Origin: Pseudomonadota bacterium
Lineage (GTDB): Bacteria > Myxococcota_A > UBA796 > SXON01
Direction: 5' to 3'
Length of the DNA stretch: 39,089 nucleotides
NCBI GenBank assembly: GCA_043750895.1
Contig: JAYVAS010000194.1
Coordinates: forward strand, 1 to 39,089
Of this stretch, positions 1 through 39,089 are shown piece after piece. The notes beneath the pieces are model-generated. The model did no database searches. It was not told the DNA's origin and saw only the letters and a list, made by a program, of their open reading frames with translations. How positions within the stretch are numbered: position 1 is the stretch's first letter; every line of letters begins with the position of its first letter. The translations under genes were made by a program, and so were the position numbers.

Positions 1-395
1 TACACCCAATAGAGATCCGAACCGACCTCGGCGATCCACCGCCCCTGGTTGAACGCGACGCTCAGCGAGTACGCCCCCTGCGTCCCCGCGTCCCAGTCGA
101 CCCGGCTCTCAAAGGCCCAATCCCCGCCGGCACGCGGGCGCACGAAAGCCGGCGATGGAAGGGCTCCGATTCCGGCGCCCGATCCCCCAAAGCCCCCGGT
201 CCCCACGGAATCGAAGATCGGGCTTGCGCCGCCCGGAACACCCTGGCCGAAGCCGCCCATGCTTCCCCAGCCCAGCGACCCGTTCAGCGCCGTCTCCACC
301 GGGGTGGCCACGGTACCCACGCCGTGCCGCGCGCTGACCGACGCGACCGCGCCGGGCGCTGAACCCAACCCGCTGTGAGAGACGGCGCTCGGCAT
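1..395 (-). CDS. hypothetical Gly/Ser-rich protein, N-terminal part only (runs off the window)
   Basis: ATG at 395-393 shares one base with the TGA of the upstream gene (TGATG). The frame stays open to position 1 with G/C-rich third positions. Translation is MPSAVSHSGLGSAPGAV...GGFGGSGAGIGALPSP...WAFESRVDWDAGTQGAYSLSVAFNQGRWIAEVGSDLYWV. It is absent from the ORF track because it is truncated. Track ORF 49..378 (+) is its Pro-rich antisense shadow. Confidence 0.55.
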   Translation of the reverse strand, partial: MPSAVSHSGLGSAPGAVASVSARHGVGTVATPVETALNGSLGWGSMGGFGQGVPGGASPIFDSVGTGGFGGSGAGIGALPSPAFVRPRAGGDWAFESRVDWDAGTQGAYSLSVAFNQGRWIAEVGSDLYWV

Positions 396-805
396 CACGC
401 GTCCACGAAGAGCTCGACCACCACGTCGCCCCGGCTGGTCGTCGCGTCCGTGCTGGAGTAGAGCACCCCGAGGCGGCAGCCGGGCTTCGTGTTGATCACG
501 CCGTTTCCGGCCACGGTGGGGTCGAAGTCCACGAAGTTCCGCACCAGGGTGGACACGTAGGCTACCCCAGTTCCGGTGGTGATGCCGATCGGCGCGTCGG
601 GAAACTCCGGATCAAGGCCGTAGGTCTGGATGCCTACCTTGAACCGGAAGTTGTTGGTCTTGTCGCAGAGGATGGTCTTCCCGCGAACGCGCGTGATCCC
701 GATGCTGGAGAGGAAGGGAGAGAGATCCAGCCAGAGATCGGTGGTCCCGGCTGATGCGACCAGTTGAAGCCGGATTCGTACAACCTGACGCTGCGCGTTT
801 GCCAT
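395..805 (-). CDS. hypothetical small beta-rich protein (136 aa), no signal peptide
   Basis: Start trimmed to ATG 805, preceded by GGGAGG plus a 5-nt spacer. The upstream 37 codons of track ORF 395..916 are Arg-rich with no RBS. Sequence is MANAQRQVVRIRLQLVASAGTTDLWLDL...DVVVELFVDA, with no motif I recognise. Third positions carry more A/T than in neighbouring genes. Confidence 0.7.
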   Translation of the reverse strand: MANAQRQVVRIRLQLVASAGTTDLWLDLSPFLSSIGITRVRGKTILCDKTNNFRFKVGIQTYGLDPEFPDAPIGITTGTGVAYVSTLVRNFVDFDPTVAGNGVINTKPGCRLGVLYSSTDATTSRGDVVVELFVDA

Positions 806-1003
806 CGTTGCCTCCCTGCGCTCATGGCCCGGCCCTGACCCGCGACGCCGCCTGGAGCGCAGCGCTCGAGGCCGCGCGTCGCGCCTACGAGGCCGCGTGC
901 ACCGCGGGAGACGCATACGCCTGCCTCGTCGTCGACGGGTTCGGATGCGGCTCCGACGATCCGGTCGGCTGCCTGATCTCCGGGGCCTGAGCCGACCGGG
1001 CCG

Positions 1004-1900
1004 CTACTCCTCCTCGGACCCGGCCTCGGCGCCCCCGGGCTCCTCCCGATCCTCCTCGAACTGGCGCCGCCGCGCCGACCAGCGGCCGCCCGCGTCGTCC
1101 GCGGGGGGCACCGGGAACTCGCCGTCCTGCTCGGCATCCCAGTCCATCCGCAGCTCGTAGAGCGCGCGATCCCAGCGGGCGAGCATCGGCGGGATGGCGA
1201 ACGGCACCGGGAAGGCCCCGGCGGCGCGGGCCGCGAGGTCGAACACGCCGTCGCTCTCGAGCGGGTCGCGGGTGTAGATGGCGACGGTCGGGCCGTGTTT
1301 GTCGAGGTGCAACAACACCACCGCGCGGGCCACCGCGAGCGCGGGACCGAGGCCGTCCGGACAGTACTTCCAGGCCGGCACGGAGTCCGGTTCGCCGTAG
1401 CCGACCAGGCGGAACAGCGCGTCGGCGACGACCTCGTTCATGGACCGTACGCCGATGAGGAAGCCGTCGGCCCGGGGGCACGCGAGCCCGTCCTTCTCGC
1501 CGGCAATCCACTGGTCGACCATCGTCCCGCTGACGGGTGCGACCCACCGGACCGCGGCCGCCGAGCGGGCCCCACCGTTGATGGCGCGCGTCCAGTCCTC
1601 TTCCAGCACCATCTCGGCGGGAAGCGCGAGGGGATCCCCGGCCTCGCAGAAGCCGAGCACCGGCTCACCGGGAAAGAGCGCCTCGAGGAGGCCGCCGGCG
1701 CTCACACCGGCGTAGGCGAAGCCCCGGTGGGCGTCCCGCGCGGAATCGTCCGAGAACACCGCGCCAGAGCAGACGGCGCGCGCCAGCCGGACCGGAGGGG
1801 TGTCGGGGATCCCCTCGATCCACCGCTCCCGCCCACGACACAAGCGCCCGGGGTGACCCGTGTCGAACTGATCATTGCAGAAGCCGAAGGCCCGAACCAT
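1004..1900 (-). CDS. hypothetical protein with acidic C-terminal tail
   Basis: 298-aa ORF with ATG at 1900, good GC3 periodicity and non-repetitive composition (MVRAFGFCNDQFDTGHPG...EPGGAEAGSEEE). It is divergent from metG. I recognise no family. Confidence 0.75.
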   Translation of the reverse strand: MVRAFGFCNDQFDTGHPGRLCRGRERWIEGIPDTPPVRLARAVCSGAVFSDDSARDAHRGFAYAGVSAGGLLEALFPGEPVLGFCEAGDPLALPAEMVLEEDWTRAINGGARSAAAVRWVAPVSGTMVDQWIAGEKDGLACPRADGFLIGVRSMNEVVADALFRLVGYGEPDSVPAWKYCPDGLGPALAVARAVVLLHLDKHGPTVAIYTRDPLESDGVFDLAARAAGAFPVPFAIPPMLARWDRALYELRMDWDAEQDGEFPVPPADDAGGRWSARRRQFEEDREEPGGAEAGSEEE

Positions 1901-1959
1901 GCCGCGCGGCTACCGCGTGGGGGGTCAGAAAGCAAGCGGCGCGATAGCAACCCGCCGCC

Positions 1960-3933
1960 ATGGCGTCCTTCTACATCACCACCCCGATCTACTATGTGAA
2001 CGACGCGCCCCACATCGGCCACGTCTACACCACCACCCTCGCGGACGTCTCCGCGCGATGGCACCGGCTGCGCGGGGACGACGTGTGGTTCTCCACCGGC
2101 ACCGACGAGCACGGGCAGAAGGTCTCGCAGGCGGCCGCGCGACTGGGTCGGACCCCCGCGGAGCACGTGGACATCACCCACCTGCGCTTCAAGGAGGCCT
2201 TCGCCGCGATCGGGATCGCCCCCGACGATTTCGTGCGGACCACCGAGCCGCGCCACGCCCACGTGGTGAGCCACCTCCTGTCGCTGCTCCACCAGAAGGG
2301 CGAGCTCTACGCCGCCGACTACAGCGGGTGGTACTCCACCTCCGCCGAACGGTTCTGGTCGGACGAGGAGGTCGCCGCGGCGTCGAAGGGCACGGTCGAG
2401 GAGCTGAAGGCCGGGAAGTTGTCGCCCGTCTGCCCCGACACCGGGGCCCCGGTCGAGTGGGTCACCGAGAAGAACTGGTTCTTCAAGATGTCCGCCTACC
2501 AGGAGCGGTTGATCGACTGGATCCAGGCGCATCCCACCTGCATCCAGCCCGACAGTCGCCGAAACGAAGTGCTGGGCTACCTCCGCAAGCCGCTGGGCGA
2601 CCTCTGCATCTCCCGGCCGAAAGCGCGGCTCCCGTGGGGCATCCCCCTGCCGTTCGACCCCGAGTACGTCACGTACGTCTGGTTCGACGCGCTCAGCAAC
2701 TACCTGACCACCCTCGGCTACCCCGACGGCCCGCGCTTCCCGACCCACTGGCCGACGGCGGTCCACATGATGGGGAAGGACATCCTGACCTTCCACACGG
2801 TCTACTGGTTCTCGATGCTCCTCGCGGCCGACATCCCGCCGCCGCGCCAGGTGATCGCCCACGGGTGGTGGCTCAAGCGCGGCACCAAGATGTCCAAGTC
2901 GATCGGCAACGTGGTCCGGCTCGAGGACTACCTGCCGACCTTCGGTCCCGACGCGCTCCGCTACTACCTGCTGCGGGAGAGCCCGATGGGCGCGGACGGG
3001 GAGTGGAACGACGAAGCCCTGTACCTGCGCTACAACGCCGACCTCGCCAACGACTTCGGCAACCTCGCACACCGCTCCTTGTCGATGACCGAGAAGTGGC
3101 TCGGAGGGTCCCTCCCCGGCGCCGGGCCCGCCGAGGGCACCGACGGCGAGTTGGCCGCGACCGCCGCCCGCGCCGTCGCCGGCTACGCCGAGGGGATGGA
3201 CGCCTTCCAGTACCGCGCCGCGCTCGACGCCCTGTGGGAGCTGGTCCGCGCCGGGAACAAGTACGTCGACACCGAGGCCCCCTGGGCCCTCAACAAGGTC
3301 GGGAACGTGGCCCGACTCGGCGTGGTCCTCCACAACGTCGCCGAGGTGTGCCGGATCGTCGCCTCCCTCCTCACCCCGGTCATGCCCGGCAAGGCCGCCG
3401 AGCTGCTCGACCGCCTCGGCCTGACCGGCCCCGACCTCTCCCCCGCCTTCGACCGCATCCCCCCGAGCACCCGCGTGCAGGCGCGCGACCCCCTCTTCCC
3501 CCGTCTGGAGCTCCCCGTGCCCACCGAAGTCCCGCCGCCGCCCGCGGCCCCCATCGCCGCGCCGGTCACCACCGCGCCGGTCGCCACCGAGACCCCCGCA
3601 CTCCCCGCCGAGATCACCTACGACGACTTCGCGAAGCTCGCGCTCCGCATCGGCCTGGTCCTCTCGGCCGAGCGTCACCCGAACGCAGACAAGCTGCTCG
3701 TCCTCAAGGTGGACGTGGGCGAGCCCGAGCCGCGCACCATCGTGGCCGGCATCGCCGCGGCGTACGCCCCGGAGGACCTCGTCGGGAAAACCATCACCGT
3801 GGTGGCGAACCTCAAGCCGGTGAAGCTGCGCGGCATCGTCAGCCAGGGGATGCTGCTCGCGGCCGGAGGCGCCGACGTGGCCGCCCTCCTCTCCCCCATC
3901 AAGCCCGTGCCCCCGGGCACGATCGTCAAGTAG
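1960..3933 (+). CDS. metG: methionine--tRNA ligase
   Basis: Class I motifs are present: HIGH-type APHIGH near the N-terminus and KMSKS (GTKMSKSIGN). The C-terminal tRNA-binding (Trbp111/EMAP-like) domain reads ...HPNADKLLVLKVDVGEPEPRTIVAGI...ANLKPVKLRGIVSQGMLLAA. Length is 657 aa. Confidence 0.97.
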   Translation: MASFYITTPIYYVNDAPHIGHVYTTTLADVSARWHRLRGDDVWFSTGTDEHGQKVSQAAARLGRTPAEHVDITHLRFKEAFAAIGIAPDDFVRTTEPRHAHVVSHLLSLLHQKGELYAADYSGWYSTSAERFWSDEEVAAASKGTVEELKAGKLSPVCPDTGAPVEWVTEKNWFFKMSAYQERLIDWIQAHPTCIQPDSRRNEVLGYLRKPLGDLCISRPKARLPWGIPLPFDPEYVTYVWFDALSNYLTTLGYPDGPRFPTHWPTAVHMMGKDILTFHTVYWFSMLLAADIPPPRQVIAHGWWLKRGTKMSKSIGNVVRLEDYLPTFGPDALRYYLLRESPMGADGEWNDEALYLRYNADLANDFGNLAHRSLSMTEKWLGGSLPGAGPAEGTDGELAATAARAVAGYAEGMDAFQYRAALDALWELVRAGNKYVDTEAPWALNKVGNVARLGVVLHNVAEVCRIVASLLTPVMPGKAAELLDRLGLTGPDLSPAFDRIPPSTRVQARDPLFPRLELPVPTEVPPPPAAPIAAPVTTAPVATETPALPAEITYDDFAKLALRIGLVLSAERHPNADKLLVLKVDVGEPEPRTIVAGIAAAYAPEDLVGKTITVVANLKPVKLRGIVSQGMLLAAGGADVAALLSPIKPVPPGTIVK

Positions 3934-4018
3934 TCACTCGCCACCACGAAACGTGTTTCTCCGTCACACGACGGCGACAACTGGCGTTATCATCAGCACC
4001 GTTCGGAGCACTCCAGGC

Positions 4019-5626
4019 ATGCGCACCTCCCTTCTCGTCGCCCTCGCCCTCGTCGGCTGCTCAGAGAACAGCCTCGTCTCGGGCGACAAGAACATCACCG
4101 ATCCCGACGCCGGGAACGCGCCGGACATCGAGGTCTCCCCCGGCTCCATCGACTTCGGCGACGTCGCGGTGGGCGACCCCTCGGTCTCGGAGACGGTCAC
4201 CGTCACCAACGTCGGGGACGCCTCGCTCCAGATCTCGAACGTCGCCCTCGAGGAGACGGCCGGGATGCCCTACACCATCTCTGCGGTCGGCTCCGTGCTG
4301 CTCGCGCCTGGGGATGCGACCACCTTCGCGGTGACCTTCGCCCCCGACACCGCCGCCGACTGGACCACCAACGTCCTGATCAGCTCGAACGACCCGGACG
4401 AGCCGGTGGTTCCGGTCGCTCTCACGGCCACGGGCATCGCGCCCGCCATCCAGGTGGACCCCGAGAACTACGACTTCGGCACGCTCTACATCGGCTGCGT
4501 CGCCGAAGCGCCGATCACCCTCACCAACGTCGGGAACGCCGACCTGGTGATCTCCGGCTTCAACTACGTCACCGCCTCGGTCACCGAGATGACGGTGGCC
4601 GTGGACGAGACGGTGAACGGCCCGCTGCCGTGGACGCTCCCCCCGGGCAGCTCCACCCAGGTCTCGGCGCTCTACGAGCCCCTCGATTCGTACGATGACG
4701 AGGGCTACCTCACCATCTCCTCGAACGACCCGCTGCGCCCCGACGCGCAGGCCCACCAGACCGCTTCGGGCGACCTCTACGGCGAGAACCTCGACCTGTT
4801 CGAGCAGCCCATCAAGGGCCTGACCGACATCATCTTCACCGTGGACTGGTCCTGCTCGATGGCGGACGACATCTCCCGGGTGCAGGACAACTTCGACGTC
4901 TTCGTGGCCACCCTCGCCACCCTGGACGCCGACTACCAGGTCTCCGCCGTGGTCACCGACGACGGCTGCACCCTCGGCGACGACATCGTCCTCAACGCGA
5001 CCATGAGCCCGGACGACCAGCAGACGGTCTTCGACACGCTGCTCGGCAGCTCGATGAACGCGGGCTCCTACACCGAGAGCGGCTTCACCATCATCGAGGC
5101 CGCCACCACCGAAGACAACCGGGGCTCGGGCGGCTGCAACGAGGACATCGTCCGCGACGATGCCACCCTCGCGGTGGTCGGCGTCACCGACGAGGTCGAG
5201 CAGTCGGCCAACCCGTGGTCGTACTACACGGCGCTGTACCAGGGCCTCAAGCGCGACCCGGACGACCTCATCATCCACGCGATCGCGGGCGACTACCCCT
5301 CCGGCTGCGGCGGCAACGAGCCCGGGCGCGGCTGGTACGAGGCCTCGGTCGCCACCGGCGGTCTGTTCCTCTCGATCTGCGCGGAAGACTGGGCGAGTCA
5401 CCTCGAGGCGCTCGCCGAGGGCTCCGCGAGCGACCTCTCCAGCTTCGAGCTGACCCAGTGGCCGGTCCCCGCGACCGTCACCGTCCAGATCGACGGCGTG
5501 CCCAGCACCACCGGCTGGACGTACAACGCCACCGACAACTCGGTCGACTTCGACGAAGACCACGTGCCGCTCGGCGGGTCCACGATCGAGGTTCAGTACG
5601 CCTTGTTCGGCGACTGCGACGGGTAG
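4019..5626 (+). CDS. lipoprotein with Ig-like (DUF1573/ASH/choice-of-anchor D type) repeats and a vWA-like domain
   Basis: Start moved to ATG 4019 (MRTSLLVALALVGC, lipobox). Repeats are IDFGDVAVG..VTVTNVGDASLQISNV and YDFGTLYIG..ITLTNVGNADLVISG. A MIDAS-like DxSxS (DWSCS) follows, with vWA-like downstream sequence. Confidence 0.85.
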   Translation: MRTSLLVALALVGCSENSLVSGDKNITDPDAGNAPDIEVSPGSIDFGDVAVGDPSVSETVTVTNVGDASLQISNVALEETAGMPYTISAVGSVLLAPGDATTFAVTFAPDTAADWTTNVLISSNDPDEPVVPVALTATGIAPAIQVDPENYDFGTLYIGCVAEAPITLTNVGNADLVISGFNYVTASVTEMTVAVDETVNGPLPWTLPPGSSTQVSALYEPLDSYDDEGYLTISSNDPLRPDAQAHQTASGDLYGENLDLFEQPIKGLTDIIFTVDWSCSMADDISRVQDNFDVFVATLATLDADYQVSAVVTDDGCTLGDDIVLNATMSPDDQQTVFDTLLGSSMNAGSYTESGFTIIEAATTEDNRGSGGCNEDIVRDDATLAVVGVTDEVEQSANPWSYYTALYQGLKRDPDDLIIHAIAGDYPSGCGGNEPGRGWYEASVATGGLFLSICAEDWASHLEALAEGSASDLSSFELTQWPVPATVTVQIDGVPSTTGWTYNATDNSVDFDEDHVPLGGSTIEVQYALFGDCDG

Positions 5627-5640
5627 CGCGGCCGCGCACG

Positions 5641-5683
5641 AACGAAGGCCCGGCAGGAGCAGTCCTGTCGGGCCTTCTTCGTT
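5641..5683. terminator. bidirectional intrinsic-terminator-like hairpin between convergent genes
   Basis: GAAGGCCCGGCAGGA-GCAG-TCCTGTCGGGCCTTC gives a 15-bp stem with one G-U (5644-5658 / 5663-5677) and a 4-nt loop. T-containing tails lie on both strands. It sits between the stops at 5626 (+) and 5733 (-). Confidence 0.6.
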
Positions 5684-5732
5684 GGCGCTCGCGGCGGCTA
5701 CGCCCCCCGAACGAGAGGCGCGGCAATCCGGG

Positions 5733-7052
5733 CTAGAAGTACCGGTTGACCCCGAGGTTGGCCTGGGTGGCGCCCTGGCGCATGAGGTCCTCGCCGCCGT
5801 CGTTGAGGTAGCCGATGCCGCGCAGGTCCCCGTTCACCGACCAGTTCTTGCCGATGCCGAGCTCCAGGCCCACGCCCAGGTGCGGCCCCCACACCGGGTG
5901 GTCGTTGTCGACGAAGGCCTGCCCGATGTCGTCCTGGACGTTGCGGTTGGTGTAGGTCACGCCCGCCAGCACGTAGGGGTTGAAGCGCGTCCAGGGGAAC
6001 GCGAACAACTGCACAGAGGCAGACAGCGGCTGGTCGATCCGCGCGGTGGACGCGTCCCAGGACTGGTCGTGGTACGACCATTGCAGCTCCAGGCCGAGCG
6101 CATCCGCCGGCCGGTACCGCACGGCGAGCCCCATGCCGAAGTCGCTGTAGGCGGCCCCGTTGGTGTAGCCCGAGGCGTAGGTGCCGCCACGGGCGCCGAC
6201 CGCCCACGTGTCGTCCCGGTCGATGACCCGCTTGGGGCCCTTCTCGACCACCTCCGCGCTCTGCCGCGCGTAGGGCGGCGGGCCGTAGACGAAGACGCCG
6301 TGGTACCAGTAGCGGGGGTACCCGGGGTACCAGACCACGGGGCCACGGTAGGCCCAGAACCGCGCCGGGTGGGCGCCTCGATAGGCCCGTGCCCACGCCT
6401 GGTGGTGCGCCGCCGCCGCGGCATGCCCGCCGGGGCGCGCGCCGTGGTGCGCGGCCGCCGCCTGGTGGTGCGCGGCCGCGGTGTTGGCCGCGTGAGAGCC
6501 GGAAGGAGGGGGGCCCCGATGGCCCGGAGGGGGCGCGCCGTGGGCGGCGGCCGGGGGCGGGCGGAGGTTCGCGGGCATCGGCCGCGGGGCGCTTCGACCG
6601 GGGCTCGCGGCCGGCCCGGGACCGGTCGGGCTGCGCGGCGCGCCCGCGGAGATGGTCCGGCTCGGAGCTTGGGCGGGGCCATGGTCGGCCGGACGGGCGC
6701 CAGCCGGACCGCTGGGGCGATTCTCGGCCGGGCGCTCGGGACCACGGTCGGCTTCGCCGCGAGCGCTCGACGGCTCTCTGGACTCGGGCTTGGCATCGCC
6801 GCCGCGGCCATCCGCAGGCGCCCCGCCGTCGCGCGTGGTGGACGGAGGCTTCGCGCTCGAACCCCCAGAGCCGCCGCGCTGAGACGACCCCTTGCCCGCC
6901 TTCTCCCGACGGCCGCCGCCAGCGCCGTCCTTCTTGGCGGCCGCCTCTTCGCGGGCAGGACGCGCCACATCCGGCGCCGAGACGTCGGGCCCACCGGCAA
7001 ACGCCGCGTTGGAAGCCAGAAGAACCAAAGAAACCACGAGGTGTCCGACCAT
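5733..7052 (-). CDS. outer-membrane beta-barrel protein with long disordered N-terminal region
   Basis: Signal peptide MVGHLVVSLVLLASNAAFA|GG. About 210 aa of Pro/Gly/Ala/Arg/His-rich low complexity follow. The C-terminal ~190 aa has alternating beta-strand pattern and ends ...LGVNRYF (terminal Phe typical of OMPs). GGAGG RBS lies 4 nt upstream of ATG 7052. Confidence 0.85.
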   Translation of the reverse strand: MVGHLVVSLVLLASNAAFAGGPDVSAPDVARPAREEAAAKKDGAGGGRREKAGKGSSQRGGSGGSSAKPPSTTRDGGAPADGRGGDAKPESREPSSARGEADRGPERPAENRPSGPAGARPADHGPAQAPSRTISAGAPRSPTGPGPAASPGRSAPRPMPANLRPPPAAAHGAPPPGHRGPPPSGSHAANTAAAHHQAAAAHHGARPGGHAAAAAHHQAWARAYRGAHPARFWAYRGPVVWYPGYPRYWYHGVFVYGPPPYARQSAEVVEKGPKRVIDRDDTWAVGARGGTYASGYTNGAAYSDFGMGLAVRYRPADALGLELQWSYHDQSWDASTARIDQPLSASVQLFAFPWTRFNPYVLAGVTYTNRNVQDDIGQAFVDNDHPVWGPHLGVGLELGIGKNWSVNGDLRGIGYLNDGGEDLMRQGATQANLGVNRYF

Positions 7053-7190
7053 GCGACCTCCTTCGGAGGAAAAACGCGTACCGCCGTTCGACGTTCGAGG
7101 AAGCAGCTTATTCGCGCCGGTGTCTCTTCGGGCGGATTTCCGCGCCTGCCCCCCGGCGGTTACACGCCGCCGCTATTGATGGAGTCACGC

Positions 7191-8315
7191 ATGTGGGCCT
7201 TGTTCATCCACGCCTCTCTCGCCGCACCCTGCGACCCTGCGCCCATCCAGGCCGCCTTCGCCGACATCAGCCCCACCGCGGGCGGAGACAAGTACGTGGA
7301 GCTGGTGGCCTGCGATGCGGCCGCCGCCAAGGCGTTCGCGCCCGAAGCGTTCAAGAAGATCATCGCGGGCACCGGCGGAGACGCCGCGGCGATCGCCGCC
7401 ATCAAGGTCGGCGCGGGCGCCACCGTGCTCACATGGGTCAGCGCCCTCGAGCCCGACGACCGGGGCCCCACCCTGGCCCGCCTCGGGGACGGATGCGCCG
7501 CGCCCGAAGTCGCCACGTTCTTCGTCGACGCCGAGAAGTCCCTGGGCGACAACTTCTACCGCGGCCGCTGGTGGGCCGGCCTCGACTCCTGCCGCGTCGA
7601 GCCCGTGCAGCAGCTCCTCGCCACCGCGCTCAGCTCCCGCCGCAAGGACCGGACGCTGTTCGGGGCGCTGCTCGGGGTCTACGCCCGAAATCTGGGCGGG
7701 AAGGCCGTCCCCATGCTGACCGAGCTCATCACGGGAGAGACCGATCCCGCCGTGGTGATCGACATCGTCGACGCGTTCAGCGACGCGGCGGGGGTGGGGG
7801 ACCCCGGGGGCATCAATCCGGCCGCCGCCGAGGCTGCCGCGGCCGCGCTTCGCACGCTCGCGCCCACCCTCCCGGACAAGTCCGCGGACCAGACCCGCAA
7901 GACCTTCCTCTCCCTCAACGACGAGCTCGAGGCCGACAAGCAGGTCGCCGTGCGGTACCGCTCCATCCTCCAGCCGAAAGGTGGGCTGCTCTACGGGGTG
8001 GTGGGGGTCGAGGTGGCGGTCTGCAAGAAGGGGGACACCCGCGTGGAGGTCCACCACGCCCAGGTCCTGGATACCGGCCACACCTGGCCCGACCAGGTCG
8101 CCGAGCGCACCGACGCCAACGCCCGCTCCGCCTTCGCCTTCGAGCTCGCCGCGGATTGTAAGGGTACGAGCAAGATCACCATGACCTACCCCGAGGCGCC
8201 GTTCAAGGACGCTGCCGCGTACACCGCCTGGTTGAACGCCCGGCTGAACGAGGTGCGCACCGCGAATCCCGGGGTAGATGTAAAGGTACTGCCCGCGACG
8301 CCCATCTCCATCTGA
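7191..8315 (+). CDS. hypothetical secreted protein
   Basis: Only the last 375 codons of track ORF 5682..8315 have sensible composition. The upstream part is antisense to the OMP gene. ATG 7191 is preceded by GGAG plus 6 nt, and ATG 7179 is an alternative. The N-terminus MWALFIHASLAAPC is hydrophobic. The central part may be HEAT-like (LGGKAVPMLTELITGETDPAVVIDIVDAF). Confidence 0.72.
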   Translation: MWALFIHASLAAPCDPAPIQAAFADISPTAGGDKYVELVACDAAAAKAFAPEAFKKIIAGTGGDAAAIAAIKVGAGATVLTWVSALEPDDRGPTLARLGDGCAAPEVATFFVDAEKSLGDNFYRGRWWAGLDSCRVEPVQQLLATALSSRRKDRTLFGALLGVYARNLGGKAVPMLTELITGETDPAVVIDIVDAFSDAAGVGDPGGINPAAAEAAAAALRTLAPTLPDKSADQTRKTFLSLNDELEADKQVAVRYRSILQPKGGLLYGVVGVEVAVCKKGDTRVEVHHAQVLDTGHTWPDQVAERTDANARSAFAFELAADCKGTSKITMTYPEAPFKDAAAYTAWLNARLNEVRTANPGVDVKVLPATPISI

Positions 8316-8330
8316 CCGGAGGTCGTCCCC

Positions 8331-9449
8331 ATGGTCCTGCTCCCTTTCGCGCTCCTCACTGGTTGCCCGAGCACCGACGCCAAGCAGGACGACACCGGCT
8401 CGGCCGTGACCGACACCGACACCGACGCCGACACCGACACGGATGCGGACACCGATGCGGACACCGATGCGGACTCGGATGCCGACTCGGATGCGGACTC
8501 GGACTCCGACACCGACACGTCCCCCGGCGCGATCGGCCTGGACTTCACCGGGGAGTACGACGGTGGCGGGTACGCCCTGACCTACGTGGACGTGGCGGAC
8601 GGTCTGGCCGTCGGCGCCGTGCTGATCGAGGGCCCCGTCGACGGCGACCGCGTCGAACTCGACCCGCCCGCCCCCCCGTCCACCGACCTGGTGGAGGTCG
8701 ACGGCTACCCGGGGACCTACCTCGCCTATTACGCCCCGGCCCTGTTCGGAGACGACGATGGTAGCGGGACCCACGGCGCCACCGAGACCTGGTGGGGGGT
8801 CGGGAACACCTGGGCCATCTACCTGGACGGGAAGCTCCCGCCCGACCTCGCGGCGTTCGGGCTGTCGCTGGGGTGGAACGCGCTCACCTTCGACTTCGGC
8901 GGCGGCAGCCCCGAAGTGGGCGACGTCACCCACATCCCGGTCCCCACCAACCTCACGCCCGTGGAGGCGATGAGCTTCGGCGGTACCTACAGCGGCTCCA
9001 TCGACAGCGACGAGAACCGGCTGTTCCTCCTTCCCTACGTGTACCTGACCGGTGGGACCACCGCGTCCGTGCTCGCCGACCAGGCCCTCGGCCCCCCTTG
9101 GACCATCAGCCTCTCGGGCGCGCCCCCCAACGACCATCTGTTCGACGCGACCGGCGCCGGCGATCAGTTCGCGGCGCTGGAGATCCCGCTCACCTACCTC
9201 GACACCGACGGGAGCGGCAGTTGGGCCGCCACCGAGGGGGCCAACTGGGGGGCCTGCACCAGCACCGGGGCGCCGGTCGCGGCGTTGTGGACCGATGCGC
9301 CCTCCGATCTCGGCTACGCCATCGCCTACGCGGTCAACGGCAGCACCATCGGCTGGGATCTCATCGACGTCTCCACCGAATCGATGACCCCGGTGCCGAG
9401 CGCCGAGCGCTCGAACCTCGACATCGACGACGACTGCGTAATTTTCTAG
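8331..9449 (+). CDS. lipoprotein with (Asp-Thr/Ala/Ser)n linker
   Basis: MVLLPFALLTGC lipobox. GGAGG lies 8 nt upstream and the gene starts 15 nt after the preceding stop, so an operon is likely. A 37-residue TDTDTDADTDTDADTDADTDADSDADSDADSDSDTDT tract precedes a ~300-aa domain of unknown family. Confidence 0.85.
   Translation: MVLLPFALLTGCPSTDAKQDDTGSAVTDTDTDADTDTDADTDADTDADSDADSDADSDSDTDTSPGAIGLDFTGEYDGGGYALTYVDVADGLAVGAVLIEGPVDGDRVELDPPAPPSTDLVEVDGYPGTYLAYYAPALFGDDDGSGTHGATETWWGVGNTWAIYLDGKLPPDLAAFGLSLGWNALTFDFGGGSPEVGDVTHIPVPTNLTPVEAMSFGGTYSGSIDSDENRLFLLPYVYLTGGTTASVLADQALGPPWTISLSGAPPNDHLFDATGAGDQFAALEIPLTYLDTDGSGSWAATEGANWGACTSTGAPVAALWTDAPSDLGYAIAYAVNGSTIGWDLIDVSTESMTPVPSAERSNLDIDDDCVIF
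8409..8519 (+). repeat. in-frame 6-nt/12-nt tandem repeat (GAC-NCN)n encoding D-T/D-A/D-S
   Basis: Read directly: ACCGACACCGACACCGACGCCGACACCGACACGGATGCGGACACCGATGCGGACACCGATGCGGACTCGGATGCCGACTCGGATGCGGACTCGGACTCCGACACCGACACG. Confidence 0.9.
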
Positions 9450-9536
9450 ACTGAAGCGGCAGTCCGCGCGGGCCGATGGCGGGAAGACGCCGAAGGTCTG
9501 GCCGTGATTGGTGATTATGCTCACGACAGTGAGACC

Positions 9537-10220
9537 ATGAATCCGAACTCCGCTGCGGCGTCCTTGCGTCAGAGTTTCTTGGCGGGGCTGCTTGCCCTGC
9601 TGCCGCTCTTCATCACCTGGAAGATCCTCTCCTTCGCGTTCGTCACGGTGGACGGCTTCCTCGGCAATCGTCTGAACGAGCTGCTCTCCTACGCCGTCGG
9701 GCACCCGATCCACGTGCCGGGGCTCGGGCTGGTGACCACGCTGCTGCTGGTCGTGCTGGCCGGCTACCTCACCCGGAAGCTGTTCTTCAAGCAGGCGCTC
9801 AGGTGGTTGGAGACGTTGATCGACCGCATCCCCGGGGTGCGTTCGCTCTACAGCGCCTCCCGCCAGATCGTCGTGCCCTTCACCGACCACGCGAAGCTGC
9901 CCTTCTCGAAGGTGGTGCTGGTCGAGTATCCGATGGTCGGTCGCTACACGCTCGGGCTCCTCGCCCAGGAGCAGGTCACGAAGGATCCCGGGGACGACCG
10001 CGTCGTCGTCTTCTTCCCGTCGAACCACCTCCACCTCGGCTACCCCGTGGTGCTGCGGAGCTCAGACGTCACCACGGTGGACATGACCGTAGAGGAAGCG
10101 GTGAAGTTCTTCGTGAGCTGCGGCGTCGTGGGCGACGACAGCCTCATCCGCTCGGGGGGCGCGCTGGTCCGGTTCGAGGAGGCGCACCCGGGCGCCCTGC
10201 GGACCGTCCGAACCGGCTGA
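9537..10220 (+). CDS. DUF502 family membrane protein
   Basis: Typical DUF502 layout: LRQSFLAGLLALLPLFITWKIL..., a second TM at GLGLVTTLLLVVLAGYL, then ...IPGVRSLYSASRQIV...VVLVEYPMVGRYTLGLL...FFPSNHLHLGYPVVL. Start set to ATG 9537. The track start at 9504 is a GTG, 11 codons upstream. Confidence 0.85.
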   Translation: MNPNSAAASLRQSFLAGLLALLPLFITWKILSFAFVTVDGFLGNRLNELLSYAVGHPIHVPGLGLVTTLLLVVLAGYLTRKLFFKQALRWLETLIDRIPGVRSLYSASRQIVVPFTDHAKLPFSKVVLVEYPMVGRYTLGLLAQEQVTKDPGDDRVVVFFPSNHLHLGYPVVLRSSDVTTVDMTVEEAVKFFVSCGVVGDDSLIRSGGALVRFEEAHPGALRTVRTG

Positions 10221-10401
10221 ACCAGGCCACCAGCGCCAGCGCGGCGGCGGCGTTGATCTCCCCACACCCGCGCGAAGACTGGGTGTAGGTCTCCTCCAGC
10301 ACGAAGGCCGTGTCGCGGTAGGGGTCGGTGTCGGCGGTGTCCCCGGTGTCGGCGGTGTCGGCCAAGGCGAGGCCGTAGAGGAGGAGCCACATCGGCGTCA
10401 T
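10144..10401 (-). CDS. small secreted acidic peptide with Gly-Cys/TM/basic C-terminal tail (MYXO-CTERM-like)
   Basis: ATG 10401 overlaps the ABC transporter stop (ATGA). Translation is MTPMWLLLYGLALA DTADTGDTADTDPYRDTAFVLEETYTQSS RGCGEINAAAALALVAWFSRFGRS.... GC3 is high through about codon 65 and falls where the tail runs antisense into the DUF502 gene (10144-10220). This is the C-terminal portion of track ORF 10144..11232. Confidence 0.5.
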   Translation of the reverse strand: MTPMWLLLYGLALADTADTGDTADTDPYRDTAFVLEETYTQSSRGCGEINAAAALALVAWFSRFGRSAGRPGAPPRTGPARPPSG

Positions 10402-12182
10402 CCTACCGCGAACTGCCGCTCGACCAGGCGGCGATACACCCCGTCGAGGGCGACGAGCTCGTCGTGGCGGCCACTCTCCACCACCCGCCCGCCGTCGATG
10501 ACCACGACGCGGTCCGCATCCTTGACCGTGGACAGGCGGTGCGCGATCACCAGCACGGTGCGGCCCTTCATCAGCCGTTCGAGCGCTTCCTGGACGAGGT
10601 GCTCGCTCTCCGAGTCCAGCGCCGAGGTGGCCTCGTCCAGCACCAGGATCCGCGGGTCCTTGAGCAGCGCCCGCGCGATGGCGATTCGCTGCTTCTGGCC
10701 TCCGGACAGGCGTACCCCCCGCTCGCCGACCAGCGTGCCGTAGCCCTCGGGGAATCCGCTCACGAAGGTGTGGGCGTTCGCGGCCCGCGCGGCGTCCTCG
10801 ACCTGAGCGCGCGTGGCGCCCGGCCTGCCGTAGCGGATGTTGTCCTCGATGCTCGAGGCGAACAACACCGGCTCCTGGGACACCGCCCCGATCTGCTCCC
10901 GCAGCCAGTGGGTGTCGAGCGTGCGGATGTCCGTGCCGTCGAGGGTGACCCGCCCCGCGGTCGGGTCGTAGAAGCGCATCAGGAGCGCCGCGACCGTGCT
11001 CTTGCCGCTCCCGGACGGCCCCACCAGCGCCAGCACCTTGCCGGGCTCGAGGTCGAGGCTCACGCCGCGGAGGACTGGGGCGTCCAGGCGGGTGGGGTAG
11101 GCGAAGTCGACCGCCTCCAGCTTGACCAGTCCGACGTAGTCCTTCACCTGCACGCCGCCGGTGTTGACCACCCCGGGCTCCCGGTCCAGCAGCTCGAAGA
11201 CCCGCCCGCTCGCGCCCAGGGCCTTGTTCCAATCGGCGTACAGGCTCGAGAGGGTCCCCAGCGAGAAGGCCAGGAACAGCGTGTAGAGCATGAACGACGA
11301 GAGCGTACCGGCGGTGAAGGTGTCGGCCGGAGCGGGGAGGCCCGCCGCGGTGGCGGCCGCGACCGCGGCGCTGCTGTCGATCACGAGGCCGCCGCCGTAC
11401 CAGAGCACCAGCGCGATCGCGACGTACATCGCGAAGCCCGCCGCTCCCTGGAAGGTGCCGTAGGCCACGGCCAGACGGCGGCCCATCTCGAAGGCGTCCT
11501 GCACCCGCGACGCGTACCGCGCCGACTCCTGCTCCTCCCGGGCGAAGGCCCGGACGGTCCGGATGCTGCCCAGGGTCTCCTCGGCGACTTCATTGGCGGC
11601 GGCGAGCGCGTCCTGGGTCTTCCGGGAGAGGCTCCGGACGGTGCGGGCGAACACCACCGCGCCCACCGCCACCACCGGCACCACCGCGAGCATCAGCAGC
11701 GTGAGCCGCCAGCTCGTCCAGAACAGGACCGCGAGGCTCCCGACGGTCTGGAGGCCGAAGCGTAACGCCATCGAGACGTTGACGGTCACGCTGTTCTGGA
11801 GGACCCCGGTGTCGGCCGAGAGGCGGTTGATGAGCTCTCCGGTGCGCTGGGAGTCGAAGAAGCCCACCTCCTGACGGATGACGCTGCCGTAGAGATCGCG
11901 GCGCAACCGGGCCACCACCCGCTCACCGGCCAGCGTGAACAGCCAGGCGCGAAGAAAGCCGAAGATGCCGATCACGAGGAAGAGGGGGATCATCCAGAGG
12001 ATGGTCTGATTGAGGACCGCCCGACCATCGGGGCGGGACACGGCGTCCATCAGGATCTTCAGGCCCTGCGGGGCGATCAACCCGCCGCTCCCCCCGAGCA
12101 GCAGCGCCACCGTGCCCAGGACGAGCATCGTCATTTCGGGTTTGGCCAGCCCGATCAGCCGCCGCCAGGGAGAAGTCGCCAT
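10398..12182 (-). CDS. ABC transporter, fused permease/ATPase (ABCB/MsbA-type exporter)
   Basis: Start trimmed to ATG 12182 (MATSPWRRLIGLAKPEMTMLVLG...), 8 nt after the upstream stop. The 6-TM domain contains IRQEVGFFDSQRTGELINRLSADT. Walker A is GPSGSGKST, the signature is LSGGQKQR and Walker B is ILVLDEATSALD. Confidence 0.93.
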   Translation of the reverse strand: MATSPWRRLIGLAKPEMTMLVLGTVALLLGGSGGLIAPQGLKILMDAVSRPDGRAVLNQTILWMIPLFLVIGIFGFLRAWLFTLAGERVVARLRRDLYGSVIRQEVGFFDSQRTGELINRLSADTGVLQNSVTVNVSMALRFGLQTVGSLAVLFWTSWRLTLLMLAVVPVVAVGAVVFARTVRSLSRKTQDALAAANEVAEETLGSIRTVRAFAREEQESARYASRVQDAFEMGRRLAVAYGTFQGAAGFAMYVAIALVLWYGGGLVIDSSAAVAAATAAGLPAPADTFTAGTLSSFMLYTLFLAFSLGTLSSLYADWNKALGASGRVFELLDREPGVVNTGGVQVKDYVGLVKLEAVDFAYPTRLDAPVLRGVSLDLEPGKVLALVGPSGSGKSTVAALLMRFYDPTAGRVTLDGTDIRTLDTHWLREQIGAVSQEPVLFASSIEDNIRYGRPGATRAQVEDAARAANAHTFVSGFPEGYGTLVGERGVRLSGGQKQRIAIARALLKDPRILVLDEATSALDSESEHLVQEALERLMKGRTVLVIAHRLSTVKDADRVVVIDGGRVVESGRHDELVALDGVYRRLVERQFAVG

Positions 12183-12190
12183 CCGCCGGC

Positions 12191-13774
12191 CTATTGCGGA
12201 GGCGCGGGGGACGCCGCCTCCCCATTCGGGGGGGGCCGACTGCGGATGCGGATGCCGGGGTTCACACCGACCGGCAGGTCGTCTCCGTCCAGGGTGACCC
12301 CCCAGCCCAGGTACACCGGTCCCGAGTCGACGAGGCGGGCCAGCGCGGCGGCCAGATCGCTCACCCGCGCGTCGACCTGGGCACGGAGCACCACCGGGCG
12401 ACCGGTGAGCCCGGCGAGGTCGCGCGTCGCCACGATCTCGCCGCCATCGTCCACCAGCCGGTCCTTCAGGAGGATGAGCTTGCGGGGGTGGAGGAGGTCG
12501 ACGTCCACGCGCATACGCAGCGGGAAGGCGCCGCAACGGCCCGCCGCGCGGAGCGGATCGGAGGCGAGCGCGTCGAAGACGGCGGCCGTGACCGAGCCGC
12601 AGCCGATCACCTGGATCACCCCCGCCCGCGCGTCCGCGAGGTGGAAGTACACGTCCTCCATCAGCATTTCGGGGGGCAGGATGATGCCGTCACCGAGCTG
12701 CAGAGTGGCCGCCGCGGCCTCGAGGTCCCCGACCACCGCCGCGACCTCGACCCCACCGGACTGGCGCATCAGCACCCACCGCGGCGCCACCGGATCGGCC
12801 ACCAGGACCCGCGGCGGCACCAGCGCGCGGTGCGGGACGTCGTAGCCTCGACGCTCCTCGAGCACGGCCGCGGCGTGGTCCCCCGCGAGGTGGGAGAGCG
12901 TGCGGGCCCGGAAGGGGACCCAGCCCCAGACCAGGGCGACCACGATGAGCAGTCCGCCGACCCCGGCGACATCCAGGCCCGACCGGGCGTCGAGACCGCG
13001 GAGGCGCTGGACGAGGACGGAGGGCAAGATCCCCAGGCCCGCGACGGCGAGGAAGGGCACGATCGACGGGAGCACGTAGGCCACCGCCGCCTCGTGAGCG
13101 TCCAGCGCGCCCACCCGGGACCACACCGCGTCGAAGTCCGGAAGGGCCTGAAGCCCGTCGTACCAGGCGCCGCCGAGCTCGGCGATGATGAGCGCCAGGC
13201 TCCCGACGCCAAAGCAGGCGCCGGCGATACCGGACGCCGTCATCCGACGCGGCGCGGCGTCGAGGCCGGCCACCGCGGCGGCGCCCCCGAGCAGCACGAT
13301 GCCGATCGCGGACAGCAGGCCTCCCGCCGGGTCCCCGTAGGATCGCCCGAACACCGCCGCCCCCGCCGCCGCCACCACCGCCACCATCACCCCGAAGCCC
13401 GGCGCGAACCACCGGCGACGCCCCGCACGGAGCGCCCGCACCACCGCGCCCATCAGCGGCGGGAGGGTGAGCGCCAGCGCGCCGCCCCCGGCCACGATCG
13501 CGGGCCCGCCGGCGCGCGCGCGATCCTGAAGCGCGAACCACGGGACCCAGGCCGGGTCCGCCGCCGAGCCGACCGCGGCGATGCCGTCGTTCATCCCCTG
13601 CACCACCGCGAAGCCGCCCACCACCAGCGCCAACACGGGCGCGGCGATGGCGAGGACCGCAGGCACCCGGCGGCCGAACGCCACCATCGAGGCCAGGGCG
13701 AACTGGACCGGGAGCCCGAGGACCAGCAGCACGACGAGGAAGGGGCCGAAGGAGCCGGCGGCAGACAGCAGCAC
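12191..13774 (-). CDS. polytopic membrane protein with soluble C-terminal region, unknown family
   Basis: About 10 hydrophobic segments in the first ~330 aa are followed by a ~200-aa non-membrane region (…[22 protein letters not shown]…[37 protein letters not shown]…). That region is faintly ExbD/TolR-like. The start is uncertain. I use GTG 13774 (GAAGG 5 nt upstream). Track ATG 13873 would leave only 11 nt to the divergent mdh start. Confidence 0.68.
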
Positions 13775-13884
13775 GACGCCTTCTACCTCGTCAGGCGCCG
13801 AAGGTGTCGGCGCACCGAGACGAAGGGAGACGAGGCACGGGCGGCGCGTATGGGTTAAGGCCGCCGGCCTCACGAGGTCATCAC

Positions 13885-14865
13885 ATGAAGGCTCCCCTCA
13901 AGGTCAGCGTCACCGGCGCGGCCGGCAACATCGGGTACGCGTTGGTGTTCCGTCTCGCCGCTGGCGACTGCTACGGGAAAGACCAACCCATCATCCTCCA
14001 GCTGCTGGAGATCCCCCCCGGGATGAAGGCCCTCGAGGGCGTCGTGATGGAGCTCCAGGACTCGGCCTTCCCGCTCCTGCACGGGATCGAGATCTCGGAC
14101 GACCCCAACAAGGCGTTCTCGGGTATCAATCAGGCGTTCCTCGTCGGCAGCCGCCCGCGCACGAAGGACATGAACCGCGCCGACCTGATCACCGCCAACG
14201 GCCCCATCTTCACCGGTCAGGGCCGCGCCCTCAACGACAACGCCGCCAAGGACATCCGCGCGCTGGTCGTCGGCAACCCCTGCAACACCAACGCGCTGAT
14301 CGCGATGCACTCCGCGCCGGACATCCCGCGCGACCGTTTCCACGCGATGACCCGCCTCGACGAGAACCGCGCCAAGGCCCAGCTCGCCAAGAAGGTCGGC
14401 GCCCTCCCGGGCGACGTCACCAACCTCGCCATCTGGGGCAACCACTCCGACACGATGTTCCCGGACTTCTTCCAGGCCAAGGTCAATGGCAAGGCCGTCC
14501 CCGAGCTCTGCGACGAGGCGTGGCTGAAGGGCGACTTCATCAAGACCGTCGCCACCCGCGGCAAGGCCATCATCGAAGCCCGCGGTGCCTCCTCGGCGGC
14601 CTCCGCGGCCTCCGCCGCGATCGACCACATGTCGTCGCTGTGGCACGGCACCAAGCGGGGCCACTTCACCTCCATGGGCGTGTGCTCGAACGGCGAGTAC
14701 GGCGTGCCCAAGGGCCTGATCTTCAGCTTCCCGGTCCAGACGTCGAAGGGCAACTGGAAGGTCAAGAAGGGCATCAAGCTCAACGACTTCGCCCGCGCCG
14801 GCATCAAGAAGACCACCGACGAGCTCCTCGCCGAGCGCGAGACGGTCAAGGATCTCCTCAAGTAG
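13885..14865 (+). CDS. mdh: malate dehydrogenase (NAD-dependent)
   Basis: [25 protein letters not shown] (Rossmann GxxGxxG). Also present are ...[15 protein letters not shown]..., [13 protein letters not shown] and [12 protein letters not shown], typical of this MDH class. GAGGT RBS lies 6 nt upstream of ATG 13885. Confidence 0.96.
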
Positions 14866-14922
14866 GGCGCGTCCGGCGCCGGATGGGGGCGACAAGCCCG
14901 CGTCCGGCTGCCCGCGGCGACG

Positions 14923-15711
14923 CTAGGGCGTCGGCACCGGCGCCGTCGGCCCGCTGGTCTCGATGGGCGCCACGTCGAGCTTGATGTCCGGCCCGGTGGG
15001 CTGGGGCGGCGCCTCGGCGCCCACGGCGGCCCAGTGGGTCTGCACCCACCCGATGATCAGCGACTCCAGGGTGGGCTCCCGGTTCAGCATCGTGGTGCCC
15101 TTCCCGGCCTTCTCGAACATCTCCAGGCGATGGGTCCCGACCGCGACGCGGTCGAGCGACGTCGCGGAGCGGGCCGAGTAGACGTCGTCCTCGCTGGCCA
15201 CCATCAACAGCGGGCGCGCGCCGTACCGTTTCACCGCATCGGTGGTGATCACCCCCTTCACGTCCACCCCGGGCGAGAGCATCACCACGGTGCGGATGCT
15301 GGGATCATCGGCCGCGAGGTTGATCGCGAGGTTCGCCCCGACCTCGGCGCCCACGATCGCCACGTTGGTGCACCCCTTGGCGTGCAGGTAGTCGACCGCG
15401 GCCTTCACGTCGGCGATCATCGGCGCGTAGCTCGAGGGCGCCGTCGCGCCGGCCACCGCGTTGCCCCCCTGACCCCGCAGATCCACCGCGAGCACCTGCA
15501 CGTCGGCCCGGTAGAGCTTCTCGGCGAGCAGTTGCCAGTCCTCCTTCGCCCGACCCGCCATGTGGACGAACACCACGCCGTTCACCGCCTTGCTCGGGGC
15601 TCCGTACACGGCCTTGAGGCTGACGCCGTCGACCGTCTTGAGGGTGACCTGGGTGGGGAAGCTCGAGGCGGCCTGGGCGACCGAGTACAGCACGAGGAGG
15701 AGGAACATCAT
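14923..15711 (-). CDS. secreted alpha/beta-hydrolase-fold protein lacking the canonical Ser/His (probable pseudoenzyme)
   Basis: Start ATG 15711 overlaps the upstream stop (ATGA). Signal peptide is MMFLLLVLYSVAQAAS. The fold pattern is VVFVHMAGRAKEDW...VAIVGAEVGANLA...VVMLSPG...PLLMVASEDDVY...FEKAGKGTT. The nucleophile elbow reads G-A-E-V-G. The tail is Pro-rich. Confidence 0.8.
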   Translation of the reverse strand: MMFLLLVLYSVAQAASSFPTQVTLKTVDGVSLKAVYGAPSKAVNGVVFVHMAGRAKEDWQLLAEKLYRADVQVLAVDLRGQGGNAVAGATAPSSYAPMIADVKAAVDYLHAKGCTNVAIVGAEVGANLAINLAADDPSIRTVVMLSPGVDVKGVITTDAVKRYGARPLLMVASEDDVYSARSATSLDRVAVGTHRLEMFEKAGKGTTMLNREPTLESLIIGWVQTHWAAVGAEAPPQPTGPDIKLDVAPIETSGPTAPVPTP

Positions 15712-16103
15712 GGCGAGGGGAACACCTGGGTCAGGGCGTTGAGTTCGGCGAGCAGATCGGCGACGGGGAACCCTTCGGCGAACGCCGCCTCGCCCAGGGT
15801 CTCGTCCGCGCCCACCGCACACGCGGGGCAGGCGGGCAGGCCCCGGCGCGCGAACGCCTCCGCGACCGCCGGGTGGCGCGCGTGGGCGGCGTGCACCGTC
15901 ATCTCGAGCCGGAAGGGGGCGGGGTCGGCGCGGGCGTGGAGGGCGGCGGTCCGAGACTCGACCGCCCCGACCTGCCGACGCAGCCCGGTGAGGTCGGCGC
16001 GCACCGCGTCGAGGCCCATCCGTCGCTCCGCCAGGACCGACACGACCCGCGCGCGCAACCACGTGCGGGCACGACGACGGGCGGACGCCAGGGCGGGAAC
16101 CAT
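15708..16103 (-). CDS. coiled-coil protein with C-terminal DUF1858 (redox-disulfide, ScdA-N-like) domain
   Basis: ATG 16103 lies directly behind GGAGAGG. The C-terminus MTVHAAHARHPAVAEAFARRGLPACPACAVGADETLGEAAFAEGFPVADLLAELNAL matches the DUF1858 pattern: CxxC, then (S/T)LxEAA, then ...LLxELN. Confidence 0.68.
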   Translation of the reverse strand: MVPALASARRRARTWLRARVVSVLAERRMGLDAVRADLTGLRRQVGAVESRTAALHARADPAPFRLEMTVHAAHARHPAVAEAFARRGLPACPACAVGADETLGEAAFAEGFPVADLLAELNALTQVFPSP

Positions 16104-16122
16104 CCTCTCCAGCTTACTCTGT

Positions 16123-16151
16123 TTGACGTCGCACCCGGGAACCGCTACAAG
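16123..16151 (+). promoter_or_regulatory. candidate sigma70-type promoter for tadA
   Basis: TTGACG (16123-16128), a 17-nt spacer, then TACAAG (16146-16151) in the tadA/DUF1858 divergent intergenic region. This is a motif match only. Confidence 0.3.
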
Positions 16152-16192
16152 GCGGCCGCTCCGGGGTGCCAACCACCCCCGCATGCTCTTTG

Positions 16193-16678
16193 ATGAACCC
16201 CATGGAATCTTCTGACACGGACAGCCGCTGGATGCGGCATGCGCTCGCGCTCGCCGCGCGCGCCGCCGAAGCGGGCGAGGTCCCGGTCGGCGCCCTGGTT
16301 TTGCTCGATGGAGCCCTCCTCGCCGAGGGGGTGAACACCAGGGAGACGCACCAGGACCCCTGCGGTCACGCCGAGGTGAACGCGCTCCGCGCTGCCGCCC
16401 AGGCCCGCGGAAACTGGCATCTCGATGGCTGTACCGTCTACGTCACGCTCGAACCCTGCGCCATGTGCGCGGGGGCCATGGTCCTCGCCCGGATCGCCCG
16501 CTGTGTCTACGCAGCCCGCGACCCCAAGGGCGGGTTCCTCGGCACGCTGGGAGATCTCTCCCGGCACCCCGGTCTCAACCACCAGTTCTCGGTGGTCGCC
16601 GGGGTCGAGGAAGCGGCCGCCCGGACCCAGCTACAGGGGTTCTTCGCGGCCCGGCGGAGTCGGAAGACCAACGTTTGA
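16193..16678 (+). CDS. tadA: tRNA adenosine(34) deaminase
   Basis: CDA-fold zinc motifs HAE (CGHAEVNAL) and PCxxC (LEPCAMCAGAM) are present, with the typical WMRHALALA N-terminus. The start is ambiguous: GTG 16166, ATG 16193 or ATG 16202. None has a clear SD. Confidence 0.9.
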   Translation: MNPMESSDTDSRWMRHALALAARAAEAGEVPVGALVLLDGALLAEGVNTRETHQDPCGHAEVNALRAAAQARGNWHLDGCTVYVTLEPCAMCAGAMVLARIARCVYAARDPKGGFLGTLGDLSRHPGLNHQFSVVAGVEEAAARTQLQGFFAARRSRKTNV

Positions 16679-16681
16679 TGC

Positions 16682-16771
<90 letters not shown>

Positions 16772-16812
16772 TCCCTTCGTCGGCACGCGACCTCGGTTGT
16801 GCGTCGTAATCT

Positions 16813-16900
16813 GGACAGGTGACCGAGTGGTCGAAGGTGCACGACTGGAAATCGTGTGTATCGAAAGGTACCGCGGGTTCGAATCCCGCCCTGTCCGCCA
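16813..16900 (+). tRNA. tRNA-Ser (anticodon GGA)
   Basis: Acceptor is GGACAGG/CCTGTCC. Anticodon stem CACGA/TCGTG carries loop CTGGAAA. There is a long variable arm, T-loop CGGGTTCGAATCCCG and an encoded CCA. Confidence 0.95.
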
Positions 16901-16926
16901 TTTCCCGCCCCTTGGCGGGTGAATTT

Positions 16927-17055
16927 CTCGCCCCCGTTGGTGATGGTCGGGTCCTCGTGACCGGAGCGTCGTGAATCCCGCCAGGTCCTGACGGAAGCAA
17001 CGGTGTCGATGGCTTCGGGGCATGAGGGTGCCCGGCCATCACCAACGGGGGCGAG
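16927..17055 (+). ncRNA. ffs: signal recognition particle RNA (small bacterial 4.5S type)
   Basis: A long closing helix pairs CTCGCCCCCGTTGGTGATGGTCGGG (16927-) with CCCGGCCATCACCAACGGGGGCGAG (-17055). The apical domain IV motif is CCAGGTCC-TGAC-GGAAGCAAC (compare E. coli CAGGUCC-GGAA-GGAAGCAGC). The position directly upstream of dnaX matches many bacteria. Confidence 0.8.
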
Positions 17056-17119
17056 CCCCGCCCCGCGCGGAGGCCCCCTGCACGCGGGCCGCGTTAGGAC
17101 TGCGCGGATCGAGGAACCC

Positions 17120-18349
17120 GTGGCGGAAGAACAAGGCTACGTCGCCATCGCGCGCAAGTGGCGCCCGCTCACCCTGGAGGACATGTCCGGCCAGGCGCAC
17201 GTCACCCGCACGCTGAAGAACGCGATCGGGTCCGGGCGCATCCACCACGCCTTCTTGTTCACCGGTGCCCGCGGCGTCGGCAAGACCACCGCCGCCCGCG
17301 CGTTCGCGCGCGCCCTCCAGTGCATGAAGGGGCCGACCGTCACCCCCTGCGGCGAATGCACGCCCTGTATCGAGACGCTCGCCGGCAACTCGCCTGACGT
17401 CATCGAGATCGACGGCGCCTCCAACAACTCGGTCGAAGACATCCGCGATCTCCGCGACGGCGTCCGCTACGCGCCGCAGATCGCGCGCTTCCGCATCTAC
17501 ATCATCGACGAAGTGCACATGCTCTCGAAGGGGGCCTTCAACGCCCTCCTCAAGACCCTCGAAGAGCCGCCGCCCCACGCGAAGTTCATCTTCGCCACCA
17601 CCGAAGTCAACAAGGTCCCGGAGACCATCCTCTCCCGGGTCCAGCGCTTCGACTTCAAGCGCATCCCGGTGACGGTGGTGGCGGCGCGGCTGCGGCGCAT
17701 CGTGGACGCCGAGGGCATCACCATCTCCGAGGCGGCGCTGCGCATGATCGCGCGCGCCGGCGAAGGCTCGATGCGGGACGCGCAGAGCCTGCTCGACCAG
17801 GTGATCAGCTTCGCCTCGGCGCGGAACCCCAGCGACCAGGAGGTCGCCGACATCCTGGGTCTCGTCGATCGCACCGTGCTCTACGAGATGCTGACCGGCC
17901 TGATGCGCGGCGAAGCCGACCGCTGCTTCGACGCCATCGCGCTGGTCCACGACGAAGGCTACGAGCTGGCCCAGTTCACCACCGAGCTGCTCGAGCTCAT
18001 CCGCAACGCCGCCCTGGTCGCGCTCTCCCCCGCAGCCCGCAAGCACCTCGACGTCCCCGAGGACGAGAAGGACCGCCTCACCGAGCTCGCCGGGGACGTG
18101 CCGGCCGATCAGCTGGCCCGCACCTTCCAGGTCCTGCTCGAGGTGCACGACGAGGTCGCCCGCGCGTCCCGGCCCCGGATGGTCCTGGAGATGGCCGTCG
18201 CCCGGCTCATCGCCGTGCGCGCCGCCCAGCCTATCGGCGGGCTGGTCGAACGCTTGGTCGACCTCGAACGACGCCTTCGCGGCGCCGGCGCGGTCGCAGG
18301 CCGCTCCCGTTCCCGCGAAGGCGGGGATGGGTCGGAGGGCGACAGGTAG
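17120..18349 (+). CDS. dnaX: DNA polymerase III gamma-length product of dnaX (clamp-loader domains I-III)
   Basis: GTG 17120 follows GAGGA plus 4 nt, and earlier track starts lie inside the SRP RNA. Sequence is YVAIARKWRPLTLEDMSGQAHV..., with Walker A GARGVGKTT, a Zn module CMKGPTVTPCGECTPC, Walker B/DEAD-like YIIDEVHML and sensor SRVQRF. It stops at TAG 18347-18349 after 409 aa. Confidence 0.9.
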   Translation: MAEEQGYVAIARKWRPLTLEDMSGQAHVTRTLKNAIGSGRIHHAFLFTGARGVGKTTAARAFARALQCMKGPTVTPCGECTPCIETLAGNSPDVIEIDGASNNSVEDIRDLRDGVRYAPQIARFRIYIIDEVHMLSKGAFNALLKTLEEPPPHAKFIFATTEVNKVPETILSRVQRFDFKRIPVTVVAARLRRIVDAEGITISEAALRMIARAGEGSMRDAQSLLDQVISFASARNPSDQEVADILGLVDRTVLYEMLTGLMRGEADRCFDAIALVHDEGYELAQFTTELLELIRNAALVALSPAARKHLDVPEDEKDRLTELAGDVPADQLARTFQVLLEVHDEVARASRPRMVLEMAVARLIAVRAAQPIGGLVERLVDLERRLRGAGAVAGRSRSREGGDGSEGDR

Positions 18350-18995
18350 AGGGCCCGAGGGTCTCCCGGCGCCACGTCCGCCGGCTTCCGCGCCCCCCGC
18401 GCCCGTCCTCGCCGGCCCGCCGCCCGCGCCGCCCCCCGCAGCTCCTACGGCCACCCCGGTCGCCCCCTCCGCGGTCCCCGTCGCCCCCTCCGCGTTCCGT
18501 CCGCCGGTCGTCGCGTCCGCGCCGCCCCCGGAACCTCCTCCGCCGGAACCTGCCCCGCCGGAACCTGCCCCGCCGAGCCCCCGCCTGGGGTGGCGCGGCG
18601 TCCTCGAGTCCCTCCCCGAGCTGCCGCGGGTCACCGTGGCCGACAACGCCGCCTTCCTCGGCTACGAAGACGGCGCAGTGCGGCTCGTCGCGCGCAGCGA
18701 CTTCAACCGCACCCGGGTCTGGGACGCGCTCAAGCCCATCGACTTCTCCGAGCATTTCGCCGGCTTCCGTCGGCTGGACCTCACGGTCGACGACGCCTCC
18801 GGCCGGACCGGTCGGGAGTCCCATCACCTCGCCGACACCGCGCGCCGCGAAGCGGCCAGACACGCCGCCGAGGCCGCGCCGGCGGTCCGCCGCGTCCTCG
18901 AGGCCTTCGGCGGCAAGCTCGAGCGCATCGAACCCTCGGGCGTCGCGCCGCGGGAGCTCATCCCGGGCGAGCCCGACTCCCCCGACGAGCCCTGA
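18327..18995 (+). CDS. dnaX: tau-specific linker and C-terminal domain of dnaX, in the +1 frame (frameshifted, recoded or split)
   Basis: This frame is open from well upstream of 18243 to 18995. It encodes a Pro/Ala linker (APRPPASAPPAPVLAGPPPAPPPAAP...PEPPPPEPAPPEPAPP) and a folded C-terminal region (WRGVLESLPELPRVTVADNAAFLGYEDGAVRLVARSDF...). ATG 18327 is the first start codon. The true N-terminus depends on how the frames are joined. Confidence 0.7.
   Translation: MGRRATGRGPEGLPAPRPPASAPPAPVLAGPPPAPPPAAPTATPVAPSAVPVAPSAFRPPVVASAPPPEPPPPEPAPPEPAPPSPRLGWRGVLESLPELPRVTVADNAAFLGYEDGAVRLVARSDFNRTRVWDALKPIDFSEHFAGFRRLDLTVDDASGRTGRESHHLADTARREAARHAAEAAPAVRRVLEAFGGKLERIEPSGVAPRELIPGEPDSPDEP
18528..18572 (+). 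repeat. 3 x 15-nt tandem repeat (CCGGAACCTSCYCCG) encoding PEPPP/PEPAP/PEPAP in the tau linker
   Basis: Read directly: ccggaacctcctccg ccggaacctgccccg ccggaacctgccccg. Confidence 0.85.
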
Positions 18996-19037
18996 CCGCG
19001 CGCGCCCGGGATACAGCCGTCGCCACGGAGCACCACG

Positions 19038-19370
19038 ATGAGCAATCCTTTCGACATGATGGGTGGCATGGGCGGCATGGGCGGAATGCTCGGCAACATG
19101 CAGCAGAAGATGGCGAAGATGCAGGAGGACGCCGAGCGGGCCGAAGTGGAGGGCGTAGCCGGTCGGGGGCTCGTCACCGTACGGATGAACGGCGCCCAGG
19201 AGGTCATCTCCGTCAAGATCGATCCGAAGGTGATGGACGACCGCGAGATGGTCGAAGACCTCATCCGCGCCGCGACCAACGACGCCGTGCGCCGCTCGAA
19301 GCAGGTGGTCGGCGAGATGATGGCCGAAATGGCCGCCTCTCTGGGCCTGCCGCCCGGGATGCTCGGCTAA
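19038..19370 (+). CDS. ybaB: YbaB/EbfC family nucleoid-associated protein
   Basis: 110 aa with a Met/Gly-rich N-terminus and QQKMAKMQEDAERAEVEGVAGRGLVTVRMNGAQEVISVKIDPKV...DLIRAATNDA. It holds the conserved position between dnaX and recR. Confidence 0.93.
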   Translation: MSNPFDMMGGMGGMGGMLGNMQQKMAKMQEDAERAEVEGVAGRGLVTVRMNGAQEVISVKIDPKVMDDREMVEDLIRAATNDAVRRSKQVVGEMMAEMAASLGLPPGMLG

Positions 19371-19376
19371 GCCACC

Positions 19377-19964
19377 ATGGCCCAGGACCCCTTTCGCCGA
19401 GCCGTCTCCCAGCTTGCCCGGCTGCCCGGCGTGGGCGAGAAGACGGCGACGCGCTTCGCCTACTGGATCCTGCGGCAACCGCCGGAGGTGGCCGGCGCCA
19501 TCGCCGAGGCCATCACCACCCTTCGGATGAACGTGCGGGAGTGCGCGCGCTGCTGCGACCTCACCGACGTCGAGCTGTGCCGGCGCTGCGCCGATGGTCG
19601 CCGAGACCCGACCCTCATCTGCGTGGTCGAGCGCCCCCAGGACGTCTCCGCGGTCGACGCCGCGGGCGAGTTCCGCGGGACCTACCACGTGCTCCACGGC
19701 GCGCTCTCCCCCCTCGACGGCATCGGTCCCCACGAGCTGCGGCTCCAGGCGCTGCTCGCACGGCTCGCGGGGGTCACCGAGGTCATCCTCGCCACCGACC
19801 CGGACGTCGAGGGGGACGCCACCGCCCTCTACGTCGCCAAGCTGGTCAAGCCGCTCGGCGTCCGCGTGACGCGGCTCGCCCACGGCGTGAGCGTCGGGAC
19901 CGAGATCGAGTTCGCCGACCGCGCCTCGCTGATGCGGGCGCTCGAAGGGCGACGGGAGCTCTAA
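19377..19964 (+). CDS. recR: recombination protein RecR
   Basis: HhH motif LARLPGVGEKTATRFAYWIL, C4 zinc finger CARCCDLTDVELCRRC and a Toprim region VCVVERPQDV...EVILATDPDVEGDATALY. Confidence 0.96.
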   Translation: MAQDPFRRAVSQLARLPGVGEKTATRFAYWILRQPPEVAGAIAEAITTLRMNVRECARCCDLTDVELCRRCADGRRDPTLICVVERPQDVSAVDAAGEFRGTYHVLHGALSPLDGIGPHELRLQALLARLAGVTEVILATDPDVEGDATALYVAKLVKPLGVRVTRLAHGVSVGTEIEFADRASLMRALEGRREL

Positions 19965-19969
19965 GCCCG

Positions 19970-20170
19970 CTACCCCCCGCCCACCGCGCGGATCACCTCG
20001 ATCCGATCCCCCTCGCTCAGCACCCGCTCGGCGTGCCGGGCGCGGGCCACCACCTCGCCGTTGACCGCGGCGGCGACGGCCTCGGGGCGGAAGTCGAAGC
20101 GCAGCACGAGCGCCCGCAGGTCGATGCCGTCGGGCACGTCTCGGGGTTCGCCGTTGACGGTGACGTTCAC
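19970..20170 (-). CDS. thiS: sulfur carrier protein ThiS
   Basis: 66 aa: (M)NVTVNGEPRDVPDGIDLRALV...AVNGEVVARARHAERVLSEGDRIEVIRAVGGG. The beta-grasp pattern and C-terminal GG are present. The GTG start lies 7 nt after the pilT stop. Confidence 0.88.
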   Translation of the reverse strand: MNVTVNGEPRDVPDGIDLRALVLRFDFRPEAVAAAVNGEVVARARHAERVLSEGDRIEVIRAVGGG

Positions 20171-20177
20171 GGCGCGC

Positions 20178-21269
20178 TCACCGCATGCCCTGCCCGAGCG
20201 GAGGACGCCCCGGCGGCATGACGTCGTCGAAGAGCTTGGCGTTGTTGGTCAGCCGGATGGCGTCGTCGCGGGAGATCTTCTTGGCGAGCGCCAGCTCCTT
20301 GGCATGGACCTCCATGAGCTGCTGACCCTCGGCCTTCCCAGCCTGCATCATCGAGGGGATCTGGAAGAGCTTGTTCTCGCGGATCAGGTTCCGGATGGCG
20401 GCGTTGCAGAGCATGATCTCCTGCACCGCCACGCGGCCCGGCTCGTGCGCCCGCTTGAGCAGCGCCTGCGAGACCACCGCCATCAGCGACGTCGACAGCA
20501 TGGTCCGGATCTGGGACTGCTGCTCGTGCGGGAACGCGTCGATGAGGCGGTCCACGGTCTCCGGGGCGGAGTTGGTGTGCAGCGTGCCGAACACGAGGTG
20601 GCCCGTCTCGGCCGCAGAGATCGCGAGCGAGATGGTCTCGAGGTCGCGCAGCTCGCCCACCAGGATGACGTCGGGATCCTCGCGCAAGGCGGACCGCAGC
20701 GCCGCGGCGAAGGACTTGGTGTCGGTCCCCACCTCCCGGTGGTTGATCACACACTTGACGGGCGTGTGCACGAACTCGAGGGGGTCCTCGATGGTGAGGA
20801 TGTGTTCGGAGCGGTTCTTGTTGATGGAGTCGACGATGGCGGCGAGGGTCGTCGACTTGCCGGAGCCGGTGGGGCCGGTGAGCAGCACCAGCCCGCGCTT
20901 GAACGCGGCGATGCGCGAGAAGACCGGCTTGAGGCCCAGCTCCTCCATCGTCAGCACGCGGCTGGGGATCTGGCGCATCACCACCCCGATCCCCCGGGAC
21001 TGGGTGAACACGTTCACGCGGAACCGCGCCAGCCCCTTGAAGGCCATGGCGAAGTCCGTCTCCATGTTGTTCTCGAAGTTCGTCCGGTGTTTCTCCTGCA
21101 TCATCGAGTACGCGAGGCGCTTGGCGTCGTCGTTGGTGAGGACCGGGAGCCGCATCCGGATGATCTCGCCGTCGATCCGGACCGCGGGCACCTCTCCGGC
21201 CCCGAAGTGGATGTCGGACGCCTTGTTCTCGATGGCGTGCTTGAGGAGATCGTGGATGCGGACCGTCAT
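20178..21269 (-). CDS. pilT: type IV pilus twitching-motility ATPase PilT
   Basis: Start trimmed to ATG 21269 (GAGGT plus 6 nt). Sequence is MTVRIHDLLKHAIENKASDIHF..., with Walker A GPTGSGKST, Asp box ILTIEDPLEF, Walker B ILVGELRD, His box GHLVFGTLHTNSA and a PilT-specific AIRNLIRE motif. Confidence 0.95.
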   Translation of the reverse strand: MTVRIHDLLKHAIENKASDIHFGAGEVPAVRIDGEIIRMRLPVLTNDDAKRLAYSMMQEKHRTNFENNMETDFAMAFKGLARFRVNVFTQSRGIGVVMRQIPSRVLTMEELGLKPVFSRIAAFKRGLVLLTGPTGSGKSTTLAAIVDSINKNRSEHILTIEDPLEFVHTPVKCVINHREVGTDTKSFAAALRSALREDPDVILVGELRDLETISLAISAAETGHLVFGTLHTNSAPETVDRLIDAFPHEQQSQIRTMLSTSLMAVVSQALLKRAHEPGRVAVQEIMLCNAAIRNLIRENKLFQIPSMMQAGKAEGQQLMEVHAKELALAKKISRDDAIRLTNNAKLFDDVMPPGRPPLGQGMR

Positions 21270-21327
21270 GCGGATACCTCGGGAGCCGTGGCGACCGGGA
21301 GGAGGATAGCCCATCCGGCGAACTGGA

Positions 21328-21343
21328 GGCGTGTGACAGATGG
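21328..21343 (+). repeat. copy 1 of identical 16-mer GGCGTGTGACAGATGG
   Basis: Exact match to 26927-26942. It lies in the pilT/asnB-like divergent intergenic region and overlaps the ATG at 21340. Confidence 0.9.
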
Positions 21344-23085
21344 GTAGTATCGGCGGGATCGTGGGGGGGGACAGCGCGCCCAGCGACGCAGATCGGGCCG
21401 CGCTCGGGGACGGAACGCCGTTGGCCAGCGAGGACCTCCTGTTCGTGGCGCGGGCGCGCTCGACGATGGCCACCAGCGACGACCTGTACGTCGCGGTCAG
21501 CGGGCACTTCGACCGTACGCCGGCGTCGGGCCAGTCCTCGGCCCAGCTCCTCCTCGACCTCTGGGCCACGCGCGGCCCGGCGGCCCTCGACCAGCTCGAC
21601 GGCGCCTGGGTCGCGGCCATCTACGACCGACGCGCCCGCCGCACCTGGCTCGCCCGGGATCCCTTCGGGATCCGACGGATCTTCTTCGTCCAGAAGGGCC
21701 CCCGGCTCGCCTTCTCCACGCGGCTCCGGCGGCTGCTCGGACTGTCCTGGGTCTCGCGGGAGCTGGCCCGCGAGCACCTCGCCGAGTTCCTGGCGTTCCG
21801 GTACGTACACGCGCCGCGTACGCTGCTCCGTGACGTCCAGCAGCTCCCCCCCGGACACCTCCTCACCTTCGACCGCCAGCGCTTCGCGCTCGAACCCTGG
21901 TTTCGCCTCCGCTACGCCCCCCCCTTCGCCCCGCTTCCCGACGAGACCTCGGCGCTGGTCGAACTGGAGCGGCGTCTGAACCGCGCCGTCGCCGCGCGCG
22001 CCTCCGGGCGGCAGCGGGTCGGGGTGTTCCTCTCGGGGGGGCTGGACTCCTCCGCCATCGCCTTCTACGCGTCGAAGCTCGGTCCCGTCCGCACCTTCAC
22101 CGTGGGTGTCGAAGGCGAGGAGAGCGACGAGACCCCCTACGCGGGACGGGTCGCCACCATCCTGCGCACCGAACACTCGGTGCTCCGGGTGAACCCCACC
22201 AGCTACCTGGACGCGGTGGAGGCGGTGGTGGTCGGCACCGACCAGCCGTTGACCGATCCCGCGGCCGTGCCCCAATACCTGCTGGCCCGAGCGGCCGCGC
22301 CCGACGTCGACGTGCTCCTCGCCGGCGATGGCGGTGACGAGGTGTTCGGCGGCCGGATGGTGGCGGTGATGGGCGGGCAGTTCCGCGTGTCCGAGATGGT
22401 GCGGCGCGTCCCCGGACCGCTCGGGCGCGCGGCGGGCCGCCTCCTCGCATCCCGCCGGCCGGAGCTGGCCGAACGGGGCCAGCCCTTCGGCCTCGCCCGG
22501 TTGGTGGGCGGCTTCCAGGTGTACGACGCGGCGGCGCGGAGCGGGCTGCTGCGAGATCCCGGGTGGGTGCGCCCGGGCATCCGCCGCGCCACGCTCGAGC
22601 CCCTGTACCGTCAGGTCGCGTCGGACCCGATCAACGAGATCCTCCACGTGTACCTCGTGGGCCGGATGACCGAGGACGCCCTGGTCAGGTCCGGCGCGGC
22701 CGCGAACCTCGCCGGGCTCGCGTTGCGGGAGCCCCTGTTGGACCTCGACCTCGTCACCTTCCTGGCCAGCACCTCGGGGTGGTGGAAGGTGCGCACCCGA
22801 CCGGGGGAGACCATCTCCAAGTGGCCCCTCCGCCGCCTGCTGCGCCCGGTCCTGGGGCGCGCCCTGGTCAACCGCCCGAAGCGGGTCCTGCCGGGACCGT
22901 GGACCGGATGGGTGCGGGGTCCCCTCAAGGCGTACGTGGACGAGCGGCTCGCGCTGCTGCGGGAGGACCGGCTCGGGCTGTTCATGCCCGGGGCGCTCGA
23001 CGGCCTCGTGGAGCGGGGGGAGGACCAACGCCTCTGGATGTTGCTGTTCCTCGACGCCTGGTGCCGCACCAACGGCGTCGTCTGA
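21340..23085 (+). CDS. asparagine synthetase (AsnB) family protein lacking the N-terminal Cys nucleophile
   Basis: The synthetase-domain PP-loop is VFLSGGLDSSAIA, and further AsnB-like blocks include WLARDPFGIRRIFF and LLAGDGGDEVFGG. The N-terminus is MGSIGGIVG rather than MCGI. An in-frame TGA 6 nt upstream excludes a longer N-terminus. Confidence 0.88.
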   Translation: MGSIGGIVGGDSAPSDADRAALGDGTPLASEDLLFVARARSTMATSDDLYVAVSGHFDRTPASGQSSAQLLLDLWATRGPAALDQLDGAWVAAIYDRRARRTWLARDPFGIRRIFFVQKGPRLAFSTRLRRLLGLSWVSRELAREHLAEFLAFRYVHAPRTLLRDVQQLPPGHLLTFDRQRFALEPWFRLRYAPPFAPLPDETSALVELERRLNRAVAARASGRQRVGVFLSGGLDSSAIAFYASKLGPVRTFTVGVEGEESDETPYAGRVATILRTEHSVLRVNPTSYLDAVEAVVVGTDQPLTDPAAVPQYLLARAAAPDVDVLLAGDGGDEVFGGRMVAVMGGQFRVSEMVRRVPGPLGRAAGRLLASRRPELAERGQPFGLARLVGGFQVYDAAARSGLLRDPGWVRPGIRRATLEPLYRQVASDPINEILHVYLVGRMTEDALVRSGAAANLAGLALREPLLDLDLVTFLASTSGWWKVRTRPGETISKWPLRRLLRPVLGRALVNRPKRVLPGPWTGWVRGPLKAYVDERLALLREDRLGLFMPGALDGLVERGEDQRLWMLLFLDAWCRTNGVV

Positions 23086-23118
23086 CTCAAGCCCGGGGGC
23101 CCCGGCCCGACACGCACG

Positions 23119-24945
23119 GTGATCCCCGGAAGACCCTTGCCCGTACGCGCCCATTGGATCGTCAGCATCCGGCAGCAGCTGATCATCGTCAACCTGCTCG
23201 TCCTGGCCGTCCTCTGCATGGTCGGCAGCCTTGCGCAGCAGTCCCTGGACGCAACCCGCGTGCACACCGAGGAGGCGCTCGCCCTGTCCGCCGCCGAGGC
23301 GGCGTTCCACGTGGCCGGGAGCCGCGACGACGCCATCCGTGCCGACGTGCTCGACCTGCTCGACGGCACGAGCACGAGTGGGACCGTGCTCGACCGCCAC
23401 ATCCACGAGATGCGAGCGGCCCTGGAGATGTCCGAGGCGTACTGGGAGGAAGCCCGGACGGAAGACCCGTTCCCGCCGGTCGAAGACCTCGTCAACAAGT
23501 ACATCGCCGACGCCGACCACATCGTCCGCCTGGCCGCCACCGATCCGGCCGCCGCCGCCGCCCTGTACCCCGCGTTCGCCGAACGCTACGTCGCCGTCGA
23601 CCGACGTCTCGACGGCGCGATCGCATCGACCTTCCAGCTCAAGATCGCCGAGGCCTCCGAGCGGGCGATCAACGTCGGGCTGTGGAGCGCCACCGCGATC
23701 GCGACGGGCGCCGCCGCCGCGAGCCTCGTCCTCACCCTGCTGCTCTGGGGCGTGGGCCGCACGCTGGTCAACCGCCTGCTCCGACTCTCCGAGGTCACCA
23801 ACCAGATGCGCGCCGGCAAGCTCGCCAGCCGCACCGACGACACCCGCGAGGACGAGTTGGGCGCGCTCGGCCGCAGCTTCAACGCCATGTCGGACAGCCT
23901 CGCGAACATGGTCCACCGACACCAGGCGGTCGCGGCCCGGACCGCCTTCTCCACCCAGTTGGCGAGCGCCCTGGACCTGGCCGACACCCATCGGGAGGCC
24001 ACCGCCGCGCTCACGCGGGCCCTACACGCGATCGTCCCCGAGTACCCCGCCGAGCTCCTCCTCGCGGACTCCTCCCAGGCGAACCTCGAACGCGCTGCCA
24101 CCAACCCCGCGGCCGGCGCCCCGGGCTGCCCGGTGGGCTCCCCGTGGTCGTGCATCGCGGTGCGGCACGCGACCCAGGTGACCGCCGCCGACTCCGAGGC
24201 GCTCGACGCCTGCCCGCGCCTGCGCGGCCGGCCCGGCGGCGCGTGCTCCGCCGTGTGCGTGCCGGTCAACTTCATGGGGCGCGCCCTGGGGGTCATCCAC
24301 GTCACCGGGCCGCTCGGCGAGCCACCCGGCCCCGACACCATCGAACAGCTCACCGTCCTGGCCAGCCAGACCGGCAACCGGATCGGCACGATCGGGGTCC
24401 TCGAGAAGACCCAGCTCCAGTCCACGACCGACGGGCTCACCGGCCTGCTCAACCGCCGCACCGTCGAAGACCGGGCCCACCATCTCGTCCAGACGCGCCA
24501 GAAGTACACCGTGGTCATGGTGGATCTCGACCACTTCAAGAAGATGAACGACACCTACGGGCACGACGCCTGCGACCGCGCCCTGCGCCAGTTCGCACAA
24601 GTGCTCCGCGACTGCGCCCGCCAGGCGGACATCATCGGTCGTTTCGGCGGCGAGGAGTTCATCCTGGTCCTCCCCGGCACGTCCGTGGAGGGAGCGGTCG
24701 TGATGGTCGCCCGCATCCAGACCACCCTCCGGGATCCGAAGTACCTTGGCCAGGGGCCCACCGTCACCGCGAGCTTCGGCGTCGTGGCAGGAGAGATCGC
24801 CGAGACCTTCGACGACGTCGTCCGGCGCGCCGACAACGCCCTCTACCGGGCGAAGCGGAACGGCAGAGATCAGGTCGCGGTCGGGTCGCCCGAGGACGAC
24901 GGGGTGGTTCGGGTCGCCGAACCACCCTACGGCCTCACCGGGTAA
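23119..24945 (+). CDS. membrane-bound diguanylate cyclase (periplasmic helical sensor-HAMP-GAF-like-GGDEF)
   Basis: Two TM segments flank a ~160-aa helical region. The HAMP region is LLRLSEVTNQMRAGKL...DELGALGRSFNAMSDSL. The GGDEF domain has TGLLNRR, VVMVDLDHFKKMNDTYGH, the I-site RQAD and the active site GGEEF. The GTG start is as given in the track. Confidence 0.92.
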   Translation: MIPGRPLPVRAHWIVSIRQQLIIVNLLVLAVLCMVGSLAQQSLDATRVHTEEALALSAAEAAFHVAGSRDDAIRADVLDLLDGTSTSGTVLDRHIHEMRAALEMSEAYWEEARTEDPFPPVEDLVNKYIADADHIVRLAATDPAAAAALYPAFAERYVAVDRRLDGAIASTFQLKIAEASERAINVGLWSATAIATGAAAASLVLTLLLWGVGRTLVNRLLRLSEVTNQMRAGKLASRTDDTREDELGALGRSFNAMSDSLANMVHRHQAVAARTAFSTQLASALDLADTHREATAALTRALHAIVPEYPAELLLADSSQANLERAATNPAAGAPGCPVGSPWSCIAVRHATQVTAADSEALDACPRLRGRPGGACSAVCVPVNFMGRALGVIHVTGPLGEPPGPDTIEQLTVLASQTGNRIGTIGVLEKTQLQSTTDGLTGLLNRRTVEDRAHHLVQTRQKYTVVMVDLDHFKKMNDTYGHDACDRALRQFAQVLRDCARQADIIGRFGGEEFILVLPGTSVEGAVVMVARIQTTLRDPKYLGQGPTVTASFGVVAGEIAETFDDVVRRADNALYRAKRNGRDQVAVGSPEDDGVVRVAEPPYGLTG

Positions 24946-24948
24946 CGC

Positions 24949-26832
24949 CTATTCGGGCTCGCTCGAGCAGACCGGCGCGCCCCACGCGACGAGGTCGTCG
25001 CCGGTGTCGCACTCCGTGGCGTCCGCGTTCCCGCCCCCGACGATCAGCAGCGTGATGTCGGTGAGGTCGGCCGGAGCGCCGGGGATCTCCAGGTACGCCG
25101 ACTCGGAGAGCCAGCCCGCGGGGAGCGGAGCCGACCAGGTGTCGGTGGTCAGGAGGACCTGGCCGGAGGGCGTGGTGCCCCAGACCTGGAGGTTCACGTT
25201 GCCGGTCACGTCGAGGTTGCCGTTGTTCCCGATGGCGTACCAGATCCAGACGGTGCCCCGATCACACTCGTCGGCGCAGACGTCCCGGATGACCGGGTAG
25301 AGGCTCTGGGCGTGCGGGATGCTCGGTCCGGCGCGGAAGTTGTTGTCCCCTTCCCAGCTCGGGGCCCCGCCGCTCGGGATGGTACCGTCGTCGAGGACGT
25401 TGGTGGTGGCGTAGTCGGCCTGGTTCCACACGGTACGCGCGGTGGTGAAGCCGTCGGTGTCGCTAAGGGCCATCAGCGACCCGCTCGCGTCCACCGCGAC
25501 GATCTCCGCCGCGTAGTCCCCGTCCAGATCGACGACCGGGATGGACCCGGCACAGCGGGTGCTGCTCATCGGGTACTCGCCGAGGGTCTCGCCCGAAGCG
25601 CCCTCGATGATCCGGAGCCCGCTGGGGCCGGCCCAGATGACCTCCCAGGAGCCGTCACCGTCGAGGTCGTAGGCCGAAGCCCCACCGCGGTCGGTGGAGG
25701 AGGCGGAGTCGGACAGGTCCCAGAACTCCGAGCCGTCACCGCGGAAGGTCACGAGGCGATTCGCCGTGGGGACGATGACCTCGGGGGCGCCGTCGCCGTC
25801 GATGTCGGCGATCGCCGCCGCGCTGGGGAGCGCGTCGCCCAGGTTGTCGAACCAGAGCTCGTTGCCCTCGTGGTCCATGACGGTGACGCCATCGCCGTTG
25901 GTCATCACGAGCTCGGGCAGGCCGTCGAGGTCCAGGTCCGCGATCGCGACCGAGCCGTCCTCGCCCCCGTTGGCCCAGAGCGTGGTGCCGTCCATCCGGT
26001 AGGCCGCGTTGCCGACGACGACTTCGCGCACCCCGTCCCCGTCGAGGTCGGCGGCGATCGACATCCCCATGTAGTTGCCGATGCCCAGGCCGTCGCCCTC
26101 GTCACCGCTGGAGATGAGCGTGCCGGTGGGTCCGTCGATGATCTGGCTGCCGAGGTAGACCTCGACCACGCCGTCCCCGTCGAGGTCGGCCATGCCGTGG
26201 GCACCGCAGGAGCCCTTGTCCTTGGACGAGTAGCTCGGGCCGACCCACAGCACGCCGCCGGTCCGCCCGTTGAGCGCGGTGGTGGCGTAGTTGGAGTCGA
26301 GCACCACCTCGGGGAAGCCGTCCCCGTCGACGTCGCCGATGGTGGGGATGGAGCCCATGGAGCTACCGAGGTACTTCGACCAGATCTCCCGGCCGTCAGA
26401 CCCGCGCACGGCGTGGATGGTGGTGGCGACGTCCATGACGACGACGTCCGGGTCGTCCAGCTCGTCCACGACGCCGTCTCCGTTGTCGTCCGTGAGCTGC
26501 CCGACCACGGCCGGGACGTTGGAACCACTGGCGAGCGGGATCTCCCACTTCGGTTCCATCTCCCAGTCCGGCGTGGCGGGGCCGCCGGGGCAGCTCTCCA
26601 CCATGGGGATCGCCTCGGCAGGGAAGTGACGGTCCTGGCAGTACTGAGGAGGCTCGGTGACCGAGGTGTCGGTGGTCACGGTGTCCGTGGTGTCGGTGTC
26701 CACGATGACCTCACCACCGGTGTCGAACGGTTCCGGGTCCTTCTCGTCGCCGCCGAGCGAGTTGTCAATCGCGCAGGCGCCGAGGAACAGCGCGAAAGGA
26801 AGGCAGGCTCGACTGAGATGAGTAAGGCGCAT
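24949..26832 (-). CDS. FG-GAP/VCBS repeat beta-propeller lipoprotein with CARDB-like C-terminal domain
   Basis: Start trimmed to ATG 26832 (GGAG plus 7 nt). The lipobox is MRLTHLSRACLPFALFLGAC, followed by an Asp/Thr linker. At least 7 repeats carry D-x-D-G-D-G calcium-binding-like loops (IGDVDGDGFPEVV, MADLDGDGVVEVY, AADLDGDGVREVV, IADLDLDGLPELV, IADIDGDGAPEVI, AYDLDGDGSWEVI, VVDLDGDYAAEIV). Confidence 0.88.
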   Translation of the reverse strand: MRLTHLSRACLPFALFLGACAIDNSLGGDEKDPEPFDTGGEVIVDTDTTDTVTTDTSVTEPPQYCQDRHFPAEAIPMVESCPGGPATPDWEMEPKWEIPLASGSNVPAVVGQLTDDNGDGVVDELDDPDVVVMDVATTIHAVRGSDGREIWSKYLGSSMGSIPTIGDVDGDGFPEVVLDSNYATTALNGRTGGVLWVGPSYSSKDKGSCGAHGMADLDGDGVVEVYLGSQIIDGPTGTLISSGDEGDGLGIGNYMGMSIAADLDGDGVREVVVGNAAYRMDGTTLWANGGEDGSVAIADLDLDGLPELVMTNGDGVTVMDHEGNELWFDNLGDALPSAAAIADIDGDGAPEVIVPTANRLVTFRGDGSEFWDLSDSASSTDRGGASAYDLDGDGSWEVIWAGPSGLRIIEGASGETLGEYPMSSTRCAGSIPVVDLDGDYAAEIVAVDASGSLMALSDTDGFTTARTVWNQADYATTNVLDDGTIPSGGAPSWEGDNNFRAGPSIPHAQSLYPVIRDVCADECDRGTVWIWYAIGNNGNLDVTGNVNLQVWGTTPSGQVLLTTDTWSAPLPAGWLSESAYLEIPGAPADLTDITLLIVGGGNADATECDTGDDLVAWGAPVCSSEPE

Positions 26833-26926
26833 ATTCGCTCCGGAGGTCGGCGTGTCGTCCGACGGGGGGTGGTTGGCAAAGGCAGTGTAGCAGTGCTCTT
26901 GAGGAAGAAGAACGAAATCTTTGCCG

Positions 26927-26942
26927 GGCGTGTGACAGATGG
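26927..26942 (+). repeat. copy 2 of identical 16-mer GGCGTGTGACAGATGG
   Basis: Exact match to 21328-21343. It lies in the FG-GAP/MopB divergent intergenic region, which is visibly AT-richer than its surroundings. Confidence 0.9.
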
Positions 26943-27007
26943 AGACAGGTGGGCGCGCACATCGGAGACGCGGCCCAGCCCGGCCCGGTGGTTGGTTAGG
27001 ACGGGGC

Positions 27008-28921
27008 ATGGCCGAGCTCCACACCACCTGCAACCGTGATTGCCCCGACGCCTGCGGTCTCATCGCCACCGTCGTGGACGGCCGCGTCACGCGGCTCCGC
27101 GGGGATCCGGACCACCCCGTGACCCGCGGCTTCCTCTGCCATCGCACCGGTGCCTACCTCGACACCCAGTACAGCCCGGATCGGCTCCTCCACCCCCTCA
27201 TCCGCCGGAATGGCACGCTGGAGCCGGCCTCGTGGGCCGAGGCCATCGACCTCATCGCCGCGACGATGGTGCGGATCCGCGCGGAGTCGGGCCCCGAGGC
27301 CATCTTCCACTACCGCTCCGGCGGCTCCCTCGGATTCCTGAAGGGGGTCACCGACGCCTTCTTCGACCGGTTCGGGCCCGTCACGATCAAGTCGGGGGAC
27401 ATCTGCTCCGGCGCCGGCGACGCCGCGCAGCTCGCCGACTTCGGCGAGGAGGACAGCCACGACGTCTTCGACCTCCTCAACGCCCGCCACATCCTGCTGT
27501 GGGGGAAGAACCCGGTCGTGTCGGGGCCGCACCTGGTTCCCATCCTGAACGAGGCCAAGGCCCGCGGCGCCACCCTCGTGTCGGTGGACCCGGTCTGGCA
27601 CGGCAGCAGCCGCCTCGCCGACCGCAGCTACCAGCCCCGGCCCGCCGGGGACTTCGCCCTGGCGATGGCGACCGCCCGGGTGCTCTTCGACCGGGGCCAC
27701 GTGACCGCCGACGCGGCCGCCCGCTGCGACAACCTCGACGCCTTCCGCGCCCTCGCGTACGCCCGGAGCCTCGCCGATTGGTGCGCCGCCGCGGACCTCC
27801 CGGTGCAGGCGGCCGAGGACCTGGCCGACTGCCTCGGGCCGGGCGCCCCGTGCACCATCCTGGTCGGGTGGGGGATGGGACGTCGCGCGAACGGGGGCGC
27901 CATCGTCCGCGCGCTCGACGCGCTGAGCGCCATCTCCGGCAACCTCGGGGTGCCCGGCGGGGGGGTCTCGTTCTATTTCAAGCGCCGCAAGGCCTTCGTG
28001 GCGCCGCTGCCCGTCGGTCCCCCGCCGCGTACCATCAGCGAGATCACCATGGGCGCCGACCTGCTGGCGGCCGATCCGCCCATCCGGATGATGTGGGTGA
28101 CCGCGGGAAACCCCGCGGTCATGCTGCCCGACTCGGCGCAGGTCGCCCGCGCGATCGCCAGCCGCGAGTTCGTGGTGGTGGTGGACGCCTTCGTCACCGA
28201 CACCGCCGCCCTCGCCCACGTGGTGCTCCCCACCACCACCATCCTCGAAGAGGACGACATCGTCGGCGCCTACGGGCACCACTGGCTCGGGGTGGTCAAC
28301 CCGGTCGTCCCGCGGCCCGAGGGGGTGCGGTCCGACCTGGAGATCACGCAGATGCTGGCGGATCGCCTCGGGATGCCCGGTTTCGACGCGGCGCCGCGGA
28401 CCTGGAAGGAACGTTCCCTCGCGCCCGCGCTCCTGGCCCACGGGGTCGACCTGGCCCGCCTCGAAGCCGGCGCCGTCCGCAACCCCCTCGCCGAGGCCGT
28501 GCTCTTCGCCGGGCGCCCGTTCCCGACTCCCACCGGGCGGGTCAACCTGCTCACCAGCGCCGCCGATCCGGCCCCGGATGTGCCCGGCTACCCGTTGTGG
28601 TTGCTGTCCCTGTCCACCGCCGGCTCGCAGTCCTCCCAGTGGGCCCACGCGCACACCGGCCCCCTCGTCGCGACGGTGCATCCCGACGCCTGCCCGGTGC
28701 CGGATGGCGCGACGGCCCGCGTCGAGTCGGCGATCGGCACGCTCACCGTGGTGGTGAAACACGACGCCCGACAGCGGCGCGACGTGGTGATCCTCCCCAA
28801 GGGGGGGCACCACCGTGCCGGCCGGGCGGCGAACGCGCTGATCCGCGCCCAGGTCACCGACATCGGCGAGGGGGCCGCGCTCTACGACGAGCGCGTCCGC
28901 ATCGTGGCCGAACCCGGATGA
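27008..28921 (+). CDS. molybdopterin (MopB superfamily) oxidoreductase, cytoplasmic type
   Basis: ATG 27008 follows AGGACGGGG. The N-terminal 4Fe-4S motif is C-x3-C-x3-C...C (CNRDCPDAC...FLC). MopB blocks are LLWGKNPVVSGPH and GATLVSVDP. The C-terminal MGD-binding barrel is VATVHPDACPVPDGATARVESAIGTLTVVVKHD. Codons 26939-27007 have poor GC3. Confidence 0.9.
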   Translation: MAELHTTCNRDCPDACGLIATVVDGRVTRLRGDPDHPVTRGFLCHRTGAYLDTQYSPDRLLHPLIRRNGTLEPASWAEAIDLIAATMVRIRAESGPEAIFHYRSGGSLGFLKGVTDAFFDRFGPVTIKSGDICSGAGDAAQLADFGEEDSHDVFDLLNARHILLWGKNPVVSGPHLVPILNEAKARGATLVSVDPVWHGSSRLADRSYQPRPAGDFALAMATARVLFDRGHVTADAAARCDNLDAFRALAYARSLADWCAAADLPVQAAEDLADCLGPGAPCTILVGWGMGRRANGGAIVRALDALSAISGNLGVPGGGVSFYFKRRKAFVAPLPVGPPPRTISEITMGADLLAADPPIRMMWVTAGNPAVMLPDSAQVARAIASREFVVVVDAFVTDTAALAHVVLPTTTILEEDDIVGAYGHHWLGVVNPVVPRPEGVRSDLEITQMLADRLGMPGFDAAPRTWKERSLAPALLAHGVDLARLEAGAVRNPLAEAVLFAGRPFPTPTGRVNLLTSAADPAPDVPGYPLWLLSLSTAGSQSSQWAHAHTGPLVATVHPDACPVPDGATARVESAIGTLTVVVKHDARQRRDVVILPKGGHHRAGRAANALIRAQVTDIGEGAALYDERVRIVAEPG

Positions 28922-29979
28922 TCCTGCTCCTCGCCGGGTGCATCGGCTTTTCCCGGTACATGCCGCTTCCCCTGGAGGAGCCGACGACGCTCCCGGCGCC
29001 CGAGCTCCGCCTCGTGCTGGCCGGCGATGGCGGCCTCACCGAACCCGACCCGAAGCACGACCACGCCGGTCTCACCGAGGCGCTCACCGCCTCGATGCGC
29101 GCCGCCGCCGCCGAGGTGGCGTCACGGCGGGTGATCTGGCTCGGGGACAACGTCTACGAGGCCGGGATCGGCCCGCGCGGCGCCGACCGGGGCCGCTCCA
29201 TCCTCGCCGCCCAGATCGCGGCCGGGCCGACCGCGGCGGACGTCGCCTTCGTACCAGGGAACCACGACTACCTCCAGGTCTCCACCTTTCGTACCCGGCT
29301 GCTCCGCGAAGCCGACCTGGTCCGGAGCGCCGGTGCGTCGGCCCTGGCCTACGACACCCCGGTGGAGCGCTGGGAGCCGCCCGGCACCGACACCATCGTG
29401 CTGTTCATCGACAGCGAGCGGGCCATCGAACAGACCTACGGGGGCCGGGTGACGACCCTCGCCGCGGTGGCCGACGCCGCCCGCACCGGCCGGCCCCTGG
29501 TCCTCCTCTCCCACCACCCGGTGGCCAGCGCGGGGACGCACGGCCAGCCCGTGGGCGGCCTCCGCCTCTTGGACACGGAGCTGGCCAACGCCACCTACCG
29601 CACCTGGGCCACCGACGTGGTCGAGGCCCTGGACGGCGCCCCCGCGCTCTTCGTGTCGGGTCACGACCACTCGCTGCAGGCGCTGGCGGTGGAGCGTCCG
29701 GACGGCCCGGCGTTCACCCAGGTGATCAGCGGGTCGGCGGCCAAGGGGGACTACGCGGCGGAGCCCGACGGGCGGGTGGACGGTCGCCCCGGGTACGCCG
29801 TCGTCGACCTGCGGGGAGAGGTCGCGCAGATCCGCCTGGTGGTGGTGATCCCGGCGGCAGACGCCCAGGGTGCCGATGCCCGCTGCGTCCCCATCGCCGA
29901 GCACCCGGCGTTCCAGGCCTGCAGCCGCGGAATTTCCACCGTGAACCTGGGTCGCACGCCGAACCGGCGCCCGGACTGA
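28918..29979 (+). CDS. metallophosphoesterase (calcineurin-like)
   Basis: ATG 28918 overlaps the MopB stop (ATGA). Motifs are LAGDGG, WLGDNVYE, VPGNHDY, LLSHHP and SGHDHSLQ. The N-terminus MILLLAGC is lipobox-like but very short. Confidence 0.85.
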   Translation: MILLLAGCIGFSRYMPLPLEEPTTLPAPELRLVLAGDGGLTEPDPKHDHAGLTEALTASMRAAAAEVASRRVIWLGDNVYEAGIGPRGADRGRSILAAQIAAGPTAADVAFVPGNHDYLQVSTFRTRLLREADLVRSAGASALAYDTPVERWEPPGTDTIVLFIDSERAIEQTYGGRVTTLAAVADAARTGRPLVLLSHHPVASAGTHGQPVGGLRLLDTELANATYRTWATDVVEALDGAPALFVSGHDHSLQALAVERPDGPAFTQVISGSAAKGDYAAEPDGRVDGRPGYAVVDLRGEVAQIRLVVVIPAADAQGADARCVPIAEHPAFQACSRGISTVNLGRTPNRRPD

Positions 29980-30011
29980 GCGTAGACTGAGCCACACACC
30001 GGGAGTCCCCG

Positions 30012-31532
30012 ATGGGACCTGTCCTTCTGTTGTGGTTGGTGGGGTGCAGCGACTTCGAGCTGGAAGAAGTGAAGCAGACCGTGCCCGAGGGCCTTCGCGA
30101 CCTGACCGTGGAGCCGGGGGAGGTCGACTTCGGCGTCCTGGCCACCACGACCCCCACCGCCCAGACGGTGCGGATCACCTCGGTCGGCGACGCGCCCATC
30201 ACGGTGTCCAACGTCGACGTCGCCGGCTCCTCCGCGTACCAGATCACCTGGGCGTCGACCGCGACCACGCTCAACCCCGGCGACAGCGCCGACGTGCTCG
30301 TCACCTACACCCCTCAGTCCTTCGACGATCAGGCGTCGCTCTCCGTCTACAGCAACGGCGTCGACCCCATCGTCTCCGTCCCCCTGTTCGGTGCGGGCAC
30401 CTTCCCTGCCATCCGGGTGGACCCGAGCTCGCTCCACTTCCAGTCCAACGCCGGTGAGCCCGTCACCCTGACCGCCGAGGTGCAGAGCATCGGGACCGCC
30501 GATCTGGTGGTCAGCACCTCGGTGCTCGAGGGGGCGCAGTTCTCCGCGGTCGTGCCGACGCCGTTCACGCTCGCGCCCGGCGACCACACCACGCTGGAGG
30601 TCACCTACACCCCGAGCGCCGAAGGGGAGACGGTCTCCGGCAACCTCTGGCTCGGGACCAACACGGTGTCCGGCTACGCCCTGGTCCCGCTCGAAGCGCA
30701 CGAGGGTCCGGTCTGCATCGGGTTGGGAGAGGCCTGGGATCGCGGCCTGCTCGAGGTTCGCAGCGACAACACCGGCATGAACGTGCTGTTCGAGAACCTG
30801 TCGGCCGACGAGGACATCTGCATCGACCGTTGGTACGTCCTGCTCGCCGACAACTCCCAGGATCTGGGCGCCGGGGACATGGAGTTCGACGTCGGCGGGG
30901 ACTACCCCAGCGGCACCCTGACCATCGCGCCCGGCGACAGCCTCCGCTTCAAGGCCGCGGCCCCCACCGACAGCGCCTGGTGGTGCCTCGAGCTGGACCA
31001 GTACATGCAGCCGAACATGCCCTACCAGTTCACGGGGGCGCGGGTCTTCGATCCGGTGCTGGGCAACATGACCGGCCAGAACCAGCAGGCCATCTGGGAC
31101 TACCAGGACGCCCACCCGCTGTTGATCGCGGGGCGGGTCACCAACTACGTGGAGGTGCCCACCAGCGGGGGTACGGCGGCGATCGAGCTGCGGCCGTTCA
31201 ACATGGGGAGCGCCGACGGGACCGGCGAGCTGCGGGAGACCCTCCCCGCCGGGTGGAGCGCCGACGACGTCGACCCCAGCCCGAGCCGGGTGATCGAGAA
31301 CTCCGACGGTTCCACCACGCTGCTCTTCGACCTGGACCTCGTGGGGCGGGTCCACGGCGGGTCGAATTACTCAGCGACCTGGTACGACGAAGTGACCATC
31401 ACCTACACCCTCTCGGCCCCCGCCTGCGTGGGCCGTCAATACCTCCCGGTGATGGAGACGCGCTGGACCGACGCCGACGGCGAAGACCGTACGGACAACG
31501 CCAATCCGCTGGTGGTGAACTGCGTGGAGTGA
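30012..31532 (+). CDS. lipoprotein with Ig-like (choice-of-anchor D/ASH type) repeats, paralogous N-terminal architecture to 4019..5626
   Basis: GGGAG RBS. The lipobox is MGPVLLLWLVGC. Repeats are VDFGVLATTTPTAQTVRITSVGDAPITVSNV and LHFQSNAGEPVTLTAEVQSIGTADLVVS. The C-terminal ~260 aa belongs to an unknown family. Confidence 0.85.
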   Translation: MGPVLLLWLVGCSDFELEEVKQTVPEGLRDLTVEPGEVDFGVLATTTPTAQTVRITSVGDAPITVSNVDVAGSSAYQITWASTATTLNPGDSADVLVTYTPQSFDDQASLSVYSNGVDPIVSVPLFGAGTFPAIRVDPSSLHFQSNAGEPVTLTAEVQSIGTADLVVSTSVLEGAQFSAVVPTPFTLAPGDHTTLEVTYTPSAEGETVSGNLWLGTNTVSGYALVPLEAHEGPVCIGLGEAWDRGLLEVRSDNTGMNVLFENLSADEDICIDRWYVLLADNSQDLGAGDMEFDVGGDYPSGTLTIAPGDSLRFKAAAPTDSAWWCLELDQYMQPNMPYQFTGARVFDPVLGNMTGQNQQAIWDYQDAHPLLIAGRVTNYVEVPTSGGTAAIELRPFNMGSADGTGELRETLPAGWSADDVDPSPSRVIENSDGSTTLLFDLDLVGRVHGGSNYSATWYDEVTITYTLSAPACVGRQYLPVMETRWTDADGEDRTDNANPLVVNCVE

Positions 31533-31541
31533 CGTCCAACC

Positions 31542-32414
31542 TCAGGCCTCCCAAACCCCCGCCAACGGCCCCGCGAACCGCTCCACCGCGGCGTGATCCA
31601 CCGCCATCTGGACGAAGGGATCCCAGCGGCAGATCAGATCCCGCCGCACCTCCACGCACAGGCTCCGGCCCGGCCAGCGCGCCGCGTGGTGGAACGCCTG
31701 GGTGCTCGGGTGCATCGGGTAGGTCTGGCCGTCGGCCACGGTGACGCCCAGCGCCGCGAAGTCGTGGGTCAGGCGGGCCAGCGTCGCCTCGGGGACCAGG
31801 AGCGTCCCGTCCAGCGCCCGTCCGATCACGTCCACCTCGGGGCGCAGGGGCCAGGTCGGGGCGACCTCCAGGCTCCACGCGCGGCGGAGCGAGGCCACGA
31901 TGTCCAGGTCCACCTCCACGTCCACCGACCGGGGCGCGTAGGTGTGCAGCATCAGCGCCCGCCCCTGGACGGCGTCGACGAGGCGCGTGGCCTCGGCCAC
32001 GTAGGCGGCGTGCAGGTCGCGCAGGAGCGCGAGATCGGCGGGATCGGTGATCCACGGCGGCACCCCGGGGGTCACCTTGCCGGCGCGGTAGGCCGCCGGG
32101 TCCACGTCGATCACCCGGTTCACGTCGATGAAGGTGCGGGGGATCTCGGCGACGAGCACCGCCACGCACGCCTCGGGGCGGCGCGCGACCCACCGGCGGG
32201 CGACAGCGTCGGCCAGCTCGGGTGCGCCCGCATCGGTGTTCACGTGGAAGAAGTCGACCAGGTCGGCGGCGCCGGGGGCATTGAGCCGCGCCCGCAACGT
32301 GTCGAAGTGGGACGTCCGGGTCGCGCCGTGCGGGACCTCGACGAGGTGGGTGGGCGCCGACGCGGCGTGGGCGCCCCGGTGCAGGTGGAGGGTGTAGACG
32401 CCGGGGAGGGACAT
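31542..32414 (-). CDS. N-formylglutamate amidohydrolase (FGase) family protein
   Basis: The pattern resembles PF05013: VEVPHGAT..., ...IPRTFIDVNR..., ...ALMLHTY..., ...SLCVEVRRDL. This is a family-level call from motif memory only. Confidence 0.62.
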   Translation of the reverse strand: MSLPGVYTLHLHRGAHAASAPTHLVEVPHGATRTSHFDTLRARLNAPGAADLVDFFHVNTDAGAPELADAVARRWVARRPEACVAVLVAEIPRTFIDVNRVIDVDPAAYRAGKVTPGVPPWITDPADLALLRDLHAAYVAEATRLVDAVQGRALMLHTYAPRSVDVEVDLDIVASLRRAWSLEVAPTWPLRPEVDVIGRALDGTLLVPEATLARLTHDFAALGVTVADGQTYPMHPSTQAFHHAARWPGRSLCVEVRRDLICRWDPFVQMAVDHAAVERFAGPLAGVWEA

Positions 32415-32436
32415 GGGCGAAGGACTACGCGGGCGC

Positions 32437-33285
32437 CTACCCTCCGTCCACTCGCGCCAGCGAGAGCCGTACCCGCGTCACGTCGTCGCGCGCGGGCTCG
32501 TAGCCGCTGTACCCCACCGCAACCGACAGCTCGGCCGAGGCCAGCCCGTAAACCAGGGTGCCGTCGGCCGGCTCGACCCAGGACCACGCCCCGGTGCGGG
32601 CCCAGAGCGCGACCCCCGTGGCACCGTCCGCGTCGAGGATGAGCCCCTCGCCCCGAAGTTGCAGTTCCGCTTCGATGAAGGCGGTGCGCCGCCCCTCGAC
32701 CACGCTCCAGCCCCGGAAGGTGTAGGTCGCGTCGATCCCGAAGTGGACGCGCAACACCCGGTCATCGACGGGGAGCTCCACGTCGAACACCCGCTGGCGG
32801 GTCCACGACCCACCGACGGCCACCGGGCGATCCGGAGGCGGCAGCCGAAGCTGGTCGGCCAGCCCGGTGATCATCGAGGTGAGGGTAGACGCGGTCGATC
32901 CCGGGGCGCCTTCCAGGGTCGTACCCACCACGGTGCCGTCGGCGCGCTCGGTCCACCGGGACACCGGAGGCGCGGGAACCCCGGCGAGATCGGCCGCCGA
33001 GACGTTCCCGAAGTCGGTCCACGCGTCCACCACGGATGCCATCGGCTCCGCGCGCCACACCCGCGACCCATCGGCGTTGGTGCCGACCACCGCGACCCGC
33101 ACGTCCGACTGGGTGAGCACGACGAGCCCGAGCTCCCGGGCCGGCGTCAGCTCCTGCTGCACGCGGTAGACGACCGGGTCGGGGACCCGACCCGATGCCG
33201 GTCGGGCCAGCGTGAACGGCGTCATGTCGGACCCGACCGCGAAGGGCGGCGCGGCGGCGAGGGCAAGCGCGGCGGAGAGAAACAT
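32437..33285 (-). CDS. hypothetical secreted protein
   Basis: Start trimmed to ATG 33285, which gives signal peptide MFLSAALALAAAPPFAVGS. The protein is beta-rich and I recognise no motif. Its stop lies 22 nt upstream of the FGase-like gene, so an operon is likely. Confidence 0.7.
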   Translation of the reverse strand: MFLSAALALAAAPPFAVGSDMTPFTLARPASGRVPDPVVYRVQQELTPARELGLVVLTQSDVRVAVVGTNADGSRVWRAEPMASVVDAWTDFGNVSAADLAGVPAPPVSRWTERADGTVVGTTLEGAPGSTASTLTSMITGLADQLRLPPPDRPVAVGGSWTRQRVFDVELPVDDRVLRVHFGIDATYTFRGWSVVEGRRTAFIEAELQLRGEGLILDADGATGVALWARTGAWSWVEPADGTLVYGLASAELSVAVGYSGYEPARDDVTRVRLSLARVDGG

Positions 33286-33313
33286 CCGACGGGGAGGGTA
33301 GCGCGGAGCGGAG

Positions 33314-35542
33314 ATGGTAGCTTCCAGCGTGCTCCTGGTTTCCGTCGCCCTCGCGCTCCCTCCGGCGGTGTGTCCGCCCGGCCTGTACCCGGCCCAAGAC
33401 GGGCGATGCAGCGGGACGGAGACCCCCTGGCGCGTCGACGAGATGGGCGCCGGACACTTCTTCGTCCTTCCCGGCGGCGCGGTGGCCATCGTCGACGCCG
33501 GGGTGCGACGCGGGGAGGTCTACGTTCCCGCCCAGACCCACCGGATCGACCCCGCGGACGGCACGGTGCGACGCCTCTCGGCGCCGTTCTCCGAGAGCTG
33601 GGCGGACCAGGTCCTCCAGTTGCCCGACGGTCGGGTGGTGGCGCTGCGCGGCGCCGCTCCGGACGGGATGGGCGCGGTCGGCGTGCGGTGGCTGGAGGAC
33701 GACCGTTGGCGGGAGGGCCCGGAAGCGCCGCCCCAGTCCCTGGTCGGGGCCGCCCGCCTCGTCGAGGCCGACAGCGACGTCCTGTTCGTCGGGGGGGGAG
33801 GTCCCGGCACCAGCACGAAGAAGACGGCCTGGCGGTGGTCACCCGCCACCGACCGCTGGGCCCGCCTCCCCGCCCTGCCGGTGGGCCGCGGCTGGGCGAG
33901 GCTGACGCCGGGACCGAAAGGCCCCGTCGTGTGCGGCGGCGTGGCCACGGTGGAACGAGACGCCCAGGTGGTGCCCGGGTGCTTGACCCTGGGTCGGGGT
34001 GGGTGGACCGCGTACCCGTCCCCCGTCATGCTCGGGCCCGACGCCGACGCGGTGGCCGTGGGCGGTGGCGTGGTGGTGTTCGACCATGGCACCACCGAGC
34101 AGGCGTGGTGGGTGCCTGCCAACGGAACGGTCACCGCCCTCCCTGCGCCCCCGGCCGTACAGCGTTGGATCGCGGGCGCCGGCCCCCGACTGACCGGCCT
34201 GGACGAGGACGGATCGCTGTGCTGGCTCGACCCCCAGACGGGCGCGGTCGAGCGCCGGCCGGCCCCCGGCGAAGCCCTCGGCTGGACCGGCGCGGCCATC
34301 GCGCTCGACGAAGAACGGGCGCTCTACGTCGGCGCGCTCGCCGGTCAGGGGTTCGGGGCGGGGGTGGTCGACCGGGGGCACCCGATGGTGGCGGCCCAGG
34401 AAAGCGACATGTTCACCAGCGCCGGGGCGAGCGTCCGCGGCGTGGCGCGGCTGGACGACGGGCAGGTGTCGACGTGGGACCGGGCGCGTCGCCAGTTCAG
34501 GGATCTCCCCGCAATGCCCGAGGAACGGTCCGCAGCGGCGATCGTGCCCCTCGCCGATGGGCGGGTGTTGGTGGCCGGGGGTCGCGCCGGGGACGACGCG
34601 GTGTTGACGGCCTGGACCGGCGACGCCGCGGGGTGGACACCCCTCGCGCCGCTCTCGGTGCCCCTCACCGACGCCACCGGGGTCCTGCTCGCCGACGGCA
34701 CCGTGGTGATCGCGGGCGCCCGTGATCGTTCGGCGGGCGCGTCCCTCCGCTGGGACCCGCGCACGGGCGACTGGACGCCCCTGCCCCTCCCCGACCCGGC
34801 GCCGGGGCGCCTCCTCCCGCTCGCGGGTGGGGCGGCGTGGGTCCGAGATCAGGTCTACGATCAGCCCCGGGTCTCGGTCGCGGTGCTCGTGGACGGCGCC
34901 TGGCGGGCCGTCGATCCCGTCCCGGGCGTCACCACCGGGGTGGCGGTCGCCGGACTCGCCGACGGATCGCTCGTCGCCGCCGGTGGCCGCACCGACAACG
35001 ACTACGGCGGCGTCGCCGCGGCCTGGCGCCTCGCGCCCGGGGCCACGGCCTGGACACCCCTTCACGCGCTCACCCGGGAGCGCTGGGGCGGGTCCCTGGT
35101 GGAGCTCTCCCCGGGTCACCTGCTGCTCGTCGGCGGCGAGGCCCCGGCCGAGCTGTACGACGGGACGTCCTGGGTCCAGGCCGCTCCTCTCCAGATCGAG
35201 CGTCGGGACCCGCACCTCTACGCCCTCGACCCCACCACCGCCCTGGTGCTCGGCGGCTACACCGGGGAGGACGGTCCGGACTGGGAGTTCTACCGGGTGG
35301 TCGGCGCCGCCACCGCCTTCCCGTCCCCCGCGCTCCCCGATGCGCGCTTGGCGGGACACCCCGACGCCGTCGGGATCGGCCATCGCCTCGTCGCCGCCGA
35401 CGTCGCGTGCTCCGCCGGCGACCGGGACGGCTGCCTCGCCGCCGCCCTTCTGTGGGAAGCGCCGCCGCTCTCCGACCCCGCGAAAGCCGCCGAACGACGG
35501 GCGCGCGCGTGCGCGCTCGGCGCCCGGGAAGACTGCGAGTGA
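33314..35542 (+). CDS. Kelch-type beta-propeller repeat protein, secreted
   Basis: Signal peptide MVASSVLLVSVALALPPAV. Recurrent Kelch-like blades are LPDGRVVALRG, LADGRVLVAGG, LADGTVVIAGA, LADGSLVAAGG, LSPGHLLLVGG and TTALVLGG. The C-terminal Cys-rich tail is VACSAGDRDGCLAAALL...ACALGAREDCE. Confidence 0.85.
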   Translation: MVASSVLLVSVALALPPAVCPPGLYPAQDGRCSGTETPWRVDEMGAGHFFVLPGGAVAIVDAGVRRGEVYVPAQTHRIDPADGTVRRLSAPFSESWADQVLQLPDGRVVALRGAAPDGMGAVGVRWLEDDRWREGPEAPPQSLVGAARLVEADSDVLFVGGGGPGTSTKKTAWRWSPATDRWARLPALPVGRGWARLTPGPKGPVVCGGVATVERDAQVVPGCLTLGRGGWTAYPSPVMLGPDADAVAVGGGVVVFDHGTTEQAWWVPANGTVTALPAPPAVQRWIAGAGPRLTGLDEDGSLCWLDPQTGAVERRPAPGEALGWTGAAIALDEERALYVGALAGQGFGAGVVDRGHPMVAAQESDMFTSAGASVRGVARLDDGQVSTWDRARRQFRDLPAMPEERSAAAIVPLADGRVLVAGGRAGDDAVLTAWTGDAAGWTPLAPLSVPLTDATGVLLADGTVVIAGARDRSAGASLRWDPRTGDWTPLPLPDPAPGRLLPLAGGAAWVRDQVYDQPRVSVAVLVDGAWRAVDPVPGVTTGVAVAGLADGSLVAAGGRTDNDYGGVAAAWRLAPGATAWTPLHALTRERWGGSLVELSPGHLLLVGGEAPAELYDGTSWVQAAPLQIERRDPHLYALDPTTALVLGGYTGEDGPDWEFYRVVGAATAFPSPALPDARLAGHPDAVGIGHRLVAADVACSAGDRDGCLAAALLWEAPPLSDPAKAAERRARACALGAREDCE

Positions 35543-35616
35543 GCCGCACGGAGGGGGACCGCCTCGTACCGGTCGCCCGCGTGGCCGCCGCGACCCGCGC
35601 CGGGTACACCGCACGC

Positions 35617-36798
35617 ATGTGGATCTGGCTCGTCGGCTGTGGATCGTGGATCACCGCGGCGGAGCAGGACGCGAAGCTCGCCGAGCTCGGCTTCGTGGAT
35701 GTCGACGGCGACGGTCGGCCCGACGTCACCACCACCGAAGACGGGGGCACCACCGGCGGCGGGGACGGCGGTCCCGTCGACTGGGATGACGCGGACATCG
35801 TGGTCGAGAAGATCGAGGAGGGGCTCCAGTCGAAGGGCGGCGGGATGAACGTCGACGTGTACCGCGACGTGCAGGGAACGCTCTCCCGGATGGTGTACTG
35901 CGAGGCCCCCGGGCCCGAGGGGGAAGGCGAGGTCAACCGCATCGACGACCCCGAGATCCCCTACGCCTACGATCAGACGGAGCCCTACGAGACCCCCGTG
36001 CGCGGTGGCACCTACCCCAACGGCTGCCCGGCGCTGCTGCCCTGGTCCCCCGACTACCGGGTGGACAGCGGGGAGGTCTGGTACAACCTGGGGATGGTCA
36101 CGTCCGAGGTCTTCGACTGCTGGGCCATCGAGAAGTACGGCACCGACCGCGACCGCGGCACGCTCCGGCTGCGCGTCGTCCTCTCCTCGCGCGACGTCGC
36201 CGAGGGGGACCTCCGCTCGCTCAACTACGACTCGGCGATGCAGAAGGTGGACGAGACCTTCGCGGCGGTGGGGATCACCCTCGAGAGGAGCCTCGAGACC
36301 ATCGACGACGGCTGCGCCAACGGCACCCTGTCCAGCTACGACGCCGCCGCCGCGATGACCACCTGCGCGGTGAACGTGGGCGAGCGGGAGCTGACCCTGT
36401 TCCTCGTCGACGACCTGGACGAGACCATCACCGAGCCGGGCGAGCATGCCGGCTTCGGTCTCGCCCCCGGGGTCCCGTTCCTCGGGGACGGCGCGATGGG
36501 GGCCGCCTTCGTGCCGCTCACCGCGCTCCAGACGGAAGGGGACGTCGGCTTCGCGGGCGACGTCGCCCACGCGATGGGTCACTTCCTGGGCCTTTGGGAG
36601 CTCTGGGAGTACGCCGAGAACCGGGGGGACCCGCTCTCCGACACGCCCGACTGCACGGCTTCGGTCCAGGACGACTACACCGCCTGCCCCACCAGCACCC
36701 ACGGCAACGTCATGTTCCCCGACCCCACCCCCGGAAGCGGGATGTCCTTCACCGAAGACCAGGGCTGGGTGATGCGGCGGGCGGCGTTGGTGCGGTGA
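35617..36798 (+). CDS. lipoprotein, peptidase M43 (pappalysin/ulilysin)-like with degenerate zinc motif
   Basis: MWIWLVGC lipobox. HAMGHFLGLWE stands in place of HExxHxxGxxH. Downstream, DPLSDTPDC...C...HGNVMFP...FTEDQGWVMRR matches the M43 layout (DTP, Cys pairs, Met-turn, FT.xQ..RM). Confidence 0.78.
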   Translation: MWIWLVGCGSWITAAEQDAKLAELGFVDVDGDGRPDVTTTEDGGTTGGGDGGPVDWDDADIVVEKIEEGLQSKGGGMNVDVYRDVQGTLSRMVYCEAPGPEGEGEVNRIDDPEIPYAYDQTEPYETPVRGGTYPNGCPALLPWSPDYRVDSGEVWYNLGMVTSEVFDCWAIEKYGTDRDRGTLRLRVVLSSRDVAEGDLRSLNYDSAMQKVDETFAAVGITLERSLETIDDGCANGTLSSYDAAAAMTTCAVNVGERELTLFLVDDLDETITEPGEHAGFGLAPGVPFLGDGAMGAAFVPLTALQTEGDVGFAGDVAHAMGHFLGLWELWEYAENRGDPLSDTPDCTASVQDDYTACPTSTHGNVMFPDPTPGSGMSFTEDQGWVMRRAALVR

Positions 36799-36813
36799 TG
36801 GACCGGTTAGACC

Positions 36814-39085
<2,272 letters not shown>

Positions 39086-39089
39086 GGCG

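What the first reader, a model, noticed from the sequence alone, without database searches (positions are those of the whole stretch)
17120..18995. dnaX reading frame breaks exactly at the gamma/tau boundary, in a prfB-like +1 frameshift context
The zero frame ends at TAG 18347-18349 after 409 aa, that is after clamp-loader domains I-III, a gamma-length product. The tau-specific Pro/Ala linker and C-terminal domain continue in the +1 frame, which is already open upstream and runs to 18995. Skipping the single base T18347 joins ...GDGSEGDR to RGPEGLPAPRPPASAPP... seamlessly. The local sequence is GGAGGG (18334-18339), CGAC, AGG, TAG. An SD-like element a few nt upstream of a shift codon followed by an in-frame stop is the layout of the programmed +1 site in prfB (AGGGGG-UAU-CUU-UGA). 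AGG should be a rare codon in this GC3-rich genome. In E. coli tau is the zero-frame product and gamma arises by -1 frameshifting. Thermus uses transcriptional slippage. Here tau would require obligatory +1 recoding, which would be a new variant. There are two alternatives. The C-terminal part could be made separately from ATG 18327 (GAAGG 5 nt upstream), giving a naturally split dnaX. Or this is a 1-nt assembly error or a pseudogene.
Basis: partly seen in the sequence, partly recalled or inferred. Interest (0 to 1): 0.7.

Follow-up and report, generated by a model that had tools for sequence, protein, structure and literature searches.

The report
dnaX needs frameshift to make tau
In this uncultured Myxococcota-like bacterium and its relatives, the replication gene dnaX stops after its short (gamma-like) form and the rest of the long (tau) form lies in another reading frame behind a conserved ribosome-binding-like sequence, a very rare AGG codon and a stop, which points to a programmed ribosomal frameshift of a type not described for this gene.

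Summary
dnaX frame 0 (17120-18349, 409 aa, clamp-loader domains I-III) ends at TAG 18347-18349. The Pro/Ala linker and a 135-aa domain continue in +1 to 18995.

It is not an assembly error or a pseudogene. The 69 closest DnaX protein clusters in public data are all 385-450 aa and end at the same ...E-G-(E/D)-(R/S) motif. Homologs at 69% identity or less are mostly contiguous 590-705 aa tau.

The downstream domain is homologous to the C-terminus of those contiguous tau proteins (hhalign 97.9%) and is under purifying selection. No start codon is conserved; ATG 18327 is ACG in relatives. The C-frame has no stop in 1081 linker codons across 17 loci.

The cassette G-GAG-GGN-GAS-AGG is fixed at synonymous sites, and AGG is 1.1% of Arg codons here. 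Substitution patterns place the shift within GAC-AGG-T.

Best reading: obligatory programmed +1 frameshifting (AGG to GGU at UAG, SD-like GGAGGG 4 nt upstream) makes tau, and termination makes gamma.

Unexpectedly, most of the clade carries the tau part in +2, behind GAG-AG(G/T). The window's +1 subclade is nested inside it. The mechanism is inferred, not shown. Tau-by-recoding was known only for poly-A dnaX genes.

The parts
17120..18349 (+). dnaX ORF1, frame 0: the gamma-length product of 409 aa (clamp-loader domains I-III), ending in the TAG stop
   Evidence: ORF and translation. Pfam matches DNA_pol3_delta2, DNAX_ATPase_lid and DNA_pol3_gamma3. Relatives have the same 409-aa gene.
18334..18339 (+). 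Shine-Dalgarno-like GGAGGG, the candidate 5' frameshift stimulator that would pair with the 16S rRNA tail
   Evidence: The G at the synonymous third position of the preceding codon (CCG, TCG, GCG or AAG) is present in all 24 loci, although CCG is only 47% of Pro codons here. GAG never becomes GAA.
18340..18343 (+). 4-nt spacer CGAC. It contains the GAC codon (18341-18343), whose last base C is specific to the +1 subclade; +2 lineages have GAG.
   Evidence: C versus G at this base correlates perfectly with +1 versus +2 placement of the tau part.
18344..18346 (+). AGG, the rare Arg codon and proposed shift (P-site) codon: AGG to GGU
   Evidence: AGG is 1.1% of Arg codons in the window. It is conserved in 22 of 24 loci; the other two have AGT.
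18347..18349 (+). UAG, the frame-0 stop. It ends gamma and is the proposed slow A-site codon during the shift.
   Evidence: TAG directly follows AGG in all four +1 lineages.
18348..18350 (+). AGA, the first +1-frame codon. It is AGR in all +1 lineages and is an alternative landing codon for a +4 hop of tRNA-Arg.
   Evidence: AGA/AGA/AGG/AGG in window, L081, L083 and L097. The changes are synonymous in +1.
18348..18581 (+). Pro/Ala-rich linker of tau, in the +1 frame
   Evidence: Translation. Linker length varies from 18 to 137 codons among relatives, yet the frame is never interrupted: 0 stops in 1081 codons versus 11 and 5 in the other two frames.
18582..18995 (+). Tau C-terminal domain (about 135 aa) in the +1 frame, with stop TGA 18993-18995
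   Evidence: - hhalign against the C-termini of contiguous DnaX gives 97.9% probability, E 3.4e-13.
- A targeted HMM search hits those same C-termini.
- pN/pS is 0.28-0.33.
- The AlphaFold2 model has mean pLDDT 79.9.
18327..18329 (+). It is window-specific and probably incidental.
   Evidence: This codon is ACG in L081/L082, L083 and L097/L098.

Best explanation
dnaX in this genome is a recoded gene.

**Proposed mechanism.** Ribosomes translating frame 0 reach GAC-AGG-UAG (18341-18349). Those that terminate at UAG release a 409-aa gamma-like clamp-loader subunit. A programmed fraction shifts one base forward. Peptidyl-tRNA-Arg re-pairs from AGG to GGU while the RF1-specific stop UAG occupies the A site. 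The shift is helped by pairing of the 16S rRNA tail with GGAGGG, which ends 4 nt upstream of AGG. Translation then continues through the Pro/Ala linker and the C-terminal domain, giving a tau-like subunit of about 624 aa.

**Variants that give the same frame.**
- A +4 hop of tRNA-Arg from AGG to the AGR codon that overlaps the stop, making a product one Arg shorter.
- Ty3-like out-of-frame reading of GGU while the rare AGG waits in the A site.

**Shown.**
- The break, the cassette and the tau C-domain are conserved and under selection.
- The frame switch maps to within GAC-AGG-T.
- No conserved start codon exists.

**Inferred.**
- The event is ribosomal.
- Which tRNA moves.
- The GGAGG element acts through the anti-SD.
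- Both products are made and used.

**The sister lineages.** In these, GAG-AG(G/T) is followed by a stop 0-4 codons later and the tau part lies in +2. The analogous inference is a +2 slip of peptidyl-tRNA-Glu from GAG to the overlapping GAG of GAGAG, while the rare AGG or AGT codon is awaited.
For: **1. The break is a clade trait.** The 69 best DnaX hits (71-100% identity; sources JGI, ENA, NCBI and Logan) are 385-450 aa. All end 0-4 residues after E-[GED]-[ED]-[RS]. Of the next 51 hits, 41 are at least 580 aa and read straight through an acidic ...DDDGEPAR...-type motif at the equivalent place. An NJ tree makes the short clade monophyletic.

**2. The downstream ORF is tau's C-terminus.**
- Profile-profile comparison with the last 150 aa of contiguous relatives gives 97.9% probability and E 3.4e-13 over 118 columns.
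- A targeted HMM search matches those proteins at their extreme C-termini.
- pN/pS is 0.28-0.33.

**3. The shift position is pinned.** Differences among window, L081 and L083 upstream of the site fall mainly on frame-0 third positions (9/13, 10/16 and 9/11). GGC/GGA/GGG and GAT/GAC are synonymous only in frame 0. AGA-GGG-CCC, AGA-GGA-CCG and AGG-GGC-CCA are synonymous only in +1. In the +2 lineages L095 and L099, a TGA inside the cassette closes the +2 frame until 4 nt before the frame-0 stop codon (L095) or 10 nt before it (L099).

**4. There is nucleotide-level constraint beyond the protein.**
- G precedes GAG in 24 of 24 loci, although CCG is 47% of Pro codons.
- AGG is used although it is 1.1% of Arg codons.
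- Both R-to-S variants use AGT.

**5. No independent start is conserved.** The nearest in-frame starts are window ATG at -8, L081 GTG at -47, L097 GTG at -20 and L083 GTG at -173. L087 has none from -439 until after the first conserved residue of the domain.

**6. The linker frame stays open.** There are 0 stops in 1081 linker codons in 17 loci, against 11 and 5 in the other frames (Poisson P about 3e-4). L091 and L096 conserve ...GE(A/M)SG... just after the junction, with a TCG/AGC serine codon switch.

**7. The layout fits known rules.** A 5' SD stimulates +1 shifts at about 3 nt spacing, and peptidyl-tRNA-Arg on AGG is shift-prone in E. coli at AGG_AGG (PMC5009743). Efficient +1 sites allow P-site re-pairing with at most one mismatch (bioRxiv 10.1101/2025.10.02.679949). 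AGG to GGU gives G.U, G-C and one wobble-position mismatch.
Against: - No experiment, read pile-up, ribosome profile or peptide is available, so the mechanism rests on comparative inference.
- The SD spacing is 4 nt, or 5 from the GGAGG core, not the canonical 3.
- After a +1 slip the new A-site codon is itself very rare (AGA, 0.2% of Arg), which is not what one expects for an efficient shift.
- Most of the clade has the tau part in +2 behind almost the same cassette, and some of those lineages also have AGG-TAG-G (L094, L095). A simple 'SD + AGG + stop gives +1' rule would send their ribosomes into a junk frame.
- Frame differences between subclades are what one would expect if the two ORFs were translated independently.
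- All about 50 library-wide representatives of this C-domain family are short, separately called proteins. This is equally compatible with a stand-alone protein.
- No conserved 3' RNA structure was found.
Confidence: 0.7

Rival explanations
1. Naturally split dnaX. The gamma-like ORF and a separate 'linker + C-domain' protein are translated independently. The conserved GGAGG near the end of ORF1 would serve as the ribosome-binding site for coupled re-initiation. In the window the start would be ATG 18327; elsewhere it would be a weak or non-canonical start. No tau polypeptide would ever be made.
For: - The window has ATG 18327 with GAAGG 5 nt upstream.
- L086 and L099 have a GTGA stop-start overlap in the C frame.
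- The C-part lies in +1 in one subclade and +2 in the rest, as expected if frames were free to drift.
- Every library-wide member of the C-domain family is called as a small stand-alone ORF.
- An SD just before the end of an upstream gene is common in coupled operons (PMC5009743).
Against: - No start codon is conserved in position or identity. ATG 18327 is ACG in L081, L083 and L097.
- L083, L087, L104 and L108 have no ATG/GTG/TTG between far upstream and, or nearly up to, the conserved W that opens the domain.
- The codons that sit at SD-appropriate spacing are GGT/AGR (+1 lineages) or GTA/GCG/TCG (+2 lineages), none of which is a start codon.
- The C frame is never interrupted between the stop and the domain, over 1081 codons.
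- Linker residues just after the junction are conserved before any start codon (L091/L096).
- A C-domain detached from the clamp loader would lose tau's function of tethering the polymerase to the loader (established knowledge of E. coli tau).
Confidence: 0.17
2. The frame is restored at the RNA level, by transcriptional slippage or editing, rather than by the ribosome. This is how Thermus dnaX and the poly-A two-ORF dnaX genes are thought to work.
For: Precedent in the same gene: Thermus thermophilus has a run of nine A, and Chlorobi and Flavobacterium have runs of 7-10 A (PMC3711429; and the supplement).
Against: - The 0/+1 overlap region 17904-18352 contains no homopolymer longer than 5. 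The only run is CCCCC at 18027, far upstream and inside the conserved domain III.
- The cassette GGAGGGCGACAGGTAG has no run longer than GGG.
- The substitution pattern places the switch within GAC-AGG-T.
Confidence: 0.03
3. Artefact or decay. The break is a 1-nt assembly or sequencing error, or a recent pseudogenising indel, and the +1 ORF is a relic.
For: High-GC MAG contigs do carry indel errors. A single window cannot exclude this on its own.
Against: - The identical break appears in independent assemblies from different samples and pipelines. These are ERZ28573520, ERZ27315224, SRR23217735, JGI 3300013131 and 3300014720, plus 13 GTDB species representatives and others for the +2 form.
- All 69 nearest protein clusters are gamma-length.
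- The C-domain is under purifying selection at pS of about 0.45.
Confidence: 0.01

Closest known systems
prfB (release factor 2) programmed +1 ribosomal frameshift
   Same: - An internal Shine-Dalgarno-like element lies a few nt 5' of the shift codon.
- An in-frame stop occupies the A site.
- The full-length product is made only by a +1 shift.
- No 3' RNA structure is involved.
   Different: - The shift codon is AGG (to GGU, one wobble mismatch), not CUU (to UUU).
- The spacer is 4 nt, not 3.
- The stop is UAG (RF1), not UGA (RF2), so the autoregulatory logic is absent.
- The site lies two-thirds into the gene, and the zero-frame product is a 409-aa protein that is probably functional, not a 25-residue peptide.
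E. coli-type dnaX -1 frameshift (A_AAA_AAG, SD 10 nt upstream, 3' stem-loop; Rfam RF00382)
   Same: Same gene and same boundary after domain III. The presumed outcome is the same: gamma and tau from one locus. An SD-like stimulator is used.
   Different: - Here tau, not gamma, is the shifted product.
- The direction is +1.
- There is no slippery heptamer.
- There is no significant 3' structure.
- No Rfam family other than TPP, tRNA and SRP reached its gathering threshold in the window.
Two-ORF dnaX genes in which tau requires recoding (Antonov et al. 2013, PMC3711429; restated in Atkins et al. 2016, PMC5009743)
   Same: [quoted passage not shown] Tau is made only by recoding. The genes are annotated as two ORFs.
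   Different: - Those 17 genes (12 genera; the named examples are Chlorobium, Chloroherpeton and Flavobacterium) are -1 at the DNA level.
- 12 of them carry runs of 7-10 A, and transcriptional slippage is proposed.
- Here the genome is 71% GC, there is no run, the cassette is SD-like plus a rare AGG plus a stop, and the frame is +1.
Rare-codon (AGG) driven +1 frameshifting: E. coli AGG_AGG tandem codons and yeast Ty1 CUU-AGG-C
   Same: A very rare AGG codon lies at the heart of the site. Peptidyl-tRNA-Arg on AGG slipping to GGN is documented (PMC5009743). For Ty1, a 0-frame AGG competing with an abundant +1 GGN reader is recalled from memory, not checked here.
   Different: The AGG is not tandem. 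The pause is probably provided by a stop codon, not by a second hungry codon. Here the site is conserved and evidently used, whereas no natural use of AGG_AGG is established.
Thermus thermophilus dnaX (transcriptional slippage) and Caulobacter crescentus dnaX (proteolysis of tau to gamma)
   Same: These are further independent routes to two DnaX products, which underlines selection for a gamma/tau pair (PMC5009743).
   Different: In both, tau is the directly encoded single ORF, and the mechanisms are transcriptional or post-translational.

Membership tests
DnaX (DNA polymerase III gamma/tau clamp-loader subunit) | AAA+ module, lid and domain III (Pfam DNA_pol3_delta2, DNAX_ATPase_lid, DNA_pol3_gamma3) | tested here: met
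   E-values are 4e-41, 1e-15 and 3e-30 on the 409-aa frame-0 product. The context ffs-dnaX-ybaB-recR is typical.
DnaX (DNA polymerase III gamma/tau clamp-loader subunit) | Tau-specific C-terminal extension homologous to that of contiguous tau proteins | tested here: met
   - hhalign of the C-domain profile against the C-termini of contiguous 600-700 aa relatives gives 97.9%, E 3.4e-13.
- The targeted HMM hits those C-termini.
- Direct links to solved E. coli and Thermus tau domain V are only weak: 5fku_E at E 0.56, 4iqj_M at E 0.8, and Foldseek 2aya at rank 12, E 0.24.
- Pfam tau_4 and tau_5 are not detected.
prfB-type +1 programmed frameshift cassette | In-frame stop codon immediately 3' of the shift codon | tested here: met
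   AGG-TAG is present in the window and in all four +1 lineages.
prfB-type +1 programmed frameshift cassette | SD-like element 3 nt upstream of the shift codon | tested here: inconclusive
   GGAGGG is conserved at synonymous sites in 24 of 24 loci, but the spacing is 4 nt (5 from the GGAGG core) rather than 3.
prfB-type +1 programmed frameshift cassette | P-site codon that lets its tRNA re-pair in +1 (CUU_U) | tested here: inconclusive
   AGG_U to GGU gives G.U, G-C and a mismatch at the wobble position. This is acceptable by the 'at most one mismatch' rule, but it is not the canonical codon.
prfB-type +1 programmed frameshift cassette | Autoregulation: the stop is read by the factor that the gene encodes (UGA/RF2) | tested here: not met
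   The stop is UAG, read by RF1 only, and the product is DnaX. The site therefore works like prfB at most mechanistically. It is not a member of the prfB family.
prfB-type +1 programmed frameshift cassette | A demonstrated trans-frame protein | not testable with these tools
   This needs proteomics, a western blot or a reporter assay.
E. coli-type dnaX -1 frameshift element (RF00382) | X_XXY_YYZ slippery heptamer with a 3' stem-loop | tested here: not met
   - There is no heptamer in the 0/+1 overlap.
- The downstream folding z-score is +1.07 for the window and ranges from -1.5 to +1.9 across loci.
- The Rfam gathering scan lists only TPP, two tRNAs and SRP RNA.
Poly-A two-ORF dnaX (Antonov et al. 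2013) | Run of 7-10 A at the ORF junction; downstream ORF in -1 | tested here: not met
   There is no A or T run, and the longest homopolymer in the overlap is CCCCC. The frame is +1 in the window.
Poly-A two-ORF dnaX (Antonov et al. 2013) | Zero-frame stop for gamma directly after the recoding site, with tau only by recoding | tested here: met
   This organisational feature is shared.
Translationally coupled split gene | Start codon of the downstream ORF within reach of the upstream stop or SD, conserved among relatives | tested here: not met
   ATG 18327 is window-specific. The relatives have no conserved ATG/GTG/TTG.

The most novel reading that the evidence does not exclude
An entire uncultured Myxococcota clade makes its essential tau subunit only by obligatory forward frameshifting at one compact cassette: SD-like GGAGG plus a rare AGG or AGT codon. 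That cassette has changed its shift during evolution. Most lineages would use a +2 slip of tRNA-Glu on GAG-AG. The window's nested subclade would use a +1 slip, or a +4 hop, of tRNA-Arg at AGG-UAG-AGR, and the switch is marked by a single G-to-C change. This would be the first natural, essential-gene use of a +2 slip and the first documented switch of frameshift type in one gene. It would also tie the gamma:tau ratio to the supply of a rare tRNA-Arg and of RF1.
Probability: 0.3. Interest if true: 0.88.

Novelty: new variant of a known kind. Interest (0 to 1): 0.72.

Why it matters
**A rare kind of recoding.** Chromosomal +1 programmed frameshifts in bacteria are very few, and prfB is the textbook case. 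An essential replication gene whose long product depends on a +1 shift at AGG-UAG would be a second, independent example, with different codons and without autoregulation.

**Another route to gamma and tau.** Known routes are the -1 shift in E. coli, transcriptional slippage in Thermus and the poly-A genes, and proteolysis in Caulobacter. A further route strengthens the case that a short DnaX form is under selection.

**A natural experiment on shift direction.** The +1 and +2 sister arrangements behind one cassette show how SD spacing, rare codons and stops determine the direction and size of a shift.

**A practical annotation error.** Genome pipelines annotate these loci as a 'gamma/tau' protein of about 410 aa plus a 'hypothetical protein' of 115-217 aa. 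The tau C-terminus of a whole clade is therefore mis-annotated, and completeness or essential-gene analyses would miss it.

Tried and rejected
**Searches that led nowhere**
- C-domain scans of genome contigs and metagenome contigs found no relative.
- DNA patterns specific to the window's subclade found nothing in genome contigs or metagenome contigs.
- A relaxed pattern found only a chance match in a Pseudomonas contig, with a stop just upstream in the same frame.
- The +1 subclade is therefore known only from ENA, Logan and JGI contigs reached through protein look-ups.

**Analyses that were uninformative**
- Ungapped substitution counts downstream of the junction fail beyond about 10 nt because the linker is full of indels.
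- Downstream RNA folding shows no consistent or significant structure.
- Sequence and fold searches of the C-domain against the PDB were weak. The top Foldseek hits were DciA and DnaA domain I, with tau domain V at rank 12.

**Explanations considered and rejected**
- UAG read-through or reassignment. The frame-0 continuation is an unconserved Arg-rich sequence, and the conserved domain is in +1.
- Transcriptional slippage and a canonical -1 heptamer.
- An intein or intron. Nothing is inserted, and the two frames abut.
- Initiation at GTA, GGT or AGR at SD-appropriate spacing. These are not start codons.
- A -1 slip at the last sense codon in the +2 lineages. The codons before their stops (GGG, GGA, TCT, GGC, CCG, CGG, CGC, CAC) share no slipperiness, whereas GAG-AG is invariant.
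Full report
**1. The observation**

- From GTG 17120 the frame runs 409 codons to TAG 18347-18349.
- The local sequence is GGAGGG (18334-18339), CGAC, AGG, TAG.
- The +1 frame is open from 17904 to TGA 18993-18995.
- Dropping T18347 joins ...SEGDR to RGPEGLPAPR.

The 409-aa product carries the three clamp-loader domains: Pfam delta2, lid and gamma3. The +1 part has no Pfam match. dnaX lies in the usual ffs-dnaX-ybaB-recR setting, with SRP RNA at 16945-17040 and two tRNA-Ser genes upstream.

The window is 71% GC. AGG is 1.1% of its Arg codons and AGA is 0.2%. The composite GGAGG-N5-AGGTAG occurs once in the window. No match was found in any of 100 shuffles.

**2. It is a clade trait, not an error**

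A search with the +1 part found two relatives, and their contigs show the same arrangement. dnaX ends at ...REGGDGSEGDR-TAG and the rest continues in +1.

A search with the N-terminal part gave a sharp picture.
- The 69 best clusters (71-100% identity) come from JGI, ENA, NCBI and Logan. The few that carry names are MAGs labelled Myxococcota, Myxococcales or Pseudomonadota.
- They are 385-450 aa long, and every one ends 0-4 residues after E-[GED]-[ED]-[RS].
- Of the next 51 hits, at 69% identity or less, 41 are at least 580 aa. These read straight through an acidic ...DDDGEPAR...-type motif into a Pro-rich linker.

An NJ tree makes the short clade monophyletic. DNA for 24 loci was obtained.

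**3. The downstream ORF is the tau C-terminus and is functional**
- A profile of the downstream domain aligns with the last 150 residues of the contiguous relatives at 97.9% probability, E 3.4e-13, over 118 columns.
- A targeted HMM search hits those proteins at their extreme C-termini.
- pN/pS on the domain is 0.28-0.33 among window, L081 and L083, at pS of about 0.45.
- The domain folds confidently, with mean pLDDT 79.9.
- Its resemblance to solved tau domain V, DciA and DnaA domain I is only weak.
- Library-wide, the family has about 50 representatives. All are short, separately called 'hypothetical' proteins.

**4. Where the frame changes**

Upstream of the site, differences among window, L081 and L083 fall mainly on frame-0 third positions. 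GGC/GGA/GGG and GAT/GAC are synonymous only in frame 0. From the base after T18347, AGA-GGG-CCC, AGA-GGA-CCG and AGG-GGC-CCA are synonymous only in +1. The switch therefore lies within GAC-AGG-T.

**5. No independent start**
- ATG 18327 is ACG in L081, L083 and L097.
- The nearest in-frame starts are at -47, -173 and -20 in those three loci.
- L087, L104 and L108 have none for hundreds of bases.
- The start sites chosen by gene callers differ from locus to locus, and they cut off the conserved N-terminal 20 residues of the domain.
- Across 17 loci the linker (18-137 codons) has no stop in the C frame in 1081 codons, against 11 and 5 in the other frames.

**6. The cassette**

G-GAG-GGN-GA(C/G)-AG(G/T) is constrained at the nucleotide level.
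- The third base of the preceding codon is G in 24 of 24 loci, although CCG is 47% of Pro codons.
- GAG is never GAA.
- The rare AGG is kept in 22 of 24 loci, and the two exceptions are AGT.

Several features of other recoding types are absent.
- The overlap has no homopolymer longer than 5 and no X_XXY_YYZ heptamer.
- There is no significant 3' structure.
- No Rfam frameshift element was detected.

**7. The unexpected part**

The tau part is in +1 only in the window's subclade, which has GAC-AGG-TAG-RG (four lineages). In all other loci it is in +2, behind GAG-AG(G/T), with the stop 0-4 codons later.

The +1 subclade is nested inside the +2 clade, and its sister L104 is +2. In L095 and L099 a TGA inside the cassette closes the +2 frame until the second GAG of GAGAG. 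This pins their shift to the few bases before the frame-0 stop.

The only feature invariant in all +2 lineages is GAGAG preceded by GGAGG. The simplest inference is a +2 slip of peptidyl-tRNA-Glu while a rare AGG or AGT codon is awaited. This is unproven, and it is the main unexplained point.

**8. Most likely mechanism for the window** (inference)

Termination at UAG gives gamma. A programmed +1 slip of peptidyl-tRNA-Arg from AGG to GGU gives tau. The slip is promoted by the slow RF1-dependent stop and by anti-SD pairing to GGAGGG 4 nt upstream.

Supporting rules from the literature:
- An SD about 3 nt upstream stimulates +1 shifts, whereas 9-14 nt stimulates -1 shifts (PMC5009743).
- tRNA-Arg on AGG is shift-prone (PMC5009743).
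- Good +1 sites tolerate one P-site mismatch.

Two variants give the same frame: a +4 hop from AGG to AGR, and out-of-frame reading of GGU.

The split-gene rival keeps about 0.17 probability because frames differ between subclades and no protein data exist.

**9. Comparison with what is known**

The site works like prfB but is not a member of that family. The codon, the stop and the spacing differ, and there is no autoregulation.

It shares the 'tau needs recoding' organisation of the two-ORF dnaX genes of Antonov et al. 2013 (PMC3711429), as restated in PMC5009743. It lacks their defining poly-A run and -1 frame.

Full-text searches found no description of a Myxococcota or Deltaproteobacteria dnaX frame break.

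Verdict: a new variant of a known kind, well supported comparatively, with the mechanism still to be shown.

Noticed in passing
L106:1690-1800 (ENA TARA scaffold; protein P0110, and P0121 similar): A different lineage, at 67% identity and outside the EGER clade by identity, also ends dnaX at gamma length (...DDKEPSPAR-TGA, 410 aa). A long ORF continues in the +2 frame behind a different local sequence (AAGGAGCCGTCCCCGGCACGC-TGA). This may be a second, independent origin of two-ORF dnaX.
   Followed up: partly
window 36815-36909 (+): A TPP riboswitch scores 69.7 bits against a gathering score of 54.3. It is unrelated to the finding.
   Followed up: no
window 16682-17040 (+): Two tRNA-Ser genes (anticodons CGA and GGA) and the small SRP RNA (ffs, 16945-17040) lie directly upstream of dnaX. 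The mechanical ORF that starts at GTG 17003 overlaps ffs, so GTG 17120 is the likely dnaX start. This agrees with the 409-aa gene in relatives.
   Followed up: partly
L098:4320-4536 versus L097: Two JGI contigs encode the same 406-aa DnaX and give the same +1-frame translation for about 38 codons after the junction. They then diverge inside the Pro/Ala repeat near the end of L098. This is probably an assembly problem or a variant at a repetitive linker.
   Followed up: no
window 18582-18992 (model m727c359337dd): The best Foldseek matches of the C-domain model are the helicase loader DciA (8a3v_D, E 1.7e-3; 7ykm) and DnaA domain I (4tps), ahead of E. coli tau domain V (2aya, rank 12). All matches are weak (TM 0.27-0.37).
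   Followed up: partly
L083:1292-2218; L100:4519-5745; L102:4479-5341: Synteny downstream of the tau part varies among relatives. L083 has a 308-aa reverse-strand gene between it and ybaB. L100 has an MFS transporter between ybaB and recR. L102 has ybaB-recR on the opposite strand. The dnaX/C-part junction is conserved regardless.
   Followed up: no
L088 and L094, +2-frame linkers: Two +2 lineages share a conserved acidic motif inside the otherwise fast-evolving linker: GPDAD(E/V)ERDAP(G/S)GRDVYAAASQRRDG. Its function is unknown, but it is further evidence that the linker is translated.
   Followed up: no
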